A DNA stretch of 59,911 nucleotides, taken from positions 1-59,911 of IMG/VR virus record IMGVR_UViG_3300040971_000369. The stretch is one strand, 5' to 3'. A program made the position numbers and the translations under genes. How positions within the stretch are numbered: the stretch's first letter is position 1; every line of letters starts with the position of its first letter. This DNA comes from a virus. Lineage: Duplodnaviria; Caudoviricetes. The notes under the pieces were generated by a model that was not told the origin of the DNA, made no database searches, and was given only the letters and a program-made list of their open reading frames with translations. Positions 1 through 59,911 of this stretch are shown here, one piece after another.

Positions 1-1356
1 TCACGCGCAGCAGCTTGGCCTGGGTTTCGAGAGACATTTCGGCAATTTCGTCGAGAAAAGGGTGGAGCCGTCCGCCAGCTCGAAACGCCCGGCCTGGCGG
101 CTCAGCGCCCCGGTGTAGGCACCCTTCTCGCGGCCGAACAGTTCACTCTCGACCAGAGGACCAGGCAGCGCGGCGCAGTTGACCCGGATCATGGCCTTTT
201 TACCGCGGCCGCTCAAACGATGGATGGTGCTTGCGACCAGATTTTTCCCCGTTCCGGTTTCCCCCTGCAGAAGCACCGTACTCCCGGTCTGCGCAACCAT
301 CCTGACCTGCGACATGATGGCTCGCATGGCTTCGCTGGAGCCCAAAATCTCCCCCTGTCCCTCGGCCGCCGCCACCTCCAGGCGCAAATACTGGTTCTCC
401 CGTTCCAGCTTCACTTTGAGGCTCTCGATCTCCCGTATGTGCGTCTGAAGCTGCAGTTCCATCTCCTTGCGCGCCGTGACATCGACGGTAACCCCGAGCA
501 GGAGGCCGGCATGCCCATTCTCCCAGAGGCTCCGACCGCGTGAGATCATCCAGCGCAAAGATCCGTCCCCGGCCCGAACACGGTATTCCACCGTGACTTC
601 CTCGCGGGTGTGGCGCGACTCCTCCACCCTGGCGCCAATCAGCTCATGGTCATCGGGATGAATCACGTCCATCAACCGTGCCAAAGTCAATTCCGTGTCC
701 GGATCAAACCCGAAATGCTCCTTGGCCTTGGGTGTGGCCCACAAGCTGCCGGTATCCAGATTGAGTTCCCACAACCCGATTTCCGCCGAAAGCGCCGCAA
801 TATCGAGCCGTTCTTTGGTGCGTCGCAGGTTGGATTCCGCCTCACGGCGTTGCAGGGCGCTGACAAAAATTTCGCCCAGCAGCCGGCCCTGGACGACGAC
901 CTCCTCGGGCCAGCCGCGCTCTGCCTTGCGGGCGTCCAGAGTCAGCAGGTGATGCACCCTGGAACCGATGAAAAGAGGGATGATCAAGGCGGATTTGTTG
1001 CCAAGCATCGTGTGCGAACGCCGATCTTCCTCGGCTTCGGGCGGCAGGTCGTCCAGGCCGGCCATGACCATGGTCTGCCCTCTGCGGATGACCAGATCGT
1101 AGGTCCATGGAAACAAGGCCGCCAGGTTTACCTGTTTCGAAACATGGGGAGCGTCTTTGGCATAACTCGCATAATCGACATTGATCACCGGGCTGCTTTC
1201 ATCGACCGTAAGCAGCCCAATGCGGGCGATCTCAAGGAAAGAGAGCATACTCTCAAGAGCACGATTGATCTCGCCGTCAAGGCTCTCCGATGAAGCCATG
1301 ACCATGGAGGCCGATATTGCGGATGTCAGTTTTTGCAGATTGAAGATATCGTCCAT
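1..1356 (-). CDS. Sigma-54-dependent transcriptional activator (GAF-PAS-AAA+, FhlA/NtrC-like); runs off the left edge, with an apparent frameshift near nt 56-59
   Basis: Walker A GETGTGKN, ESELFGREKGAYTGA (GAFTGA-like) and GRFELADG, plus a PAS domain (IHPDD...VEYR...RW). Adding one base to the T-run restores the canonical LFLDEIAEMSLETQAKLLRV. Confidence 0.9.
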   Translation of the reverse strand: MDDIFNLQKLTSAISASMVMASSESLDGEINRALESMLSFLEIARIGLLTVDESSPVINVDYASYAKDAPHVSKQVNLAALFPWTYDLVIRRGQTMVMAGLDDLPPEAEEDRRSHTMLGNKSALIIPLFIGSRVHHLLTLDARKAERGWPEEVVVQGRLLGEIFVSALQRREAESNLRRTKERLDIAALSAEIGLWELNLDTGSLWATPKAKEHFGFDPDTELTLARLMDVIHPDDHELIGARVEESRHTREEVTVEYRVRAGDGSLRWMISRGRSLWENGHAGLLLGVTVDVTARKEMELQLQTHIREIESLKVKLERENQYLRLEVAAAEGQGEILGSSEAMRAIMSQVRMVAQTGSTVLLQGETGTGKNLVASTIHRLSGRGKKAMIRVNCAALPGPLVESELFGREKGAYTGALSRQAGRFELADGSTLFSTKLPKCLSKPRPSCCA

Positions 1357-1645
1357 TGGCCATCCTTAAATCGCATGGGAATCCGAAACTAAGTACTTAT
1401 ATGACTCAGGAAAATCAGAAAACTACGCACCTAAACAACGGATTGATCCCAGAAAACTCGCCCGACGGCAAGGTCTGACATGGACAACTGCTTATATTAT
1501 TGAGAGCATCGGTCCTCGGCCAGGAAGATAGAAGTGGCCCCGGAAATTTGCACAAGCCTTTACGTGGAAACTCTGCTAGCCTAGACACCTTCAAACGGAA
1601 TGGACAAGGGCTTGGAGTGGGGGATGGGGTGGGGGAATTCATTAG

Positions 1646-1683
1646 AAAAGAAAAAGGGAGCTAGGTCTTTATACCCAACTCCC
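1646..1683 (-). terminator. Rho-independent terminator downstream of the tRNA-Arg 3' fragment
   Basis: Minus strand GGGAGTTGGGT-ATAAAG-ACCTAGCTCCC followed by TTTTTCTTTT. Confidence 0.8.
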
Positions 1684-1692
1684 TGATTTTTT

Positions 1693-1740
1693 TGGTGCGC
1701 AATGCAAGAATCGAACTTGCGGCCTTTAGCTCCGGAGGCT
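1693..1740 (-). other. att site: 3' half of tRNA-Arg(CCG), from anticodon loop to CCA; left boundary of the integrated element
   Basis: Minus strand AGCCTCCGGAGCTAAAGGCCGCAAGTTCGATTCTTGCATTGCGCACCA contains a CCG anticodon loop, T-arm GCAAG-TTCGATT-CTTGC and CCA end. The 5' half/D-arm is absent. It lies ~130 nt from an integrase. Confidence 0.85.
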
Positions 1741-1867
1741 GGCCGGACGCCCTTCTCGTATGCTTTTTTCTGCTGTATCCTGCTGTAATTTCATTGCTGG
1801 TACTAATTGTGCCGAGGGCAGAAAACCGCATACTTTTGCACTCGCAGGGTAGCAGGAGGGTAGAAAA

Positions 1868-2980
1868 ATGAGCGGTGACCGAAAGAAGACCAAGCACATC
1901 GGAGTATACCAGCGAGACACTGAAGGCCGCACCTTCATGGGCAAGCCGGACACATGCTTTTACATCACATACAAAATCGGCCAGCGCAAGAAATGGGAGA
2001 AGGTCGGCCGACGAAGCGATGGTATCAACGCCGCCCTGGCCGCGCAAGTCAGGAGCGAACGCATCCGAACCCTGCGCCACTCCGACACCCTGCCTACAGA
2101 CCTCCCGCCTGTGACCATCGCAGATGCATGGGAGAAATACCGCAAAGGATATATCGCCGGCAGACCATCCGAACCCATGGACCTGAGCCGCTTCAAAAAC
2201 CACATAGAACCAGCCTTGGGCCGAAGGTGCCTGCACGAAATCTCGGCCACAGACATCGATCGCCTGGCCAAAGACCTGCAGGCAAAAGACCTCGGGCCGC
2301 AGACAGTCAAACACGTCCTGGCCCAGCTCCGCCGCATCATGCGCAAATGCCAGGATTGGGGACTGTGGACCGGCCAAATGCCCAAGTTCGATATGCCGGA
2401 CGTCCACAACGAGCGCTTTCGGTTCCTGACCGTGCCCGAAGCAGCAGCTCTGATGGACGAGCTCGGCCGCCGCTCCCCTGCCCTGCGCAACCTGTGCGAG
2501 GTCTCTTTGCACACCGGCATGAGACGCGGGGAACTTTTCCGGCTCAAGGGCTTCCACCTGGACATGCACTCCGGCACCATCCAGATCCTCGACGGCAAAA
2601 AAGGAAAGCCAAGAGTGGCCTTCATGACCGATGCTGTCATAGAAATTTTCCGTCGCATCAATCCCGCGCCCGGAAATTACGTCTTCCCGGATCGCAACGG
2701 AAAGCAGGCCTCGGAGGTCAGCGACAGCTTCCGCCGCGCCGTTGACGCCCTCGGCCTCAATGACGGGATCACGGACCCCCTGGGCAAGGTGGTCTTTCAC
2801 ACCCTGCGCCACACTTTCGCCAGCTGGTTGGTGCAGGCCGGAGAGCCCCTTTACACTGTCGGCTCCCTGCTCGGTCACTCGAACGAAACGATGACTCGCC
2901 GATACTCGCACTTGTGTCCTACCGGCACGCGGACGGCAGCATTGCGTATTGGAAAGATTACAGCTGGTCACGTGTCTTGA
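1868..2980 (+). CDS. int: Tyrosine recombinase / phage integrase
   Basis: TGMRRGEL (R), FHTLRHTFASWL (H-x-x-R), LLGHS and TRRY (catalytic Y); N-terminal arm-binding-like region; adjacent to att. Confidence 0.95.
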   Translation: MSGDRKKTKHIGVYQRDTEGRTFMGKPDTCFYITYKIGQRKKWEKVGRRSDGINAALAAQVRSERIRTLRHSDTLPTDLPPVTIADAWEKYRKGYIAGRPSEPMDLSRFKNHIEPALGRRCLHEISATDIDRLAKDLQAKDLGPQTVKHVLAQLRRIMRKCQDWGLWTGQMPKFDMPDVHNERFRFLTVPEAAALMDELGRRSPALRNLCEVSLHTGMRRGELFRLKGFHLDMHSGTIQILDGKKGKPRVAFMTDAVIEIFRRINPAPGNYVFPDRNGKQASEVSDSFRRAVDALGLNDGITDPLGKVVFHTLRHTFASWLVQAGEPLYTVGSLLGHSNETMTRRYSHLCPTGTRTAALRIGKITAGHVS

Positions 2981-3236
2981 CCGCTTGAGCTGAAACGTAT
3001 GCATCAAGATCGGAGCGCCGATAGGTAACTTTCATGGCCCCCTTGATATAGCGCGGACCAATCCCCTTGGTGCGCCACTCTTGCAGAAGCCGCGTAGACC
3101 ACCCATACAGTTCAGATACTTCCTTTTCCGAAAGGGTCACCCTCTGTTGCAATTCGGCAAGGCGGCTGACCTTGGAAAAATCAATCTGTCCGATGGCGGC
3201 GCGGACTTCTTCCCGGAAAATTTCTTCGTGCATCAT
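2958..3236 (-). CDS. xis: Excisionase-like HTH DNA-binding protein (HTH_17/AlpA-type)
   Basis: LSEKEVSELYGWSTRLLQEWRTKGIGPRYIK...VTYRRSDLDAY; convergent with int; AGGAGG upstream. Confidence 0.8.
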   Translation of the reverse strand: MMHEEIFREEVRAAIGQIDFSKVSRLAELQQRVTLSEKEVSELYGWSTRLLQEWRTKGIGPRYIKGAMKVTYRRSDLDAYVSAQAVKTRDQL

Positions 3237-3298
3237 ACAACGTAATCCTCCTGTGAACACAATATCTTTAGCCGGTTCCAGCGTTTCAAGGCGATGGT

Positions 3299-3595
3299 CT
3301 ACATCGTCTTTGAGACCAGGAGCACAAGGCCCCTTCTCTCGATCCATTCCAACAGAAACGGAGCAGGATACAGTACGACCCCCGAACACTCGTCCTTGAA
3401 ACGGATTCTCGGCCCCTTTCCCAAGGAATCAAGGTTGCGCAGGGTCTTGGCGGACACGGGGATGCCAAGCAAGGTTGAAACTTCCTTGCGGGACACGCAC
3501 GGCGGCAAGACTTCGAGCAGGGGTCGCAGCGCCAGTCCGACAACCGGGGGATCCTCGTGTGCCCAGCAGGCCAAGGCCTCAGCCATCGCCATCAT
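3299..3595 (-). CDS. Second AlpA/excisionase-like HTH protein
   Basis: VSRKEVSTLLG..VSAKTLRNLDSLGKGP...VLYP....LEWI motif. Start codon uncertain. Confidence 0.65.
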   Translation of the reverse strand: MMAMAEALACWAHEDPPVVGLALRPLLEVLPPCVSRKEVSTLLGIPVSAKTLRNLDSLGKGPRIRFKDECSGVVLYPAPFLLEWIERRGLVLLVSKTM

Positions 3596-3743
3596 CGCCC
3601 TGGCCCTGTCAAAGACGTAATCCCTGGGTCTCAGACGCCCCTCCTTGACCACTTTGTTCCGAACAAATAGCCTTGCACGCTGATGCGACAATGCGCCAAA
3701 AAATGAAAATGTTTGTAAATTCAGAATGACGCGACTGGAAAAA

Positions 3744-4007
3744 TCATACCTGCTCGGCTGATTCTTCGGTTGTTTCTATTTTGAATTTATTCTGTAATAC
3801 GGGCGTCAGTTCCGGATAGGCCTCAAACAAGGGCAAGCCCAAGACCAGGCAGCAATGCAACGACTCCGTCAAATTCAGCCCAATGGCGCGCCCGGTGGTT
3901 TCGATCTCGGCATGGATGGTTTCATCCAGAAAGAACGTCACCTTGACCCGGTCGCCGTAAACGCGTTTGCGCCCGCTGCGTTTGAACAAAATTTCTTCAG
4001 AGTTCAT
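3744..4007 (-). CDS. Small putative DNA-binding protein (ribbon-helix-helix-like)
   Basis: RVKVTFFLDETIHAEIE..GRAIGLNLTESL pattern; ATG overlaps the upstream stop (ATGA). Confidence 0.5.
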   Translation of the reverse strand: MNSEEILFKRSGRKRVYGDRVKVTFFLDETIHAEIETTGRAIGLNLTESLHCCLVLGLPLFEAYPELTPVLQNKFKIETTEESAEQV

Positions 4008-4219
4008 TCGTCGCTCCCTGGAAGAAGCTCCGCCGGGATACCGGCCGATACCAGCTTCTCCCGCGTGGCATCGGTCATGTATATGCCGCGCAGCTGCTGG
4101 ACCAGCCGCTGATATGAGACTCCCAGAAGTTTTGCGAGTTCCATCTTTTTTACACGATGACGCACGAGCCATGCGTTCAGCTCGCTTTGCCGTGTAGGTT
4201 TTTTAACCAGAGCGCCCAT
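4004..4219 (-). CDS. Cro/Ner-like small HTH regulator
   Basis: MELAKLLGVSYQRLVQQL HTH; GGAGG SD; divergent from the CI-like gene. Confidence 0.7.
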   Translation of the reverse strand: MGALVKKPTRQSELNAWLVRHRVKKMELAKLLGVSYQRLVQQLRGIYMTDATREKLVSAGIPAELLPGSDE

Positions 4220-4260
4220 AGCCTCCCCCGCTTTTAGAAATGAATACAAGACAGAAATAA

Positions 4261-4281
4261 GGACAATCAAAATTTTTGTCC
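4261..4281. promoter_or_regulatory. Putative operator palindrome between the divergent Cro-like and CI-like genes
   Basis: GGACAA-TCAAAATTT-TTGTCC inverted repeat. Confidence 0.5.
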
Positions 4282-4296
4282 ATAAGGGTGAACAGT

Positions 4297-4761
4297 ATGT
4301 CAAACAGAGTGGAAAGCGTAAAATGTTCAGAACAGTTTCTGCTCATTCAGCGAGAGCTCCGTATAAAGCAGACCGACATGGCCAAGGCCGCCGGAATCAG
4401 CCGGCAATCCATGCACAGTTTCATGAAGCCGGACACAAATTCCGAACCCAAGTTCTCGCACATCCAGGAGCTTGGCTTTGCCTATGGCATTGATATGAAT
4501 TGGCTATTCTACGGAACAGGGGACATGTTCCTCCCGGACGCATCGCAGACAACAGCACGCCACCTTCGCCTGGCCCACGCCCGAAACATTGACGGATCGC
4601 AGCCAGAGGATCTCCCTGAGCTTACGATCAATACATATGATGATGCGAAGTCTTACGAAGCGCAGCTTCGCCTAATAGACAAGGTTTGCGAAGTGATGAA
4701 AGAAAATGAAGCAAGTAAAGATATGATAAATAAGGCTGTTTTGGCTATAATTTCCAAATAA
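4297..4761 (+). CDS. XRE/CI-like repressor
   Basis: IKQTDMAKAAGISRQSMHSF HTH and IDMNWLFYGTGDMF signature; no S24 peptidase domain seen. Confidence 0.85.
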   Translation: MSNRVESVKCSEQFLLIQRELRIKQTDMAKAAGISRQSMHSFMKPDTNSEPKFSHIQELGFAYGIDMNWLFYGTGDMFLPDASQTTARHLRLAHARNIDGSQPEDLPELTINTYDDAKSYEAQLRLIDKVCEVMKENEASKDMINKAVLAIISK

Positions 4762-5121
4762 TACTAATACAAAATTCATAAATTATAGAAAATTAAGTCG
4801 ATTTTGAAAATAACAATAAGAATAATCCAACATTTTGACAAATTTTGATATGTTCATGATCGATATAGTATGAAAAATTAATAAAATATTCTGCATCGAT
4901 AAAAATATTTATTTGTATGCATAATTTAATCTCAACAATACATCATAATTATTAGGGCTGATTCTCGTAATATTCGCACAAAAGGTACGCAATAATATTC
5001 ATGCGAATAGGTACCCATAATGAAAAATGCCCGAAACACCCCGTCTTTTCCACCTCGCTAGATCCCACCCAAAATTAGAGTTCAGGGCGCTGCCCATTGA
5101 ATTCGAGCTCTGAGCCACCGG

Positions 5122-5141
5122 CGTGACAGGACGATGATTGC
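5122..5141 (+). repeat. 20-bp direct repeat, copy 1 (CGTGACAGGACGATGATTGC), in a decayed tRNA-Asp-like context
   Basis: Identical to 12128-12147; the minus strand contains CCTGTCACG (Asp GUC anticodon loop). Confidence 0.6.
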
Positions 5142-5272
5142 CGATTTGCCCCACCGTATTTCAACTGTTTACGTAGTCTCGCGTAGTCTCCTGTGGGTTG
5201 CCGTGTGTTCAAAAACCCAATAGAAACCCACAAAACGATTCGTCGATATCCCTTTAACCCGAGAATATAGTC

Positions 5273-5695
5273 ATGATGAAGGTTTCTTTTCAAACGCTAG
5301 TTAGATATGTATGTTTTTTTATCATTTCTTTAATTTCTATTTTAGGGGCTGTGAAGATTATATTTATTCAAGATGTTTCTAACGCAACTACAATATTAAC
5401 AATCTCATCAATGGTTTCTTTGTTAATTTTATTTTTTAGTGATAAAGTTGACTGGTTCGATTTAAGAAATATGAAAGTTCAACTTAGAGATATAAGGCAA
5501 ACAAAAGAAGAAGTTCAAAAAATTGCTTACAATATTGTAAAGCTTGTATATGCGTCTCAAAAAGGAGCTTTGTTTTTTGATAGACCAAGTGCAGCGAATC
5601 AGGAGATGATTAATGCCTCAGAAAATATATTAATATTATCTGGAATCGATAAAGATGATGATTTATATAAAGAATTAATTGATAAGCAAAAATAA
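5273..5695 (+). CDS. Hypothetical membrane protein (2 TM)
   Basis: 140-aa ORF with two N-terminal hydrophobic segments. Confidence 0.65.
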   Translation: MMKVSFQTLVRYVCFFIISLISILGAVKIIFIQDVSNATTILTISSMVSLLILFFSDKVDWFDLRNMKVQLRDIRQTKEEVQKIAYNIVKLVYASQKGALFFDRPSAANQEMINASENILILSGIDKDDDLYKELIDKQK

Positions 5696-5949
5696 TTTGT
5701 GAAATTACAATTTAATTTCATTTGGCTGATTGAGCGTAGCCAGCGGAGACCCCACCTCCTGCTCATTGAAAATCAAATAGTTAAGCGATCAGGAGAGTGT
5801 ATGCCACACAAGCTGGAAAAAATGGATGGCTCAAGTTATAATCGAAGGTCAGAAACACCGGAAGCTGTTTGTCACCAAAACAGAATGAAATGAAGGCGAA
5901 GGAAATTGGCAATCGTTGACGGCTGAAAGTGTTCCTTTGCCATACAAAG

Positions 5950-5994
5950 AAAACAACAAAGCCACCCGCTGTCGGATGGCTTTGTTGTTTTTTT
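5950..5994. terminator. Bidirectional intrinsic terminator
   Basis: AAAACAACAAAGCCA...TGGCTTTGTTGTTTTTTT hairpin. Confidence 0.7.
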
Positions 5995-6289
5995 ATATTG
6001 CAGAGTGGGTCAAATGATCGAGACCGAACTATGCGTTCATATCCAGTAAATTCATGATTCAAAATCTGATAACCCTGTTCCCACGTAACCCTAGCTTCCA
6101 CGTTTGTACTTTCCATGGCGGCTTCAAAGAACCATGGGGGTTATTCAATTCATAGCACAAAAAGCACCTTGACCCTTGCACCGCCTACCGAGTAATTGTA
6201 GCAACAATTTGTTGCTAAAGATATAAAAAATAGCAATTTACATCGTTTGAACGCATATGAACAAGATAATTATCACATGAATTGATGTT

Positions 6290-7276
6290 ATGAGGAAATA
6301 TATGAAAATCGAAAGACTAAGTGCAATTTTAATAACCCAAGGCAAGCACAAATTCTATTCATTAACCATGCCAATTGATATACTATCAGAATGTTGTTCA
6401 CCTAATCCAAGATCAAAAGATCTGGATAAGGGATTTCAAAGAACATTAGATGAAAATCGCGCAATAGCAATTGCATCGTATATCAGAGAAGGAGGAGTAA
6501 TTCCATCAAGCATAATTTTATCTGCTCAAGATTCTGCTGATTTTGAATATAATTCAAAATCAAAAACTATTTCATTTGAAGTATCACTTAAATCATTTTT
6601 AATTCTTGATGGACAGCATCGTGTCTACGGATTTAAACATTTACTAAAAGATGAAGCATCATACAGAATCCCAGTTATTATTTTTAATGAGCTAAGCCCT
6701 GTCGAAGAGGCTAGAATTTTTATCGATATAAACACACTTCAACAACCAGTTCCTAAAGAATTATTATTTGATATCAAACGTCTTGCTGAAAGAGAAACAG
6801 ATGAAGAAAAAATTTTGGATGCTTTATTTACAGAATTTGAAAGCAATAAAACGAGTTACCTTCTAGGTAAGCTAAGCCGAATAGAAAAAGCTCGAGGACA
6901 TATTTCAAAAGTCACTTTTTATGAAGCGATGAAGCAAATATTAAAAGAATTTGATATTGACAATACTACGAGACTATTTCGCATTGTCAATGCATTTCTT
7001 TTAGCATCAAACGACATCGCAAAAGATAATAATATCGATTTTTCTGAACTTATTGTAAAAGCAACCGTGTTTAGAATTTTTCTTGCTCATGCCAAGGCGG
7101 TAATTGCACTAATAGCGGATAATCATCCAGAGAATATGGAATTAATAAGCGAACATAAAAAATATTTATCAAGATCGCTTCCCACAAGCTTTCAACACAT
7201 TAATGAAGCAAGAGCATACTTAAAAGTTGTCGAAATGCTCGATAGAAAGTTAATAAAAAAATCAATTAGAATTTAA
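6290..7276 (+). CDS. DGQHR-domain (DndB/ParB-like) protein; candidate Dazbog-like defence component
   Basis: GFQRTLDENR and ILDGQHR motifs, FIDINTLQQPV. Confidence 0.85.
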   Translation: MRKYMKIERLSAILITQGKHKFYSLTMPIDILSECCSPNPRSKDLDKGFQRTLDENRAIAIASYIREGGVIPSSIILSAQDSADFEYNSKSKTISFEVSLKSFLILDGQHRVYGFKHLLKDEASYRIPVIIFNELSPVEEARIFIDINTLQQPVPKELLFDIKRLAERETDEEKILDALFTEFESNKTSYLLGKLSRIEKARGHISKVTFYEAMKQILKEFDIDNTTRLFRIVNAFLLASNDIAKDNNIDFSELIVKATVFRIFLAHAKAVIALIADNHPENMELISEHKKYLSRSLPTSFQHINEARAYLKVVEMLDRKLIKKSIRI

Positions 7277-7278
7277 AT

Positions 7279-8220
7279 ATGATTGAAAAATTGAACAGAC
7301 TCCATATAGCAGGAGCGAATGAAGGGATTCTTTCTATTTCAAAGTTTAGTCGTGAACGAATTGCAGAAAAGTTGACCGATCTAGATTTTATTGTCAATTC
7401 AATTAGCATAAATAATATTACTGAAATTACAATTCAAATTTTTGAAACAGATAGTTTTTACAAACTTATTTGCGGAGAAGCTATTAAATTTCTTTTGGCT
7501 GCTGCGGGATCTGTAGAACGATCTAACATGACTCAGCACCAAAATGCAGCATGGCAAATTATTGAGAACTATTATGCAGCTTATTATTCAATCCACTTTC
7601 TAATTAGAACCTGTGGAATTAGCATCACCAATCTTGATCAAAACGCGATTAATCAAATTAAAATCAATTCTTTAGGATTACAATATACAGGAATAATACC
7701 AACAGGCCTTTACACTATAAAATTTAATGCGGCTGACAATACAATTACTTTATCTAAGCGTGTCAAAAACGGAGGATCTCACATTGAAGCATGGGGACTT
7801 TGGGAAGAACTGATCGACAGAATGAATATGAGCGCGCAAAGCGACATAGCAGAGTACATGAAAGCAAGCATACTACTTAGTGAACATAAAAAATTTATAG
7901 TTAAGTCTACAGGAAGATACACACCTCCTGAAATTAGAGGAGATATAAATTATAAATTTGAAGGCGCAACATGGTATTTTGAGAAGCACTCACAGCCTAC
8001 AATTCAATCTATACAAAGTGAAATTTTAAGTCCAAAATATAATATTTTAAAATCTCATAATGAAATTAAGAATTTTTTATGCTGCAACAACTTAATTATT
8101 GCGCTTGCAACAAAAGTTTTTAAACATGCATCAATGAGCTATAAAAGAAGTATTTTTAGATCAAAATACAATCAATATATTTTGCAAAAAAAATTATTAG
8201 TGAACTATTTAGAAATTTGA
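7279..8220 (+). CDS. Hypothetical protein with HEPN-like features; operon partner of the DGQHR gene
   Basis: 2-nt gap to the upstream gene; YYAAYY helix, GGSH and RGDINY (R-x4-Y/H-like). Confidence 0.6.
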   Translation: MIEKLNRLHIAGANEGILSISKFSRERIAEKLTDLDFIVNSISINNITEITIQIFETDSFYKLICGEAIKFLLAAAGSVERSNMTQHQNAAWQIIENYYAAYYSIHFLIRTCGISITNLDQNAINQIKINSLGLQYTGIIPTGLYTIKFNAADNTITLSKRVKNGGSHIEAWGLWEELIDRMNMSAQSDIAEYMKASILLSEHKKFIVKSTGRYTPPEIRGDINYKFEGATWYFEKHSQPTIQSIQSEILSPKYNILKSHNEIKNFLCCNNLIIALATKVFKHASMSYKRSIFRSKYNQYILQKKLLVNYLEI

Positions 8221-8431
8221 AAATTATTCAATAGAATTTTACTTCTGAAAAGAAATTGAATTAATTTCTTGACGGAACATGTTCAAGCCCCCGCCCGGCA
8301 GGTTTTTAAGCCGAAAATTCTTCTCACTCCTACCCACCATTAGAGCATTTTTGTCGTTCCCGGAAAAGCATTAGCGGAATCTGCAACCTACCTGTTAAAC
8401 ATTGTGTTAGGTAGCGAATTATCAGAGGGCA

Positions 8432-9244
8432 TTAGTATATGGTCTTCGTGACCTTAGCTACGCCGTCTATTAGGTCTAGAACTTGTTCAGGTGTCGGCTC
8501 AATTTTTTTATTATGGTCGCAAAGGTTCCGAATGTCAGCAAGATGCTGATTAAAACGCCATTGAGGGACAGTGATCACGTCAGCAGTTTTAAGTAATTCA
8601 TTAAGATCAGCTATGCTTGGATTTTTTTTGGAAATATTAACGTTGTGATTCTCGCAAACTTGATGCAAATGTTTTTCAAGCACGACACCAGAGACTGCTC
8701 CTGCTGCACGATAAAATTTATTTTTAAGGAGTTCTCGGGCGGCATCTAACTCAGAATCAAAAAGATCTGCTTGAACAAGTTGCTTTATTTCAAAAAGAGA
8801 ACTTTCAAATCTCCTCTTTACAGATAAAATAATAGATATTTGCTGTTCTAAATTTGGAAGTGCTGACTTGCTATTTGCTATAATTTTTCCATACTCTATA
8901 ACCTTGATATCTTGCAATGCATCCTCAATTGTGTAACTTTCATAATTAATATCTTTACGTCCCTTGGGTTTTTCATAAAAACGGACAAAATCTTGTACAC
9001 GATCAGGAAGAATCTGTTTCACAAGTGCCAAAGCTTCAGAGTACCAGCTCTGATAAGAAATTTTGAAATCTGGCAGAGTATCAAGATATTTTTTTGTTTT
9101 CTCTTTATCCCCTCCATAATTTTTTAGAACCTCTTCCTCGAATTCTTCACTAAATGCGTAACGAAGAAATGCGTGACGAATTTTTGATCCTTCTTGGATA
9201 AGCTGTTCGAGATCAGACTTGTAACGATCAAGATTATTTGACAT
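8432..9244 (-). CDS. C-terminal HEPN-domain (DUF4145-like) protein
   Basis: AARELL...RAAGAVSGVVLEKHL...DIRNLCDH (R-x4-H). Confidence 0.75.
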   Translation of the reverse strand: MSNNLDRYKSDLEQLIQEGSKIRHAFLRYAFSEEFEEEVLKNYGGDKEKTKKYLDTLPDFKISYQSWYSEALALVKQILPDRVQDFVRFYEKPKGRKDINYESYTIEDALQDIKVIEYGKIIANSKSALPNLEQQISIILSVKRRFESSLFEIKQLVQADLFDSELDAARELLKNKFYRAAGAVSGVVLEKHLHQVCENHNVNISKKNPSIADLNELLKTADVITVPQWRFNQHLADIRNLCDHNKKIEPTPEQVLDLIDGVAKVTKTIY

Positions 9245-9550
9245 ATAATAATCATTCTCCTTGTATAAGAAATTTAGGCAGCAAAGGATCAGGTCTGCTT
9301 TTGACGAAAGTTTCTTCCCACCTAGTATTTTTTCAGACCTTCCCTTCTCAACTCCCCGGCAACTTTCTCTGTGAGGATGCCTGCCGATCTCCACTGTTCG
9401 ATCGTTTCCAGGTCACGTCTGAGGTTGTCGTTCAAGGGGCCTGCTGAATGGGTAGTTGTGGCGGATTTTGCAGAGACTATTTTAGAAGCTCCGCACCGAT
9501 TGAATCTATGGCTTTTCGCACTGCCTCTTTTTCGCCGCGCACATTTGCCA

Positions 9551-10207
9551 TTAGATGACGGCAACGGACTGGAAAACTGATACGACCCATGGCGCATGCT
9601 CTTTAAGGCCTAAGTGGTTATGGGCGGCATCAATAAAGGGCAGCCACTCCGCCTGGGAGGCTGGTCCGGCCATTTCGGAGTCCTCCGTGAAGTAAAGGAA
9701 GACCAGCCAAGCCTCGATGCCGTGCTCACGCAAAAAACCCAGATGAGCCAGCCTGTTTGCGTACTGGTAGTAGCCAGTGAGCCAGTTGGAGTCTGGGTCG
9801 GCGCATAGTGCCTGCTTCGCTGCCGCGCACGCTTTCTCGATCTTCTGGCGCGATGCAGGGCCGGCTTGGCACGAGGACTTCATCTCAGCGGCGTGAGCCT
9901 TTGCTTCGAAGAGGTACACTCGGCCTGATTTTTCAGTAGCCAAAGCATCCCACTGCGGTCCGCGATTTGGCCAAAAGTCGCGCATTTTCTTGATGAGTTG
10001 TGGGTGGCCGATCCGCTCGAGTACGTCCGCATCCCGATACTCTGCGAAGGCGTCTTGCTTCAGCGGGGAAACCCACTTGAGTTCACTTCCGACAGGAAGA
10101 GCGCCAGCCCTTACTAGCTGATCATTCAGTGCTTGCGGATGAGTCTGCACTAGATTTTGAATCCATTTAAGACTGCCTCGTTTGCCTAGCGGTTGTTCAA
10201 TACGCAC
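9551..10207 (-). CDS. PD-(D/E)XK-like nuclease fold protein
   Basis: QWDALA...YLFEAKAH...YYQ motif arrangement. Confidence 0.6.
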   Translation of the reverse strand: MRIEQPLGKRGSLKWIQNLVQTHPQALNDQLVRAGALPVGSELKWVSPLKQDAFAEYRDADVLERIGHPQLIKKMRDFWPNRGPQWDALATEKSGRVYLFEAKAHAAEMKSSCQAGPASRQKIEKACAAAKQALCADPDSNWLTGYYQYANRLAHLGFLREHGIEAWLVFLYFTEDSEMAGPASQAEWLPFIDAAHNHLGLKEHAPWVVSVFQSVAVI

Positions 10208-10416
10208 GCGCCTTCTTCTCCCTTATTGTTTTCTTTGGAGCCAGTAATATTTGCTCTCAATGGAGTGTTGCATGTGTTTGTAACTATGTAGATTATAGTC
10301 TAACAGTTATCCATGAATTGATGACCATCGCCATCTGGTTGAGCGTCATGAATACTGCTTTGTGAAGCCTAAATTACACTTTGCGAGCTCGAATTTTTCG
10401 ATTGATGTAAGTTGTT

Positions 10417-11085
10417 TTATACTGATTTATTATTTGTGTCCCATTCTTTATATCTATTAACCATATCTATTAATGATAAATTGATTATTTTATAAGTATC
10501 ATTTGCAAATTTTGAATCAATAATTAAATAGTTGAAGTCAATATTTAAACCTACATCTTTCTTTTTCCATGTTTTAATTTTTCTATTAGTATTATCATTT
10601 ATCATGTCGACTCGCCCATTTGCGTGCGCAATTGCATGACGTACAACAGATAACATTCTGATACGTTCCCATGTTTCAGCGTCGCTACATAACTCAAATT
10701 TAAGAATGCTTTTATAGTATTTCTTTGCCCTTTCGAGAAAGTCACCTTTTAGATCGTTGATACCTATTTCTTGTTTTTGATTTTTTTGGAGAAGATTTGC
10801 AATTTCGATCACGCTCGTTTCGTAAACCGCATATAGCGAGATAATAAAAGACCCCCAAAAGAATCGCGGGAGTAGAAACTCAACCTTGTGGTCGCACTCC
10901 TGGCGCGAAAAGTCCCATTCTGGATCTTGAGGGGATAGATGTTCTTTTTGACGGTATTCTGAAAGTTTAACCTGCTCAGTTAGAGTAAGATGCTCAAGTT
11001 GCTTTTCAATTAATTCATAATGGTCTTCAAGGGCAAGAAGCTCCATCGATACATCTAGCAATCGAAAATCAAAGTCGATCTTCAT
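10417..11085 (-). CDS. HEPN-like protein (cassette-borne)
   Basis: SLYAVYE...VRHAIAHANG (R-x4-H). Confidence 0.7.
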   Translation of the reverse strand: MKIDFDFRLLDVSMELLALEDHYELIEKQLEHLTLTEQVKLSEYRQKEHLSPQDPEWDFSRQECDHKVEFLLPRFFWGSFIISLYAVYETSVIEIANLLQKNQKQEIGINDLKGDFLERAKKYYKSILKFELCSDAETWERIRMLSVVRHAIAHANGRVDMINDNTNRKIKTWKKKDVGLNIDFNYLIIDSKFANDTYKIINLSLIDMVNRYKEWDTNNKSV

Positions 11086-11094
11086 TTAGTTTCC

Positions 11095-11160
11095 GTATAA
11101 CGCCACGCATAATCGAACAAAAATCCTGAGCGAAGCGTAGCTTTTGCGGTCAGCAGTTAC
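11095..11160 (-). other. Partial attC site (right half) preceding the 10417-11085 cassette
   Basis: GCTACGCTTCGCTC loop followed by GGCGTTATAC (GTTRRRY-type core). The cassette ends in the near-complementary GTATAAAAC (10414-10422), overlapping its stop codon. Confidence 0.55.
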
Positions 11161-11383
11161 AATAAAAGGCTCTTGTCTTCCTTTAGCCCTTTAATAGCAT
11201 GGCTTAATTTAAAAATCAGCAAAAAAAGTTGTCATACATTCAGACGAAGCAACGGCGCCCAAATCTGCGTAAAGAATGATAAGACGGTGCCCCACGAAAG
11301 CAAAATTGGGTTGAAATCGTGTCATAAAAACAATAATCGGTTTCATAAATTCAATTACTGGCTAGCTAATGGGACACCAAGCA

Positions 11384-11971
11384 ATGAAAATTTGCCCGAA
11401 GTGCCTGTACAAGGCGAATGAGCAGGATCAAAAATTCTCCCCTCTTTCCTGTCCACGATGTGGATGTCTGTATTCTGCGCGTGACATTATCAACGAGGAG
11501 AAAAGAAAGAAAAACGAGAACCTCAAGGCTTGGCGGATAACTCGCTGGCGAGCAAATAATGGACGAGGATTGATTTTTGGAATTCCTGCTTTCATGGTAA
11601 TAATGTACATCATTTACCAGTTCGGACACCTAGTCATAGCTAACAGCCGCCCAATAGCAAATGAAGTCTACCAAATCACCAAAAAAGAGTTGCAAATAGA
11701 AAATACTGCGTCGATCAGTGCCGTCATACATCCAGTCAGCACAAAAAAAGAAAAAGGAGTTCTGACCGTTAGCGCTCGAAAGACGATCACCCTTTGGCTG
11801 ATACATCAGACCACAAACAACAAGATTGGGCCTTTTTTAATCGACAAAAAGCCGGAAAGAATTGCCTTGGATAAGGGGAATTACACTGCCTTGATCATCG
11901 ACAACGGCAAGAAGACAATCAAGAGTCTCAGCTTTTTGGGATCGGAACAAGAACTTAAACTTGAACTTTAA
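11384..11971 (+). CDS. Zinc-ribbon, single-TM hypothetical protein
   Basis: CPKC...CPRC, basic stretch, hydrophobic helix LIFGIPAFMVIMYIIY. Confidence 0.65.
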   Translation: MKICPKCLYKANEQDQKFSPLSCPRCGCLYSARDIINEEKRKKNENLKAWRITRWRANNGRGLIFGIPAFMVIMYIIYQFGHLVIANSRPIANEVYQITKKELQIENTASISAVIHPVSTKKEKGVLTVSARKTITLWLIHQTTNNKIGPFLIDKKPERIALDKGNYTALIIDNGKKTIKSLSFLGSEQELKLEL

Positions 11972-12127
11972 GAGTGAAGAGAGAACGTTGATGGACTGAG
12001 CATCAAATCGCGGAGTTAGGTCGAAATGGCCACAACGAAACCACCAAATTAAAGACCGTAAGATGGTAAAACCAACCTTACGGTCATGATTTCAATGGCG
12101 AAGCCGATGGACTCGTCCGACGGCTGA

Positions 12128-12147
12128 CGTGACAGGACGATGATTGC
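12128..12147 (+). repeat. 20-bp direct repeat, copy 2, in a decayed tRNA-like context ending ...CTTCGCCA and followed by a hairpin
   Basis: Identical to 5122-5141. Confidence 0.6.
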
Positions 12148-12151
12148 GGTT

Positions 12152-13087
12152 TTACCCCGCCATATTTGATTTAGATGTCGAGTTATGTGGGATGAGTATT
12201 TCTGAAACGTGTTTTCCGACCATCATAGATGCATGGTGCGCTGCAACAGCCTCGATCAATGACACAGATTCATCACCATACCGAACAGCAGCGCGCGTCT
12301 GCAATTGATCGGTGATCGCATTTTCGAGCGGCTTCATTCCTCCCGTTCTTGCAAGATCGGCAAGACCGCGAATGTCATGGTTTTTCGGGAAAGGAATGCC
12401 TTTCTCCTTGAGGAATGATTTGAGGAGCTTTTCAGCTGCTTGGGCAGAAGACCATTTCGACTGCCCATAATGAGGTGGCACGGAGAAGATATGCCTCACT
12501 GACGATTGAATGTCCGATAGCGCTTCGGGCACATATTTATTACCCTTAATGCCCTCAATTGCGTGCATACAATTAAGCGCATACATGAACAATTCTATAA
12601 TATTACAACATTCTTTATCGGAGAGTTGGGCTGCAAGACCAGACGGAAAACCATTGATCAGGGTAAGCACGTTTGTAATTGGCGGGTGTCCGTCGCTCCG
12701 CAATTCTGGTTCATTGGCGTAACGACTCAAGTCTCGCTCTATGACACATCGAACACTTCCGAATATGCGGGGCAAGCGAATTTCCCAGGGATCGCCTCTC
12801 AAAAGGATGACCGCCGACCCAGGACCCATGGATATCTTTTGACGATCACCGTATCGATCATCAAACCACTTACGGATATGGGCAGAAGCATCGCTGCCGG
12901 TATACACCCCCGCCCTTCCATTGTCGGGGCGTGAGGACAATGGAATTGTCAAATGGAATAGCTTTGAATACTGGGCAGCAGCATGCAAGGACCGCGCGTG
13001 GATCTGCACATTCGCTGCTCGAAGTTGAGCATCGATGCTTTCCATTACACGATTAAACTCTTCTTGCGTCGATGAAATTTGGATCAT
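12152..13087 (-). CDS. Protein with a C-terminal HEPN domain
   Basis: AQAAEKLLKSFL...FPKNHDIRGL...RAAVRYG, the classic HEPN helix pattern. Confidence 0.8.
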   Translation of the reverse strand: MIQISSTQEEFNRVMESIDAQLRAANVQIHARSLHAAAQYSKLFHLTIPLSSRPDNGRAGVYTGSDASAHIRKWFDDRYGDRQKISMGPGSAVILLRGDPWEIRLPRIFGSVRCVIERDLSRYANEPELRSDGHPPITNVLTLINGFPSGLAAQLSDKECCNIIELFMYALNCMHAIEGIKGNKYVPEALSDIQSSVRHIFSVPPHYGQSKWSSAQAAEKLLKSFLKEKGIPFPKNHDIRGLADLARTGGMKPLENAITDQLQTRAAVRYGDESVSLIEAVAAHHASMMVGKHVSEILIPHNSTSKSNMAG

Positions 13088-13162
13088 GGTTGAGGTAGGG
13101 TCTAACAAGTAATTATAAAGTTTTATGGCATGACGACCTCTTTATCCATTTTAATTAATATT

Positions 13163-13429
13163 TCAATCCTCTAGGCGGCTTTCGAATGTTTGCCCTTCTC
13201 TTGCCATAGTCCAACATTTTTCTCCGCGCGACCATATAACCTTCCCTACAGTTAACTTTCGAAATTCTGCCAATACTTTATTGTGTATACCGTAATTACC
13301 ACTGTCGTTTATCTTGATGTAATCATCCCCAAACTCTTTTTTCATTTTCCAGACGACTTCTTCCTGATAAAGATACCGACCTTTAAATTGGGTGAGCATC
13401 CATTCTGCTGCTTTTTTATAGTCTGTCAT
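13163..13429 (-). CDS. Small cassette protein (DUF6953-like)
   Basis: AAEWM...LYQEEVV...FG..YI..N..GN..I...VL.EFRKLT...VIWSR..KCW pattern; family recalled, not searched. Confidence 0.6.
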   Translation of the reverse strand: MTDYKKAAEWMLTQFKGRYLYQEEVVWKMKKEFGDDYIKINDSGNYGIHNKVLAEFRKLTVGKVIWSRGEKCWTMAREGQTFESRLED

Positions 13430-13451
13430 TTTAATTCCCTTAGTAATTTAT

Positions 13452-13517
13452 GCATAATGTGGAGTTAAGGCGCCTGCGTGGCTTTTCGCACAGAACGCCT
13501 CGAATACAGGGTTAGGG
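13452..13517 (-). other. attC site (integron cassette recombination site), slightly degenerate
   Basis: CCCTAACCCTGTATTCGAGGCGTTCTGTGCGAAAAGCCACGCAGGCGCCTTAACTCCACATTATGC. R'' overlaps the TAA of the upstream gene; central inverted repeat; R' is mutated to ATTATGC. Confidence 0.75.
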
Positions 13518-14024
13518 CAGCGGTCGAGAAGGGCCACAAATTGGAATTGCACGCTCACCGTTTAGAACCTCAAGCAACAATGTCCGCAACTCGTTTTGTT
13601 GCGCCTGATTGAATACGTATCCACTCGGATAGTAAGACGGTTGCTTAACTAAGGACTTTGAGAATGGGATTTTAAGGTCCATTGCCATTAGATGAATTAG
13701 GTCGGCGAGCAGGTTGCTCGCCGTGCTCTCCCACCGAGCATGACTATCTTCGGTTTGGCCTTGGTCTGAATTCAGATGGGCGAAATATAGACGCCATGCG
13801 TCTGCGATCTTTGGGTAGTCCTTTTCAAGAAAGGCAAAATCAATTTGATTCAATGCCTGAACATGATCTGGATGAAGCGGTACAGAGCGAGTTGACCAGA
13901 GAGAGCGGAATACCCATTCCTTTCGGTCGTGAACCATTCGGCGCTGTTGTCGCCACTCAGAGGCCCAGACTGCGAGGACTGGCCCTGCGAGTGTTGCGAA
14001 AACTACTGCCCAATCAATTTGCAT
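13512..14024 (-). CDS. Cassette protein with N-terminal TM (DUF6680-like)
   Basis: GPVLAV...VFRSLWSTR...HVQALNQID...W..YFAHLN; AAGGAG SD; stop lies in attC R''. Confidence 0.65.
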   Translation of the reverse strand: MQIDWAVVFATLAGPVLAVWASEWRQQRRMVHDRKEWVFRSLWSTRSVPLHPDHVQALNQIDFAFLEKDYPKIADAWRLYFAHLNSDQGQTEDSHARWESTASNLLADLIHLMAMDLKIPFSKSLVKQPSYYPSGYVFNQAQQNELRTLLLEVLNGERAIPICGPSRPLP

Positions 14025-14046
14025 GCGGCAACTCCTTGCTAGAAAG

Positions 14047-14127
14047 TCCTAACAAGTTTTAATATTTTATCCCACTTACAGATAAGTGGCCTAACGAAGA
14101 CAGGTCCGCTTGAGCGAGATGTTAGGC
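14047..14127 (-). other. attC site, degenerate on its right arm
   Basis: GCCTAACATCTCGCTCAAGCGGACCTGTCTTCGTTAGGCCACTTA...GTTAGGA. R'' GCCTAAC is the exact complement of the GTTAGGC core that opens this cassette (14569-14575). Confidence 0.75.
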
Positions 14128-14153
14128 TGCGGCGACTGTATTGCTCTTGTAGC

Positions 14154-14525
14154 CTATGAAGTAAGAATGGACTCGATAATCTTCTTTCCGACGGAGATCA
14201 CGAGATCAAACGTCATATCAAGTCCTTTGGACTTGAACGTCTCCTTTGTCTTGCTCCAAACGGATTCACTTCGGATGGTGTCGAGCAATTCATGCCCGGC
14301 ATTCGTCATGTTCGTAACGATGGCTGCGTGAATCGCACCATTACCTGACTTCGACTCTAGGAACTTTGCGTTGACGTAGCCAGCCTGATCGAGAAGCCGC
14401 ATGTTGTACGCGACTTCTTGTTCCGAGAACTCGGACAACTTGCCCGGTGTCAGATTGGTATTGGCGGTCGGTGCCTCCTCAAGCTTCAAGAGGACGGCGC
14501 GAATGATTTCCCAGTCACGCTTCAT
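14154..14525 (-). CDS. DUF2513-family winged-helix protein (gene cassette)
   Basis: MKRDWEIIRAVLL...MTNAGHELLDTIRSESVWSKTK. Confidence 0.8.
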   Translation of the reverse strand: MKRDWEIIRAVLLKLEEAPTANTNLTPGKLSEFSEQEVAYNMRLLDQAGYVNAKFLESKSGNGAIHAAIVTNMTNAGHELLDTIRSESVWSKTKETFKSKGLDMTFDLVISVGKKIIESILTS

Positions 14526-14568
14526 GTGTTGACTCCCAGCTTTGGATAGATCGAATACGAATTGTACG

Positions 14569-14631
14569 GCCTAACGCCCAAGGGTTGGAAACGCGTAGCG
14601 TAGTCATTCCCGTTGCTTGTAATTATTAGGT
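14569..14631 (-). other. attC site following a truncated cassette ORF remnant
   Basis: ACCTAAT...GACTACGCTACGCG...GGCGTTAGGC; an ORF remnant (...GIKQNPINADE*) stops at its start. Confidence 0.6.
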
Positions 14632-15096
14632 TACTCATCCGCGTTAATTGGATTTTGCTTAATTCCAAAGTAGGCAATTACGACGAAGTCAGCAATAATA
14701 TGACAAAAAGGCGAGGGCCAGATATCGATCTTGAATTTAGGTCTTCCACCTTTTTAATACCAGTACCCTAGCCAACAAAATCATGTTTACTGATACATGA
14801 ATGATTACGGTTCTGGCAAGAATTTCTCCTGTCATACGTTCACATTAAGCCATAAACAACAAAGGCCACTCGATATCAGACGGCCTTGTTTATGGCTCCG
14901 TGAAGGAGCGCAGACTTCAGAAGAATAAACCTCACAGCGGAGGCCACAACTGAAAAGAGATTTCAGCCTTTCGACCGAAATCCCTTATCTTGTTTGGCGG
15001 TGCCGTTGGGGATCCGAACCATTCCGCGAATGTCGCCTCGATGTTCTCCATGTTCATGCTGACACCGTATAGGCCGCCCTAGGCAAAAGTGAGGGA

Positions 15097-15261
15097 CTAC
15101 ATCGGCAACCACCCCGCCGCGGCCATGGACAGGCAGACTGGTAAGAGCACGGCTGCAAACAGGATCATGCGCTTGCGCGACTTGCGTGCGCATTCCTTGC
15201 AATGACGTTGAACGTCGTTCATCAAATTCAATCCACATTTCGGACATGCAAGTATTGTCAT
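15097..15261 (-). CDS. 54-aa zinc-ribbon + TM microprotein (not in the ORF track)
   Basis: MTILACPKCGLNLMNDVQRHCKECARKSRKRMILFAAVLLPVCLSMAAAGWLPM; AAGGGGG SD. Confidence 0.55.
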   Translation of the reverse strand: MTILACPKCGLNLMNDVQRHCKECARKSRKRMILFAAVLLPVCLSMAAAGWLPM

Positions 15262-15679
15262 ACAGCCCCCTTTTTTTGGGGATCTTTAGCAAATCTGGAC
15301 GATCCTTAGAATGGGTAGTCATTTAAGCACAAGAAACGCCAGGAATACGTTGTGATACGCATACGGGGTGTTCTTGTCGTTTGATACGCGAAACAGGCCA
15401 CCGCCAAAAAATCCATCATTCTACTCCATGCCCACGACAAAGATCGCGCTTCTCAGTTAGCCAAAAAATTTTCAGGATCTTCAAAATTTCTTGTGTCTTA
15501 CAGCAGCTATACGCTATGGCACGTAAAATTTGTTGCGGGCGAGCAGCGCCCACATCGCTTTTGGAGACCATAAGCTCAGTCATTGAAAGGTGGTTCCAAG
15601 CATATTAAAAACTGCAGTTAAGTTGTTGCCTTAATCACAAAAATCGGAATGATAAATTGTATTGTGATTCACTTAATCT

Positions 15680-16756
15680 ATGGAAATACAACACCGCTAC
15701 GCCATCGACCACGAAGAACAACTCATAGATGTTCATAATTTAGATCGCGCATCTGTCCCAGCAGGTACGATATTCAAATGCGTTGGGTGCGGCGGAGATC
15801 AAGTTGCATGCCTTGGTGCTGTTAGACAAAAGCATTTCAAACATAAAATCAATACTCTCAGTTGTTCTGAAGAAACATACTTGCATCAACTTGCAAAACG
15901 AGTTTTTTATTCTGAGTATACAAAATGTCTTGAAACAAAAAAACCATTTCATTTAGTTCGTTTAGAAAAAAGCATTTGTGATCATTATGAGCAGCAATAT
16001 GGTTTTACTTGTTCTAATAAAGATCTTGTTTATCATGATTTAACGAAATATTTTAATAATATATTTCTTGAAAAATATCATAGTGGCTTTGTTGCTGATG
16101 TCCTTTTACAATCGGATAAATACGGAATTCTTTTTGTTGAATTTGCCGTTACCCATAAATGCGAGAAAGAAAAAAGGAACAGTGGAATACGTATTCTTGA
16201 ATACTCCTTAACTGAAGAAAGGGACATAGAACCAATTAAGTCTCACTTAATTCGCGCTAATGATTTTAATATCAACTTGTATAATTTTAAATCACAAATA
16301 GTTAGAAAATCAATATGTAATGGAAAATGTCATGCAGCAATAATAAATGTTTTTATTGTTTCAAAAAATAAAAAAGCTATACTGAACGAAATGGAACCCA
16401 GTCCAGACTTAAAGAGTCAAATACGAGGAAACCCGGCTTATGTTGAAATTTTAGGTTTAAAAAAAGGGGAAAAAAAAGACCAGACATTGCTTTTTATGCA
16501 GAAAGTGCGTGAAGCACACTTCAAAAATATTCCTATCAGAAACTGTTATATCTGTAAGTACCATGGGATCGATGGCGTAGATAACGCTGTATTTTGTAAG
16601 ATTAAAAAAACCAGTACTCCATCAAACTATGCTGTCGACTGTAGCAAATATTGTCCGATGAACAGTTTAGAGGAGTGCTTGGCTTTAGATGTTAAGAATG
16701 AAGAATCTGCAAAAAAATTTAAATATCACACTATGATTCGTCGGCGGTATTCGTGA
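15680..16756 (+). CDS. CoiA-like Zn-finger + PD-(D/E)XK nuclease
   Basis: CVGC...HFKH...EETYLHQLAK N-terminus; ADVLL...VEFAVTH catalytic-like motif. Confidence 0.7.
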   Translation: MEIQHRYAIDHEEQLIDVHNLDRASVPAGTIFKCVGCGGDQVACLGAVRQKHFKHKINTLSCSEETYLHQLAKRVFYSEYTKCLETKKPFHLVRLEKSICDHYEQQYGFTCSNKDLVYHDLTKYFNNIFLEKYHSGFVADVLLQSDKYGILFVEFAVTHKCEKEKRNSGIRILEYSLTEERDIEPIKSHLIRANDFNINLYNFKSQIVRKSICNGKCHAAIINVFIVSKNKKAILNEMEPSPDLKSQIRGNPAYVEILGLKKGEKKDQTLLFMQKVREAHFKNIPIRNCYICKYHGIDGVDNAVFCKIKKTSTPSNYAVDCSKYCPMNSLEECLALDVKNEESAKKFKYHTMIRRRYS

Positions 16757-16928
16757 CAACATAATCATGACTCCTCTGAGCGACGCATCGTGGCCCTAAA
16801 TTGCGCAAAAAAATACTTCATCAATAACTACATGTGAGCCATCTATCTAGTATATTCAAAGCAGTTTAATGATATATGTCTTATCGATCTGCAAATTTTT
16901 GCTAAAAATTACACCACGCGGAGGCAGC

Positions 16929-17423
16929 ATGTTTAGAACAACTTGTTCTATTTTTTTATTTCTCATTTTAGGGGTATTTAGTGCAGGATGCTCAACAAAA
17001 GTTGTTTACAACACGCAGATGCCAGAAAATTATGTAAAGAATTCTAAAATCGAAAAATACGATATTCAATACAACGACGGTGTTTTGGCCTCTAGAAAAT
17101 TAATTAGTCAAATTAATTTTCAATTAAAAGAAAAAATTGAGAAAATGAATGTAGATAATTACAGTCAAAAAATCAGCATTACAGTTCATGTGTCAGAGGT
17201 TAAAATCGCCAGAGTAGGATCAACTCTTATGCTTGGAGCATTTGTTGGCAACAACGAGCTAAATGGGTTCATAGTTGTTCATGATTATGAAACCAATAAG
17301 ATTATAAGTAGCTACGCAATCGAAGTGGACAAAAACTATGGCGGATATTCCGCATTTTTTGATCTTGAGGAAAAGATGGCGGAAGAGTTTGCTGATCAGA
17401 TTCTAAAACAAATCAATTCTTAG
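16929..17423 (+). CDS. Putative lipoprotein (DUF4410-like)
   Basis: GGAGG SD; signal peptide with lipobox FSAGC. Confidence 0.65.
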   Translation: MFRTTCSIFLFLILGVFSAGCSTKVVYNTQMPENYVKNSKIEKYDIQYNDGVLASRKLISQINFQLKEKIEKMNVDNYSQKISITVHVSEVKIARVGSTLMLGAFVGNNELNGFIVVHDYETNKIISSYAIEVDKNYGGYSAFFDLEEKMAEEFADQILKQINS

Positions 17424-17675
17424 GATCAGAAATTAGTTAGCCAGTATATATCAGCCTTCGATCTCAAGTGCGTACTGCGCGTAGTCTTAAAATGTCGCTT
17501 TGTTGTCGCTAACAACGACCGTGGCATCCTCGCGCGTACGCGCGTAAGCGTATTGGTTTGTTAGAAAGACGGAAGCTATGTATTCACCCGAAAAGATGAC
17601 TCATTATTGAGGCGCACACGTCACTAATCAAGATTATATATTCTGTCTAAAATTTTCAAATGCTATGAGCTTATC

Positions 17676-18314
17676 GTGACTAACATTGTGGATCTTTTAC
17701 GGCGGTCGCATGAGATGTCTGCCGAATTGGAAATCTTTCTTAATCTTCCAGTTTATAACGACTCTGCGCGAATCATATCGAGCCGCGTACTTTGTGGTGT
17801 TTCATTCGAACATTCTGAAAGTGTACGCCTACTCATCGGCACGGGTAATTTTACTTCTTCACTTGGTGTACTCCGAATGCAATATGAATCTTTTGCTAAA
17901 GCAGTTTGGGCTCTTTATGCAGCATCAGACAACATGATTAGTAAACTAGAATGTGAATTGACTTATGAAACTGAAAAGTGGGCGGACAAGGTTCCTCTGT
18001 TGAACGGAATACTCAAGGAACTTGAAGATAAAGCGCCACCTCAAGTAACTGACCAATTACTTGAGTTTAAAGAATACTCATGGAAGCCCCTCAGTTCATA
18101 TATTCATGGAGGCATACACGCCATTAATCGGCATGCCAAAGGCTATCCAACGGAACTCCTCGCTCAGGCGGCTAGATCTTCAAACGGACTACTCGTAATG
18201 ACTGGCATGATGCTTGTTGTTCTGTCTGGTGATAGTCGGCAGCAGGGAAAAATACCGGATATTCAACGTAGATTCGCTGACTGTTGTCCAAAACTGAATC
18301 CAGATAAAACTTAA
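17676..18314 (+). CDS. Hypothetical helical protein (DUF6988-like), possibly cassette-derived
   Basis: FEHSESVRLL...LRMQYE...RAVW-like helix...SSYIHGG; preceded by GCTAAC...GTTAGAA (17508-17566). Confidence 0.6.
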   Translation: MTNIVDLLRRSHEMSAELEIFLNLPVYNDSARIISSRVLCGVSFEHSESVRLLIGTGNFTSSLGVLRMQYESFAKAVWALYAASDNMISKLECELTYETEKWADKVPLLNGILKELEDKAPPQVTDQLLEFKEYSWKPLSSYIHGGIHAINRHAKGYPTELLAQAARSSNGLLVMTGMMLVVLSGDSRQQGKIPDIQRRFADCCPKLNPDKT

Positions 18315-18350
18315 CTCAAATAATACAGCAAACACAGTGGTGAACATTTC

Positions 18351-19577
18351 ATGGAATTAAAATTCAATGAATTATTGACGAAATCTGGATACAACATCTC
18401 TAATGTTCGCTTAGTTCGCCATAAAGACAATAGTGCATTTGAAGGCAGAACACCTTTTGAGCTATGGATGAATGATCGCCCAAAATTTGATTTATATCAG
18501 TCAGTTCAGCGAATTGAAAATCGAACGAAACTCAAAGCCAAATACTGGGCATCATTTTTGGGAACTCCGAATGGGCAAACCGTTTTTATAGGAATGTATC
18601 ATGTAAACTATAAAGGGCTTTTGAAGAACGATACCCCTAAACCACAAAATGACGGCATTGATCTGGCGGGAAGCTGTGATGAATATGAACTGACACTTCA
18701 AGACAATCTGAAAGAGTATATCGGAAAACTAATAATTGATTGGGGGCCTGGCGCAAAAGCTTGGATTCAAAGAGCTGACAAGCTGGACAAGGACGTGGTT
18801 GAAATACTGTCTGACGTTGTTGATATAGACGAACCTTTAATCAAAAATATTATTCGTAATCCAAAGTGGTCACGTGACGAGTTGATCTTGGCGCTTGATC
18901 TATATTTCAAAGTAAACCCATCGCATATATCAAAAAATCATCCGGCAATTATAGAACTCAGCGAAATCCTGAATTCGCTACCCATTCATCCCCATGCTGG
19001 TCATGGCGATAAGTTTCGCAATCCGAATGGGGTTTATATGAAATTGTGTAATTTTCTCAGATTTGATCCGGAATACAAAGGAAGTGGGCTTACAAGAGGT
19101 GGAAAGCTAGAGGAAATAATATGGAATGATTTTGCGAATGATATACATGGACTACAAAAGACTGCCAATTCAATCAAATTGGCTATTAATGCTGTGCCCC
19201 CGCCGAGCGACGATGAAGAAGCGGCGATTGATGAAGATGAAGAATTTATAGAAGGGCGTTTACTGACTCAGCTCCACAAACGGCGTGAACGAAACCCCCG
19301 CTTGGTGAAAAAGAAAAAAGCGAAGGTTCTTAAAGAAAAAGGGAACCTTGCTTGTGAGGTCTGTGGCTTTGATTTTCACATTTCCTATGGCGAACTTGGA
19401 CGAGGATTTGCAGAATGTCACCACAATTTATTACCGATATCCGGCTTAACACAAGCAACAGCAACAAAGCTTTCTGATCTGGCCATTGTTTGTGCGAATT
19501 GCCATAGAATGCTCCATCGTGTCAGACCTTGGAAAAGTGTTGAGCAGTTGAAAGATGTTTACATGTTCATTGGTTAA
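18351..19577 (+). CDS. HNH endonuclease (McrA-like, candidate type IV restriction) with an extra N-terminal domain
   Basis: RNPKWSRDELILALDLY domain; CEVCGFDF...ECHH...CANCHRMLH. Confidence 0.85.
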   Translation: MELKFNELLTKSGYNISNVRLVRHKDNSAFEGRTPFELWMNDRPKFDLYQSVQRIENRTKLKAKYWASFLGTPNGQTVFIGMYHVNYKGLLKNDTPKPQNDGIDLAGSCDEYELTLQDNLKEYIGKLIIDWGPGAKAWIQRADKLDKDVVEILSDVVDIDEPLIKNIIRNPKWSRDELILALDLYFKVNPSHISKNHPAIIELSEILNSLPIHPHAGHGDKFRNPNGVYMKLCNFLRFDPEYKGSGLTRGGKLEEIIWNDFANDIHGLQKTANSIKLAINAVPPPSDDEEAAIDEDEEFIEGRLLTQLHKRRERNPRLVKKKKAKVLKEKGNLACEVCGFDFHISYGELGRGFAECHHNLLPISGLTQATATKLSDLAIVCANCHRMLHRVRPWKSVEQLKDVYMFIG

Positions 19578-19725
19578 GGATGATAAATACATGCCTTGCG
19601 TTGACGTTTTTTGTCCTAAATCGCAATATAACGATATGATTAAAGACAACCAGGCCAATCAGAATCGGATGGCCTAGTTGTTTTGCAATATCTCGTAATC
19701 TAGAGTTTCGGAGATATTCTTGATA

Positions 19726-21312
19726 TTAGCACGACAGTGCCATTTCAAGTTTTTTTAATAAGACAGTCGCAATTACTATTCTTATTCTTAACTTATTTTT
19801 TTCAATACCAGGCATTTTCTTGCGCAAATGAATGTCATATTTTGAAAATTGCGAAGCAGGAAAGAATGACTCTAATAAATTACTTAAGTGGTGAATTGAA
19901 TCTGGATACTCTTTATTGTCATGTATATACTTGTGCAATTCATGGGCGTTTTCAAATTTTAAATTTTCAAATTCTATAATTAATTCATTAAATTTTGACA
20001 ATAACATATTGTTATCATCAAGATTTTTAATAGACTCTTGCGCCATTATCATTGCGTCATTCAAAGTATAATGTAGAATTTTATGATCATTTTTCCCCTC
20101 ACCAAGATGCAAACATGATCTCCAAATTGTTTCTGGATAATTACTGCTTACAATTTCAATCCTCGTACCTCTGACTTCCTTATGAGGAATTCTGATGATT
20201 CTGCTAGATGAATAATTTGTTTTGCGAATTGATCTTTTTCTTGCTTGCGGCGGGTCAAATGTTGCTACATTATTAATAATAAACGGACAGCATTGTTCAT
20301 TTGTCTCTGCGAGCATTATTCCATTTGCAATATGCCAAGTAAGTATCGGAGGTACAGCATTTCCAGCTTGTTTATATCTTGAGTTTACAGTTTTCCCTCC
20401 AAATTGAAAATTTATAGGAAATGTTTGCAACGTTGCGCACTCTCTGATTGTTGCTCTTCTATAATTTATGTTTTTAGACTTAATAACAAGAGTTTCTCTT
20501 CCCATTTGCAGAGAAACAACTGTTCTTGCTGGTTTATCTAAATCGTCTGGAAAATCCATTTTTCCCATATACGGATGATTTTGTTTCACCTGCGCTATCT
20601 GTCTCGCCTCTTGATCTGTAATAACTGTATCCATGAAATGATCAGTTAGTTCTGTCTCTAATATTTCTATCGAATAATTTGGATCTTTCACCACTTTTGA
20701 TTGAGGAACTCCCAATGGGTCTGGAAATGAATTTATAATTTCACCAAGTGTTTTTGCAGATTTCGCAAAGTTTTTTAATAAAGAAGATTTATAGGATTTT
20801 GCGTGTGTCGGTTCAGCTATTGGGTATTTTCCAATTAGCAGACGCTTACGTTTTTGAGGAGCACCGTATAATGAAATATCAAATTCTTTTTTATTCGGAA
20901 TATCTAAAAATCCTTCTCTGTCTATACCTATCCATTTTAATGGAATTCGTTCTGGTAAGTGGAGACCTATTCTTGGAACATTTTCCATAATCCAATATTT
21001 TGGTTTTTTTATATATACTATTTTTAAAAAAAATTGAACTAGCTTTAGCCCATCTAAAACATTTGCGCGAGATCCTTTTGATGTTGAAAAATTAACACAT
21101 GGAGGACCGCCAACAATAATATCGCTGCTTGGTATAGAATCTATTTCTACATTCTCTATATTACTACAACATATTTTAGCAGTAGGAAAGTTACGTTCGA
21201 AAGTTTCGATTGAATCTTTGTTATTATCGAGTCCATAGATAATTTTAAATCCAGCCATTTGAAAACCAAGACTAATGCCGCCGCAACCACAAAATAAATC
21301 GATAACAGTCAA
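19726..21312 (-). CDS. DNA (cytosine-5)-methyltransferase
   Basis: DLFCGCGG (motif I), GGPPC (IV), MENV (VI), QKRKR (VIII), ECATLQTFP (IX), QAGNAVP (X). TTG start with AGGGGA SD. Confidence 0.95.
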   Translation of the reverse strand: MTVIDLFCGCGGISLGFQMAGFKIIYGLDNNKDSIETFERNFPTAKICCSNIENVEIDSIPSSDIIVGGPPCVNFSTSKGSRANVLDGLKLVQFFLKIVYIKKPKYWIMENVPRIGLHLPERIPLKWIGIDREGFLDIPNKKEFDISLYGAPQKRKRLLIGKYPIAEPTHAKSYKSSLLKNFAKSAKTLGEIINSFPDPLGVPQSKVVKDPNYSIEILETELTDHFMDTVITDQEARQIAQVKQNHPYMGKMDFPDDLDKPARTVVSLQMGRETLVIKSKNINYRRATIRECATLQTFPINFQFGGKTVNSRYKQAGNAVPPILTWHIANGIMLAETNEQCCPFIINNVATFDPPQARKRSIRKTNYSSSRIIRIPHKEVRGTRIEIVSSNYPETIWRSCLHLGEGKNDHKILHYTLNDAMIMAQESIKNLDDNNMLLSKFNELIIEFENLKFENAHELHKYIHDNKEYPDSIHHLSNLLESFFPASQFSKYDIHLRKKMPGIEKNKLRIRIVIATVLLKKLEMALSC

Positions 21313-21329
21313 TTTTAAATCCCCTTGTC

Positions 21330-21339
21330 GACTATAGTC
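21330..21339. promoter_or_regulatory. C-box-like palindrome GACTATAGTC upstream of the methyltransferase
   Basis: Resembles GACT-N-AGTC controller-protein sites; lies between the divergent M and C-R genes. Confidence 0.55.
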
Positions 21340-21411
21340 CGTTGAAATCCATGCCCAGACATGATGACTAAAGGCAACATTTAGCAGTGTCAACATGCAA
21401 GGACTTCGAAT

Positions 21412-21618
21412 ATGACAGAAATTGGTAAAGTTATCCGGAAACATCGGAAAAATCTCGATTTGAGCCAGTCTCAATTAGCAGATTTGTCTGGACTTGATCG
21501 TACATATATTTCTTTGCTCGAATGCGACAAAAAAAGTCCAACTGTCGAAACACTCGCCAAAATCTCGCAAGCGTTAAGTGTCAAGTTGTCAGAAATATTG
21601 TCTGAGGCTGGCCTATGA
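21412..21618 (+). CDS. R-M controller (C) protein, XRE HTH
   Basis: LSQSQLADLSGLDRTYISLLE..KKSPTVETL; overlaps the REase start (ATGA). Confidence 0.9.
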   Translation: MTEIGKVIRKHRKNLDLSQSQLADLSGLDRTYISLLECDKKSPTVETLAKISQALSVKLSEILSEAGL

Positions 21619-22493
21619 TTCTCTACTGGAAAGATGAAGAGATAAAAGATATTGGGACAATTCCAACTGTATGCGACACTGTTACTCAAGCTCTAAAACA
21701 TGAAATAGAGCAATCGTTTTCAATTTTTTTAGATAATCCATTTATTATCAATGACACAGCATGGTTTGAGTATACAGAAGGGAAAATAAAACCTAGAGTT
21801 ACAAACTGCGCAGAATATATTTCAAAAAAATTTCAAAAAGGCTTGGAACATTTTGAATGGTTCAGTGATTATAAATTAAAAAATCAAGAAATTGATGGCT
21901 ATAAAGAATTTATTTTTCCAAATATTACAGTCCATACAATCTCTGAAGCAAATCTCCGTAACTTACTACTAGCCATGCCATTTGATGAGAATTTCAAGAA
22001 AGCTATTAGTCTATTATATTCATGTAATTTTGAGAAACAAAAATATTTAGCTCCAGCAGGATTCGATCTGCAATTATTTGATCAATCACAAATCTTAACA
22101 CCTATACGTGTCGGACTGGAGTTTGAGACAGGTAATATTGCAAGTTCATTCCGCGCGCTGTCAAAATTGAATTTTCTTTTTGAAGAAAATCAAATCGATC
22201 TTGGTATATTTATTACATCAGATTCAAAAAAAGTTTCTACAAGGATTTGGCCTTCTTCTAACAGAAATGGAAGTCTACAAGAGTTAAGGCAACGAATGTT
22301 TTTAAAAGATGTACGATTGCCAATTTTAATCTGTGGTTTCGCGCCAGATGGTTGGGATATGAAATCATCATATTTAGGAAATAAAGAGCGATACCAAATT
22401 GAAACAGATCGAGAAGAAATTTTAAATTTACAAAATGGCCAATCAATAAAGATGGCTTATTCTTCTCAAAAAAAATTATATAAAAAATTGTAA
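21615..22493 (+). CDS. Type II restriction endonuclease, BamHI-family-like
   Basis: VGLEFETGNIASSFRALSKL resembles BamHI EFETGNISSAHRSMNKL; upstream EIDG and downstream RNGSLQEL. Confidence 0.75.
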   Translation: MILYWKDEEIKDIGTIPTVCDTVTQALKHEIEQSFSIFLDNPFIINDTAWFEYTEGKIKPRVTNCAEYISKKFQKGLEHFEWFSDYKLKNQEIDGYKEFIFPNITVHTISEANLRNLLLAMPFDENFKKAISLLYSCNFEKQKYLAPAGFDLQLFDQSQILTPIRVGLEFETGNIASSFRALSKLNFLFEENQIDLGIFITSDSKKVSTRIWPSSNRNGSLQELRQRMFLKDVRLPILICGFAPDGWDMKSSYLGNKERYQIETDREEILNLQNGQSIKMAYSSQKKLYKKL

Positions 22494-22529
22494 CATATAT
22501 TCTAAGTTTTCTAAATATCACCCCCCCCC

Positions 22530-22856
22530 TCACAACGCACAATAATTAAACCCCACCTTCGGCAACGCCCTCCCCTGCCCCCTCTTCTGCTCCGTGGCCG
22601 GCGGCAGCAAATTGTCCGGCACTCCGGCTGCCAATAACTTCCTGCGCATCTCACCAGGCAGCGGGTCTGTGCAGGCGATCAGGCATTTGCCTGGGAAGGT
22701 GCGGTGTACGCCCATGACCTTGGCCACGTCTGTTGTCAGATCCCAGCCCCTGTCCTTGAACCAGCGCAGCAGGCGCTTTTCGCGCGTCAGCTTCTTTTCG
22801 TCCACGCCCATTCCGGGCAGCCCTTTCTGCATGGTCAAAATGCCCTTCCGTTCCAC
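22530..22856 (-). CDS. Small HTH regulator, paralogue of 4004-4219
   Basis: DVAKVMGVHRT HTH; RRKLLAAGVPDNLLP compared with REKLVSAGIPAELLP. Confidence 0.65.
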   Translation of the reverse strand: MERKGILTMQKGLPGMGVDEKKLTREKRLLRWFKDRGWDLTTDVAKVMGVHRTFPGKCLIACTDPLPGEMRRKLLAAGVPDNLLPPATEQKRGQGRALPKVGFNYCAL

Positions 22857-22882
22857 GGCGGCCTCCCCTTCCGGACAGAATT

Positions 22883-25800
22883 CTATCCAGCCTTGCGATA
22901 TTTTTCGACAAATGTACGCTTCAGCTTTTCGATATTCTCATCAAGGGTGTCAACGCTCGTGGAGCGTTTGTTTTTGTCCAGCACATAGGCCTCCTGCAGG
23001 CGTTTGCCCGTGTCGAACTGTCCCAGCGCCTCACGTACCCGCGAGTACGCCGGATACAGCCGCAGCAGCTTCTCGTTGTCGCGGCGGAATGTTCTGGCCT
23101 CTTTTATGTCATCGGCGCGCTCTTTGCGCAGGGCCGCGGCGGCCGCCGGGTCTTCTTTGTCCAGGGCCAGCAGCGCGGCCCGCAGCTCGCCCAGCTCGCG
23201 GGCGCGCTTGACCACGCGGTTCAGTTCCAGTGCCGCCGCCTCGTATTCCTTGCCCAGCACGTCGGGCTTGCGGGCCGCGCTCATGTGCGCGCCTGCTGAA
23301 GCAAGAAGCGCGGTCAGGCCGTCTTCCTCTCCCTGCAGGTACTTGAGCAGATAGCCCACCTGAATGGGCTGCAGATCGCGCAGCTGTGCCGTCAGGATGG
23401 ACGGCAGGGCGCTGAAGAACAGTTCCTTGGGTTCGTACCGCGTATTTTTGACCGTCCGGCCTGTGGTGGCCAATTCCTTCACGCCCGTGAACGGCCGCTC
23501 GCGGTAGTCGGTCTTGGTGCCCAAAGCGCCCACGATCCGCATCAGCGGCGAGAGCTTGCCCTTGATCAGACTTGCAGGGTCCAAGATGCGCAGGAAGTCG
23601 GCGAAATGCCCAATCACGGAAAACACCTTGCGTTCACCCTTGGGCAGATCCATGCCAAGCCGCTCGTAGATCGGCGTCACGTCCACGCCCGTCCACTTCA
23701 TGCGCCGCAGCGTGTCCCAGTCTGCAAACTGATCCCTGTAGAGATCATACCAATGGTCGTCGTCATCACCAAGCAGGGCCGACACCAGCACCTGCAGGGC
23801 CAGCGTGTGCAGCGCCCCGACCACGATGATCCGCGCCCAGAAGCGTCGATACACCTTGTCCATGCCGGGAGGCGCGGGCACCTCGTGCATCATCCGCGCG
23901 ACGGCGTCGTTCAGCCCGGGCACCATGCCCGTGATCGTGCGCCAGTTCGATTCGGTCCAGTCCGGAGCGAGCAGCAGGAGCCGCAGCCCCGCCTGCACGC
24001 CGGGATGCCTGCCCATGCGCGCCAGGTGCAGACCGCCAAAATCGTCATTGACCAGACGCGCCACCCGCTCGGCCACCAGATCCGGATTGGGCACCCGCCC
24101 TTCCCGGTTCGCTTCGCGGATCTCGGCATCGAGCTGATGCCCATATTCCAGCACGGCGGCCTCGGCCTTGAGCCCGGCAAAATAGCGTTTGAAGAGCGCG
24201 TTGGCCGCCCGTTCGCGGAAGAACCGCCCGCCCCGCACGGCCGCAACGACCTTTTCCGCACCCGGCATGCGGCCGGACAGGTGCGTAAACAGCCGGTCCG
24301 TGATGCCGCGATGCTCAGACGCCGCGCCCTCGGACCAATCAGCCAGTTCGCCCACGGTCAGCCCGTGCCTGATGAGCTGGCGCAGCACGGCGTGATTGGT
24401 CCGGATCTTCTCCAGGCCACGCTTGTGGGCCGATACGGGGTTGATGGCGCTGGCCATTTTCTGCACGGCCCCGGACACGTCGCCCTTGCGCAGCGCTTCC
24501 AGCGCGCCCTGGTTCACGCCAAAGGCCCACGAGCGCGCGCCGGCCAGATGGTGGAAAAAGCTGGTCATCAGAATCCAGCCCTTGGCCGCGTTGTTGAAGG
24601 CCAGAATGGCACGCGGCAAGGGGGCCTTCCACGGGCTGTCCCCGTCCATGGCGCGGGTCATCCTGTTGATGAGGTCCGCCACCTTTTCCGGCGCGTACAG
24701 CGGCACCTTCTCGAAAATATCCACCTCCTGCCGGAACTCCACCCACGCGCCGGGGCTGCCCTGCTCGCGTAGCTCCTCGGCGTAGGCTCGGGCGTCGCGC
24801 TCGTTGTCAAACAGCGTGTCGGCCCGGCGCGCGCCCTTGTCAGCATACACGGCCCAATACCTGTTCGGCACAGACACGTACATCTTGCGACCCTGGCCGT
24901 CGGTACCCAGGAGCCCATACATGTCGCGCATGCGGATCTTGACCCCGGCCTTGCGCACCCAGACATGAAAACCCTTGCCCTGCAGCTCGACGTAGCCCTT
25001 CTGGGCCCGGGCCGACAGCACGCCCTGGGCGCGGCCTTCCTGGATGAACTGCTTGCCCGCCACGATTTGGCCGATCTCTCCGGCAATGGCCGCCCAGCTG
25101 GACGTGATGCCCTTGATCTGCAGGTCATAGCCCTTCATCCAGCCGTCGAAGATGGTTTCGAGCGTGCGGGCCTTGCTTGCCGTGGTGAAGGTCTTGAAGG
25201 CGTGGCCGGCGCCGGAGAAGACGGCCTTGTCGCCATCCTGCGGGCGGTTCCACAGGCGGCGCACGTAGTTGTCCAGCAGCGTGTTGACCACGCCCGCGTT
25301 TTTGGCCTGGGCGCCCACGGTCTCGAAAGCGCTGTTCATGGTTTCGTCCACGAAGTGCTTCTGCTCAATCGTCAGGTTCTCGGCCGCCTCCAGGATACGG
25401 AGCTGATCTTGAATGCGCAGCAGCGCAGCGCCCTTGATCTTTTTGACTTCAAGCTGCTCGCGGGCCCAGTCTTTGAACTCCTGAACCTTGGCGGGGTTGA
25501 TCTGCATTTCCCGATGCACGAGCATGGCCGCGTCCAGCAGGCGGGAGCGGGAGGAATCCTTGAGCTCTTTTTCTGAGGAGAAGACATTTAGGGGGTTGTA
25601 TTTCCACTTTTTGGAGTTTGCCAGGCGCTGCACGGCGCGCTGCATTTCCGTGGCGGCCACCTTTACCTGGTGTTGCACCTGGTCGCGGCCCTCGTGGATC
25701 TTATTGGCGAAGGTGCGGTTTGCCTCCAGTTCGGCCGCGATCTGCTCAGGCGTCATGGGCGTGGCCATGCCGGCCACGGTCTGGGATACTTGGGTAGCGA

Positions 25801-28800
25801 CGCGGAAAAAACGGGTATTGTCACCCTCGCCGAAGGTTTCTAATGATTCGTCCGAAGAACCGCTTTGGCCCGAGATTGCGCTAGGGGTCGCCGAAAGGCG
25901 ATGATTGGTCGGTGCCCTTTCCCAAAGCGGTTCCTTCAAAGCTCCGGTATCTGCGCCAGTTTGCATCCCCGCTTCGGCGGCATCTGCCCTGGTCTTGAAC
26001 GCAGATTCCCGGGGCTTTGTTTTTTTCCCGCCCCGGCTGAACCGAATGTCGTCGTTTGCGGCGTCAAAGCTTCCGGCGTTTCCTGTGACGGACTTCACCT
26101 GCTCCGGGTAAAATGCCACCAACTCAATCGTGCCGTCGGGAAAATCCAGCACCACGCCGTCAAAGCCCTGGTCTTTGAGGCGCTGCGTCCAGCGTGCTAT
26201 AGTCCCCTTGCTCAATCTTCTGAGCTTCTGCTTTCTCTTTAAGTTTGCGAAATAGGGGTTTCGGACAGCGACATACAGGGGCATCACCGCTTGGTTTTTG
26301 AACCTACCTTTCAGGTTCGCGTACGTTTCGGCGATGCGGACGTCGCTTATGAGGTACACCCCCCGGCCCAGCCAGCCGTTGTCCTTTCTGTTCGGATGGT
26401 CCAGGTCGAAGGCGTCTATGGCTTCTGCCGTTCCGTGAAAAAATACTCTGGGTCGTCCCCGGTCATCGAGGCCAACTTCTCTTCCTCTTCGTCCGTCAGC
26501 GGAATCAAATCCACCACCGCGTCGATTTCCTCCTGAGTATGCGCCTGCATCAGCTTTTCCAGCCACTCTTCCTCGTTGAAATCCATCGAACCACCTCCAA
26601 AAATTAACAATCCCGGCCGCACTTCCATGGATGGGCCTGCCCTCGCTGTTTACGGCCGGCCGCTCGATTCCGTCAATACTGATACTTTTTCGGCCTCTCC
26701 CCCGGGACAAGTACGTATTGTCATCCTCATCGGTCGCGCTTATGTTCCCTTCAGAACTGCTTTGGCCCGAGAACGCGTCAGGGGTTGCCGCAAGGCGATG
26801 ATTGGTCTGCGCCCTTTCCCAAAGCAGTTTTTTCTTTTGACGCCCGCCCAGCTCGTTCACAAAATACTCAAGACGCATTGGGCTGGCGGAAACCACTCTC
26901 CAGAAATTTCCGGCCGGATCGAACTCCATCTTGACTGTCGCAGTTTTCCACGTTTTCACACCACGCACCACCAGCAGCACAGAACGCGCGTGCCCCTGAT
27001 ACGCCGCGTCAAAGTTCTCGACGACATGCATCACGAAGTCACGCACGGAAGAAAAGCCCATCCGCTCAATCTCCCTTTGGTGCCGCTCGATGATATGAGT
27101 CATGTCTCCAGGCCCCAGCCGGATCGGCCCGGCCTGCCATCCTATGGCGGCGGCGATCTCCTCAGTGATCATGCCTATGTCCGCCGGGTTCCGGCTCATC
27201 TTCGCCCCGCCCCCATCCACGGCCCGGACCCCCTTGCCCTCAACCGTAGCCCGACGCGCCCGTACGATCAGATCCAGGACATCCGCATCGGTCATTTTCA
27301 GGCCCGGAAACACCCGGCGCAGCGCACGGCGCACTGCGGCCACAAACCTATCCAGCGCCCGGGCGCGAACGCCCGTTTCCGCCCAGTGCGCCAGCACCTC
27401 CTCCACGGCCTCGCGGCGCTGGTCCAGGTTGGACAGATCCAGTTTGTAACCGCTGGCGATCTCCCCGGCCGCATCGCGGACCTTGGCGTTCTCCCAGGCC
27501 AGATCCAGGGCGCGGTTCAGTTCCGCCTTGCGCATGATCAGCCGCAAGCCATGGTGCCCGGTTCCCTCGTGCAGCAGTGTGCGCCGCACGTGGTCCACGT
27601 CGGCCATGCGGTCGGCGATGATGTACACGGTACCGTTGTGATAAACGGCCTGCACGTCACCCTCGGCCCCGGCCTTGCGTACCGCGCCCAGGATCTTCGC
27701 GGGCAGATCCCGCACGGACTGCACCACATTCACCACCGGAGCCTTGGCCCAATTCCCGGCCACGGTGTCCACCACGCCTTGCACGTCGGCCGCGGGCATG
27801 CCCTTGGCAGTGGGTCTGTCGGCGCGGGAGAAAAACACGTCCACATAGCCGTGCACATCGTAACCATTGCCCCGGAACGACTGTAAATTCCCTGCCGCAT
27901 CCTGGTACAGCACATCCAGCACGCGCACGTTCGCGGCCCGCGCCAGGGCCGCAACATTGTGCCACGCCTTCGTATCGAAAATGCCGGGGATTATACCCAG
28001 AACGCCGTTGGCATTGGCGCGGTGCAGGGCCTTCAAGATATTTCCCAGCCCGTTCCCGCGCAGTGTGGCCATATCCTGCGGCGACATGGGCACAAAACCC
28101 ACCACGACATTCTGTGTATTGAGCAGCACTATGCCGGAGTCCGCGCCGCCGGTGATTGTCTTGCTATGCTCAATGAGCACATCCGGATCGCTCAGCCGGA
28201 TAACGCGCTCGGGTTCGTACACGCCGGAGAAAACGCGCACCTGCACAGGAACGCGCTTACCCTTCCCGTTGGATACTGGGATCGGGATATTGCCACCCAG
28301 TTCATTGGCAAAGCTGTTTGACGTGACCGCGAGCATACCCAGCATTTCCACGCCGCTACCCGTGAACAGGTCTCGAAAGACGTTGGCAAGAACCATGTCG
28401 GCATCTGGGGAAAGCTCGGCTTTTTCGCCTGGATGGTTGTGCGCCAGATAGACGTACCTGGCCCCGGGCACATCGAGCACGGAGCCAGCCAGAATCGAAG
28501 ATTCGGCCACGGTTGAGGAGGTAGCTCCCTTGGAGTGGTGAAGAATCACCAGGGGCTTGTTTTTGGCGTCCAGCACCAGGGCAACCATGTTTTCCTGGGG
28601 CTGTTCGGCCAGACTCGCCACGGCGACAGCCGCGTCAAGATCGGACTCTATTCTTGCGGGGACTTCTTGCTCTCCAGCTGTTTTAAGCAGGACCGAACGT
28701 ACTCCTGGGAGGCGTCCAGCGCTTCCTGGCTCGGCTCCGGAATCAGAATCCGCTCCTCGCCTTCCGGATATGTCACCTTCACGCTCGTTTTCCGGCTCGG

Positions 28801-31800
28801 ATTCGGCAAGGGTTCTTTCTTTTCCATATTCACCTCCATTTTGCCCGGCCCTGACAGTTTCGGACGCAACGCCGACAGCCGCGTCAAGATCTGATCCTAT
28901 TTTTTCGGAGACTTCTTGCTTTCCAGTTGTTTCAAGCAGGACCGAACGGACTCCTGGAAGACTTTCCACTCTTGCGGCGCTGGAATCAGGCCACTCTTTG
29001 CCCACCTCGCGCAGGGTATTGGGCTTTTGGGCCGGGTCGTGCGGCGGGGCGTTGGCCTGCTCCGTGTCCGATTCGGCGCGCTGGTCAAAGACTTCCTTGC
29101 CTTCGCGGTAATCCTGGCGCTCCTGCAGGCGGCGCAGGATCTCGTCTATCTCCGTGCGTGCATCGTCCACGGCGCGGCTGTAATCCTGCTCGATGGCCTT
29201 TTTGGACTGCACGCGGTCGCGCAGCAGGTCCATCAGGTTCTGAACCTCGCGGTCGATTGCCAGTTCCGGAACCTCAGCGCTCAACATGTCCGCCAGCTCG
29301 TCCAGCATGGCCCCGTCTCTGGACACGAAACCCAGTCCAAACCTGGACTGCATCCACTGGATTCCGTCCCGGCCCATCTGCTCCCGGGCATGGTCGTAAT
29401 TGATCCCGCCCAGCTTGCGGATGCGTGAAATCACGCGCTCATGGATGTCCAGGGCATGATCCCGCACTTCGGCATGCATGCTCATTTCATAAGCCAGATC
29501 AGCCAGGCGCGTCTCGCTCTCATCACGTTCGGCCTGCTCGATGAGCCCGGCTTCTTCCTCCGTCAACGCACCGGCATCAACCAGGTGCCGCGTTACGTTG
29601 TCGGCATAGTCCAGCGCTTCGGCTATTCGAGATTGATCCTCGACAAAAGATCCTGCCTGAAGGCTTCCCCCTTGTCCTTGGTCATCCTGTTGAACAGTCC
29701 CCGCTTGAACGTCGCCGACCGGCCCACCGTGGTCTTGTTGAAAGCCCTGGCCAGCCTGTCCAACGTCTTCTCCGCCCGCTCCGCTTTGTCCTCGGTCATC
29801 CATCCCCTCCTGCTTGTGCTGCCCTGCCACTTCCCCAAACGAAACTGCCTGATCGAAAATCGAAACATGCCCGGGAGGCGCAGCCCCTTCACCGCCACCA
29901 AACCCGCCTCCCTGATCGTTCACGGGCTCCGCTGGCTGCCGCTCCATCCAATACCGCCCCTTGTACCGCGCCAGCACCTCGGGCGGCACAGGCAAGCCCT
30001 GCTCCAGGGCCTCGCGCACATGGCGCTCGTGCGTGTTCATCCTGGACTTGGGGCCGTCGGGCTTGGCTTCCAGGTACTCGTCCTGAGTCATCTGCCAGGG
30101 GGCCTTGGCAGGTTCCGACAGATCGACGGCAGGCTGTAAACTTTCCATGGCCGCGCCGCTGGTTAAGGAAACGGCGTTTTCGTTTCCTTGCGCAAGGGGC
30201 GGAGCCGCCCCGGGTTCCGCCGGGGCAGACATCATGCCCTGCAGCTCTTCGGGCGTAAATGGGGTGTTCGGCGCCTGTTGCGCTACTGGCGCTACAGGCT
30301 GCGCCCCATCCGGGACGAATTCACCACCCACGGGAACAGCCGCCTCGGCTGCAACGCGCTGAGACTCCTTGAACGCGGCGTCACCCTCGGGGGTGCCCAG
30401 GATGGCCGGGTTGATCTCGTTTGCCTCGTCCACCACGGGGACATCGTTCATCTGCCCCAACGTATCGGCCAGATCGTCCACGCGGTCCGCGACCGTGGGC
30501 GCTGCGGCCCCTGCAGGCGCGGAAGGCGCGGCGGGCGGCGGTGTTGCCGGATCGGTCGGGGAGAGATTCAGCAGATCCACTTCCCGGCCCTGGTCCAGGG
30601 CATCGGCTGCGGCCTGCGTGTGGGCCGGGTCCGGAGCGGCGGCTTGTGTTTTGGACGGGTCCGGAGCGGCGGTTTGTGTTTTGGACGGGTCCGGAGCGGC
30701 GGTTTGCGTGTGGGCCGGGTCCGGAGCCGGGTCATTTTTGTCACGCGGCTTGGACATGGGCGACGAAAGAACATGTCCACCAGCGCCAACCATGAATGTT
30801 CCGGGAATAACAGCGGCCTCCTCGCGTGCGCCCTTGGCCACGGCCTGAACCACACTTTGCGGCTCCGCCTCGGTCCGCGCGATGCCAAGGCCCGAACGCG
30901 CGTCCTCGACCAGGCCGTTCCTTATCCATGGGAGCTTACCGGCCGTCTCGGCTATGGCCTGCACCGGACCTTCAAGCCATTCAGTCAGTGCCTCCTTGCC
31001 ACCCGTGAGGAGGATCTTGGCCCCGCGCTTGGCCAGCCCGTCCACCACTTCCTTACTCAAAATGCCATCCAGACCAACCTTGTTCAGCCAGATCGAGGTC
31101 AACCCGTATCCGGTCGAGCGCCCCAATGCCTCCGTGGGTGCCACGCCTTTCTTCAGCTGATCGGCCAGCATGCCGCCACCTTCCATGAGTCCGCCGACAA
31201 CACCGCCGGCCGTGGACGCCATGGATACCGGGACAGACATGGCTGCGGCAATGACCGGGAGCATGGACCCGGCCGCGTCCGCGCCACCTTCGAGCATGTA
31301 GCCGGGGTTCAGGAGCAGGGATGGATCATCGAGAAAGTCCTTACCCTTGCGGTATTGCGGCACGCGATCATCGGCGAATTTGCGACCCGAAGCCCAATCA
31401 GCATGAGCACTCTTGCCTTGGCCGATAAGCCAGTCCCCGCCCCGGCGCATGGCCTCAGTCAAAGGGTCGGACTCGCCGTGCGCCGTGTCGGCGAAATCGG
31501 CCATGGCGTGCAGGCCTGCGCCAGGAATGTCATAAAACAGGTTGGCGCTGAAATCGCCCAGGGCCGCGCCGGTCCTGATGGCGGACCGCACTGGCCATGC
31601 CGCGTCGGAAGACAGGACGCCGGGCTCGACTTCGGTTGACGCTGCTTTCAGCGCGGCAGCATCCTCCGCCGTAAACGGCGCTGTCTCAAACGGGTCAAAA
31701 TCCACCTGTTCGAGCGCGTATTGTTTGTTTTGCTGGCTTGCGGCGGCATCATCCGCAAACGGGTCGAAATCCACCAGTTCCAACACAGCGTCAGGCTGCT

Positions 31801-31885
31801 CCTCCTCCCAGTCCGATAGAGCCGTTTCCCCCCTTCGCGCATCCTGAAAAGGGTCGAAATCCACCCGTTCGAGAACAACCGTCAT
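22883..31885 (-). CDS. Large polyvalent virion/ejection protein (3000 aa): tandem JAB/RadC, zincin metallopeptidase (MPTase), PBECR-like nuclease, ART (ADP-ribosyltransferase)-like domain, helical C-terminus
   Basis: AHNHPG...SPDAD (JAB); [10 protein letters not shown]...EEVLA (MPTase); HIIERH...WRVVSA (PBECR-like); FHGT...GRGVYL...GFDGVV...EQVKS...N.GSFD (ART-PolyVal); AGGAG SD. Confidence 0.9.
25818..25937 (+). ncRNA. Putative antisense structured small RNA, copy 2, with promoter
   Basis: TTGTCA-N17-TAATGAT; stem GAACCGCTTTGG/CCAAAGCGGTTC; internal TCGCC-GAAA-GGCGA. Confidence 0.55.
26416..26586 (-). CDS. Nested +1-frame acidic 56-aa ORF inside the ART-domain coding region
   Basis: GGAGGT-N6-ATG; [56 protein letters not shown]. 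Confidence 0.65.
   Translation of the reverse strand: MDFNEEEWLEKLMQAHTQEEIDAVVDLIPLTDEEEEKLASMTGDDPEYFFTERQKP
26718..26838 (+). ncRNA. Putative antisense structured small RNA, copy 1, with promoter and U-tract
   Basis: TTGTCA-N17-TATGTT; stem AGAACTGCTTTGG/CCAAAGCAGTTTT; internal TTGCC-GCAA-GGCGA; followed by a T-run. Confidence 0.65.
28612..28961. repeat. Imperfect ~100-bp direct duplication (28612-28712 and 28861-28961; offset 249)
   Basis: LPGVRSVLL[E/K]T[T/A]G[K/E]QEV...SDLDAAV occurs twice in the polyvalent protein. Confidence 0.9.
28648..28827 (-). CDS. Nested +1-frame 59-aa ORF immediately before the JAB domain
   Basis: GGAGGTGAAT-ATG; [59 protein letters not shown]; synonymous-substitution pattern in the duplicate copy. 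Confidence 0.65.
   Translation of the reverse strand: MEKKEPLPNPSRKTSVKVTYPEGEERILIPEPSQEALDASQEYVRSCLKQLESKKSPQE
29623..29799 (-). CDS. Nested +1-frame basic 58-aa ORF
   Basis: AGGAGG-N6-ATG; [58 protein letters not shown]. Confidence 0.55.
   Translation of the reverse strand: MTEDKAERAEKTLDRLARAFNKTTVGRSATFKRGLFNRMTKDKGEAFRQDLLSRINLE
30608..30727. repeat. 30-bp tandem repeat x4 ([20 protein letters not shown])
   Basis: GGGTCCGGAGCGGCGG... repeated every 30 nt. Confidence 0.9.
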
Positions 31886-31894
31886 GTCTGACTC

Positions 31895-33049
31895 CTATTT
31901 GCGCACGCGATACCACGCGCCGTTCTGCTGCACGTACCACATACCATCCCCGGCCTGCCTGGCCCCGTTCACGGGAGGAGTCGGCGGCGTGGTGTCCGTC
32001 CGCACTTCCCTGGACACGTTTTGCCTCATGGTATTGACCACCTTTTGCGGCTTGGACGGCGCGTCAAGGTAGCCCCCGGCCTGCATCAGGGCAATGTAAC
32101 GACCGGCTATCTGTCTCTCTGCGGCGTTGCCTTTGGGATCGTTCGCGATCTGGTCCATACGCGCGACCACGCTCTGTTTCTGGCCGGTATCCAGGCCCTC
32201 CAGGTTGCCCACGTCGCCCAGGAAGGCAAACGTGTTACTGCCCGACTCCTTAATCTGCTTGGTCACGAAATCGATCTCATCCCTAATGACCTTGCGGTCC
32301 TTGTCCACATCATCGCGCCCCTTGGCCCCTGCACTGGCCCGGCGCTCTCCGGCCAGGGCATTGGTGGCGTTTATGTCCGCCTGCGCCTTGGGGCCGATCC
32401 ACTGCGTTTCCGCCGCGTGCCTTCCAGCCTGCGCGTTGATGTTGCCGATCTCAGCATTGGCCTTGCCCAGATCCAACCCGCCCTTGGCATCGTCCAGCTT
32501 TTGGGCTCCGGGCACGGTCGCGGCCTGCTTGGGCGTCATGGTCACGACCTTGCCGTTCACCACGTACTGGGCAGGCGCGTATTCCAGCTGCTTGAGCTTC
32601 AGGGCGGTTTCAGGATCGGCCAGTTTCACCAGGCGCTCCATCGCTTCTTCAAAGGGTATTTCCCGGCCGCCGGATACAAGTTTTCCGTTCCGCCATTCCA
32701 CGGCTCCAAAGGCGGGCATTTCCGTAAAGGTCTGGGCCAGGAAAGGGCCAACCTGGTCCTGCTGCAGCTCGTACTCGCCATCAGCCAGGCGTACGGGATT
32801 TCCCTCTATGGCCATGATCGCAGCCTTGGCGCGGGCCGAAATGGTTTGCGCATCGCGCTCCATTTGCTTCAGGGGCAGGCCCTTCTCGAACTCGTCCAGC
32901 TCCAGCCTTTCTTTGCGCATACCTAAATCCAGGCCCTGCATGCGCTTGTCGTTGAACTGCGTTTCCTGCTCAAACCGCTGGTCCGCCTGGTTGTCCTGAT
33001 GAGCGCGCTGGATGCCGCCGCTCATGGTGATGGGCATCATGATTCCCAT
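31895..33049 (-). CDS. Putative internal virion/DNA-ejection protein
   Basis: Position between the tail genes and the polyvalent protein; helical, with a C-terminal aromatic motif (DGMWYVQQNGAWY). Confidence 0.6.
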   Translation of the reverse strand: MGIMMPITMSGGIQRAHQDNQADQRFEQETQFNDKRMQGLDLGMRKERLELDEFEKGLPLKQMERDAQTISARAKAAIMAIEGNPVRLADGEYELQQDQVGPFLAQTFTEMPAFGAVEWRNGKLVSGGREIPFEEAMERLVKLADPETALKLKQLEYAPAQYVVNGKVVTMTPKQAATVPGAQKLDDAKGGLDLGKANAEIGNINAQAGRHAAETQWIGPKAQADINATNALAGERRASAGAKGRDDVDKDRKVIRDEIDFVTKQIKESGSNTFAFLGDVGNLEGLDTGQKQSVVARMDQIANDPKGNAAERQIAGRYIALMQAGGYLDAPSKPQKVVNTMRQNVSREVRTDTTPPTPPVNGARQAGDGMWYVQQNGAWYRVRK

Positions 33050-33061
33050 GGTCGGGCCTCC

Positions 33062-33859
33062 TTAATATTGGCGGGTAAGGTTGTATCCGGCCTCATTAAA
33101 AGCCGCGCCGGCTGCCTGGCTGGCGGCCTGCGCCAGCTTGGCCGTAGTATCGCTGGAAGCGGCCAAGGACGCGGCCGGGATGCCGAGGCTGATGGACGGC
33201 GGGCGCGGCGTGTCCACTGTCGCGCCCATGCCGCCCCTCACGTTGGTCGCGTTGCCCAGACGGGCGTAATTGGTGTCGCGGGCGGTCTGCCAGGCCGATG
33301 TGCGCGCCCCGGCCTTGGCCAGGGCCTTGTTGATGACGGACTGATGGGTAAGCTGCTGGGCCTGATCCCCACCCAGGGACACGCCGCGCCGCCCCAGGCT
33401 GCGGGCAATCTGCCCGTCCGCCCCGGCCATGGCCGTTTCCACGGCCGCCCCGGCGCGGTCCATGTCCATGCGCGGGTCGATGCCTTTTTCGGATTCATCG
33501 AAAAACTTGGACAGAATGCCCCGGGAATCCCGGTACAGGTCCATGTCCTTCGACTGCTCGCCAAGGCCGCGCTCTGCCAATGCGTATTGCGCGGACAACA
33601 GCCCAGGCGTGCGGGCAATGGCCTGGTCCAGCTCTATGCCGGACAACACGCCCTGCTTCTGCATGAGCGGCTTGTTGACGGCCCATTGGTCCGTGGCAAT
33701 TTGATCCTGCTTGGCGGCAGTACCCGCCACTGTATCCCAGGCATCGCCGGCGACTTTATTATTGCTGATGCCGGAAGAGATATTGTAAATCGCCGACGCC
33801 ACAGGCGCGGCCTTGCTCGCGACGTTCAGGACCGAATCAAGCGCGCTGAAGAAATCCAT
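33062..33859 (-). CDS. Putative internal virion/ejection protein
   Basis: Ala/Gly/Gln-rich helical protein in the ejection-protein position. Confidence 0.6.
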   Translation of the reverse strand: MDFFSALDSVLNVASKAAPVASAIYNISSGISNNKVAGDAWDTVAGTAAKQDQIATDQWAVNKPLMQKQGVLSGIELDQAIARTPGLLSAQYALAERGLGEQSKDMDLYRDSRGILSKFFDESEKGIDPRMDMDRAGAAVETAMAGADGQIARSLGRRGVSLGGDQAQQLTHQSVINKALAKAGARTSAWQTARDTNYARLGNATNVRGGMGATVDTPRPPSISLGIPAASLAASSDTTAKLAQAASQAAGAAFNEAGYNLTRQY

Positions 33860-33862
33860 GGC

Positions 33863-35389
33863 TTATGCCCTCCTGGTGAAAAATCGCTGTTGCGTCTGCG
33901 TAAGTGCCGCATCCAGCACGCTGGGCTTGGTGGGCTGCGTCCCTGCTGGTTGCCGCTGGCCAGATCCACCCGCGAGCCGCTGCTGAAATCGCGGGTTCAC
34001 CGGCTCGCCCTGCGGGGCGGCCGCCGGTGCCTTCTTGGTGAAAAACCGCTCCAGCCCGGCCACCAAGCTATCCGTGCCGCCGCCGTCGCCGCGCGAGGCA
34101 TCCATGCCCCCGGTGCGCTCCGGAGCCGTACCCGCGTAGCTCTGCGCCTTGCCCATGGTGTTCATGGTGTCCGCATAGGCTGCGGCTGCCCCAAAGGGCG
34201 ACATATCCACGCCCGTGACCTTTGACGCCAGACTCGTGGCCGCATCGACGCCCTTGCTTTTTTTGGGCTGGGTCATGGACTGGACCAGCCCAGGTGCCAG
34301 CGCCCCGACTACGGCCCCGGGAATCCCGAAGGCGCTCAGCCCGATGGACGCCAACGGCCCGGCCAGTAAGCCTATGGCCGGAGAGGCGACATTAATGTAG
34401 CCCTTGGCCGTGAGCTTGCCGGTTGTCGGGTCCACAAGGCCCTGATCCACGGCGTCCACGAAACTCTCATAAGGCGTGGTCACGTCATCCAGCCCGAAAC
34501 CAAAGGCCCCGGCCACGCCGCCGAATGATTTCCCTACGGCCGCCGCCTCTTCCGGCGTCATGGCCCCGACACTTACGGCCTTGTCGTACATGCCGTGCAT
34601 GGCGTCATCGTAGGCGGCCTTGGCCATGTGCGGGTCGATGCCCAGGGCCATGGGATCTTTCAGCCTCTCCACGGCCATTTTCTGTATCTCTCGGGCCTTG
34701 GCGTGCATGTCCTTGGCCCGCGCGGTGGACGCCATGTCACTCATGGCCTTGCCGCCCGCCCAGGACATGCCCAAATCGTGCGCATTGGCCGTGGCTTGCG
34801 CACCGAAGGACGTCGGGTTGCCCGTCGAATAGGCCATGCGCGTGCCCGTATCATCCACGTAGCCAACGTCCGTACGGGTCACGGGCCGCCCGGTCAGTTC
34901 GGTGATCTGATCACGCATGTCCGGCGTGGCCGCGTGGATCGACCGGCTGTAGGCGGCGTCGACGCTGCCAAAACTGGGGTTGCCAAGGCTGACCCCGCCG
35001 TTTCTGCTTGCGGCCTCGCGCGCCACTGCCTCGGCCCGGCTGTAGGCCGCGTCCGCGCTGCCGAAACTGCGATTGCTGCTACTGCCACCGCTCTTGTTCG
35101 AGGTCTGCCCTAGCCCGCCGCGTTCGTTCTCCGCCGCCATGCCACCACGGGACGCCGTGCGGTTGCCGACGCCTTCCCGGCCACCATCGGACGAGCCGCC
35201 ACCGCGCCCGGACGAGCCATTCCCGGACTCAGAATCCCCACGCCCATTGTTGTTACTCGCGTCCCCTCGCCCATCGACGCACAGGGCCACCGGCCCGTCA
35301 TGCACATAGCTTTCGCTCTGGATGACCTTCAGATCCTCATCATCCCACTGCATGACGATGCGGGTATAGATTCTGCGTGGTTCGGCCAT
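33863..35389 (-). CDS. Putative internal virion protein (Gly/Ser-rich N-terminus, hydrophobic segment)
   Basis: N-terminal Y.HDGPVALC motif, low-complexity linker, TM-like glycine-zipper segment. Confidence 0.55.
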   Translation of the reverse strand: MAEPRRIYTRIVMQWDDEDLKVIQSESYVHDGPVALCVDGRGDASNNNGRGDSESGNGSSGRGGGSSDGGREGVGNRTASRGGMAAENERGGLGQTSNKSGGSSSNRSFGSADAAYSRAEAVAREAASRNGGVSLGNPSFGSVDAAYSRSIHAATPDMRDQITELTGRPVTRTDVGYVDDTGTRMAYSTGNPTSFGAQATANAHDLGMSWAGGKAMSDMASTARAKDMHAKAREIQKMAVERLKDPMALGIDPHMAKAAYDDAMHGMYDKAVSVGAMTPEEAAAVGKSFGGVAGAFGFGLDDVTTPYESFVDAVDQGLVDPTTGKLTAKGYINVASPAIGLLAGPLASIGLSAFGIPGAVVGALAPGLVQSMTQPKKSKGVDAATSLASKVTGVDMSPFGAAAAYADTMNTMGKAQSYAGTAPERTGGMDASRGDGGGTDSLVAGLERFFTKKAPAAAPQGEPVNPRFQQRLAGGSGQRQPAGTQPTKPSVLDAALTQTQQRFFTRRA

Positions 35390-35401
35390 GCCCTGCCCTC
35401 C

Positions 35402-35611
35402 CTATGGTTGCGCCTGAAGTTCGGCCAGCACGGCTTCCATGACCGCCTTGATAGCCTGCAATTCCGTGAGCGCGGCCTGCTGCGTGACGTACAGGTCCGT
35501 CACGGTCTGGTTCAGCGTTTCCACGTCAGCCTCCACCGCCTCCACCGCCGCCCCTACCGCCTGCACCGTGGCGTCCAGGGCTATATCTCCAAGCGCATTG
35601 ACCAGAGCCAT
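35402..35611 (-). CDS. Small coiled-coil phage protein
   Basis: Translationally coupled to the upstream gene; heptad pattern. Confidence 0.6.
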   Translation of the reverse strand: MALVNALGDIALDATVQAVGAAVEAVEADVETLNQTVTDLYVTQQAALTELQAIKAVMEAVLAELQAQP

Positions 35612-35967
35612 TATGTGCCGTCCTCAAACCAGATGGTGAATCCACCGCCCGGGAGTCCGGTCTGGACCCAGACCCCCGTCTGCCCCTTAAAATCCGGCGC
35701 GGACGGCTGCACAAAAACATTTTCGGTATCAACGATGTACTTGACGATTACCTCGCGCGCTCCGTGCTGGACGAGCAGATCCACCATGCCGGGCAACAGG
35801 TCGCGCATCTCGCGCTTGGCCAGATTGGTTTTGTCGTCGGCCTGTGCCACGCGTGTCTGGCCGTCGCGGGCCAGCAGGTAGGCGCGCAGAGACTCCAGGA
35901 ACCGCCGAAGGGCCGGGTCAACACCGGCCGGAACGGCAGGGACGGATATGCGCCGTATATCGCTCAT
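35611..35967 (-). CDS. Phage hypothetical protein
   Basis: Overlapping start/stop with both neighbours. Confidence 0.65.
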   Translation of the reverse strand: MSDIRRISVPAVPAGVDPALRRFLESLRAYLLARDGQTRVAQADDKTNLAKREMRDLLPGMVDLLVQHGAREVIVKYIVDTENVFVQPSAPDFKGQTGVWVQTGLPGGGFTIWFEDGT

Positions 35968-37571
35968 CGCGCCAACTCATCCACGGCGGATGCCAGATGC
36001 ACCACGCTCACCCTGGCCGTGCAGGAAATCTCGTATTGCGCCGAAAGGTACAGGCCGGGCGGCAGCATGAACGGGCGGTTGCTGACGATGCCCGTCCTGG
36101 TGAAATGCAAAGCCCCGTCGCGCCAGACCTTGAGCGTTGCCGGGTGTTCGACGTCCTGGTCGCCGATGACGCGGGCCACGGCCAGGGACTGCGCATTGGC
36201 AAAGATCCATTCCGCACTCTTCCACCGCGCGGCCATAGTGTCGCCCTCGCCCAACCCGCCCACAGCCTCGGCCCCGTCAAGGATCAGCAACACGTCGCCC
36301 TGCTCGTCAGCGTGCGCGTCCGACACCGTGACCGGCATGAGCAGGTCCACAATGCCCTGCGCCGTGGGATCGAGCATCCAACCCTTTGTGGTCCCGTAAT
36401 CAAATCCGTAAATCGTGCCGTCATGCACTGCGCAGATCATGCTTTCAGGGTTCAGTGCCTCCCACTGCTCCCTGGTCAAGATGCCTTGCGTCATGTGCGT
36501 CAGCACGCCGCCGCTCGAAATGCGCATGAGGCCGTCCGTGGAGGCGAAGCCAACGCCAATTTCCGTGGAAAAGATGGACCGCGCAGAGAGGCACGGCGCC
36601 GCATACTGCATCTCCACGAATGTGGACGATTCCGGCGTCTGCGCCGTGAGCAGGTAGGGCCGCCCCTTGGTCAGCACAATGCCGAATCCGCCCGTGACCC
36701 CGATCCCGACCACAGGGCTGTTGGTGCGCTGCTTGTACCTGGTCGGGTAGGCCGCCGGAAAGCCGACCTCGGACAGATACACATCCCGGTCTTTCCAGCC
36801 GACCGTGATGCCGTTTCCAAGATCGGCCAATCCCTCGAAGCCCACGGGGGAAAGGTGCCTGTCGGTCTGGGCAACCTCTTCGGTCTCCATGACATTGTCG
36901 GTCCAGCTCGCCGTTGCCGCCAGGAGTTCGGCCACGAACATCCATGCAGGCGTGCCGTACTGGTCCGTCTCGACACGATACACACGGATTTTAGTCACGC
37001 CTGCCGGGACAACCGGAACACCACCGCTTAACGGCCAGAACCGCGTGATCCTGGCCGTCTGCCCGTCGTACACGTCGATGTTGTCGGACGGCAGGGACAA
37101 GGAGGATTCTTCGCCCGTCCCGGCCACGGCGGAAAAGCGGTAGGCCGTGGATCGGATCAGGTCCGTGCCCGCAGCGCCTTCCACGATGACGACAGGGGCC
37201 TGGGGAGGCGCGTCCACGCCGAAGCGCGACGATGTCGTGGGCAGGCTGATTTCCGCGCCATTGAAGAACTGCGCGGCGGAAGCCTGCAGCGGGTATTGCC
37301 CATAATCCGCACCTGCCCAGACCAGATTTTCGTTGTTCGGGTGCGGGAGCACGGACACGGCGCGATTGGTGAAACAGGCCACCTTGCCCTGCCACAGATG
37401 GATGCGCTCCGTTCCCTCCGGCGCGGTCCACTCCGGATTCGGAGTTTTCATGGGCACAATGGCCCCGGTGCGCAGGTCGCAGTTGACCGCTTCCACGGCG
37501 TACTCTTCACCAACGCGGTAGGGCTCGATGGCTTTCAGGGCCTCGCGGAAGACGCCGGTTCCGATTTTCAC
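35964..37571 (-). CDS. Podovirus tail nozzle / stabilisation (tubular protein B-like) protein
   Basis: NCDLRTGAI N-terminus; YLSE.GFP.AYP; CLSARSI; ASTDGL beta-propeller-type motifs; WKS near the C-terminus. Confidence 0.75.
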   Translation of the reverse strand: MKIGTGVFREALKAIEPYRVGEEYAVEAVNCDLRTGAIVPMKTPNPEWTAPEGTERIHLWQGKVACFTNRAVSVLPHPNNENLVWAGADYGQYPLQASAAQFFNGAEISLPTTSSRFGVDAPPQAPVVIVEGAAGTDLIRSTAYRFSAVAGTGEESSLSLPSDNIDVYDGQTARITRFWPLSGGVPVVPAGVTKIRVYRVETDQYGTPAWMFVAELLAATASWTDNVMETEEVAQTDRHLSPVGFEGLADLGNGITVGWKDRDVYLSEVGFPAAYPTRYKQRTNSPVVGIGVTGGFGIVLTKGRPYLLTAQTPESSTFVEMQYAAPCLSARSIFSTEIGVGFASTDGLMRISSGGVLTHMTQGILTREQWEALNPESMICAVHDGTIYGFDYGTTKGWMLDPTAQGIVDLLMPVTVSDAHADEQGDVLLILDGAEAVGGLGEGDTMAARWKSAEWIFANAQSLAVARVIGDQDVEHPATLKVWRDGALHFTRTGIVSNRPFMLPPGLYLSAQYEISCTARVSVVHLASAVDELAR

Positions 37572-38080
37572 GGCGTGAATACCTCGGACACTGCCACTAT
37601 GGCGGCGCGATCCCCGGCGGCAACGGCTGCGGCAACCTCGGCCTCGCGGGCTTTCTGCCAGGCGTGGCAGGCGTCGATATGCGCCACCCCGGCCAGCCAG
37701 ACGGTTTGTAGCTTGGCCAGGTCCATGGTCACGTACACGCCTAGGCCCGTGACCGGGTTCGTGCTGGCCTTCCAGTTCGGCGTGCTCCAGTTCGGGATCA
37801 TTCCCGCCGTGGTCATGGTGGCGTGGTACATGGTGATGGCAGCGGCGTCAGAGTCATAGCGCACGCCGTCCACGACGATGCCGCCGTCGCGCACGCGGTC
37901 GCGCTCGGCGCGGATGGCCTTGATCTTGCGCGACGCCAGCGTCGCCACGGGAGTGGCGGCAAATTCCGTCTCCTGTTGCGCCGCATTGCCTGCAACGAAA
38001 ACCAGCTCCGTCACCTCGACGGAACCGAGCAGAGGGTCGCCAGCGTGAAAACCGATGACCGGATGATTGTAGTATTTCAT
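37568..38080 (-). CDS. Tail-fibre-associated protein (DUF4376-like)
   Basis: IRAERDRVRDGGIVVDGVRYDSD...WK...HIDACH. Confidence 0.7.
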   Translation of the reverse strand: MKYYNHPVIGFHAGDPLLGSVEVTELVFVAGNAAQQETEFAATPVATLASRKIKAIRAERDRVRDGGIVVDGVRYDSDAAAITMYHATMTTAGMIPNWSTPNWKASTNPVTGLGVYVTMDLAKLQTVWLAGVAHIDACHAWQKAREAEVAAAVAAGDRAAIVAVSEVFTP

Positions 38081-38082
38081 GG

Positions 38083-39417
38083 TTATGCCCTCGTCAGATC
38101 GGCGATGAGAATGCGTACGTTTTTGGCCTTTGTAATCTGTCCCGCATCGCCGTTCGTGATCTTCACGGCGATAACGTCGCCAGGCTTGAGTATAGGAGAG
38201 ATAATCGTGCTCGTGTAAGTGTGGTATCCGGTCGATGGTGCGATAAAGCCTACAAAGTCAGTCCTTTTTACTCCATTCAAGAAGATCGCAGCCATAACTT
38301 TGCCTGGATTGCCGCCGTCGTTTGCGGACACATCAAAGGACACGGAGAAGGTGCCGTAGGCCTCGATGCGAAACGCAGCTACGAATTTGTCATCCTGAAG
38401 TCCGTCCCAATTTCCACTAAGGTGGTCATAGCCGTATCCGAACGGAGAGGCGTCCCCATAACCATTGTCAACTAATGCGCCCGTGTATGTTACCTCGTTG
38501 TCCTGGCGCATGTAGATCTCGGAGCCGGGAGTAAGTTCCCAACCGCCGCCAGAATTCGGTGGGGTTTTCCAGGACAGAGCCCCTTCCGTTGCCCCTGCGG
38601 TCAATACCTTTCCGCTGTTGGTCGTGCCCGTGGCCGGGACATGGAGATTCCCGTCGCCGGTCGGGTGCGCGTAGGCATTGGCCCCGGCCTGAACGCCGTC
38701 GAGCTTGGTCTTGTCGGCCCCGTTCATCAGTCCGGCGTTGCCGTCGGCCGCGACCAGCGGCAGCGTCACGTCCGACCCGGTCGAACTGGCAAGAAGCCGC
38801 GTCGAGGCCGTGTAGCTCAAATCCGTCCCGCCAGTAGTCCCGCCGCCTTCGGCAAGACCGTTCAATTTGGTTTTGTCGGAGGATGACATGAGCCCGGCGG
38901 CAGACGTCGTGGCCTCGGGCAGCGTCACGTCCGACCCGGTGGAACTGGACAGAAGCCGCGTCAGGGCCGCGTAGTTCAAATTCGTCCCGACGTTGACCTG
39001 CGCCCCGGCGGCGATGCCGTTCAATTTAGTCTTGTCGGTACTGCTCATCAGGCCACTCGCCGATGTGGTGGCCACGGCCGTTCCAGCCTTGGCATTGAGG
39101 GCCGTCTGTGTCGCCGTGCTGATCGGCTTGTTCGCGTCGGACGTGTTGTCCACGTTGTTCAGCCCTACATCCGCCTTGGCGAGCGTGCCCCAAGAAGGCG
39201 AACCGGCGGTGGCCCCGGCCTTGAGCACCTTGCCATTGTTGGCTGTGCCCGTGGCGGGGACGTGGAGATTCCCGTCCCCGGACGGATGCACATAGGCGTT
39301 GGCTCCTGCAGCAATCCCGTTCAGTTTGGTCACGGCCGCAGACGGCATGAGCCCGGCGGCCTCGGTTGTGGCTTCGGGAAGATCGACCATGTGCTTCGGT
39401 ATGAGTTGCAATGCCAT
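38083..39417 (-). CDS. Tail fibre/spike protein with internal repeats
   Basis: GLMS..DKTKLNG repeats, HP.GDGNLHVPATGT x2, DVGLNNVDNTSDANKPISTA. Confidence 0.75.
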   Translation of the reverse strand: MALQLIPKHMVDLPEATTEAAGLMPSAAVTKLNGIAAGANAYVHPSGDGNLHVPATGTANNGKVLKAGATAGSPSWGTLAKADVGLNNVDNTSDANKPISTATQTALNAKAGTAVATTSASGLMSSTDKTKLNGIAAGAQVNVGTNLNYAALTRLLSSSTGSDVTLPEATTSAAGLMSSSDKTKLNGLAEGGGTTGGTDLSYTASTRLLASSTGSDVTLPLVAADGNAGLMNGADKTKLDGVQAGANAYAHPTGDGNLHVPATGTTNSGKVLTAGATEGALSWKTPPNSGGGWELTPGSEIYMRQDNEVTYTGALVDNGYGDASPFGYGYDHLSGNWDGLQDDKFVAAFRIEAYGTFSVSFDVSANDGGNPGKVMAAIFLNGVKRTDFVGFIAPSTGYHTYTSTIISPILKPGDVIAVKITNGDAGQITKAKNVRILIADLTRA

Positions 39418-39429
39418 GAAGAACCCTCC

Positions 39430-41289
39430 CTAGTATTTGATGATGCCCAGGAACGCGACGTTGCGCGGACGGTTTTCGGTAGCAGTCGGAACAACTTTAG
39501 ATGCGTCAAAGCTGACACTTTTTGTGGCATTATTGAATCCGTCTCCAGACTCATCAGTTGCTTCTCGGCTGTATCCCAGACTCACGCCGAACGCGCCGTT
39601 GCCCCACCCATTGAGAAAGCGAGAGCCGTATGTACCGGCCCCAGTATCAAAGGTCCCGGTAATGTTCCGTATCGCATCGCCCTGCGCCGACCCCAACACG
39701 CGCCCGGAATCAACCCCGCGCCCGTCGTCCCAGAACCTCGGGAACTCGCCCCGAACCTCTGGCAGGTTAAATGTCGTGGAGCCGTCGCCTGCGCCGTATC
39801 TCGTGCCGATGGCCGCGAACAAAGACGCATACGTCGTCCGCGACACGGCCAAGCCGTTGCAGCGCAGATAGCCGCTCGGAACGGTCGCACCCGCATAGGT
39901 GAACACCGTCCCGGCCGGAATACTCCCCGGATGCGAATGCGATTCAATGATCCCGGTCAGCACTGCCTCTATCTCGGCCTTCAAAATGTTGCTGTTCTTC
40001 TGCGCGTTGGCCGGAGCGTGGACAGTCTGCGAATGGTCATAGGCCGCCTTGCCACGGTCCCCGCGGTAGGCAGTGGTTTCCGACTCGCCGAGTTGCAGGC
40101 CGAACACGCTCAGATCCACCCAATAGGTTGCGTTGTCGCCCACCGGATCAACGCCGGTATGTCCGAGGATGCATATGTATTTATGCCCGTCGCTGCCGGT
40201 CACGAGCGACGTGGCCACATAGGCGTGGGTCTGGCTCCATGCGTCGATATCCCTGTCCGCGGCAGCGCTTATCGCCTTATCGCGGGCCGCTTCCGCGCCG
40301 GCTTTGGCGAGTTTCGCCCCGGACTGCGCCAGCTCCGCCGAAGCCTGCGCCATTTGCGCCCCGTCCTGCGCCGCTTCGGCGGCGAGCGCCGCAGCCTTTG
40401 ACCCGTTGTAGAAATCCGTCAGGATGGACGCGCTGGACATGACCAGAGACAGCACCTCGTAAGGCGTATCCTGCGACACTGGCCCGCCGATCTTGATGTG
40501 CGTTTCATCCACGAAAGTCAGGCTGGTCTGGGGCTCTTTGGTGCGCCCGAGGTACACGGCCACGTTCTTGCGCACCGTGTCGCACGGCCACGGCAGAGTG
40601 ATAGTGTTCGCGCCCTGCAGGAGCGTTCCCGTCGCCGTCTGGAACCCAAGACCCGAAGCGTCGATGGCGGATTGCAGGGCCTGGGCTGCGGACGCTTCCG
40701 CCTCGTCGACAGCCTGGTCCGCGCGCACCGCGTCGGCAATCGCGTCTTCTGCAGCCTGGTAGGCGGCCAAGGCGTCAAGCTGAATGGATGCAATATCAGC
40801 CTCGGTCTGCGCGGTAGCTTCGGCCGATGACTGCGCGGCGGCGGCCGACACCGCGGCAGCCTCGGCGGAATCCTCCGCGCTCTGCGCGAAATCGACAGCC
40901 TCAATCGATGCGGCTTCGGCATTTTCGGCCCAGCGCAGCATCTGGGCCAGCGTCTCGGCGGCCATCTCGTCCTGATTGGCCACTGTGTTCAGGATGTCCG
41001 CCGTGAGGTAGCCCGCGACCACCGTCCCGGCTATCCAGGCCTGCGGCGCCGTGCCTTCGCGGCCGCGAATGACAGTCAGCACATTTGAGGCAATGGCCGT
41101 GCAGTAAACAATCTCCTGGATGCCGGGGATGCCCTCGTGATGCATCGTCAGCGCCAGGCGCTTGCCCACCGGAATCTCGAGCGGATAATTCACCGCGTTG
41201 ACTATCGGAATTTGCGTGGCCGCTGCCGTGATGCCGGGAACATCCACCTGGCTGCGCACCGCATTGGCGAACATGAAATAGCTGCCCAT
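39430..41289 (-). CDS. Tail fibre protein with tail-collar domain
   Basis: IPAGTVFTYAG..VPSGYLRCNG.AVSRTTYASLFAAIG...FNLPEVRGEFPR; ENRPRNVAF. Confidence 0.9.
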   Translation of the reverse strand: MGSYFMFANAVRSQVDVPGITAAATQIPIVNAVNYPLEIPVGKRLALTMHHEGIPGIQEIVYCTAIASNVLTVIRGREGTAPQAWIAGTVVAGYLTADILNTVANQDEMAAETLAQMLRWAENAEAASIEAVDFAQSAEDSAEAAAVSAAAAQSSAEATAQTEADIASIQLDALAAYQAAEDAIADAVRADQAVDEAEASAAQALQSAIDASGLGFQTATGTLLQGANTITLPWPCDTVRKNVAVYLGRTKEPQTSLTFVDETHIKIGGPVSQDTPYEVLSLVMSSASILTDFYNGSKAAALAAEAAQDGAQMAQASAELAQSGAKLAKAGAEAARDKAISAAADRDIDAWSQTHAYVATSLVTGSDGHKYICILGHTGVDPVGDNATYWVDLSVFGLQLGESETTAYRGDRGKAAYDHSQTVHAPANAQKNSNILKAEIEAVLTGIIESHSHPGSIPAGTVFTYAGATVPSGYLRCNGLAVSRTTYASLFAAIGTRYGAGDGSTTFNLPEVRGEFPRFWDDGRGVDSGRVLGSAQGDAIRNITGTFDTGAGTYGSRFLNGWGNGAFGVSLGYSREATDESGDGFNNATKSVSFDASKVVPTATENRPRNVAFLGIIKY

Positions 41290-41471
41290 CAAAGCCCCCT
41301 GGCCACGACCACGACCATTCGCGGGGCTTCCGCGATGACGTAGGTGACGTTGCTGAAAATTCTGTCCGGCGGCGTGATCTCCGGGATCAACCGATGCTCC
41401 GGGTCCACCGCGTCGATGCGCGGAAACGAATACGGGTATGCCCCGATCTCGCACATGCCGATGTGCATCAC
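41289..41471 (-). CDS. Small phage protein
   Basis: Stop/start overlaps with both neighbours. Confidence 0.55.
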   Translation of the reverse strand: MMHIGMCEIGAYPYSFPRIDAVDPEHRLIPEITPPDRIFSNVTYVIAEAPRMVVVVARGL

Positions 41472-41866
41472 TGCCTCCTGGCGGTGTGGGACAGCGTCAT
41501 GCGGAAATCGACGCCGTACACATGCACCGCATCCCCGTCCGGGGCGTACACGAACAGGTCGCCGCCGAACCGCTCAAGCTCCAGGGCCGCGCTGACGCTC
41601 TCCGGGATCTCCCAGACGATGAGGCCACCGTCGGACAGGGAAATATGCCCCTCGGCGCTCGTCAGCCGCGCCAGCGGCTCCGGATCGTCGGGGCATTCCC
41701 GCAGGTCCATCTGCGCGGAATACGATGCCAGCTCCGGCCACGGCGTGACCCAATCCGGCGCCATGAACATGACGTTGCGCTCCACGCTCGCGCCCTGGAC
41801 AAATTCGACGACGACCCGCTCACTCTGGTTGATGGTGATGGGCTTTTGCGTTCTTCTAACGGCCAT
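41468..41866 (-). CDS. Phage structural hypothetical protein (beta-sandwich)
   Basis: FVQGAS...YSAQMDLR...DLFVYAPDG pattern. Confidence 0.6.
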   Translation of the reverse strand: MAVRRTQKPITINQSERVVVEFVQGASVERNVMFMAPDWVTPWPELASYSAQMDLRECPDDPEPLARLTSAEGHISLSDGGLIVWEIPESVSAALELERFGGDLFVYAPDGDAVHVYGVDFRMTLSHTARRQ

Positions 41867-42302
41867 TGGCCCCTCCGGCGTATTTCACGATGACGGCGGC
41901 TTCCGCCTGCCTCCTGAGCACCAGGCCCGGCAGCTTCCTTCCGCCGCCGAAGACCCATTTGACGATTTCGTCACTGGCCCCGTCAAAGTCCCCTGCATCG
42001 ATCCTCTTCTTGAGCGTGGACGCCCTGTACCGCCCAAGCCCAAGGTTGTAGCAAAAATCGGCAATGGCCTGATGGACTTCGGGCTGCGCGGCCAGGACGG
42101 GCGAGGCCTTCAGGGCGGCCAGGAAATACAGCAGCGCGTCACCCTCCAGGCGCTGGTCCGCCTGCTCCTGGGTCCAGGACACACCCTTTTGGATGCCCGG
42201 GCCGGTCGCGCCCCAACCCAGCGTCCACACGCCTGCAGGGCAAAGATAGGCCACGAGCTTGCAGCCCTCGAAGCGGCGGATCAGGGTCAGGAGGATGTTC
42301 AT
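41856..42302 (-). CDS. Endolysin, GH24 lysozyme
   Basis: IRRFEGCKLVAYLCPAGVWTLGWG...FCYNLG...LPGLVLRRQAE. Confidence 0.95.
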   Translation of the reverse strand: MNILLTLIRRFEGCKLVAYLCPAGVWTLGWGATGPGIQKGVSWTQEQADQRLEGDALLYFLAALKASPVLAAQPEVHQAIADFCYNLGLGRYRASTLKKRIDAGDFDGASDEIVKWVFGGGRKLPGLVLRRQAEAAVIVKYAGGANGR

Positions 42303-42781
42303 CGAATCACCGACGGACGGCGCAGGGAGCGGTCCACGAACCAAAACGAAATAATGCTGGCCGCAATGGCCTTTTCCGGCTGTCCGAACACGGTCAGCAG
42401 TGCCGCCGGCGCGGAAAAGTCATGCTGCATGAGCCCGTAGAACTGTACGCTCATGGCCCCGGTATAGAGCACGATGACCCACCAGAACGTAATGATCGGC
42501 CTCATGAGCGCGTTGATTCCATCCACCCACCGCACCCCGGACTTCATGCCCTGGGCCTTGGTCGCGGCAATGATGGCCTCGATCTCCTTTTGCCCGATGA
42601 TGACATCCGCCTGCGCGTTGATCTTGTCGATCTCCATCTGCGTGCGCAGCCGGTCGGACTCCATCTGGCGATCCAGCATGAACAGCTCGTGCTTGCGCTC
42701 GTCCTTGCGGTCCATCCACTTCAGCACTTCCGGCAGCAGCCGGAACACCCCGCCGAAGATCATTCCGAAAAGCTCAACCAT
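42299..42781 (-). CDS. Putative holin
   Basis: MRPIITFWW TM segment and ISFWFVDRSL; directly upstream of the lysozyme. Confidence 0.7.
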   Translation of the reverse strand: MVELFGMIFGGVFRLLPEVLKWMDRKDERKHELFMLDRQMESDRLRTQMEIDKINAQADVIIGQKEIEAIIAATKAQGMKSGVRWVDGINALMRPIITFWWVIVLYTGAMSVQFYGLMQHDFSAPAALLTVFGQPEKAIAASIISFWFVDRSLRRPSVIR

Positions 42782-42783
42782 GG

Positions 42784-43173
42784 CTACCCCCTCCCCGAAA
42801 CCTGCCTGACCCAGACTATGACACCTCCGACGACGGCCAAACCCAGTATGGTCAGCGCAACCATGACGCAGCGCGTGATGATTTTGAGCCCCAACTTTTC
42901 GGCTTCGCGCCGGTACTTGGCGACAAACTGATTATTGTCGCGGATGACTCCTATTCCCGTGGCCAGGTCGCCGTCGCCAAGCTCTTTGACCGCGAACAGC
43001 ATGTTCTCGACCTGCTTGACCTCCTCCGGGTTCAGGTCGAAAACGCACTCGCACTGGTAGTCCCGGATGCCTGCGGCTACGGCCCGCTGGACGATGGATT
43101 CGAGCTCGTCGCGGCGGACATACTGCCTGTCTCTCTCGCGCCGCATGGAATTCCTGCGTTCGGACTCGGACAC
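42784..43173 (-). CDS. Phage membrane protein (C-terminal TM)
   Basis: Hydrophobic C-terminus; in the lysis cluster. Confidence 0.6.
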   Translation of the reverse strand: MSESERRNSMRRERDRQYVRRDELESIVQRAVAAGIRDYQCECVFDLNPEEVKQVENMLFAVKELGDGDLATGIGVIRDNNQFVAKYRREAEKLGLKIITRCVMVALTILGLAVVGGVIVWVRQVSGRG

Positions 43174-43178
43174 GGCAC

Positions 43179-44402
43179 TCACTCCCGCGCCAGCGGCCTG
43201 GCGGTCCTCGAGGGGTCGTTCGCGGGCAACACGGCCTGAATGCCGTACTTCCAATGCATCCAGGCGATGACTTTCCGGATCTCGTCGTCTGTCTCGCTGC
43301 CGTCGGTGAAGACGGCATCGCCATGCCCTCCGAGCATGAACTCGGCACCGGGGCCGGAGCCGAAATACAGCCTGTCCTCCCTGGTGTTCACGTCGATGTT
43401 GCCGGACGCCTTGAGCGTTCCGTTCTTCCAGATCCTCATCAGGCCGCCGTTGCCGGCCCAATGTACGCAAGCCGTCTTGACGCTGGTGCCGATGGCGTCG
43501 CCGGAACTCAGATCCTGCGCCCATCCCGTGAAATAGGGGTCGCCGGCGGGGCTGGTCCGGAACTGCAGGGCGAACCGGGCCGCGGTCGTGTTTGTGCCCT
43601 GCTGCGTGATCGTGTTGCTGCCGCTGTAGCGGTCCGGCCTGTAGATCACGTATTGCCCGCGAGCCGCCCTGCCCGTGGGCAGACCGGTGTTTGACAGTCT
43701 CTGCAACCCGTCTCCGCCGTCATAGGCAATCACCGGCCGACCGTTGATGCCGAAAATTCCCGAAACACGATTCGGCTGCACGGACGAACCATCCCGTGTC
43801 ACGGCGACGTTCGCCACCCTGTCGGCCCAGGCCGACACTTTCAACCCGGACGACGTGATGCGCGACGTGTCGAACGCATCCCACCAGCGCCGAAGCTTCA
43901 CGCCCAGGTCGAAGGGCGTGAAATAGCCGAAGGTGGCTCCGGTTTCGCCGTTTTGGGGATGGTACGGACTCCCTGCGTCGAGGTTCCACTCCGTCCCCGC
44001 CTTCCAGGCCGCGGCGGCCGCGGCGACGCTGTGCACCGCGACCGTGCCGGGTGCGGGATTTATGGCCGTGCCGTCTGTGATGGTCACGGTGACGGACACA
44101 TCGCCGTCGAACCCTGCCGGCGGCGTGAATGTCCACGTCCCACCGCCGTTGTCCTGCACGGAGCCGAAGGACACGGAGACGGACACGACAGACAGCGCGT
44201 CGTCGATGTCCGCACCCGAGACCGTGGCCAGAAGCTGCGCTTTGGTCCAGGCGACCGGATGGCCCTCCGTGGCGTGGCCGAGGTCGAGCGTCCCGACCAC
44301 AACGGGCGCCGCATTTAACCGTCCGGCACGCCAGGAAACATACCTTGGCGCATCGGCCGGAACGCGCAGACGCGGCGCGCAGCGGACGGGATGGATGCTC
44401 AC
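43179..44402 (-). CDS. Virion accessory protein: cadherin-like/Ig domain + LamG/ConA-like domain
   Basis: NAAPVV...D.DD...WTFTPPAGFDGDVSVTVTITDG; WWDA.D...VSAWAD. Confidence 0.75.
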   Translation of the reverse strand: MSIHPVRCAPRLRVPADAPRYVSWRAGRLNAAPVVVGTLDLGHATEGHPVAWTKAQLLATVSGADIDDALSVVSVSVSFGSVQDNGGGTWTFTPPAGFDGDVSVTVTITDGTAINPAPGTVAVHSVAAAAAAWKAGTEWNLDAGSPYHPQNGETGATFGYFTPFDLGVKLRRWWDAFDTSRITSSGLKVSAWADRVANVAVTRDGSSVQPNRVSGIFGINGRPVIAYDGGDGLQRLSNTGLPTGRAARGQYVIYRPDRYSGSNTITQQGTNTTAARFALQFRTSPAGDPYFTGWAQDLSSGDAIGTSVKTACVHWAGNGGLMRIWKNGTLKASGNIDVNTREDRLYFGSGPGAEFMLGGHGDAVFTDGSETDDEIRKVIAWMHWKYGIQAVLPANDPSRTARPLARE

Positions 44403-44692
44403 CGCAGCCCCCAGGGCTCGGCGCGATAGCAGATGGTCAGGGCGCGGTCCGGGGTGATGCGGACCTTGTCCGCTTCCAGAACCATGCAGTACGGAACGCG
44501 GTCCGCCTTGGTCAGGTCGATGGTCGCGTAGAGACGCAAGCCCGAACCGTCATCGACCTCGATGGTCGCACGGCCCTCGTTGCCCAGGGGGTTGGACACG
44601 CCGATCTGGTGCCAGGCGGTGCCGGCCGGAACCTCGGCGCCCGCGCTCAACTCCACGACCGTAGCCTGATTTTCAGCGTAAAATCGTATCAT
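44399..44692 (-). CDS. Phage hypothetical protein
   Basis: Translationally coupled ORF in the late operon. Confidence 0.6.
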   Translation of the reverse strand: MIRFYAENQATVVELSAGAEVPAGTAWHQIGVSNPLGNEGRATIEVDDGSGLRLYATIDLTKADRVPYCMVLEADKVRITPDRALTICYRAEPWGLR

Positions 44693-45234
44693 TCGAAACT
44701 CCTCCCTACGGCATGGTAAGTAACCGCCACGCCGGGCGTGGCGACTTTGCCCCGCGCGCGGCCAATGGCCTTGCGGAAATCCTCGGCATTGGCCGCCGCC
44801 AGGAGCATGTCGCCCCAGGGCTGCTTTTGTCTGAACAGTCTGGCCAGGGCGCCGTACATCACGGCATCGGCCATGTCCTCGCGCTCGCGGTCGCCCACTT
44901 CCGTCTTCTTGTCGGCCACGCCCACGGCCACGGTCAGCGCGATCTCCACGTCCTCGGCCCGCGGCTCAAGGAGCGTGTACGTGCTGCCGTCGATCTCAAA
45001 GGGCAATCCGGCGGGCGCGGCGCGAAGCACGTACAGAAACCGCCCGGGCACGCGCATGGTCAGATCCTTTTTGACGCGTCCGGCCTTGATGGTGAAATCA
45101 ATGTCTTCCACCCACGAGCCGGACTGCTCGAAATATTCCCGCGCGGCCTTAAGTACGGCCCGCTCCACCGTGGGGGACGGACAGCCGGGCACCTCGGCCC
45201 GCACGACCTGAATGATCTCGGTCATCCAGTTCAT
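44689..45234 (-). CDS. Head-tail adaptor / tail tubular A-like protein
   Basis: VPGCPSP...AAREYFEQSGSW...GALARLF..KQPW. Confidence 0.7.
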   Translation of the reverse strand: MNWMTEIIQVVRAEVPGCPSPTVERAVLKAAREYFEQSGSWVEDIDFTIKAGRVKKDLTMRVPGRFLYVLRAAPAGLPFEIDGSTYTLLEPRAEDVEIALTVAVGVADKKTEVGDREREDMADAVMYGALARLFRQKQPWGDMLLAAANAEDFRKAIGRARGKVATPGVAVTYHAVGRSFE

Positions 45235-45926
45235 ACCTGTTCCCCCTGCACGTTCAGGATGCGTTGCGGATTGGCCATCATCGCCGCCTCGCGGCCCTTG
45301 CCCAGGGCCACCAGGTACTGCTGCAGGAAAAACGCGGCCCGCTCGCGCACGCCGTGGTCCGTCTGCTTCAGGCAGGCCCGGCCCAGCACGTAGTTGAGCA
45401 GCGCGTCGGTATCGTCCACGGACACGCTGGCGCAGGCCGGGGCGGGCGCCAGGCTGTTGTCTGCCAGATACACGTCCACGTCCGGGGCCACGGCCGGGCA
45501 GATCAGTTCCAGCTTGTTATCCGTGGGCTCATCGTAGGCCGGATAGATCCAGAAGGTTTTGGGGTCCGCCGGCAGGTACATCCAGTGTTCAACGCCTATG
45601 CCGTCCACCACCACGGCGCTGGTCCAGGACGGCGGCAGATCCTTGCGCTCAACCAAAGACAGCGCCCCGCCGTGCTCCGGGTCGTTGCGCGTGACGTCGA
45701 AGACGCCAAGACAGGTCACGGGCGCGGACGGCACGGTCTGGCGCGGGCCTTTGACCAGCGGCACCCAGGCCGTGTGCACGTAGGAGCCGGGCTTCCAGAT
45801 GCACATGGTCCGCTGCCCGAGGTTCAGCCAACGCTGAATCTCGGACTCGGACCAGAACACGCCCACGCCCACCTCGCCGAGCTGCAGCTTGGCCAGCTCG
45901 ATCAGCTCCACGGCCGGGGTGGCCAC
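45231..45926 (-). CDS. Phage adaptor protein (DUF6682-like)
   Basis: FWSESEIQRWLN...FWIYP...ALLNYVLGRA. Confidence 0.7.
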   Translation of the reverse strand: MATPAVELIELAKLQLGEVGVGVFWSESEIQRWLNLGQRTMCIWKPGSYVHTAWVPLVKGPRQTVPSAPVTCLGVFDVTRNDPEHGGALSLVERKDLPPSWTSAVVVDGIGVEHWMYLPADPKTFWIYPAYDEPTDNKLELICPAVAPDVDVYLADNSLAPAPACASVSVDDTDALLNYVLGRACLKQTDHGVRERAAFFLQQYLVALGKGREAAMMANPQRILNVQGEQV

Positions 45927-46445
45927 TTAGACCGCCCCGCCCTTCATTTCTTCGCTCGCGCCTTCGCCGCCCGCAGGCTCGTCATCGTTATCGAGCAGTC
46001 CGGCGGCTTTATCCGCAGCCCGCTTGGCGGCCAGCTTTTCAGCGGCCTTGGCGGCCTTCTTGGCCTCGTCGGCCAGCTCCTTGTCCAGGGCGGCCAGATC
46101 CAGCTTGCCGTAGATGATGAGATGAAAGCGCATGCGCTGGGAGTGAACCCGATAATACACGGGCACCCCGTTCTCCTGCGCCTCTTCGAGCTTCATGTCC
46201 TGGAACACGGCCAGGGCCAGAACCGACAGATGCCCATGCGGGCAGATCCAGTCCTGTTCGCGCGGGATCATGAACTCGTCGCCGTTGCAGCACCCGGTTA
46301 CGGGCTCCTTGCCGTCCAGGGACTCCTGATTGTTGATGCGGATGCGGAACAGATCCGTATGCGGATGCTGCAGGCGCAGACGCGCCACGCGCTCGCGCTC
46401 TTCCGTCTTGACTTTGACCACGCCGACATCGCTGAGATTCAACAT
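45927..46445 (-). CDS. Phage hypothetical protein following the capsid gene
   Basis: GAGGA SD; NG..FMIPR motif. Confidence 0.65.
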   Translation of the reverse strand: MLNLSDVGVVKVKTEERERVARLRLQHPHTDLFRIRINNQESLDGKEPVTGCCNGDEFMIPREQDWICPHGHLSVLALAVFQDMKLEEAQENGVPVYYRVHSQRMRFHLIIYGKLDLAALDKELADEAKKAAKAAEKLAAKRAADKAAGLLDNDDEPAGGEGASEEMKGGAV

Positions 46446-46457
46446 GAGATTCCTCAT

Positions 46458-46484
46458 AAAAAAGGGGGCGAAAGGTCCGCCCCC
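46458..46484 (-). terminator. Intrinsic terminator after the major capsid gene
   Basis: GGGGCG-loop-CGCCCC followed by a T-run. Confidence 0.75.
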
Positions 46485-46489
46485 GTGGG

Positions 46490-47527
46490 TTAGGCTTTGA
46501 CCGCGACTTCCGCGCGCACAAACCAGTCGTCGTTCAGGATGCAGGCCCCGGCCATGCCCTTGGCGCCGATGTAGCCGCGCTGGCCAAGCACGTCGGACTT
46601 GTCTTTCCTGCTCGGCGGGATGACGGACGGGGTCAGGGCGTTCATGCCCTTGAAGGCCGAAATGGCGTAGGCGTTCTCGGCAAAAATCAGGATCGGGTAC
46701 ACGTCGGCCTTGACGCCGGTGGTCGAGATCATGGCCCCCTTGTCCCCGCCCGCATCGGCCCAGGGCGTCAGCAGGGTCGAAGTCAGGAAGCGAAAACCAA
46801 GCAGCGAGCCGATTTCGTTTTCAAAGGGGCTCTTGGTCGAATAGTCCTCGGGCTTTTTCCAGCCGATGATCTTTTCCAGGGAACTCTCCAGGTCCGTATG
46901 GCACACCGCGATGTAGGACTTGGGCATGTGCACGGTCCCGAATTCCACGGTGGGGCCCACGAACTTGGTGATGGGCTTGGCGTCCTTGCGTTTTAAAAAA
47001 CGCTGGATCTTGACGAACAGATCCTTGTTCGGCTCGATGTTGACGGCCGTGCGGGCCGTGCCGTTGGCGAAGAACACGGAGGTTCCGGCCACCAGACCGC
47101 CGAAGCGCAGCAGCTCCAGGCTCTCGGCCATCTGCTCGGAGACGACCTCCACGCCCTCCTGGATGACCGGATCGTCATGGTGATCCTCGATCTCGTCCGA
47201 AATCTCGACCACAAAGCCGATGCGCGTCAGCGGCAGGACATAATCCTGCGCCGTGAGCTTCTGGGAGGCCGGCGTCACGCCCTCGGTCAGGGCCGTGGTC
47301 GCAGGCGGCAGCTTCTTGAAGCGCCGGAAAAACATCTGCTGGCCCTTGCCCTTGGACAGGGATTTGGACTTGCCGAACTGCTCGAACACCATGTGCGAGT
47401 GGGCCCGCTCCAGCATGTCGTAACAGATGTCGCCCAGGGTGCGCGGGGAAATGTCGCCCGTACTGCCCTGGGAGCCGATGGCCGGGTTGTAGCCAGGCCG
47501 TTTATAAGTGGTTCCTGCGTATGCCAT
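46490..47527 (-). CDS. Major capsid protein, N4-gp56 family
   Basis: FRRF...LTEGVTP...EIGS...FRF...DVYPIL...D.LGQRGYIGAK. Confidence 0.9.
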   Translation of the reverse strand: MAYAGTTYKRPGYNPAIGSQGSTGDISPRTLGDICYDMLERAHSHMVFEQFGKSKSLSKGKGQQMFFRRFKKLPPATTALTEGVTPASQKLTAQDYVLPLTRIGFVVEISDEIEDHHDDPVIQEGVEVVSEQMAESLELLRFGGLVAGTSVFFANGTARTAVNIEPNKDLFVKIQRFLKRKDAKPITKFVGPTVEFGTVHMPKSYIAVCHTDLESSLEKIIGWKKPEDYSTKSPFENEIGSLLGFRFLTSTLLTPWADAGGDKGAMISTTGVKADVYPILIFAENAYAISAFKGMNALTPSVIPPSRKDKSDVLGQRGYIGAKGMAGACILNDDWFVRAEVAVKA

Positions 47528-47548
47528 TTATGAAATTCCTCGTCGGAC

Positions 47549-48571
47549 TCAGGCGCGCTTGTTTTCCTGCTTTACGCGGCGGTTAAAAGCGCCTTCAAAG
47601 GAATTGGGGTCATCCCCGATTCCTCCACCCGGCCCCCTGGAGCGCGAACGCACCGGGGCCAAGTCGTCGGCAAGCTCTTTGTCCACGTGCTCGCGGGGCT
47701 TGCGCGCCTTGTCGTATTCTTTGAGGACGTCGGCCACTTCGCGCGGCCCGCCGTTCTTCCAGACGATTTCGCCGTAGGCCTTGGCGGTCTTGTGGGGCAG
47801 CTCGTCCAGCCACTCGCCCAGGCCTTTGAAATAGGCGTTGAAGTCGGCTTCACGGTCGGGATTGGCGAAAAGCTGGTAGTGACCCTCAGCGTTCTGAGCC
47901 ACCACGGCGCACTCGGACAGGCTGGGCACGGCGGAGAGCAGATCTGCATAGTGCGTTTTCTGCTTCTCCAGGACCTGCGCAACGTGTTGCGCCTGATGCT
48001 GACCCTCCACGTACCGCCGCGTGCGCAGCGAGTCGGCCATGGCCGCCGTGGATTCCGGGCCAAACTTGGCCAGGCTCTTGCGCAGACGCTCGCCGTCGGC
48101 GCTCTTCTCGCGCACCAGTTCGGCGAGATCCGGGTCCAGCCCGGCAATGACTTCCAGGTCGTCACGCAGATCCGCAGGCACATCATCGTCCGCCAGTTGC
48201 TCCGGAGCCGGGGCCTGTTTCAGGCGAGCCAGCTCCTCCTTGAGCGCGCGGTTCTCGTCCTGGACCTGCTGATGCCGCCCTTTAAGCGAATCGTACGAAT
48301 GGGCGCGTTTTTTCAGCGTTTCCAGGTCATCCTGGTCCCCGCCGCCCTGTTCGCCGCCCTCGCCGCCATCGCCGCCATCATCGCCGCCGCCATCGCCGCC
48401 CTGGTCGTCGTCATCATGGCCACTGTCATCGTGGCCATCCTGTCCGTCGCCAGCGCCGCCCGTATCGTCATCCGCGCCACCATCCGCGCCGCCAGCATCC
48501 TGCTTGGCGCGCGCCAGATAGGCCGCCTCGAATTCCTGGTCCTCGGTTAAAAACTCCTGTTCCTCTGCCAT
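47549..48571 (-). CDS. Capsid scaffolding protein
   Basis: Acidic N-terminus, coiled coil, located between portal and capsid; AGGAGG SD. Confidence 0.7.
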   Translation of the reverse strand: MAEEQEFLTEDQEFEAAYLARAKQDAGGADGGADDDTGGAGDGQDGHDDSGHDDDDQGGDGGGDDGGDGGEGGEQGGGDQDDLETLKKRAHSYDSLKGRHQQVQDENRALKEELARLKQAPAPEQLADDDVPADLRDDLEVIAGLDPDLAELVREKSADGERLRKSLAKFGPESTAAMADSLRTRRYVEGQHQAQHVAQVLEKQKTHYADLLSAVPSLSECAVVAQNAEGHYQLFANPDREADFNAYFKGLGEWLDELPHKTAKAYGEIVWKNGGPREVADVLKEYDKARKPREHVDKELADDLAPVRSRSRGPGGGIGDDPNSFEGAFNRRVKQENKRA

Positions 48572-48582
48572 CTGATCCTCCT

Positions 48583-48648
48583 ACCGGGCGAACGTGTCGG
48601 GGCCGGCTTTACGGGGTTGCTGCCAGGGCGAACGTGTCGGGGCCTGGC
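48583..48648 (-). promoter_or_regulatory. Two tandem RNA hairpins with identical loops abutting the scaffold SD
   Basis: GGCCCCGACACGTTCGCCC occurs twice at a 40-nt period, closed by different stems (GCCAGG/CCTGGC and GCCGG/CCGGT). Confidence 0.6.
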
Positions 48649-48660
48649 GCGGGGTGAAGG

Positions 48661-48858
48661 TCAGCCGCCGTTCGGCAGACCTTCGAAAATTTTAAGGAAT
48701 CGCTTGCACTGCTCGATATTGCCCTGCAGCCTGCCCAGCTCCTCGGGCGTGCAGTTCTCCATGCGCTTGTGGGCCTTGCGGATCTCGGCATCATGCCAGG
48801 CCCGCGCGGCCAGAAGACCGGGGCCGTCCTGATGCAGGAGCAGATCGTCCATGGTCAT
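48661..48858 (-). CDS. Small conserved phage protein after the portal gene
   Basis: ELGRLQGNI motif; coupled to the portal stop. Confidence 0.65.
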   Translation of the reverse strand: MTMDDLLLHQDGPGLLAARAWHDAEIRKAHKRMENCTPEELGRLQGNIEQCKRFLKIFEGLPNGG

Positions 48859-50819
48859 TGCACGCCTCCGGGGGTCTGCCCCGCTACCTGCTGCAGGCCG
48901 CCCATGGACTGCACAAGCGCCTGTTCAAGCACCTGTTTGGCCGGTATGCCCTTGGCCTCCATCGTCTCCACCACGGCCGCGAGCTGGGCCTTGGCCGCCA
49001 GCACGGCCTGCTGCATCTGCCACTGCTGGTATTCCTCTTCGGTGCGCACCAGTTCCTCGGCGTCGATGTCCATGGACTGGGAAAGTTTCTTGAGCATCAC
49101 GTCGTCTTTGACGCGGCCGGCGTAGCGCGGGTCCGCCGTGGTCTGGGAAAAACTGAGCAGCTGCTGGGCCTGGACTTCCTTGGCCACCAGGGACGCGCTG
49201 CCCGTGGCCAGCACGGCGTAATCGCCCTTGATCTCGCTGCGCGGGTTGAACTGCATCTCCCAGTCGTACAGCGCGGTGATGAAGGGCTGCGTGATCTGCT
49301 GGTCGAAAAAGAGGACCAGATCGAGCAGGTTCACGTTGGCCGCGCCCATGAGCATGGACAGGCCCGAAGCCGTTTCCCCCGCGCCCTTGACCTTGCCGTC
49401 GCCCTGCATGAAGCGCGGCGTGGTCGTCTCGTCCGCGAAATTGCTCATGAACTGGATCAGGCTCATCAGCTCCGTGATATGGGAGTCGATGTTCCAGACC
49501 TGCATGGCCTCCTGCATGTCGCGCACGTCGTCGAAGAAATAGACGCGCAGGCCGTGTACATTCTCTGGGTTCGGATTGAGCTGCGGGTTCAGGGCGGATC
49601 TGTTCATGCCGATGATCGGCCCGGCCGTGCACGCTGCGTTATCCAGCAGCATGCGCAGGGCCGCACTGATGATGCGGGCCGGGTGCCGCATGATGTGCGG
49701 CACGCCTTCGGGAAAGATGGTGGAGTCGTCCTCGACCACGTTGAAAAAATAGTAGGGCAGGCGGCGGTGTCCGGACTTGGCCAGCACCACCTTGATGGCC
49801 GTGCCACCCAGCAGCCACACGCAGGCCACCAGGTCGGAGCCACGCAGGCCCTCGGGCACGTTCACGCCCGCCGTCTGCAGCTGCTCGTCCGTCAGGTAGC
49901 CCCAACGCTCCTTCACGCGGTAACGCTCGCGGAACTCCAGCGGCACTTCCTTGGAGCCCATCTGGCGCAGATCCTGCTCGAAATTGTAGGGGGTGGCGTC
50001 GCCTTCGGGAGTGTTCTTCAGGTATTCGCGGATGATTTCCGCCTCGAAGCCAGGCTTTTTGGCCAGATCGCGCACCTCTTCCTTGCTCATGAGGTGCGTC
50101 TGCCACACAAAGCGGGCGCGGCGAATGTCCGTATCGGCCATGTCCGGATACACGCGCCAGGTCGAAACCCATTCGCGGTGCGGGTGATATTCCAGTTCCG
50201 TGGCCTCGGTCTGGACCCAGCGTACGGAACCGTCCTCGGTCTGTTGCGGCGCGTAGCGCATCACCGGGCGGCGCTCCGGCAGGGGGCCTTTGAGCACACC
50301 CGTGCCTAGCTTCACGCCCTGGAACACGACCTTGCCGCACTGCTCCGGATAGCTCATCTCCCCTTCGGCCAGGTGGTCGGCCATCTGCGTTTCCATCAGC
50401 TCGCGCGCCTTGACGGCCAGCTCGCGCTTGATCACGTCGCGGACTGCGGCGGTGATTGCGTCCGAATTGAGCTTGCCGGCGGCGGCGCGCTCGCGGATCT
50501 CGTTTTCGAGGATGACGGGATGGATTTCGGGGTAGGGGGTCTGCTTGATGGTCCAGTTACGGGCACCATTGGCAGGAAAAATATGGCTCATGAGCCGGGA
50601 CTTGATGGTATCGACCTTGACCTTGGTCAGGCGATGCACAGCCTTGGAGCGGCCCGGGAGGATGTTTTTCTCCACCCCCGGCTCGAGAATGCCACGGTAT
50701 TGGCGCTCGTCTTCAAGCCAACGGTCTTCCACCAGCTGCTCGCGCTGCCGTTGAACACTGTTAAACTCGGTTTCGAGCACGCCGCCGAGGCTTTCCAACT
50801 GTGACTTTCTTTCGACCAT
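48855..50819 (-). CDS. Portal protein
   Basis: LGTGVLKGP, ERWG, ETASGLSMLM; located between terminase and scaffold. Confidence 0.85.
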   Translation of the reverse strand: MVERKSQLESLGGVLETEFNSVQRQREQLVEDRWLEDERQYRGILEPGVEKNILPGRSKAVHRLTKVKVDTIKSRLMSHIFPANGARNWTIKQTPYPEIHPVILENEIRERAAAGKLNSDAITAAVRDVIKRELAVKARELMETQMADHLAEGEMSYPEQCGKVVFQGVKLGTGVLKGPLPERRPVMRYAPQQTEDGSVRWVQTEATELEYHPHREWVSTWRVYPDMADTDIRRARFVWQTHLMSKEEVRDLAKKPGFEAEIIREYLKNTPEGDATPYNFEQDLRQMGSKEVPLEFRERYRVKERWGYLTDEQLQTAGVNVPEGLRGSDLVACVWLLGGTAIKVVLAKSGHRRLPYYFFNVVEDDSTIFPEGVPHIMRHPARIISAALRMLLDNAACTAGPIIGMNRSALNPQLNPNPENVHGLRVYFFDDVRDMQEAMQVWNIDSHITELMSLIQFMSNFADETTTPRFMQGDGKVKGAGETASGLSMLMGAANVNLLDLVLFFDQQITQPFITALYDWEMQFNPRSEIKGDYAVLATGSASLVAKEVQAQQLLSFSQTTADPRYAGRVKDDVMLKKLSQSMDIDAEELVRTEEEYQQWQMQQAVLAAKAQLAAVVETMEAKGIPAKQVLEQALVQSMGGLQQVAGQTPGGVQ

Positions 50820-50970
50820 GCTTTCCCCGCGTGTGGTCCGGATTCCGGCCGGGAGACCGGGGAAGAACCCGGCCGGAACCCTCGCCATTTGAGCCCAAGC
50901 CGTAACACAGGTTTTCAGGAAACCGCCGCAGGACGGGTATTGCGGGACACCACGGGACACCACGGGACGA

Positions 50971-50994
50971 CAAAAAAAGCCCCTTGCGGGGCTT
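50971..50994 (-). terminator. Intrinsic terminator between the packaging and head operons
   Basis: AAGCCCC-GCAA-GGGGCTTTTTTT. Confidence 0.85.
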
Positions 50995-51019
50995 GACGTG
51001 GTTTTGAAATAACGGGAGT

Positions 51020-51433
51020 TCAGAGCACTTCTATTTCGTCACACAAAAACGGGACCATTCCGTGCTTAAAAGTCAGCACAAACACCCGCCACCGTCCATC
51101 CGGCCCTTGGTACGGCGGGGATGCGGCAAAGGCCTGCTCGCGAATCCCATTGCCTTCGGAATCCTTGACCGTGACGCGCACCCGGTCCCGATAGCGCAGC
51201 GCCGGGGGAGGAGCCGCCGCAGGCTCAAAGCCTACACACCGCGCGGCAATGTCCAGCGCTGAGGCGGACGAGAAAAAGACGTACTTTTCTCCGGGCTTCA
51301 ACCACTCCCGCCCAACCTTCAGCCGGTACATGCCGGCCGGGCCCCCAAAATGCTCCGCGTCGTAAAGCCGAATTTTAACCCCCTCGTTAGCGGAGTTTTT
51401 CACGCTTATTCTAATGGAAGGGTCAGGCTTCAA
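51020..51433 (-). CDS. Phage hypothetical protein
   Basis: 137-aa ORF with AGGGGG SD. Confidence 0.6.
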   Translation of the reverse strand: MKPDPSIRISVKNSANEGVKIRLYDAEHFGGPAGMYRLKVGREWLKPGEKYVFFSSASALDIAARCVGFEPAAAPPPALRYRDRVRVTVKDSEGNGIREQAFAASPPYQGPDGRWRVFVLTFKHGMVPFLCDEIEVL

Positions 51434-51465
51434 ATTTCACCCCCTGTTTTGCGTAAATTTTGACC

Positions 51466-52122
51466 CTAATACCCTGCCACGCCATCAGCGGGCTTCCACG
51501 GTCTGACGCTGGCCGCGCCCTGGTAGTCGCGGCCATCCAGGGCGGCCATGCCCATGAGCAGGGCCGTGACCTCGGGCGAGGTGGTCCATTCCAGCTCCGA
51601 AAAGTCCCGCCCCAGGGCCGACAGCGCGGCGCGTATCCTGTCCGCATGGTTGAAGTACAGCGTCTTTTGGCTGCTGGTGCGCAGGTGCACGCGCATGGCC
51701 AGCCATTCCGGCGTCATGTTTTCGCGCGGGCGCATAAGACGCAGCGGCGCGCGGCGCAGGCCCGCCTGGCGCTGGTTGTGCTGGCGCAGCTCGCGCAGGA
51801 ACTCCGGCCGGTCCGGTCCCCACCACTCGTGCACGTGCGCCACGCGGGAGATCGCGCCCATGGCCATGAACACGGCCGGCACGGACAGGAAATTCTGACC
51901 CTGCCAGTCGCCATATTCACCCAGCACATGCAGGGTGTGCAGCTCCGGAAAGTCGCGGTGCGGATTCAGTTCCTCGCCCATGACGGCCACGAACCCCGGC
52001 GCGCCCTTGCCCGGCCAGCCAATGCCTCCGACGATCCGCCGCAGCGGGATCTTCCCCTTGCCTTTGCGCTCCCAGACGTGAACGCGCTCCCCGGTTATGG
52101 GGTTGTACTCGAGCTTTATCAT
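51466..52122 (-). CDS. Hypothetical protein, possibly a degenerate RNase H-like terminase-nuclease fold
   Basis: IVGGIGWPG...GFVAVMG beta-strand pattern; directly after TerL. Confidence 0.5.
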   Translation of the reverse strand: MIKLEYNPITGERVHVWERKGKGKIPLRRIVGGIGWPGKGAPGFVAVMGEELNPHRDFPELHTLHVLGEYGDWQGQNFLSVPAVFMAMGAISRVAHVHEWWGPDRPEFLRELRQHNQRQAGLRRAPLRLMRPRENMTPEWLAMRVHLRTSSQKTLYFNHADRIRAALSALGRDFSELEWTTSPEVTALLMGMAALDGRDYQGAASVRPWKPADGVAGY

Positions 52123-52130
52123 GATTCCCC

Positions 52131-53744
52131 CTAGCTCAGGTCGCTGTCGCCGAAACCGCTGCCCAGCAGCCGGTTGCGCGCCATCCAGGCATAGTTGAAC
52201 GCGTGGCGGTAATGGTCCGGACCGAGCTTCTTCCAGACCTTGCGCCGGTTGCCGTCGTCATCCTCTTCCCAGGTGCTGGCCACGTTGTGGGCGTGTTCGA
52301 CGAACTCCCGCACGGGCTCGCAGTCCGCAGGCAGGGCCACGAGGCCATCCTTCAGGGCGTCGTGGGAGGCGTCCATGGTTTCGGTGCGCGGGCTGGACAC
52401 CTTCATGTTCTTTTCGTCCCAGACCACGAGCTTACCCTGTTCGTTGTACCAGTTCAGAAACGCCTTGCCCGCCAGCTCCTCGCTCTCGGATACCTTCTTG
52501 GCCGCCCGCGTCTCGGGCATGCCGTCGATGACGCCGCTGTGCACGCCCAGGGCCTTGGCCAGCTTCGGCAACTCGTCCCATTCGCGCAGGATGCCCATGT
52601 AAACAATCCGGTCCGGAAAACTCTTGCCTATCACCACATGCAGATATTTCGCGCCCTGATCCACGCCCATCCAGCACGGACCCTTGTCCTTGGCGGCAAT
52701 ACGATACCCGGCGCACAGGGACAGCACCTGCTCCTTGGACAGCCGGGCGTCGGATTCGATGTACGCCGCGCCAATGATGTAGTTCCAGAACTTGGGAGCC
52801 GTGCGGGTACTCAGCACGCGCATTGCCTTGACGATGCTCTCGGGCGTGCGGAAGAGGCTCCACAGGTTCGAGTAGGCGTAGCCGCGCAGATCCGTGACGC
52901 TCGGGTACTTGGCCACCCATTCGCCGCGCGCCGGGTCCAGGGCCGCGTTCCGGCAGTGCATGCACAGGCGCACGATCTCGCCGCGCAGCTCCACCAGAAT
53001 ATCCTGGTTGTCGCCGATGGACGGATTGAAGTGATCCTCCATGCATGTATACCCGCCGCAGGCCGAGCACTTGAGCAGCCAAAAGCGCTGGTCCGACAAC
53101 TGAAATTTCTTGTCGATACCGAAGTCCGGAATGGTCGGGTTGGACAGGAAATGCTCCCACTTGAAATCCGAGTGCTCCATGCGGCCCTGCGCCGCGCCTT
53201 CGGTGCCTTCGGCCATAAGATCATATTCATCGTAGACAACCATGTCGGCCGGGTCCGAGCGCAAGCCTTCCTCGCTCTTGGTGCCACGAAAGATTAGATT
53301 CATGCCATTAAAACGCTTCATGCCAACGCTGTCAGTATCCTGCATGAGGCGTCCGATGGTTTCCGGATTGTTCGCTACCAGTGGAGCAATACGCGAGCGC
53401 GAAAAGTCGCCAATGCCGGTCTTGGTCGGGAAGAGGTACAATATGCCAACCATGGGCAGGTATCGGGCCGCGTGGAACATGCGCAGAACGGCCCGCGTGG
53501 AATTGCCGCGTTGGGTCGATTTGCGCTCCACCTGGCACGGATGATCGTCGGCATAGGGCGTGACCAGGTATTCGTGGCGGTCGAAGGTGAAAGGGCCGCG
53601 GTCAAGGACAATCGCCCGCCCGCCGGGGTACATCCCCGCCGCCCATTCGCCGACATTGCCGGGCGGCGTCTCGGGGATCTTCACTGTGGATGCGACGTGG
53701 TCCACGAAGGACGCGAACAGGTCAGTTTTTGGCTTCATGCTCAC
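52131..53744 (-). CDS. Terminase large subunit (GpA-like)
   Basis: KSTQRGNS (Walker A-like), VVYDEYD (Walker B), SNPT, CSAC/CMHC, MGVDQG, DHYRHA. Confidence 0.9.
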   Translation of the reverse strand: MSMKPKTDLFASFVDHVASTVKIPETPPGNVGEWAAGMYPGGRAIVLDRGPFTFDRHEYLVTPYADDHPCQVERKSTQRGNSTRAVLRMFHAARYLPMVGILYLFPTKTGIGDFSRSRIAPLVANNPETIGRLMQDTDSVGMKRFNGMNLIFRGTKSEEGLRSDPADMVVYDEYDLMAEGTEGAAQGRMEHSDFKWEHFLSNPTIPDFGIDKKFQLSDQRFWLLKCSACGGYTCMEDHFNPSIGDNQDILVELRGEIVRLCMHCRNAALDPARGEWVAKYPSVTDLRGYAYSNLWSLFRTPESIVKAMRVLSTRTAPKFWNYIIGAAYIESDARLSKEQVLSLCAGYRIAAKDKGPCWMGVDQGAKYLHVVIGKSFPDRIVYMGILREWDELPKLAKALGVHSGVIDGMPETRAAKKVSESEELAGKAFLNWYNEQGKLVVWDEKNMKVSSPRTETMDASHDALKDGLVALPADCEPVREFVEHAHNVASTWEEDDDGNRRKVWKKLGPDHYRHAFNYAWMARNRLLGSGFGDSDLS

Positions 53745-54310
53745 TTGGCCCCTTGCGACGGCATGCCCAGATCAATGGAATCGCGCAGGGTCCGCGCCTG
53801 CACCAAGCGGGTCACAATGCGCTGGGCGACTTCCGGGCTCTCGCGCTGAATCTCTTCCATTACCGTCTTCTGAAACTCGACCACGCGCTCCATGTTGCAA
53901 TATTTCTCGCGCATGCTGAAATGCAGCTCCACCTGCTTGCGCACCTCGGCCATGAGCGAAATGAGAAACTTGTCCGCGCTGCCGTCGCAGATGCGTTTCA
54001 GCTTGGATTTAAGCTCGTAATATTCATTGCCCTCACCCTTCAGCACGGACTTGATCAGCTCCATGAGCTCGCGGGCCTCATCGGCCAGGCGCACCACCTC
54101 GCCCATCTCGTCCATTTGCTTGCGCAGCATCTCACCCACAGGCGCGGACAGGGTCATGGCCTTGGCCGTGCGCCCCTGAAAACGCTTCAGGTAATTGGAC
54201 GCGCTGGTGGGGCTGAGGCCCAGTCTGGCGGCGGCCTCGTACTGCTTGAGGCCTTCATCGTCCCGGAGCCGAATCAGCTCCATGGCGATCTCGTCACCTT
54301 TTTTGCTCAT
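53741..54310 (-). CDS. Putative terminase small subunit (HTH)
   Basis: GLKQYEAAARLGLSPTSASNYL; overlaps the TerL start. Confidence 0.65.
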   Translation of the reverse strand: MSKKGDEIAMELIRLRDDEGLKQYEAAARLGLSPTSASNYLKRFQGRTAKAMTLSAPVGEMLRKQMDEMGEVVRLADEARELMELIKSVLKGEGNEYYELKSKLKRICDGSADKFLISLMAEVRKQVELHFSMREKYCNMERVVEFQKTVMEEIQRESPEVAQRIVTRLVQARTLRDSIDLGMPSQGAK

Positions 54311-54333
54311 AAACCCGCCTTTTCCGCGCCGCT

Positions 54334-54951
54334 CTACCCGAGCAGGCCGCGCGTCTTCAGGAATCCGTGCATCGTGCTGGAACTGACATCGAACATCTTG
54401 GCCAGACTCGCCTGGCTCACGCCCTTGGCCAGCCATGCGGAAATCTCGTCGGTTTTGGCGTCCAGCCGGGAGCGCCGCACACCACGCGGGGCCCCGAGAA
54501 CCTTGCCCTTGGCGCGCGCCGCAGCCAGACCGGCCTTGGTGCGCTGGCTGATCAGATCCCGCTCGATCTCGGCCATCAGGCCAAAAAGGGCCACCGTCGT
54601 CTTGGTCGCGATGTCCATGCTGCCTCCGGAGCCGTCCAGACGGATGTTCTCCTTGATCGTCCACAGACGCACCCGGCCGGCCACCAGGCGGTTGACGATC
54701 TCCACCACCTGCCCCAGGCTTCGGCCCAGCCGCGAGAGCTCCGCCACAACCAGCATGTCCCCGGGCGCCAGACTCGCCAGAAGCTGCGTAATGCCCCGGT
54801 CATCCATCGACCGCCGTGAACTGATTTCCATGGAAATCCACTCGTCAACACGCGCGCCGTCGGCCATAAGCCGCTCCAGGATCTCCAGCCGCTGGGACTG
54901 CAGATCCTGGGCATCCGTGCTGACCCGAAGATACGCCACCGTTTTCGACAT
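54334..54951 (-). CDS. Serine recombinase, resolvase/invertase family
   Basis: AYLRVST..QD...Q, LSRLGRS, ERDLISQRTKAGLAAAR.KG..LG, C-terminal HTH. Confidence 0.95.
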   Translation of the reverse strand: MSKTVAYLRVSTDAQDLQSQRLEILERLMADGARVDEWISMEISSRRSMDDRGITQLLASLAPGDMLVVAELSRLGRSLGQVVEIVNRLVAGRVRLWTIKENIRLDGSGGSMDIATKTTVALFGLMAEIERDLISQRTKAGLAAARAKGKVLGAPRGVRRSRLDAKTDEISAWLAKGVSQASLAKMFDVSSSTMHGFLKTRGLLG

Positions 54952-55522
54952 ACCGCCTCCCCGTTTTGCTTTTTTTTCGCGCTCTACCGCACCGCTTGAC
55001 CTGCCCGGCCGGTTCCCGGCAGCCATGAAATGGGATCCGGAAAGATTTCGGCAAAAATCACCGGCGTTTCACAGAGCCACCTGATTGAAATCCGCTTCGC
55101 GTTTCAGATTCGCGGCGGGCCTCCCCCCCTCCCCGGACTCCGGCCGCCGCGCCCCCGAGAGCAGGCCCGGCGTGGTCCATCCGGACCAATGCGGCATAAA
55201 CCCCAAACCGACGCCCAAACCGTACACTTTGGCCGGACTGGGACAACCGTTTAGCAGCACGAAATCCACACTCACATGACGGACGTCATGTCCGGAGGCA
55301 TCGAACGTTTCATCCGCACACCAACAAAAAAGGCGACCACCCCGCCGCCTCATCAGCACCTCGACCATCCAGCCGATCCATCTGCTCCTCGATTACCCGG
55401 TTGATCCATCTGCACTTCACGCCCTTCACCATCCAAAATCCATCACCATCCCCTCTATCTACACGCCCAACCCGAAACCCCGGGCCAAAATCCACCCCCA
55501 CATCACCAAATTTACTGTTCAT

Positions 55523-56401
55523 TCACTTCCAGCCCAAACAATTCGGCCGCTCAGCTAATTCCGTCTCAGTTAACTTTCTGACCACAGCCTGGGGCCGAGC
55601 ATCGACCGCGGCGCGTGTCGAACGCTTGGACAAGTCGAATTGCACCATGGCCGACTCGAACTTGGTGGAACCACCCGCACCCTTCTTCCTCGCCGAAGCC
55701 AAGCTGCGCATATTTCGGCTCCAGAAATCGTCTGTCAAAATCCACCGCAGAACGTCTTTGACCGCTTCCCAGTCATGGCCATCTATTCGAACCAGGTCAT
55801 CCAGGGCCAAAGCTCCGTCCTGATCCCACTTCTCAGTCCAGCCTCGCGTCAATGTCGGATGCAGAATCCGAATTCGCTCATGATACGCCCTTGCCACTTT
55901 CAATGCCTCTTCAGATCCTGAGCGTGCGGTATTTCTTTTTCTTTTTCTTTTATCATAATGGTGGGTTCCCGTTTGTGACGGCTTTTTCGCCCCATCTTGT
56001 GACGGCGTTGTAGCCGTCACAAGTACGTTTTCCGCCGTTATTTCTGACGGCGTTTTAGCCGTCACAACTTCTGACGGGGTATTTGCCACCACATCCCACA
56101 AATCGTAATCCTTCTGCAGCCCAATTCGTCCCGGCGATCTGCCTTGGCCAGGCTCCGTGTGTAGAATTTTTTTAGCGACCAAGGCCCGCACGACGCGGTC
56201 CGCATCGCGCCTCTCAAGGCCGCACATCTCAGCCAATTTAGTCCGAGACAGAGGAGCTACCAGTCGCGAATATCCGTAGGTCTCCCGGATCACGGCCAGA
56301 ACCACGCGCATTTCACGCCCTGACACTTGGCATAGAGCCAGCGCGTGAAGCAGCTCGTTCGCGATCCGCGTAAAACCATGCTCACATTGTGGGCTTGCCA
56401 T
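55523..56401 (-). CDS. Phage replication initiator (lambda O-like)
   Basis: GFTRIANELL...REMRVVLAVIRETYGY...KDYDLW; C-terminal DDFWSRNM.S. Confidence 0.85.
   Translation of the reverse strand: MASPQCEHGFTRIANELLHALALCQVSGREMRVVLAVIRETYGYSRLVAPLSRTKLAEMCGLERRDADRVVRALVAKKILHTEPGQGRSPGRIGLQKDYDLWDVVANTPSEVVTAKTPSEITAENVLVTATTPSQDGAKKPSQTGTHHYDKRKRKRNTARSGSEEALKVARAYHERIRILHPTLTRGWTEKWDQDGALALDDLVRIDGHDWEAVKDVLRWILTDDFWSRNMRSLASARKKGAGGSTKFESAMVQFDLSKRSTRAAVDARPQAVVRKLTETELAERPNCLGWK
55931..56080. promoter_or_regulatory. Replication origin: TGACGG/CCGTCA iterons plus an AT-rich tract inside the O-like gene
   Basis: TGTGACGGC, CTTGTGACGGCGTTGTAGCCGTCACAAG, CTGACGGCGTTTTAGCCGTCACAA and CTGACGG next to ATTTCTTTTTCTTTTTCTTTTATCATAAT. 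Confidence 0.7.
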
Positions 56402-56486
56402 AGACCCCCCGATTCTAATCCAGTCCCGGCCACGAGCTCGAGTCTCGCAGACGGTCAGAGTTAAAATCTAAACCATCACTTTAGGA

Positions 56487-56810
56487 TTATGAAGAGTCCA
56501 CCACCAGCAAAGACCCTGCCCGGATCTCCTGCGCATCCATATTCCGGAAATGCACGCCCACCTCAGCGCAAGGGTGCGCAGCCAGCCAAGCCTGAACCGG
56601 ATCGGTCCAGAATAGGTCAACGGCCTCGCTGAACTCCTTCCAATGCAGCATCTCCCAACGATTATTATGCACCAGACGGCGCTTATCGGCTGTGAGCTGC
56701 ACCGCGCGGATGATCAAGCGTGACTCAGACACGACCGCTACGAGCGGACAGCTTCGCAACAGCTCTCGAAACCGCTGCACAGCGGCTGTACGGGCAACAA
56801 ACGAATCCAT
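56487..56810 (-). CDS. Phage hypothetical protein
   Basis: GAGG SD; co-oriented in the early operon. Confidence 0.55.
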   Translation of the reverse strand: MDSFVARTAAVQRFRELLRSCPLVAVVSESRLIIRAVQLTADKRRLVHNNRWEMLHWKEFSEAVDLFWTDPVQAWLAAHPCAEVGVHFRNMDAQEIRAGSLLVVDSS

Positions 56811-56825
56811 CAGGCCGCCCTCACC

Positions 56826-57527
56826 TCAACCAAATGGTGTCATTATGGCGTTGTTCCAGCTCGATACTCCTGGCGGCAAACTCTCGCCTCCCAGGACGTC
56901 AGTAGCCCACGGATCAACCTCCAGGCCCCATTTTCCTCGGTAGCCAGGATCGACAAACCCGCGCGAAGCCTTCACCTTAGCCTTCAGTTCACGCGCAACG
57001 CGCCGGGACGCATTTGACCAGGTGCGAACACATTTTTTTTTGCCGCACGTCATCCGATTGGACCCGACGATCGTTTCAAACCAGCTTCCGCAGACTGGGC
57101 ATTGTCGATTCTCACGCGGTAAATCCGCGCGGCGTTCATCCTCACGCAGGGCATCAGCCATTTTACGCAGCGCCCGCTGACAGTTTTTTTTGCCGCAAGT
57201 TCGACGCTTACTCCGTTTGCTCGTCACGTACGATTTCAAGCAAATCTCACAGGCGCGTTCTTCCTTGCCCATCGGGGTGCAGTCGCGCTCCCGCTGCAGG
57301 CGTGCCTCCCGTGCACGCTGACAACACGGGGAACACGTCAGTCTTTTGCTGTACTCGATGACGTGAAATACTTTTGGACACTCAGAACACGTCCGGGCTT
57401 CAATAGTCTTGACGCCGCGCTTTTTGCCACACTGTTCCTTGTCCACGACCCTTCGGCAAACAACGCAATATTTACGATTGTAAGCGGAATCCTCAGGCAG
57501 CGCGGTCTGGCAGCGCTCACACTTCAC
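56826..57527 (-). CDS. Multi-zinc-finger protein
   Basis: Four repeated CxxC...C(x2-4)C units. Confidence 0.65.
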   Translation of the reverse strand: MKCERCQTALPEDSAYNRKYCVVCRRVVDKEQCGKKRGVKTIEARTCSECPKVFHVIEYSKRLTCSPCCQRAREARLQRERDCTPMGKEERACEICLKSYVTSKRSKRRTCGKKNCQRALRKMADALREDERRADLPRENRQCPVCGSWFETIVGSNRMTCGKKKCVRTWSNASRRVARELKAKVKASRGFVDPGYRGKWGLEVDPWATDVLGGESLPPGVSSWNNAIMTPFG

Positions 57528-58023
57528 GATGCCCCTCCTGGACTTGGCACGTCCGGCACAGCCGAAATTCCACCGCGACAGACCTCCTGGCTTCAGCCAT
57601 CAGGCCTTCCCAAGGAAGGATCAAACGATCCAAGGCCTGGCGCGCATTGATCGCTGCCCTCCAAACAGACAAGATGTCGGTCACATGCCGCGCCCACTTG
57701 GATGCTTCGACAATCAGCAATGCGATAGCCAGGCCAGGATGAAGCCATGCATCATCCTGCCCAGGCCGTATGGGGCCGTCTCGCTCCACTCCTCTGATGG
57801 CCATAGCGAGCATGATCTCCAGCCGCGCCAGCACGGCCACATACTCCTCGTCAGTGCAGGACAAGGTTTCAGCCAAGCGTTCCCGCGCCGCCAGAACTCC
57901 GGCAGCAGCGTCGATAAGCTGCAACCAAAGCTCATTTGCACCATGGCATCGCACGAATTCCGAATACATGCGGGCGATCTCAGAATACTCGCGCCCACAG
58001 GCATGACACGTTTTCGACGTCAT
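57517..58023 (-). CDS. Phage hypothetical protein
   Basis: Coupled ORF beginning MTSKTCHACG. Confidence 0.55.
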   Translation of the reverse strand: MTSKTCHACGREYSEIARMYSEFVRCHGANELWLQLIDAAAGVLAARERLAETLSCTDEEYVAVLARLEIMLAMAIRGVERDGPIRPGQDDAWLHPGLAIALLIVEASKWARHVTDILSVWRAAINARQALDRLILPWEGLMAEARRSVAVEFRLCRTCQVQEGHREV

Positions 58024-58211
58024 CGTTTCAGCCCTCCCGGCTTTGCTGATCTCTCCAGCCTTTCCACGGTTCTGGCGCGTGAATCTTCGCCCTCGCGCCC
58101 GAAGTAGAGCCCCGCCAGCCGCGACCGCTGCCGATGACGACCGGGTCCCGCAACCAGCATCCACACTACAAACCCAAGCACCAAACCAAGCAGCAGAAAG
58201 AAGCCTTTCAC
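58020..58211 (-). CDS. Small membrane protein
   Basis: GGAGG SD; N-terminal TM; overlaps both neighbours. Confidence 0.55.
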   Translation of the reverse strand: MKGFFLLLGLVLGFVVWMLVAGPGRHRQRSRLAGLYFGREGEDSRARTVERLERSAKPGGLKR

Positions 58212-58396
58212 CGTTCACCTCCAAGGATCTCGCGCGCCCGGGCCACCACCATCCGTCGCTCGCAACTGGAAAGGCTGCTCTGCTTGCGCATGATCAATTC
58301 AGCCTCGTGCAGCACGTCACCCAGGCTCATATTCCGCAGAGAGACGGGCACCCGGTCGCTTTTTGGCGGCGCTGCATTGCTCTTTGACTTCAACAT
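58208..58396 (-). CDS. Small hypothetical protein
   Basis: Stop overlaps the next start codon. Confidence 0.4.
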   Translation of the reverse strand: MLKSKSNAAPPKSDRVPVSLRNMSLGDVLHEAELIMRKQSSLSSCERRMVVARAREILGGER

Positions 58397-58547
58397 GTGC
58401 GCGAGAAGTTCTGACAATCCGACCACCCTCCACCTCCGCAATAATGGTTACGCACCACTCCCGACCCTGCCCGTCGGGTACCAGCCAGGCATTCAACATA
58501 CGCATGCCATCCTTGCGGACGGGCCAAGTCCCGACATTGGCCATCAC
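58317..58547 (-). CDS. Small hypothetical protein
   Basis: Start overlaps the dnaB stop (GTGA). Confidence 0.4.
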   Translation of the reverse strand: MMANVGTWPVRKDGMRMLNAWLVPDGQGREWCVTIIAEVEGGRIVRTSRAHVEVKEQCSAAKKRPGARLSAEYEPG

Positions 58548-59911
58548 ATCCCCTCCGGTCGCTCATGAAAACGCAAAAACGGCCGGACATACGTCAATGG
58601 AACTGTCCCCGTCTGCGACGACCGCCCCTTGGCGATGTCCAGGTCCAGATCAATCTCGTGTCCGACCGTTCTCGGGTCCCAAAAACTCAAAAAAAGAACG
58701 AAATCCGCGTCCTGCTCCAGGCTCCCGGACTCGCGCAAGTGCGAAAGCATGGGCTTGGAATCCTTCTCAGCCTGCCTGCTGAGTTGGCACAGCACCATGA
58801 CCGGCAACTCTTCGCCCAGCGCCAAGCGTTTGATGGCCTTGGAGATGCGGCTTACCTCCTGCTCCCGGTTCGATGCCATGCGGCCGTCCACCGGATCCGA
58901 ATCGAGCAGCTGCAGGTAATCGATGACCAGGAAGTCGAGGCCGCCCATCTGGCGCTTCCAGCTCTTGATGACAGAACGCATGCGCACGGGAGAAAACTCA
59001 GGCTCGTCCCACATGCGGAACGACCGTTGCTCCATCCGCCGGCAAAACTCGTTGATCTTGGTGCGATCATCCGCAGTCAGAGTGCGGTTGCGGAACTTCT
59101 GGGCGTCTATGTCTAAGGCCATAGCGCTCATGCGGCTCATCAGGATCTTGGACCGCATTTCGAGCGAGACAATCCCGATCCGCTTCCCAAGTCCTAAGTT
59201 GTAAAGGCAGGTATTGAGCATGAGGGCCGTCTTGCCGTTGGATGGACGCGCCGCCAGGTACACAAGCTCAGTCGGCATGAACCCGCCGGTCAGCTTCTGG
59301 GCCTTGGGAAACGGCAGCGCCATGCCCTCCTGCTCGTCCACGACTCGGTCCAGCCAATCCTGATAGTCGCGCACGATCTCACGCGGCTGCTGCCGCCCCG
59401 TGTCGAGCTTGTCGGCCAGCACGCCATCCACCAGGTCCGAAGCGCCTGCGGCCACGTCATGCACGTCACCTGTCGGATTGGCCGCGGCCATGAACAGCTC
59501 CGTTGACAGTTGCATGATCCGTCGGCGCCGGGCCGTATCGCGTACGGTCGCGGCCCAGTACGAGACATTGCCTGAATAGGGATGTTCCAGGAGTGAAGCC
59601 AAGTACACGGTGCCGCCCACACCATCCAACTCGCCTGAGGTCTGTAGCGCGGATGCCAAGGACACAACATCCACAATGTCATGGGAGTCGGCCATTCGGA
59701 GGATGGCCTTGAACAAAACCTGATGCTGGGGAAAGTAAAAGTCCTCAGGCCGCACGTAGGGACGTACATCCTCCAAGCGCTCGGACCTGAGAATGCACGT
59801 ACCAATTAGGGCCTGCTCGGCGCCCCTGTCATGTGGAGGCGTGGTCTTGACAACGGATGGCAGCGAAATCTGAGGAGGCCCCGAATGAGACCTGTTCTTC
59901 GGGCGGTTCAT
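58544..59911 (-). CDS. dnaB: Replicative DNA helicase (phage-encoded)
   Basis: AEQALIG, AARPSNGKT, SLEM, IDYLQL, QLSR, LRESGSLEQDAD. Confidence 0.95.
   Translation of the reverse strand: MNRPKNRSHSGPPQISLPSVVKTTPPHDRGAEQALIGTCILRSERLEDVRPYVRPEDFYFPQHQVLFKAILRMADSHDIVDVVSLASALQTSGELDGVGGTVYLASLLEHPYSGNVSYWAATVRDTARRRRIMQLSTELFMAAANPTGDVHDVAAGASDLVDGVLADKLDTGRQQPREIVRDYQDWLDRVVDEQEGMALPFPKAQKLTGGFMPTELVYLAARPSNGKTALMLNTCLYNLGLGKRIGIVSLEMRSKILMSRMSAMALDIDAQKFRNRTLTADDRTKINEFCRRMEQRSFRMWDEPEFSPVRMRSVIKSWKRQMGGLDFLVIDYLQLLDSDPVDGRMASNREQEVSRISKAIKRLALGEELPVMVLCQLSRQAEKDSKPMLSHLRESGSLEQDADFVLFLSFWDPRTVGHEIDLDLDIAKGRSSQTGTVPLTYVRPFLRFHERPEGM

Follow-up and report, generated by a model that had tools for sequence, protein, structure and literature searches.

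The locus described here raises the question of whether three short open reading frames, lying out of frame within one giant phage gene, are genes in their own right and, if so, what their products would do for the effector domains at whose boundaries they sit. A sequence-only reading had taken them for domain-specific inhibitors or regulators, forming a toxin–immunity array hidden within one coding sequence (CDS). The window, that is the whole stretch of DNA analysed (59,911 nucleotides, record IMGVR_UViG_3300040971_000369), is a provirus, with a GC content of 60–65%. The landmarks of the host gene are the following:

22883..31885, minus strand: polyvalent protein gene, 3000 codons, main frame open throughout
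28316..28621, minus strand: RadC-like JAB domain, main frame, residues 1089–1190 (Pfam RadC)
26066..26467, minus strand: ART-PolyVal ADP-ribosyltransferase domain, main frame, residues 1807–1940 (Pfam)
26753..26834, minus strand: D3 repeat, upstream copy, flank of the ART module
25856..25937, minus strand: D3 repeat, downstream copy (linker LWERAxTNHRL...), flank of the ART module

The gene joins unrelated effector domains, RadC and ART-PolyVal, in one 3000-aa polypeptide, and codons 636–1835 have 2665 homologues at E ≤ 1e-3, mostly proteins of 2000–5500 aa. Polyvalent proteins of phages and conjugative elements are described as multi-domain proteins encoded near virion genes, with RadC and ART of the H-Y-D type among their domains (Iyer et al. 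2017, PMC5512222), and the present gene resembles them in its multi-domain build, in its RadC and H-Y-D type ART, and in the virion genes adjoining it. The nested genes are a feature found here, whereas none appears to be described in the main text of that paper, where ‘overlapping’ occurs 0 times and ‘frame’ once.

As the sequence-only reading had it, the three nested ORFs, of 58, 59 and 56 aa, lie on the strand of the host gene, in the +1 frame of the 3000-aa ORF 31885..22883:

29623..29799, minus strand: nested ORF1, +1, 58 aa, basic, ending at the onset of a conserved main-frame helical domain
29806..29811, minus strand: AGGAGG Shine–Dalgarno (SD) sequence of ORF1, 6 nt before the ATG
28648..28827, minus strand: nested ORF2, +1, 59 aa, beginning in the 140 nt of unique sequence that separate the D2 repeats and ending in D2 copy B
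28833..28837, minus strand: GGAGG of ORF2, 5 nt before the ATG
26416..26586, minus strand: nested ORF3, +1, 56 aa, acidic, with helices at 5–14, 18–25 and 32–42, member of a conserved small-protein family
26594..26598, minus strand: GGAGG of ORF3, 7 nt before the ATG, made by the W-R-W codons (TGG AGG TGG) of a main-frame motif

Each is thus a same-strand overprinted ORF, wholly inside the CDS, in another frame, with its own start and ribosome-binding site, and the strong SD claimed for each ATG is present as a GGAGG at 6, 5 and 7 nt, respectively. The whole gene contains 143 ATGs and 18 GGAGG; four off-frame ATGs have a GGAGG 4–10 nt upstream, and three of these four belong to ORF1–ORF3. When synonymous codons were permuted with the main protein unchanged (1000 shuffles), at least three such ORFs (GGAGG plus ATG, at least 50 aa) arose by chance with P = 0.012. 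Length by itself is not special in this gene, which holds 13 +1 ATG ORFs of at least 40 aa, the 10 besides ORF1–ORF3 reading as junk.

It had also been claimed that the main frame turns into filler over each nested ORF while the nested frame reads like a normal protein, and this view is upheld by base composition and codon usage. The main-frame GC3 drops over each ORF from about 0.73–0.9 to 0.28–0.58. With a codon table trained on 15 other ORFs of the same phage, the +1 frame outscores the main frame at only three places in the whole 9 kb (29920–29566, 29011–28576 and 26713–26350). The per-codon scores of ORF1, ORF2 and ORF3 are −3.87, −3.88 and −3.79 in the nested frame versus −4.18, −4.35 and −4.49 in the main frame; the in-frame score of real genes is −3.77 ± 0.12 and their off-frame score about −4.5, so that the nested frames score like real genes and the main frame there like off-frame sequence. 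The corresponding codon log-likelihood ratios (LLR) are +17.9, +27.5 and +39.3. Among the 15 training ORFs, such +1 switches occur in only 3, at 5′ ends where the listed start overlaps a neighbouring gene, and are absent from the remaining 12. That the frames are merely open by chance, in GC-rich DNA over low-complexity spacers, is scarcely credible. The GC content, the 13 +1 ORFs and the fact that G-initial main codons give G-ending +1 codons, a coding look-alike, speak for it; the codon switch, the shuffle result and, as described below, the nested-silent bias of ORF1, the profile matches of ORF3 and the conservation specific to the nested frame speak against it, and for ORF3 a chance origin is very unlikely.

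Substitutions provide a separate view of ORF1, which is preceded by the following feature:

29800..29943, minus strand: variable stretch upstream of ORF1, non-coding-like in all three frames, main frame open

Comparison with P0002, a 92% identical protein, gives 10 main-frame changes in 59 residues over ORF1 versus 4 in 177 downstream (Fisher P = 2e-4), and none in 35 residues over the upstream stretch. Seven or eight of the 10 changes in the ORF1 region leave the nested protein unaltered, against an expected share of 0.26–0.35 (P = 0.0006–0.025). This test uses the P0002 protein and not its DNA; changes silent in the main frame, nearly all of which would alter the nested protein, are therefore invisible to it. 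In a contig of run X6, the upstream stretch is swapped for 235 other letters (the 93-nt difference being a multiple of three), and homology breaks exactly at the ATG of ORF1. The RNA fold of the stretch showed nothing unusual (z = +1.26), and database searches found no ORF1 homologues beyond near-identical relatives. The substitution pattern suggests that ORF1 is likely to be a selected coding gene.

ORF2 lies within a duplication of the lead-in to the RadC/JAB domain, which is single in homologues; the two copies are 109-nt direct repeats:

28865..28973, minus strand: D2 repeat copy A, a second RadC lead-in in which the 3′ half of ORF2 recurs in +1 with no start codon
28616..28724, minus strand: D2 repeat copy B, the true main-frame lead-in to the RadC/JAB domain

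At 28933–28909, 4 of 4 differences between the two copies are silent in +1 and alter the main frame, a comparison of internal repeats with four differences only. Database searches found no ORF2 homologues beyond near-identical relatives, and support for this ORF is intrinsic only, consisting of codon usage and the start signal; whether it is a selected coding gene stands evenly balanced.

ORF3 is associated with a recognizable site in the host gene, defined by two features:

26582..26605, minus strand: junction motif NFWRWFDG, conserved in the main frame, the ORF3 ATG straddling its D-G codons (GAT GGA)
26477..26581, minus strand: insert of ~34 codons, G/R/D-rich filler in the main frame, missing from the canonical junction

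The spacing from NFWRWF to the ART is 45 aa here versus 11 aa in 17 of 27 junctions (151 proteins), and the insert is missing in L001 and L002. ORF3 had been placed inside the ART domain; since it spans codons 1767–1823 and the Pfam domain codons 1807–1940, it lies mainly before the ART, with only its last 17 codons overlapping. The AGG codon at the GGAGG site is common to 4 of 4 Nitrosospira loci, all four of which also have homologous +1 peptides after the same NFWRWF[ND]G motif.

The alignment of homologues proposed with the sequence-only reading gave for ORF3 a small-protein family, unnamed and without a Pfam entry, represented by 41 clusters of ‘hypothetical’ proteins from free-standing gene calls and matched in 8 of 190 Nitrosomonadaceae genomes. 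A family profile built without ORF3 matches it at E = 9.1e-13 over the full length and at 1.3e-11 over the N-terminal 29 columns, the next-best of 1231 six-frame segments of the window in the full-length search being at E = 3.5. ORF3 fits the N-terminal motif of the family, M-x-[FYL]-[DN]-x-x-x-W-x-x-[KR]-[LM]-x-x-A-x-T-x-E-E-[IF]-x-A-[LV]-[IV]-x-x-[LI]-P, and sits where the family sits, in +1 immediately downstream of NFW[RE]W[FH][ND]G and upstream of the ART motif G.PR.[FY][FY]HGT. For one and the same 84-nt segment, E is 7.2e-9 with the nested-frame profile and 0.59 with the main-frame profile; of the three nested codon positions, the second has the smallest number of nucleotide differences within the family (366 vs 446 and 497), and several members have main-frame stops with the nested frame intact. 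P0186, 93% identical to ORF3, has the same start and stop, and its near-invariant W8 is replaced by L. Filler inserts of the intact proteins P0136 (3282 aa) and P0054 (3532 aa) can encode the family in +1, with 0 of 300 shuffles as good in each case (z = 3.7 and 6.7; window control, 5.7), in a test starting from protein sequence alone; in P0145 the insert fails to match the family, with 152 of 300 shuffles as good. By their sequence, the P0054 and P0136 members probably share the same junction position. The nested frame of ORF3 appears to be under purifying selection, and ORF3 is very probably a selected coding gene.

These data also bear on the idea that the ORFs are relics, namely captured small genes or shifted coding segments that retain an old codon signature although translation has ceased, which we regard as quite improbable. 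A codon signature alone cannot separate present from recent coding, no RNA run was found to contain the stretch, ORF1 and ORF2 are orphans, and P0186 carries W8L; however, ATG, GGAGG and stop are retained in divergent ORF3 family members (21–48% identity), conservation is specific to the nested frame, ORF1 substitutions are biased to nested-silent ones, and the main-frame GC3 shows no drift towards the high value of the genome.

Wherever the context of an ORF3 family member can be recognized, the member follows the NFWRWF junction and precedes the start of an ART, always of one subfamily, so that the claim that the microgene travels with its effector module is sustained for ORF3; yet ARTs of the same subfamily have a plain 11-aa junction and no nested ORF in L031, L032 and L033. 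The peptide is therefore not obligatory for the ART, 3 of the 4 phage records (cultured or assembled) examined at the junction having the domain without the insert, and it does not always accompany the effector as the partner in a toxin–immunity pair would. In Nitrosomonadaceae, copies sit in decayed prophage or island DNA; the full ART is kept in 0 of 15 loci, with the nested ORF span still kept. Stand-alone copies appear to outlive the loss of the ART in Nitrosomonadaceae; short ORFs outlast gene decay more readily than long ones. Two loci, L013 and L016, encode a free-standing protein of 169–170 aa that begins with the N-terminal module of ORF3 and has no ART; the L016 copy adjoins Zorya-like genes.

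Ribosomes might instead shift to +1 from the main frame, producing truncated polyvalent isoforms that end in the nested sequences and no separate peptides. All three ORFs are in +1, D2 copy A holds a start-less ORF2 tail conserved in +1, and SD-like sequences, which can stimulate frameshifting, might act as the stimulus. Such a mechanism is nevertheless highly improbable: each ORF starts at an ATG of its own, properly spaced from an SD, a main-frame stop or slippery site is not evident, the peptide ORFs of L015 and L016 have no upstream main frame, and gene callers list 41 free-standing family members.

Complex modelling, another check that had been proposed, separates the ORF3–ART pair from its controls, with a score of 0.67 (runs of 0.69, 0.67 and 0.67) versus 0.01 for the best of 3 controls; the score mark is attained by 58 of 80 solved complexes and by 2 of 110 mismatched pairs. 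The partner has a pLDDT of 71 or higher, and the runs agree in no fewer than 60% of their contacts; AF2 gives ORF3 residues 1–30 a pLDDT of 74–84. The modelled interface comprises the family-conserved hydrophobic residues F3, W8, L9, L12, I21, V25 and I28–L30 and, on the ART side:

26168..26254, minus strand: basic helical segment of the ART (P0001 about 1878–1906; chain 1 residues 82–110), modelled against the ORF3 peptide

The ART chain was modelled with no alignment and reaches a pLDDT of only 65–66, and the pairing of an acidic with a basic helix may be favoured by charge alone. The model makes binding of ORF3 to the adjacent ART domain an even prospect; that it neutralizes this domain is a more tentative proposal, an immunity or inhibitor role being plausible.

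The codon-usage islands of other polyvalent ORFs hold 32 ATG ORFs of at least 45 aa, every one of them in +1. Islands containing an ATG ORF are more frequent in polyvalent ORFs (32 in 181,203 codons versus 4 in 59,332 in other ORFs), whereas overall island density is not higher (0.193 versus 0.219 per 1000 codons). In two such island families, the nested frame is better conserved than the main frame in 6 of 6 pairs. Another polyvalent ORF, L094, has an HNH gene hidden out of frame inside it.

It had been stated that no description of this arrangement was known, but a 2025 publication describes HNH endonuclease genes hidden out of frame in insertions that phage genes tolerate in frame, as in ShiLan (PMC11855218). 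As described there, a stop-free insertion in a conserved phage gene adds a loop to the host protein and carries a real gene in another frame; the ORF3 insert likewise occupies one fixed site of a conserved gene in some cases, is missing there in others, and leaves the host frame stop-free. Unlike ShiLan, the peptides here have 56–59 aa, with no homing evident, and a family search found no HNH, other nuclease or mobility domain in any of the three. A hidden homing element of the ShiLan type is rejected on this absence of an endonuclease.

A broader possibility is that the inserts are independent cargo, moron-like or ShiLan-like cassettes in permissive spacers, of which only copies leaving the host frame open survive; the hidden genes would be real, with a role unrelated to the neighbouring domain (e.g. 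anti-defence). This we consider rather unlikely. It draws on the presence or absence of the insert at a precise site of a conserved junction, the location of ORF2 between 109-nt direct repeats, the homology break of run X6 at the ORF1 ATG, the HNH gene in L094, the ART-less proteins of L013 and L016 (the latter beside Zorya-like genes) and the same logic in the published ShiLan element (PMC11855218). On the other side, none of the three peptides has an endonuclease domain or any other function in mobility, the ORF3 family was found nowhere but at the ART junction or in a remnant of it, and the complex model couples ORF3 to that ART.

Own-start genes nested in another frame are familiar from Rz1 inside Rz of phage lambda, and comS in srfA of Bacillus subtilis and gndA in gnd of E. 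coli are described as short own-start genes wholly inside a larger gene, the host of comS being, as here, a giant multi-module gene. The present case differs in that a single gene holds three of them, all on non-conserved inserts at module boundaries, and in that the family of one follows an effector domain which it is predicted to bind. Polymorphic toxin and MuF-toxin systems, as far as they are covered in the cited accounts (Jamet et al. 2017, PMC5576092; Zhang et al. 2012, PMC3482391), share a small partner gene in linkage with an effector module that varies, conserved motifs at the junction ahead of that module, and partner copies left as orphans once the toxin is lost; in contrast, the partner here is contained in the gene of the effector itself, where it precedes and overlaps the module start instead of lying downstream, is missing from some ARTs of the same subfamily, and has a putative neutralizing function.

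The explanation that we favour, and hold to be probable, is that of three real, separately initiated small +1 genes on spacer inserts, the ORF3 product being a predicted guard of the ART. Inserts in inter-domain spacers would carry the overprinted genes, with the main frame passing through them as tolerated filler. Their constant +1 frame may reflect GC-rich coding DNA, in which a stop in the frame one base upstream needs a T at the third position of the real frame; that frame would then stay open, so that both products can coexist. The ORF3 product would be an acidic helical peptide, of a family tied to one ART-PolyVal subfamily, that clamps the basic helical segment of the ART encoded just downstream. 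Its job would most likely be that of a module-linked guard, i.e. an inhibitor or antidote keeping the ADP-ribosyltransferase quiet in the producing cell, a chaperone being less likely; to judge from their positions, the ORF1 product may pair with the helical domain and the ORF2 product with the RadC/JAB domain. If this explanation is true, then, since the main frame reads the inserts as tolerated filler, one mRNA and one CDS would yield a 3000-aa injected protein together with three hidden small peptides at its module boundaries.

This provirus record (59,911 bases) holds in its GC-rich half, which has 60–65% GC and virion-type genes on the minus strand, a large gene whose product is assigned to the polyvalent proteins, in the sense of the main text of Iyer et al. 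2017 (PMC5512222), because it combines RadC/JAB and ART-PolyVal domains and has long homologues. Codons 636–1835 retrieved 2665 homologues at E ≤ 1e-3, mostly 2000–5500 aa, among 1.84 billion representative proteins, and megablast against phages and plasmids returned no close DNA relatives. The three small nested ORFs that the sequence-only reading had described, and proposed as candidate immunity proteins of the adjacent effector domains, are all present in its +1 frame:

31885..22883, minus strand: polyvalent gene, a single ORF of 3000 codons among virion-type genes
Residues 1089-1190 of the polyvalent protein: RadC-like JAB domain (Pfam)
Residues 1807-1940 of the polyvalent protein: ART-PolyVal domain (Pfam)
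29799-29623, +1 frame: ORF1, 58 aa
28827-28648, +1 frame: ORF2, 59 aa
26586-26416, +1 frame: ORF3, 56 aa

Direct repeats of 82 nt with 85% identity (window 25856–25937 and 26753–26834) encode the linker LWERAxTNHRLxATP on either side of the ART module, which by its sequence setting looks like a cassette between recombination-prone repeats. The N-terminal part of the gene (window 30576–30755 and 31681–31877) contains five 30-nt tandem units (PDPxxTQxAA) and a 38-nt unit present three times and encoding VDFDPF. Adjoining the 60–65% GC phage part of the same record, ~18 kb (window 4001–22000) are at 33–47% GC; this part could represent a second island or host DNA with another origin.

ORF1, ORF2 and ORF3 are predicted from sequence to be real nested genes, with certainty decreasing from ORF3 to ORF1 to ORF2. 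Their length is unremarkable, 13 +1 ATG ORFs of at least 40 aa being found in the gene, of which the other ten are R/P/C/W-rich junk. The strong SD sites claimed for them were recovered: GGAGG lies 5–7 nt upstream of all three ATGs, a spacing found for only four off-frame ATGs in the polyvalent gene, three of them those of ORF1–ORF3, and at least three such ORFs would arise by chance with P = 0.012 (1000 synonymous shuffles). The same kind of GGAGG site is used in other genes of this phage. Frames were scored against the codon usage of 15 other ORFs of the phage. Across the whole 9 kb, the +1 frame outscores the main frame solely at the ORF1–ORF3 regions, where the nested per-codon scores (-3.87, -3.88 and -3.79) are at the level of real genes (-3.77 ± 0.12) and those of the main frame (-4.18, -4.35 and -4.49) at the off-frame level. 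Main-frame GC3 over the nested ORFs is down to 0.28–0.58, and this drop and the codon scores uphold the view that the main frame there is low-complexity filler while the nested frame reads as a normal protein. In the control ORFs, a +1 switch is seen only at 5′ ends overlapping a neighbouring gene (3/15 ORFs). A promoter/terminator scan of the gene strand near the nested ORFs gave no signal, and this stretch of the window was not found in any listed RNA run.

The three peptides had no significant match in Pfam and PHROGs, and tblastn against phages and plasmids gave none, or chance matches at E = 0.6; scans of IMG/VR, JGI metagenomes and GTDB with the polyvalent protein of the window, alignment A1 or the peptides produced nothing useful, except the scan with part of P0054, an intact polyvalent protein of 3532 aa. 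This genome scan led to four Nitrosospira loci, in all of which the +1 frame after NFWRWFNG starts with ATG and encodes an ORF3-like peptide. The plain form of this junction, FWRWFGDSKVVDxxGRPLVVYHGT, with 11 residues between its two motifs, occurs in 17 of 27 junctions (151 proteins); the spacing is 41 residues in P0054 and 45 in the window, and because of this difference of 45 versus 11 residues ORF3 is seen to sit on an insert of ~34 codons. Its SD is formed by the W-R-W codons, and its ATG by the D-G codons, of the conserved main-frame motif. The ORF3 family is matched by 41 small ‘hypothetical’ proteins that belong to no Pfam family, one of which (P0186) has the same ends and 93% identity to ORF3. 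A profile of 12 members from which the window was excluded recognizes ORF3 at E = 9.1e-13 (next best 3.5), and the same 84 nt score E = 7.2e-9 with the nested-frame profile versus E = 0.59 with the main-frame profile. The least variable site in the family is nested codon position 2. Of 190 Nitrosomonadaceae genomes, eight gave profile matches; among the 401 genomes of an order-level sample, the only one matched was the seed genome.

Conservation in homologues, checked for ORF3, holds in part: the family is kept in the nested frame, but in some relatives the insert does not fit the family or is absent. The filler inserts of P0054 and of P0136 (another intact polyvalent protein, 3282 aa) have a +1 coding capacity for the family far above that of shuffles (0/300 each). 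All 15 Nitrosomonadaceae loci have a truncated or frame-shifted ART, homology stopping at query residues 108–141 of 236, and the nested ORF is for the most part unbroken there. On the other side, the insert of protein P0145 cannot encode the family in +1, three phage records of the same ART subfamily (two assembled podovirus genomes and Limnohabitans phage DC33) have the plain junction with no nested ORF, and a search of 71 polyvalent loci from IMG/VR did not turn up the family. The 4203-aa polyvalent gene of the cultured Bacillus phage vB_BspP_Dartukuta (MW749009.1, DARTUKUTA_57; locus L030, 206–388) has a ~40-aa filler insert at the same junction (FKNWFGDWEN/ART), and this insert carries a protein-like 60-aa +1 ORF (MNQKEL...), which was rejected as a family member since the likeness is insignificant (E = 0.068).

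For ORF1, the comparison is with P0002, a protein of 345 aa encoded on a JGI contig of 1192 nt, which aligns with the main frame across ORF1 at 92% identity. Differences affect 10 of 59 residues over ORF1, compared with 4 of 177 on the downstream side (P = 2e-4, Fisher test) and 0 of 35 just upstream. By single-base parsimony, seven of these ten changes leave the nested protein unaltered, two produce E7K and K11Q in it, and one is ambiguous; with an expected nested-silent share of 0.26–0.35, P is 0.0006–0.025 in this protein comparison, where main-silent changes are invisible. Metagenome-run contigs ~90% alike span the ORF1 and ORF2 regions with 477 differences and leave 26300–26671 uncovered. 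In run X6, homology ends exactly at the ORF1 ATG, the upstream 142 letters being swapped for 235 others, and the length difference of 93 nt is a multiple of three. The stretch replaced in X6 includes window 29800–29904, whose 35 main-frame residues are identical in P0002 although this part is non-coding-like in every frame. The ORF1 leader RNA gave no structure signal on folding (z = +1.26), and an assignment of ORF1 to DUF4113 was dismissed, its ESM Atlas score of 0.78 being at noise level.

ORF2 starts in a 140-nt unique piece flanked by two 109-nt direct repeats (83% identity), of which copy B is the normal RadC lead-in; homologues have a single such lead-in. Between copies A and B at 28933–28909, all four differences are +1-silent and main-frame-changing, with the opposite in the flanks, a pattern that fits dual coding in a small sample of four differences. 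No ORF2 homologue was found in any collection searched, the ESM Atlas included.

The proposed pairing of peptide and adjacent domain was addressed by structure prediction for ORF3 and ART, and binding is supported as a prediction. AF2 gives ORF3 helices at 5–14, 18–25 and 32–42, with pLDDT 74–84 over residues 1–30. Its complex with ART residues 1797–1960, the ART chain entering without alignment, scores 0.67 versus 0.01 for the best of three controls, a level that 58 of 80 solved complexes attain, compared with 2 of 110 mismatched pairs. The partner has a pLDDT of 71 or more, and the runs have no fewer than 60% of their contacts in common. In the modelled interface, the conserved hydrophobic residues of the family lie on a basic helical ART segment (~residues 1878–1906). 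The model supports ORF3 as a module-linked partner of ART, and a candidate guard role is plausible.

Relatives of P0136 in IMG/VR (71 loci, L034–L104) were also surveyed for nested islands, with ORFs taken stop-to-stop. ORFs of at least 1500 codons total 181,203 interior codons and contain 35 codon-usage islands, all in +1, a placement we infer to reflect the arithmetic of stop codons where coding DNA is GC-rich; 32 of them have an ATG ORF of at least 45 aa, 15 of these with an SD-like site. ORFs of 400–1499 codons gave 13 islands in 59,332 codons, four with such an ATG ORF. Five nested families recur across these loci, their ATGs again arising from main-frame N-G or D-G codons, and for two recurrent families the nested frame beats the main frame in 6/6 pairs. 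One recurrent family has the C-terminal end ...MRRAVxAAIKAMGLP; another, of ~110 aa, ends in EFPQD directly before a conserved NYxFG... module. In locus L094, positions 9201–9798 of a 3508-codon polyvalent ORF encode a 177-aa HNH endonuclease in +1, the main frame being open throughout; this island resembles the ShiLan element published in PMC11855218.

Stand-alone copies also exist in bacterial genomes. A free-standing protein of 169–170 aa headed by an ORF3-type N-terminal module is encoded at L026 6001–6510 (genome G534), adjoining Zorya-like genes (704-aa ORF, MotB/OmpA, EH_Signature), and at L027 5665–6177 (G001), near a DUF4917 gene. The protein matches no Pfam family, and the AF2 model of the 169-aa homologue, at pLDDT 36.8, is too poor to use. 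A decayed prophage with a small terminase and an LPD37 fragment has two further family copies ~390 nt apart (L029 7513–7710 and 7899–8087, G536), a pair that in its layout resembles an orphan array.

The arrangement is a variation on known nested-gene arrangements. For polyvalent genes, no description of it was found among the matches listed, in line with the claim that it was undescribed; nested genes as such are already known, the published ShiLan HNH included. A literature search gave no pertinent paper on polyvalent proteins with overlapping genes, the word ‘overlapping’ is absent from the main text of Iyer et al. 2017 (PMC5512222), and searches on immunity with out-of-frame or embedded genes gave nothing pertinent among the matches listed.

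It seems unlikely, as a general rule, that polyvalent genes routinely bear module-linked +1 spacer guards, so that a module recombines with its own antidote and hosts capture orphan antidotes to blunt effectors. If this were so, the stand-alone Nitrosomonadaceae genes of the ORF3 family (one beside Zorya-like genes) would be captured antidotes, and a hidden toxin–antidote layer in phage–host conflict would have been missed by gene callers. Few weapons of phages and plasmids are as large or as common as polyvalent proteins, whose G/D/R-rich ‘linkers’ are regarded as inert. Should such linkers prove to be the shadow cast by conserved small genes, a phage gene class is being overlooked by annotation pipelines, the low-complexity spacers of GC-rich megagenes become a search ground, and the harmlessness of an injected ADP-ribosyltransferase during production becomes testable (ART with or without the 56-aa peptide). 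Orphan copies carried by bacteria point to a possible route by which hosts may obtain antidotes against phage effectors.

Follow-up and report, generated by a model that had tools for sequence, protein, structure and literature searches.

Structured RNAs of bacteria and phages have been sought mostly in intergenic regions. RatA/txpA and SR4/bsrG are pairs in which a type I antitoxin small RNA has a 3′ overlap with its partner, and the lambda OOP RNA is a phage example of an antisense RNA. A further class, the Rickettsia palindromic elements, consists of selfish repeats dispersed in many unrelated genes. In the type III toxin-antitoxin (TA) families (ToxI/ToxN, CptIN and TenpIN), the antitoxin is made of tandem 34-36-nt repeats, which share a strand with the toxin gene, lie immediately upstream of it and are cut into their processed form by the toxin itself.

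Here we describe, in a window of 59,911 nt (the whole stretch of phage DNA that was analysed), a predicted RNA hidden inside protein-coding sequence, in frame, which imposes a conserved ‘peptide motif’ on about 100 proteins. Since the same RNA lies beside the same RNase-like domain in unrelated phages, it looks like an RNA family not described before, tied to a toxin-like module. If expressed, it would add to the known RNA families a clearly covarying one, linked to a predicted RNase effector domain, and might help to explain how phages withstand an RNase effector of their own making; the domain and its 85-nt RNA would be a simple pair for toxin-antitoxin work in laboratory strains.

The earlier note on this DNA had offered three possible functions for the element: a type III-like RNA antitoxin, a guide or decoy for the RNase-fold domain, or an antisense regulator. 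Compared with the accessible descriptions of type III systems, the likeness lies in a structured, pseudoknot-capable RNA coupled to an endoribonuclease-type toxin as its proposed neutraliser, and in repeated units (a pair of copies in this window, and a tandemly repeated peptide in some relatives). However, the defining features of the ToxIN-like families are absent, in layout as in toxin type, and we do not count the element among them. In place of short tandem repeats upstream of a toxin gene there are two single ~85-nt four-helix units, spaced by 897 nt, which lie within the ORF but on its other strand (one of them at the 3′ coding end of the RNase-like domain) and have promoter-like sites of their own; and the partner has a BECR/RelE-like fold (a weak PBECR3 match, with RelE/BrnT/CdiA-CT-like fold matches) rather than that of a ToxN/AbiQ-, CptN- or TenpN-type toxin.

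The resemblance to RatA/txpA, SR4/bsrG and lambda OOP lies in the small size and antisense orientation, the separate promoter, the terminator-like end and the convergent 3′ overlap: the predicted RNA is opposite to, and overlaps, the mRNA of the toxin-like domain (G·U bias of 20 to 0, see below), and it has, as consensus matches, a promoter-like site in 11/11 copies and a U-tract in 8/11. Unlike the type I pairs, its partner is not a small (<~60 aa) hydrophobic peptide but a soluble alpha/beta domain of ~130 aa within a 3000-aa, virion-associated protein, and unlike both type I RNAs and OOP it keeps its sequence and its four-helix fold in phages that are no more alike than random sequences in the DNA on either side. 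Rickettsia palindromic elements are likewise palindromic (~100 nt) and read in frame, with peptide conservation following a nucleotide constraint; the present element differs from them in being tied to one domain family, in its promoter-like site and in its strand-specific G·U pairs. Rho-independent terminators share with it a GC-containing stem followed by a U-tract, but here the stem closes a 56-nt covarying interior of three hairpins and a promoter-like site lies 3-33 nt upstream. Its predicted features make the element a complete transcription unit rather than a terminator alone.

The window holds a 9-kb gene for a polyvalent protein, P0001, in which Pfam finds a RadC-like JAB domain (residues 1089-1190) as well as an ART-PolyVal domain, and whose neighbour genes match PHROGs families of internal virion and tail-fibre proteins; IMG/VR classes the record as a provirus. 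Within this gene lies a direct repeat of 82 nt (25856-25937 and 26753-26834; 85% identity), with a spacing of 897 nt (299 codons). The claim that two repeated copies follow the PBECR-like and ART domains, at a distance first given as 900 nt, was borne out. The RNA copies A and B (Table 1) overlap P0001 codons ~1684-1712 and ~1983-2011, respectively. A degenerate pattern for the 42-nt core has exactly two matches in the window, where 100 shuffles give an expectation of 0. The closest protein relative of P0001 (P0004, 88% identity) has kept both peptide copies. The stretch 25818-26865 is a GC-poor patch of the gene, with sliding windows mostly at 54-59% GC against 63-69% on either side. Inverted repeats of 13 and 11 nt at 23172/23269 and 24331/24393 were considered as further copies and rejected, as covariance model R1 matches only the two copies in the window.

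Table 1. Predicted features of the locus, in window coordinates; promoter-like sites are from a sigma-70-type consensus scan and are scored as matches out of 12.
Feature	Position	Strand	Basis and details
P0001, polyvalent-protein ORF, 3000 aa	22883-31885	-	ORF list and translation; holds both RNA copies in frame
PBECR3-like (BECR/RelE-fold) RNase-like domain, residues ~1569-1696	26798-27181	-	Pfam PBECR3 and fold search
ART-PolyVal domain, residues 1807-1940	26066-26467	-	Pfam PF18760, 84.8 bits (cut-off 31.2)
Copy A promoter-like site	26718-26746	+	-35 TTGTCA 26718-26723, 17-nt spacer, -10 TATGTT 26741-26746; 9/12
sRNA copy A	26752-26839	+	Covariance model R1, 97.9 bits, E 2e-24; predicted start near 26753
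Copy A P1	26754-26765/26819-26830	+	Alignment A7, checked on sequence
Copy A P2	26766-26768/26781-26783	+	Alignment A7, checked on sequence
Copy A P3, loop GCAA	26785-26789/26794-26798	+	Alignment A7, checked on sequence
Copy A P4	26800-26805/26813-26818	+	Alignment A7, checked on sequence
Copy A possible loop-loop pairing	26775-26778/26809-26812	+	Alignment A7, checked on sequence
Copy A U-tract	26828-26838	+	Read from sequence
Copy B promoter-like site	25818-25847	+	-35 TTGTCA 25818-25823, 18-nt spacer, -10 AATGAT 25842-25847; 9/12
sRNA copy B	25855-25942	+	Covariance model R1, 98.4 bits
Copy B P1	25857-25868/25922-25933	+	12-nt perfect inverted repeat; P3 loop GAAA

The 5′ and 3′ ends of the predicted RNA (~85 nt) form a 12-bp closing stem, P1, which encloses three hairpins: P2 (CCC/GGG, with a loop of 12-15 nt), P3 (a sequence-variable hairpin of 4-5 bp) and P4 (GAUUGG...CCUUUC, with a 7-nt loop). 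Pairing between the loops of P2 and P4 is possible, GCGY with GCGC. The terminal stems of the two copies were found as perfect inverted repeats, GAACCGCTTTGG/CCAAAGCGGTTC over 12 nt and AACTGCTTTGG/CCAAAGCAGTT over 11 nt, and the compensatory change reported between them (C-G in place of U-A) is real; the inner hairpin is likewise present as claimed, UUGCC-GCAA-GGCGA in one copy and UCGCC-GAAA-GGCGA in the other. Its GNRA loop stands for both window copies (GCAA and GAAA) but is not a trait of the family, being seen by eye in 5 of the 11 distinct sequences. The suggested AGGG/CCCU helix had to be given up: covariation instead pairs CCC (26766-26768) with GGG (26781-26783), and in one relative (L019) the change that compensates a G-to-A substitution falls in the CCC arm rather than in CCCU.

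Folding energy was tried as a statistic and gave z-scores of -2.5 and -3.5 on the + strand against dinucleotide shuffles, but was replaced by covariation after a recoding test, in which the fold energy of the window copies was unexceptional among synonymous recodings of the same peptides (z -0.8 to -1.95; 35-204 of 1000 recodings fold as well or better). The covariation alignment consists of 11 distinct, related sequences, with 30 proposed base pairs and 327 cells. Pairing is kept in 90.5% of the 327 cells (97.2% in a 9-sequence set), and both-side, compensatory changes occur at 13/30 pairs (40 cells); neither the observed pairing nor the covariation score was reached in any of 500 shuffles, and in slid controls only 32-54% of cells pair. 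Phage relatives thus back the proposal of a structured element with covarying helices. Covarying pairs lie in P3 (5/5), P1 (6/12) and P2 (2/3), while across the 11 sequences P4 and the loop-loop pairing show no double changes and are invariant or change to wobble pairs only.

In the orientation opposite to the ORF, 20 cells, spread over 13 pair positions, are G·U and none is A·C, which indicates that the folded strand is the + strand of the window and agrees with the antisense orientation first proposed. RNAalifold gives -29.9 kcal/mol in this orientation against -23.6 kcal/mol in the sense orientation. Within the element the sequences have a mean pairwise identity of 0.77, compared with 0.59-0.60 for the flanking ORF; random sequences scored in the same way reach 0.57-0.60. 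Three columns of alignment A7 (59, 67 and 68), which correspond to synonymous sites of the ORF and lie outside the Watson-Crick helices of the RNA, are invariant in 11/11 sequences. Conservation extends to the 5′ half of the RNA, although the peptide that this half encodes is predicted to be disordered. Conservation of the 3′ half is partly ascertainment, as several of the sequences were found by a nucleotide pattern that fixes 15-21 of its bases; the codon-degenerate peptide scan described below is the unbiased search. Invariance of the 3′ half could also come largely from the protein (LWERAQ) together with helix constraint, without a sequence-specific partner.

The promoter proposed for copy A, TTGTCA-17-TATGTT, was confirmed as a 9/12 consensus match. 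That of copy B is also there, at 9/12, but its spacing reads TTGTCA-18-AATGAT and not N17-TAATGAT. The scan finds six promoter-like matches in the 9-kb gene, all within 25818-26865; as these lie inside the GC-poor patch, they are weak evidence when the window is taken by itself. The relatives extend this: in all 11 elements scored by script (the nine first found, L021 and L023), a -35/-10 match of 8-10 out of 12 lies within 74 nt upstream. The background frequency of such matches is 0.4-0.7% for four sites of 10/12, 3.1% for the two window sites (the share of 74-nt windows in this window scoring as well or better) and 0.9-24% for the others. By eye, L039 reads TTGGCA-17-TAGATT and L032 reads TTGACA-17-TAAATT. 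The idea of a promoter-like site ahead of each copy therefore holds across relatives, in 11/11 distinct copies.

Just past P1, a run of at least 5 T is seen by eye in 8/11 distinct copies, the other three having no U-tract. The T-run noted after the closing stem of copy A is present (26828-26833, followed by CTTTT). Copy B, as read from the sequence, has no T-run after P1, which leaves its 3′ end undefined. A multi-branch loop of 56 nt is an unusual thing for the stem of an intrinsic terminator to enclose. Judged by these predicted features, our analysis shows each copy to be a compact putative small-RNA gene on the + strand, with a sigma-70-type promoter.

Relatives were collected with a codon-degenerate K-x-x-L-W-E-R-A-Q-[ST]-N pattern, which gave 9 viral loci; an exact-codon pattern returned the same 9/9. 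A further scan gave 13 new loci, of which 10 were chance matches and 3 were kept, bringing the total to 11 distinct sequences, and a pattern with the R-to-G codon variant gave 5 loci, with 0 covariance-model matches. Other viral records have one copy each (5/5), and this window has two. Protein and pattern scans with RA[QP]TNHRL and NHRL-x-ATP-x-A-x-SGQS found no further copy in viral, metagenome or genome contigs; patterns of the NHRL type are too specific, because the middle of the peptide corresponds to the variable P3 hairpin. Locus searches with P0002 gave distant ART or pre-ART matches only, blastn and tblastn against phage and plasmid collections gave nothing relevant, and protein homologue searches with the 49-aa peptide (‘longer’ set) and the 176-aa domain (‘near’ set) gave none. 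In 802 genomes of two sampled classes there were four mismatch pattern matches, all local chance, and the element was not found. A relative’s contig from run X5 agrees with the C-terminal module as far as 25823, where it departs from it at the edge of the copy B promoter; the contigs of this run do not cover the element. Runs X1-X4 may be the sample from which the DNA came, and no RNA run is listed as containing it.

The link to PBECR domains that the earlier note had proposed to look for is seen: the element travels with a PBECR3-like domain, both at the loci whose encoded flank was read, copy B aside, and in a protein survey of the best 150 of the 399 relatives of the domain at E<=1e-3. We call the domain only ‘PBECR3-like’ because its Pfam PBECR3 match (E=0.01, 16.2 bits) is under the gathering cut-off of 30. 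An AlphaFold model has pLDDT >95 over model residues 11-80, and the best Foldseek matches are to RNase toxins, CdiA-CT (7m5f_C, E 0.011) and BrnT (3u97, E 0.042), with prob 0.99 each; the Foldseek ‘pdb’ search with this model gave no match at E<=0.001. The modelled fold is weakly consistent with a BECR/RelE-type RNase. The last 8-10 residues of the domain (KKLLWERAQ) overlap the copy A RNA. The ART-PolyVal domain sits between the two RNA copies, and the second copy of this phage, copy B, lies behind it and not behind the RNase-like domain.

Among the best 150 of the 399 domain relatives, 99 carry x-W-[EDQ]-[RKGS] at the expected place, and 80 of those 99 also have a G-Q-S-like second arm; the other 51 are mostly close variants, and 8 of these 51 are proteins that end before the expected place. 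The tail is seen too in stand-alone proteins of 130-260 aa, where the ORF stops at or just past the element (P0139, for example, ends ...SGQSSA), and it is sometimes tandemly doubled (P0130, P0150, P0267, P0219). The family as a whole keeps the block K-x-L-L-W-E-R-A-Q, which in the model forms a strand and a short helix packed on the domain; pLDDT drops from 85 to 66 in this block, and from about residue 139 of the model the chain is disordered (pLDDT <50). The earlier view of the peptide as a by-product of the RNA can be kept for the disordered part past LLWERAQ, and is in keeping with L021, in which a different frame runs through the 3′ arm GGCCAAAGCGG and gives E-A-K-A-A instead of G-Q-S-G, but it does not extend to the conserved block, which is modelled as ordered. 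A programmed -1 frameshift on the sense strand was rejected, as the A-run is in copy A only and, by eye, is not in slippery register.

The earlier note had proposed a comparison with Rfam and had named a match to a known unrelated element as a finding that would speak against its reading. Rfam 15 cmscan of 25000-27800 (E<=10) gave only a chance CRISPR-DR29 match elsewhere, and at three other loci (E<=5) there were two unrelated weak matches away from the element. A tRNA or tmRNA was rejected (ARAGORN, 0 genes in 25500-27200), the four-helix layout resembling a cloverleaf only superficially. The accessible parts of the literature on PBECR domains, polyvalent proteins, RNA antitoxins and antisense or within-coding RNAs (including PMC5512222), supplementary alignments aside, hold no description of this RNA, and the terms ‘immunity protein’, ‘antisense’ and ‘noncoding RNA’ do not occur in the accessible text of the 2017 polyvalent-protein paper; the alignments that supplement that paper might show the tail.

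We tentatively favour, at rather less than even confidence, a reading in which the RNA is an antidote that binds the RNase-like domain. It would be made in a cell that carries or produces the phage and would there neutralise the domain, recognising the protein by its conserved fold and loops and so acting like a type III antitoxin, though outside those families. The antisense overlap would mainly keep toxin module and antidote inseparable while polyvalent proteins shuffle their domains. The RNA overlies the end of the RNase-like domain and the disordered linker behind it, and domain and RNA therefore move as one module. Against this antidote reading stand the position of copy B, behind the ART domain and without a U-tract, and the weak RNase assignment (Pfam under cut-off, Foldseek E 0.011-0.04). 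A close rival, which we consider somewhat unlikely, is a pure cis-antisense repressor that pairs with the polyvalent-protein mRNA, leading to cleavage or a translation block, and silences leaky expression of the giant gene in lysogens; the fold would then serve stability, termination and fast pairing only. The RNA is indeed antisense to, and fully over, the 3′ end of the domain coding region, it has its promoter-like site and U-tract, stand-alone relatives show the convergent 3′-overlap layout of known type I pairs, and dual coding with helix constraint may explain most invariant bases. Yet such pairing needs no conserved primary sequence, whereas the element is far more conserved than its random-level flanks, and the invariance of unpaired synonymous sites points away from the mRNA as its partner. 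With a four-helix junction and a possible loop-loop contact, the RNA is also more elaborate than typical antisense RNAs; it sits well inside a 9-kb ORF, at a distance from the start, and its toxin-like partner forms one domain of a large protein instead of a small membrane peptide. An extension of the antidote reading that we hold to be speculative, and rather unlikely as it stands, is a portable toxin-antidote cassette, in which the structured RNA antidote is dual-coded opposite the 3′ end of the toxin domain and its near-invariant sequence doubles as a homologous junction for module exchange. If true, the RNase-like effector domain would carry its RNA immunity along when domains shuffle, which would add a new class to the RNA-protein toxin-antitoxin pairs and provide a means of safe domain shuffling in phage effector genes.

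It is distinctly unlikely, in our view, that the RNA acts in trans on another target, for example by sequestering a host factor or by serving as a decoy for a defence system, and merely hitch-hikes in the coding region. Conserved fold and loops, an independent promoter-like site, the two copies here with tandem ones in some relatives, and the full model score of copy B away from the RNase-like domain would all suit such an RNA, but the copies whose encoded flank was read, copy B excepted, end the same domain family, a link that it leaves unexplained, and no candidate target was found. A very improbable reading is that of an element working as DNA, without a functional transcript, either as a recombination junction for module shuffling or as a single-strand hairpin signal: the direct repeats bracket the ART module exactly, the run X5 relative diverges at the edge of the copy B promoter, GC between the copies is lower than in the flanks, and G·T pairs are tolerated in single-stranded DNA as well, but recombination needs no helices, compensatory changes or strand bias, and the promoter-like sites and U-tracts would be left over. 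A recombination role could also be a side effect of nucleotide conservation. Least credible of all is a purely protein-level repeat (a linker, docking or cleavage motif) in which the pairing is incidental. Conservation of the peptide in ~100 diverse proteins, the modelled packing of LLWERAQ on the domain and the non-significant energy test against recodings speak for it, but it is largely refuted by the identical codons at 9/9 loci, by the P3 peptide, which varies freely while pairing is kept in 5/5 pairs, by the other reading frame of one arm in L021, by the compensatory change between the window copies, which alters both amino acids (P/L and G/S), and by the strand-specific G·U bias. Conserved linker peptides of polyvalent proteins can thus be shadows of nucleic-acid constraints. 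Also common to copies A and B is the -35 region, GTATTGTCA(C/T)CCTC, of which the other strand encodes a D-N-T peptide.

Both copies of the repeat lie within one minus-strand ORF, whose product, P0001, is a phage 'polyvalent protein' (as the term is used in PMC5512222), because Pfam finds RadC-like JAB and ART-PolyVal domains in it; its C-terminal 985 residues (window 22883-25840) gave zero Pfam matches at E<=1. The record is classed as a provirus in IMG/VR, and adjacent genes match PHROGs families of internal virion protein and tail fibres. The direct repeat of the earlier note is real: it is 82 nt long, its copies are 85% identical and spaced 897 nt (299 codons) apart, and it has two occurrences only across the whole record. 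The other features reported there are present too, from the stems, with their compensatory C-G/U-A pair, and the inner hairpin to the promoter-like hexamers. Behind a domain that matches PBECR3 weakly (E 0.01, below the cut-off), copy A encodes a 25-residue peptide; copy B encodes one, also of 25 residues, behind the ART domain.

Features of the P0001 gene (window positions unless residues are stated)
Feature	Position	Strand	Remarks
ORF of P0001	22883-31885	-	3000 aa
Copy B, putative RNA	25855-25942	+	82-nt repeat at 25856-25937
Copy A, putative RNA	26752-26839	+	82-nt repeat at 26753-26834
In-frame direct repeat, 109 nt	28616-28724 and 28865-28973		83% identical, 249 nt apart; 15-residue peptide just before RadC/JAB
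Five tandem 30-nt repeats	30576-30755		inside the ORF; encode PDP(A/S)(H/K)TQ(T/A)AA units
38-nt repeat, three copies	31681-31877		at the ORF's 5' end; encoded motif L-E-x-V-D-F-D-P-F
RadC-like JAB domain	residues 1089-1190		Pfam
ART-PolyVal domain	residues 1807-1940		Pfam

Taken from the window by itself, the case for an RNA is not compelling, because just two sequences can be compared, the folding energy does not stand out from that of synonymous recodings, and all six promoter-like matches of the P0001 gene sit in one GC-poor patch; moreover, copies A and B differ over 25 codons at approximately 10 nucleotides, 3 of these differences being synonymous and 7 non-synonymous, and the two bases of the compensatory pair are among the 7.

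A codon-degenerate DNA pattern for K-x-x-L-W-E-R-A-Q-[ST]-N matched nine loci among 2.9 million viral contigs, and the exact-codon pattern TGGGAAAGGGCGCAGNCCAATC recovered the same nine, so that identical codons are used at every one of them. The aligned loci place the constraint on nucleotides. Across their DNA the base frame is near-invariant; the middle hairpin keeps its pairing with wholly different sequence between loci (TCGCC/GGCGA, AGCCG/CGGCT, ACCCG/CGGGT, GAGTC/GACTC, ACTC/GAGT, GATTG/CAATC), and the outer stem shows synonymous compensatory changes, CTC with CAG replacing CTT with CAA. In L021, a locus of a divergent subfamily reached via P-L-W-E-R-A-G-P, GGCCAAAGCGG is kept and another reading frame is used. 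Pairwise identity averages 0.77 across the element versus 0.59-0.60 in the flanking ORF, the latter at the level of the random baseline (0.57-0.60). A further scan added L039 and L032/L041 (3 of 13 new loci being true members by the covariance model), giving a final set of 11 distinct sequences.

Over these 11 sequences, 90.5% of 327 cells are paired and double-sided changes occur at 13 of 30 pairs (40 cells). The observed pairing, double-change counts and covariation score were reached by none of 500 shuffles, the count of further pair types by 15 of 500, and sliding the partner by 1-3 columns lowered pairing to 32-54%. Covarying pairs fall in the closing stem P1 (6/12), in the CCC/GGG helix P2 (2/3) and in the variable inner hairpin P3 (5/5). 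The GAUUGG...CCUUUC helix P4 and the GCGY/GCGC pairing between the P2 and P4 loops are proposals, because across the 11 sequences they are invariant or show wobble changes only; in L032, P4 is completed by a UU-to-GA change. All 20 G·U cells (13 pair positions) arise in the orientation opposite the ORF, with no A·C cells, and read on the sense strand they are A·C mismatches throughout; the folded strand is therefore the + strand of the window. Our covariance model scores copies A and B at 98 bits and gives one copy per record in each of five other viral records. Neither Rfam nor ARAGORN returned a match to the element. A GC-rich subfamily, found at L021 (6245-6334) and L023 (6925-7015) and encoding PLWERAGPSAS..., shares the closing stem and orientation but differs in its interior; the model detects both, the same way round, with only 22 bits, and they may need a covariance model of their own.

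Promoter-like -35/-10 matches of 8-10 of 12 positions lie at most 74 nt upstream of all 11 script-scored elements (nine from the window's family, together with L021 and L023), each with A2 and T6 in the -10 hexamer; from the -10 end to a reference point set four bases inside the aligned element there are 3-12 nt in nine of the 11. At the same loci, the background rate of such scores is 0.4-0.7% where the match is 10/12 (four sites), 3.1% at the window's own two sites and 0.9-24% at the others. These are not independent trials, because the sequences are related, yet the promoter regions sit in DNA otherwise at random-level identity. By eye, promoter-like sites were also seen at L039 (TTGGCA-17-TAGATT) and L032 (TTGACA-17-TAAATT). 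A T-run of at least 5 follows P1 in 8 of the 11 distinct copies (missing in copy B, L039 and L032), and the U-tract reads on the sense strand as a KNKK peptide. With promoter-like and terminator-like flanks, the element has the predicted layout of a gene, not of a fold alone.

On the protein side, searches with the middle part of the repeat peptide found no relatives, and the only close relative, P0004 (88% identical), carries both peptide copies. With domain plus tail as query, phmmer found 399 relatives at E<=1e-3 among 1.84 billion representatives. Motifs that recur in the best 150 of these make the tail, (F/Y)xKNKxPLWERAQ(S/T)N...TPSA(I/V)SGQS, a family-wide C-terminal extension of the PBECR3-like domain: x-W-[EDQ]-[RKGS] stands at the expected place in 99 of the 150 (close variants in most of the other 51), and a G-Q-S-like motif follows 12-34 residues past the W in 80 of those 99. 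Proteins of 130-260 aa that stand alone have the tail too. Some relatives carry two copies of the tail peptide, next to each other in P0130, P0150 and P0219 and separated by ~107 residues in P0267; the RNA unit is presumably doubled there as well.

AlphaFold models domain plus tail with a mean pLDDT of 81 as a confident alpha/beta domain, whose top Foldseek matches are BECR/RelE-type RNase toxins (CdiA-CT 7m5f_C and BrnT 3u97, prob 0.99 each; RelE 3g5o_B, prob 0.77), with E-values of only 0.011-0.07. A stretch of 11 residues is modelled as a strand and short helix (block pLDDT 85, then 66), and from about model residue 139 on disorder is predicted (pLDDT below 50). The earlier suggestion that the peptide is a by-product of the RNA thus holds for its latter part, which looks like RNA-gene read-through; the first part, being modelled as strand and helix, may matter for the protein as well.

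The sequences compared establish a strand-specific fold that is conserved and covaries, has flanks resembling a promoter and a terminator, and is tied to one domain family. The putative RNA would be transcribed and would then act on the RNase-like domain module. We tentatively favour, at somewhat less than even chances, that it recognises the domain protein in the manner of a type III antitoxin. Close to this, and possible if doubtful, is a pure cis-antisense repressor, which matches the convergent 3'-overlap layout of the stand-alone relatives; however, cis-antisense pairing requires no conserved sequence, whereas here synonymous sites are invariant outside Watson-Crick helices and conservation extends to the half of the RNA that encodes disordered peptide, and for these reasons recognition of the protein is preferred.

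An RNA acting in trans on something unrelated seems improbable. That the copies mark a DNA-level recombination junction would fit the bracketing of the ART module by copies A and B and the divergence of a relative's contig at 25823, and is very unlikely; that the conserved stretch is a motif of the protein only is the least credible reading. The element is akin to toxin-linked antisense or antitoxin small RNAs and a member of neither established type: it departs from type III families in the traits that define them (position, strand, repeat form, toxin type), and its partner is not a small peptide as in type I systems. Full-text literature searches, together with passages from papers, gave no description of an RNA of this kind.

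In a contig from an unrelated lake-water sequencing run, similarity to the C-terminal module of the P0001 gene stops at 25823 (window 25780-25823) and unlike sequence follows, the break falling exactly at the copy B -35; the site has the look of a mosaic breakpoint at the RNA-gene edge. GC is 54-59% over window 26000-27100 (RNase-like and ART modules) versus 63-69% on both sides in the same ORF, which suggests modules of different origin. It falls to 32-37% at window 22000-22500, just downstream of the gene, around a + strand ORF (21615-22493) for which no PHROGs match was found. A module-end peptide, (Q)(I/V)KS(A/V)T plus 16 residues, occurs in P0001 (~1933-1955) and recurs behind domains of polyvalent proteins from two MAGs, one Neisseria and one Faecalibacterium (L009, 4001-4132; L010, 2878-3003); DNT(Y/R)(L/F) motifs past both RNA copies are similar to its end.

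Follow-up and report, generated by a model that had tools for sequence, protein, structure and literature searches.

Candidate small genes in the +1 frame of a giant phage polyvalent-protein gene, and a direct repeat at a probable recombination breakpoint

The giant gene and its nested reading frames

The window, that is, the whole 59,911-nt stretch of DNA analysed here, is a podovirus-like IMG/VR provirus record. Its minus strand carries a giant gene of about 9 kb at the end of the virion structural module, where it follows genes whose PHROG assignments are terminase, portal/adaptor, major head, tail fibre and internal virion protein. The features of this gene are listed below in the order of transcription.

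22883..31885, minus strand: giant ORF of 3000 aa (from the ORF list and its translation)
29623..29799, minus strand: nested ORF1 (P0015), 58 codons in the +1 frame, after GGAGGGGATGG
28865..29000, minus strand: repeat arm A (upstream), a partial copy without a start, holding the last ~30 codons of an ORF2-like frame and its TAG (28899-28897)
28831..28837, minus strand: Shine-Dalgarno-like GGAGGTG, read from the sequence, 3 nt before the ATG of ORF2 (28827-28825)
28648..28827, minus strand: nested ORF2 (P0002), 59 codons plus TAG, in the +1 frame relative to the giant ORF
28616..28757, minus strand: repeat arm B (downstream), running from the last ~35 codons of ORF2 through its TAG into the RadC domain, of which it covers the first 12 codons
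28316..28651, minus strand: RadC-like JAB domain, residues 1079-1190, HNHPGEK...SPD (Pfam match 1089-1190, extended N-terminally to residue 1079 from an alignment to homologues)
26416..26586, minus strand: nested ORF3 (P0016), 56 codons in the +1 frame, after GGAGGTGGTTCG, ending inside the start of the ART domain
26066..26467, minus strand: ART-PolyVal domain, residues 1807-1940 (Pfam)

Polyvalent proteins of phages and conjugative elements have been described as giant polypeptides with several conflict-related domains (Iyer, Burroughs, Anand, de Souza and Aravind, 2017, PMC5512222). The giant protein matches both Pfam PF18760 (ART-PolyVal; E 1.3e-23, 84.8 bits, cut-off 31.2) and PF04002 (RadC; E 1.3e-7, 32 bits, cut-off 22.1) within the same ORF. 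The RadC-like JAB assignment combines the PF04002 match with an HxHP...S..D metal motif in the sequence, and the N-terminal helix I-x-S-x-x-D-x-A of this domain is common to nine polyvalent homologues. The ART-PolyVal domain is 43-45% identical to those of the giant genes of three other podophages. Judged by its predicted domains, the product is a polyvalent protein sensu Iyer et al. (2017): at least two conflict-related effector domains are joined in one polypeptide, and the gene context is that of a phage-encoded protein of a type that would be delivered with the DNA. A relative of 4227 aa, P0005, was found in which the frame is likewise open; module content differs between such close relatives, with about 1230 extra residues in P0005. 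An HExxH-like HEGTGHH was also seen by eye in the giant translation.

The three +1-frame ORFs are 56-59 codons long, and each is preceded by GGAGG with the ATG 3-7 nt on. A scan of the window for GGAGG-N3-9-ATG returned 28 matches against 14.6 expected, many of them at starts of long minus-strand ORFs, and within the giant ORF, its own strand has four such sites, three of which start ORF1-3. In the main frame, all three ORFs fall in inter-domain, low-complexity stretches with a G+R+D+E+Q+S content of 0.59-0.74. ORF3 lies where 37 residues separate WFDG from GRP, and the only two IMG/VR loci with the WFDG/GRP motif (L083 and L084) lack these residues. An AlphaFold2 single-sequence model of ORF1 contained three helices (pLDDT 87.8, pTM 0.68). 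Free-standing gene homologues of ORF1-3 were not found, nor were Pfam or PHROG matches; the lack of homologues weighs little because gene callers rarely call nested ORFs.

The direct repeat and the module breakpoint

The original prediction described an internal duplication here, and the repeat search recovered it as a direct repeat of 109 nt (28616-28724 and 28865-28973) with 83% identity and a spacing of 249 nt, or 83 codons. Allowing a 6-nt gap, the likeness extends to about 28757 and 29000, and both arms lie inside the giant ORF. A 151-nt contig from a second study (X5), covering 28968-29113, differs from the window at 3 letters.

The upstream copy had further been proposed to be the scar of a module replacement or insertion by recombination, and the breakpoints of relatives support this. 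Relatives' contigs in three runs (X6, X7 and X8) match the window to 28865/28867 and are then unlike it. All 12 listed runs are either DNA or of unknown type, are stored as contigs and include no RNA record. P0005 is similar to the window in two parts, one reaching from ASETVRA (just below 28866) on and the other upstream of about 29000; in between it carries other sequence, with an offset of 1229 residues. Arm A is thus exactly where relatives carry other sequence, which identifies it as a probable recombination scar. Its source was probably a diverged relative, not a fresh in-place duplication. At 3 of the 17 variable sites, copy A agrees with the P0005 type and not with copy B, and its 6-nt length difference involves the same few bases as the length difference seen in X6 and X8. 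Recombination would have removed or swapped a large central module block that a relative still has, and arm A would be the truncated copy, without a start, left behind at the breakpoint.

The repeat had also been offered as evidence of selection on the nested frame. The observations behind that claim hold at the level of the letters. The same 14 codons are read in the +1 frame of both copies, and exactly four differences fall within them (28684/28933, 28678/28927, 28672/28921 and 28660/28909), all at +1 codon position 3 and all +1-synonymous, with K/E, A/T, E/K and P/S in the main frame. The nested TAG is kept in both arms (28650-28648 and 28899-28897). The four flanking differences said to depart from the pattern are likewise present, two of them (28709 and 28700) being main-synonymous and +1-nonsynonymous and two (28656 and 28653) nonsynonymous in either frame.

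The letters do not establish the conclusion drawn from them. A given codon position takes all four differences with P = 0.012, but the choice of these 14 codons followed inspection of the data; where the copies align well within the nested ORF (28709-28651), 4/8 differences are +1-synonymous (P = 0.26). A larger sample with no excess of +1-synonymous changes was the outcome that the prediction itself had named as counting against it, and a small enlargement gave that outcome: with copy A, copy B and the P0005/P0014-type sequence (DNA reconstructed from a relative's two reading frames), the 17 changes are spread 5:6:6 over the +1 codon positions. Taken by itself, the duplication makes a weak argument for selection. 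The further claim that the overlapping ORF is a real gene stays plausible on codon usage, the Shine-Dalgarno site, the two sister ORFs and the analogues described below, rather than on the duplication.

Coding signals in the nested frames and in analogues

A shift in codon-position composition finds such nested genes more reliably than a few paralogous substitutions. Main-frame GC3 was 0.42 in the ORF1 stretch (25/59), 0.38 in that of ORF2 (23/60, P 1.2e-9), 0.25 in that of ORF3 (14/57, P 1e-15) and 0.35 in copy A (11/31), against 0.754 in the rest of the gene (P 6e-8 to 1e-15). Codon scores were +0.23 in its own frame versus -0.46 in the main frame for ORF2, and +0.44 versus -0.69 for ORF3; the range of 0.23-0.44 for the nested ORFs compares with 0.31 +/- 0.21 for main-frame windows, so that composition in the nested frame is coding-like. 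The +1 frame beat the main frame in 22 of 294 60-codon windows, with clusters only at 29935-29576, 29005-28586 and 26695-26366. Among the 40 off-frame stop-free stretches of at least 50 codons in the giant ORF, the nested ORFs rank first to third (0.26, 0.24 and 0.17; next, -0.25). A leave-one-out control flagged 28 of 621 windows, 19 of them at the 5' ends of three longest-ORF calls, which probably reflects overlap with an upstream gene.

Conservation of ORF2 could be followed in the one relative whose +1 frame is readable. This relative encodes an 80-aa protein, P0014, with an ORF 83% identical to ORF2 and with the same start and stop positions; the 80-aa call, on a 1785-nt contig, is the sole database copy of ORF2 found. 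P0014 is the exact +1 reading of P0005-type DNA, both proteins being jointly satisfiable in one register (8 DNA solutions). The ATG and Shine-Dalgarno site are unchanged in this relative, and the TAG has become TAA.

Substitutions in ORF2 itself, as far as these reconstructed sequences go, do not favour the +1 frame. Compared with the relative, three changes are main-synonymous and +1-nonsynonymous, one is +1-synonymous (TAG to TAA) and nine are nonsynonymous in either frame; outside the stop codon, 0/6 main-frame amino-acid changes are +1-synonymous. Three of the 4 changes in the first 150 nt leave the main protein unaltered but alter ORF2 (E>V, G>D and S>F), and the C-terminal tail from which the original prediction had argued is different in the relative (QSKNNTSPQK). 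Total divergence in runs X7 and X8 was about 8-10% in the ORF2 region and 10-12% in the adjoining RadC region, and there is therefore no clear extra conservation of ORF2. The conserved N-terminal helix of RadC starts at the ORF2 stop, and no main-frame ATG or GTG was seen in the ~20 codons before it; for this reason, the main frame must be translated through ORF2. For ORF1, parsimony makes 7/10 main-frame amino-acid differences from P0005 +1-synonymous, two of them TTG/CTG changes at the first position, which exceeds a null fraction of 0.26-0.35 (P 0.005-0.025). For ORF3, 2/5 changes are +1-synonymous.

Similar arrangements were found in other phages. In Limnohabitans phage DC33, ctQRb9 and ctEw122, the giant ART-PolyVal genes contain +1 ORFs of 61-80 codons at dips of main-frame GC3; before the ATG, six of these seven ORFs carry a site of the AGGAG/AGGAGG or AGGAA type, and ORF m2 of ctEw122 has AGGAA only. 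Between ctQRb9 and an IMG/VR locus (L008), position-3 change per codon was 0.32 (159/499) in the main frame of the flanks and 0.11, 0.04 and 0.16 in the three nested ORFs (P 4e-4, 1e-7 and 0.012), a suppression of host-frame synonymous change of up to 7-fold. Such a reduction was observed for m1 and m2 of ctQRb9 and for an AT-rich cluster of loci, in which main-frame position-3 diversity was 0.21 inside the nested ORF versus 0.35 and 0.41 outside. Of 54 related loci, 30 have a +1 ORF of 124-138 codons with its start at the homologous site and, in the loci whose upstream sequence was read, an AGGAGG- or GAGG-type sequence before the ATG; in 16 of the 54, the ORF is absent or just 31-34 codons long. 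No off-frame stretch is longer than this ORF in any of the 20 AT-rich loci examined, the second longest being 49-79 codons. As judged from these substitution patterns, selection on the analogous nested ORFs is real. The ART domain is all that the window's giant gene and the analogue phages have in common, and the proven nested genes of the analogues therefore support the kind, not ORF2.

Interpretation and comparison with known systems

ORF1-3 are most likely genuine small protein-coding sequences, as far as composition and comparison can tell. Together with the repeat as a recombination scar, genuine small genes in the linkers of the giant gene form the explanation that we hold with moderate confidence. 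On the mRNA of the giant gene, ribosomes would initiate internally at the Shine-Dalgarno site and ATG of each of ORF1-3, whereas those in the main frame would translate these stretches as low-complexity, disordered linkers. Judged by codon usage, in the manner applied to overprinted genes, the +1 frame is the older or more constrained one and the linker reading secondary. What was observed comprises the repeat, its breakpoint, the ORFs, their Shine-Dalgarno sites, the codon-usage frame shift, the conservation of ORF2 in one relative and real selection on the analogous nested ORFs of other phages; translation of ORF1-3, their present function and the order of events are inferred.

It is unlikely, but the most serious alternative, that ORF1-3 are fossils, once separate or inserted small genes whose composition survives without translation, selection now acting on the giant frame alone. 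The main-synonymous changes that are radical in ORF2, without a +1-synonymous excess, speak for this reading, as do the even spread of the 17 changes, the persistence of copy A as a startless ORF piece with its composition kept, and the loss of the analogous ORF in 16 of 54 related loci. However, without constraint, a main-frame GC3 of 0.25-0.42 would be expected to decay in a gene of 0.75; the +1-synonymous excess in ORF1, the retention of the ATG, Shine-Dalgarno site and stop of ORF2 in the one visible relative, including the TAG to TAA change, and the measurable constraint on the analogues also argue against it.

Less probable still is that there are no nested genes, rare A/T-ending codons and Shine-Dalgarno-like motifs serving to slow ribosomes between domains for co-translational folding, with the +1 ORFs as by-products. 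The inter-domain, low-complexity position of all three sites would fit, Gly-rich main-frame codons (GGA GGT) make GGAGG unaided, and off-frame stretches of 60 codons without a stop are common in the GC-rich DNA of this phage (17% for +1 and 38% for -1). This account leaves unexplained why each GGAGG is followed 3-7 nt on by an ATG in the same +1 frame with similar ORF lengths, why the +1 codon scores lie within the range of real genes, why ORF1 shows its +1-synonymous excess, and why relatives of the analogues at 33% GC still hold +1 ORFs of 124-138 codons. Programmed +1 frameshifting, in which the Shine-Dalgarno-like site stimulates a shift that yields truncated N-terminal products with ORF-encoded tails beside the full-length protein, resembles the arrangement of prfB with its internal Shine-Dalgarno sequence upstream of the shift site, and would suit the ending of each +1 frame at a domain boundary and the startless +1 tail and stop of copy A, but it is very improbable, since no slippery or stop-codon shift site was identified and all 3 window and 7 analogue ORFs have an ATG after an SD-like purine-rich site (one weak, AGGAA only), which fits initiation.

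Returning to nested small genes, a broader and tentative proposal, which we consider possible but doubtful, is that giant genes of podophages regularly carry Shine-Dalgarno-led +1 linker genes as cassettes that move with the neighbouring effector domain and encode partners of it, such as an inhibitor, chaperone or regulator. If so, the repeat at 28612-28961 would preserve one such junction following a swap, the linkers of the giant protein would be plain out-of-frame readings of small genes, and polyvalent proteins could be put together and rearranged with the long frame intact throughout. Phages and plasmids inject polyvalent proteins into cells as a large arsenal that has barely been studied. 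Linkers that are second readings of small genes would explain their odd low-complexity spacers, offer a mechanism for building and reshuffling multi-domain weapons, and supply candidate partner proteins for RadC-like and ART domains. To our knowledge, annotation pipelines never call ORFs inside a longer same-strand ORF, and a layer of small phage proteins may therefore be missing from databases.

How does this locus compare with known systems? Lambda Rz1 is nested in Rz in the +1 frame of the same strand. ORF1-3 resemble Rz1 as small ORFs with their own ribosome-binding sites lying wholly within a larger gene, in the +1 frame of the same mRNA, and differ from it in being three in one gene, at domain boundaries of a polyvalent protein, without lipoprotein or spanin features. 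As in the polyvalent proteins of Iyer et al. (2017; PMC5512222), RadC-like JAB and ART-PolyVal domains are combined in a phage-encoded protein beside virion genes; second-frame ORFs inside such genes go unmentioned in the available portion of that account, whereas the linkers here carry Shine-Dalgarno-led +1 ORFs. In studies of viral overprinting, as far as the consulted sections of these sources state, ancestry is assigned to the frame whose codon usage is typical of the genome (Sabath, Wagner and Karlin, 2012, PMC3494269; review, PMC8227390). Both frames of one stretch would be coding here as well, but the usual picture of a new ORF in an old gene appears reversed, with the nested frame looking ancestral and the long host frame secondary. 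Finally, the available part of a report on out-of-frame remodelled gene families in E. coli (PMC8788219) describes part of a gene being read in another frame within a different, longer protein. The giant gene would share such an other-frame reading as part of a longer protein; unlike in those families, the original frame apparently persists as an ORF with a Shine-Dalgarno site, and the out-of-frame reading would form the linker of a virion protein.

Nested reading frames in the giant polyvalent gene

The repeat flagged by the original prediction lies in the linker immediately upstream of the RadC domain of one very long gene, carried on the minus strand of an IMG/VR provirus record of 59,911 bases. 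The occurrence of RadC-like JAB and ART-PolyVal domains in one ORF makes the giant product a polyvalent protein, as defined in PMC5512222.

Giant gene and its domains
22883-31885, minus strand: giant ORF, a single ORF of 3000 codons
Giant-protein residues 1089-1190: RadC-like JAB domain (Pfam)
Giant-protein residues 1807-1940: ART-PolyVal ADP-ribosyltransferase domain (Pfam)

Upstream on the same strand, PHROG matches were found to terminase large subunit, head-tail adaptor/portal, major head protein, tail fibres and internal virion protein, so that the giant gene closes a podovirus-like virion module. The giant protein is probably packaged and ejected. Near its N-terminus a VDFDPF motif occurs three times (residues 8, 38 and 61; window 31864, 31774 and 31705), and residues 387-426 (30727-30608) consist of four tandem 10-residue units APDP(A/S)(H/K)TQ(T/A)A, a 2990-aa database variant (P0004) being one unit shorter. 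A second internal repeat brackets the ART module (26824-26690 and 25927-25793; residues 1688-1732 and 1987-2031); its arms are identical at 80/135 bases of DNA, and it may mark module boundaries. Within the provirus record, positions 4000-22000 are of 34-47% GC and adjoin the phage part of 60-65% GC; this stretch may be a separate island or host DNA.

Across the giant ORF, GC at codon positions 1-3 is 0.69, 0.45 and 0.73. Around the repeat site third-position GC falls to about 0.40 and that of position 1 rises, a profile typical of a gene in the +1 frame. When 60-codon windows were scored by codon usage, with the remaining long genes of the phage as training set, the +1 frame outscored the main frame in 22 of 294 windows, in three clusters only (29935-29576, 29005-28586 and 26695-26366), each holding a +1-frame ORF led by GGAGG and an ATG.

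Nested +1-frame ORFs with GGAGG-ATG
29799-29623, minus strand: ORF1, 58 aa, in a giant-gene linker
28827-28648, minus strand: ORF2, 59 aa, the ORF of the original prediction
26586-26416, minus strand: ORF3, 56 aa, in a giant-gene linker

The same codon-position shift was observed for ORF1 and ORF3 as for ORF2: main-frame GC3 is 25/59, 23/60 and 14/57 in ORF1, ORF2 and ORF3 versus 0.754 in the rest of the gene (P = 6e-8, 1e-9 and 1e-15), and 11/31 in the upstream, start-less repeat arm (copy A). Outside its main frame the giant ORF has 40 stop-free stretches of 50 codons or more; by codon score the nested three take the top places (0.26, 0.24 and 0.17), the fourth scoring -0.25. An antisense gene as source of the periodicity was rejected, the best antisense frames scoring 0.16, 0.02 and 0.05 versus 0.24, 0.23 and 0.44 for the nested sense frames. 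In a leave-one-out control with 21 other ORFs, 28 of 621 windows were flagged, 19 of them at the 5' ends of three longest-ORF calls; we read these 19 as overlap with an upstream gene, in which case the method picks true coding frames. The main-frame reading of the three nested stretches is of low complexity (G+R+D+E+Q+S 0.59-0.74). All four +1 stops (28648, 29623, 26416 and, in copy A, 28897) are TAG within a main-frame Ile codon ATA, a rare choice here that accounts for just 15 of the 215 Ile codons in the phage's other genes. No sigma-70-like promoter was found on the giant gene's strand near the nested ORFs.

Is the giant frame itself read through ORF2? The RadC N-terminal helix (I-x-S-x-x-D-x-A...), common to nine homologues (28-88% identity), starts at the codon overlapping the ORF2 stop; no main-frame ATG or GTG was seen in the approximately 20 codons before this helix; and the main frame is likewise open in P0005, a 4227-aa relative whose type has 21 contigs on record. 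Openness alone says little, because stop-free off-frame stretches are not unusual where GC is this high (in the -1 frame, 38% of 60-codon windows). Taken together, these observations speak for a single long polypeptide whose linkers contain the nested ORFs.

Substitutions and recombination at the internal repeat

A repeat search recovered the direct repeat as two arms of 109 nt, 28616-28724 (copy B, which holds the 3' end of ORF2) and 28865-28973 (copy A), with 83% identity and a spacing of 249 nt; in a gapped alignment the likeness reaches about 28757 and 29000 across a 6-nt indel. Both arms encode the same 14 residues in the +1 frame, followed by two residues and TAG. The four differences within those 14 codons are all at the +1 third position and +1-synonymous, producing K/E, A/T, E/K and P/S in the main frame. 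Two flanking differences (28709 and 28700) are main-frame synonymous and give S/F and Y/S in the +1 frame, and two more (28656 and 28653) are nonsynonymous in both frames. Repeat search and codon comparison thus confirmed the pattern originally described, including the TAG in both arms.

The reading of this duplication as evidence of selection on the nested frame was not sustained. Four of four at one pre-chosen codon position corresponds to P = 0.012; the 14 codons, however, were picked post hoc, and over the entire well-aligned overlap 4/8 differences are +1-synonymous (P = 0.26). A third sequence was rebuilt from P0005 for the main frame (88% identical from residue 993 on) and from P0014, an 80-aa database protein resembling ORF2, for the +1 frame (83% identical to ORF2). 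The two proteins are jointly satisfiable in a single register only, by eight possible DNA sequences that differ at three sites. ORF2 differs from this sequence at 13 positions: three alter the +1 protein (E>V, G>D and S>F) and leave the main-frame protein unchanged, one is +1-synonymous (TAG to TAA), and nine, seven of them clustered in 28677-28664, are nonsynonymous in both frames. Over copy A, copy B and the third sequence, the 17 variable sites are distributed 5:6:6 among the +1 codon positions; this larger but still small sample carries no excess of +1-synonymous changes, the result that the original prediction had set as its own refutation.

The proposal that the upstream copy is the scar of module replacement or insertion by recombination was supported. 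Contigs from three other sequencing runs (X6, X7 and X8) follow the window from 27500 to 28865 or 28867 and then continue into unlike sequence, X6 rejoining only from 29097. P0005 resembles the window protein on both sides: the likeness holds from ASETVRA (just below 28866) onward and, on the upstream side, up to ...QKP.TLRE.GKE (about 29000). In the interval the two proteins are offset by 1229 residues. The extra P0005 block matches Pfam PF00270, PF00176, PF04851 and PF13871, which we take to be helicase families. Copy A therefore occupies precisely the interval between the two breakpoints. The junction is not private to one assembly, since 28968-29113 is also spanned, with three other letters, by a 151-nt contig of an independent study (X5).

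When compared with copy B, copy A and the P0005 type have 7 private changes each, indicative of about equal distance, and three states are common to copy A and the P0005 type against copy B. X6 and X8 have a 6-nt deletion within the few bases where copy A, too, differs in length by 6 nt. Copy A has neither a start codon nor a Shine-Dalgarno (SD) site. From these sequence comparisons we infer that copy A was derived from a diverged relative via recombination, not by recent local duplication. A translated match (28903-29058; 52% identity to ORF2 residues 7-58) suggested that copy A spans nearly all of ORF2; this was rejected, as upstream of about 29000 the DNA is main-frame sequence common to P0005.

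Homologues of the nested ORFs and analogues in other podophages

P0005-type main-frame amino-acid changes were scored for +1 synonymy in a parsimony test of ORF1 and ORF3, to which main-synonymous changes are invisible; such hidden changes do occur, as seen in ORF2. For ORF1, 7/10 changes were +1-synonymous, two being TTG/CTG first-position changes (null 0.26-0.35, P 0.005-0.025). The corresponding counts were 2/5 for ORF3, the remaining three being L/V, M/L and V/L, and 0/6 for ORF2, stop excluded.

Single-sequence AlphaFold2 yielded a three-helix model for ORF1 (pLDDT 87.8, pTM 0.68) and a helical model for ORF3 (pLDDT 71.6). Foldseek searches of both models against PDB gave no match at E <= 0.001, and the ESM Atlas gave no usable match for ORF2 or ORF1. 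Complex prediction of ORF2 with giant-protein residues 1079-1345 scored 0.00, which is no answer and evidence neither way. ORF1-3 had no Pfam match, no PHROG match and no homologue elsewhere; since gene finders seldom predict an ORF nested in another, the lack of protein database entries carries little weight. Relatives' DNA was sought in IMG/VR scans with ORF2, residues 1000-1400 and a DNA pattern, in one metagenome scan and one genome scan, and by blastn against phages and plasmids, with no match. A Pseudomonas plasmid match to a RadC-like protein (H1, 33%) was dropped as too distant. A search for shorter proteins returned only P0017 (345 aa, from a 1192-nt contig), a fragment of the P0005-type gene that duplicates P0005 over ORF1 and is uninformative. 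Near residue 896, P0017 switches from the main frame to the +1 reading of the window, in which it ends; this points to a frameshift or assembly error in its contig.

An ART domain search revealed giant genes of 2793-3210 codons at the same genomic position in Limnohabitans phage DC33 and the uncultured podoviruses ctQRb9 and ctEw122, the ART domain being the only part common with the window protein. The +1 frame beats the main frame in 3/307, 10/315 and 3/274 windows, respectively, and these, the only such windows, coincide with main-frame GC3 dips and +1 ORFs of 61-80 codons. Before the ATG, 6/7 of these ORFs carry an AGGAG/AGGAGG or AGGAA-type site (AGGAA only for the ORF m2 of ctEw122). None is annotated in the three GenBank records. 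Most of the nested ORFs in these phages and in IMG/VR loci L008-L074 have an SD-like site.

Nested +1-frame ORFs of the analogue phages
Locus L005: 11268-11483, 12117-12305
Locus L006: 21871-22059, 22546-22752, 22756-22941
Locus L007: 12982-13170, 13651-13893

Comparison of ctQRb9 with IMG/VR locus L008, a close relative with 245 differences over 2100 nt, revealed main-frame third-position changes in 159 per 499 codons of the flanks versus 7/63, 3/69 and 10/62 codons of the nested ORFs (Fisher P = 4e-4, 1e-7 and 0.012). A frame test of ctQRb9 against ctEw122 (counts 19:21:18 and 20:25:21) was discarded, the two being too diverged (about 35%). At the homologous ATG, 54 related loci keeping the upstream domain were examined: 30 have a +1 ORF of 124-138 codons, 6 have one of 48-62 codons, in 8 the ORF is just 31-34 codons long and lacks an SD, in 8 there is no ATG, and in 2 it extends past the end of the locus. 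The 30 loci with the long nested ORF are all in DNA of 32-40% GC. In each of 20 examined further, the nested stretch is the longest off-frame one (125-149 codons; second longest 49-79), and main-frame third-position diversity across them is 0.21 inside versus 0.35 and 0.41 outside. The ctQRb9/L008 and 54-locus results demonstrate that nested +1 genes in giant polyvalent genes exist and are under selection in other phages. By analogy, they raise the prior for the window ORFs without proving them.

Origin and status of ORF2

Which frame came first? For overprinted viral genes, PMC3494269 takes the frame with genome-like codon usage as the older one; by that measure the small frames are primary and the linker reading secondary. 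ORF3 sits in the 37 residues between WFDG and GRP. The sole IMG/VR loci with an NFWRWFDG motif (L083, 1501-1632, and L084, 1169-1300) both lack these 37 residues, the spacing from NFWRWFDG to GRPIVV being 7 residues versus 44 in the window, the 44 holding ORF3. This gap fits the insertion of a small cassette into a frame already present no less well than the fusion of genes that were once separate.

A term search of the text of PMC5512222 turned up nothing on second-frame ORFs inside polyvalent genes. The literature found comprises general work on overprinting and out-of-frame remodelling, and nothing on polyvalent genes. The claim that the overlapping ORF is a real gene holds in so far as composition, SD site, sister ORFs and analogues make it likely coding; the duplication itself does not serve as proof. 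On that same evidence, ORF2 quite probably originated as genuine coding sequence, and the balance leans slightly towards its being functional at present. As a working guess, its product may partner the effector domain next to it. Phages are known to carry nested +1 genes that have an SD of their own, and ORF2 is in this respect similar to lambda Rz1, which likewise lies with its own SD in the +1 frame of Rz.
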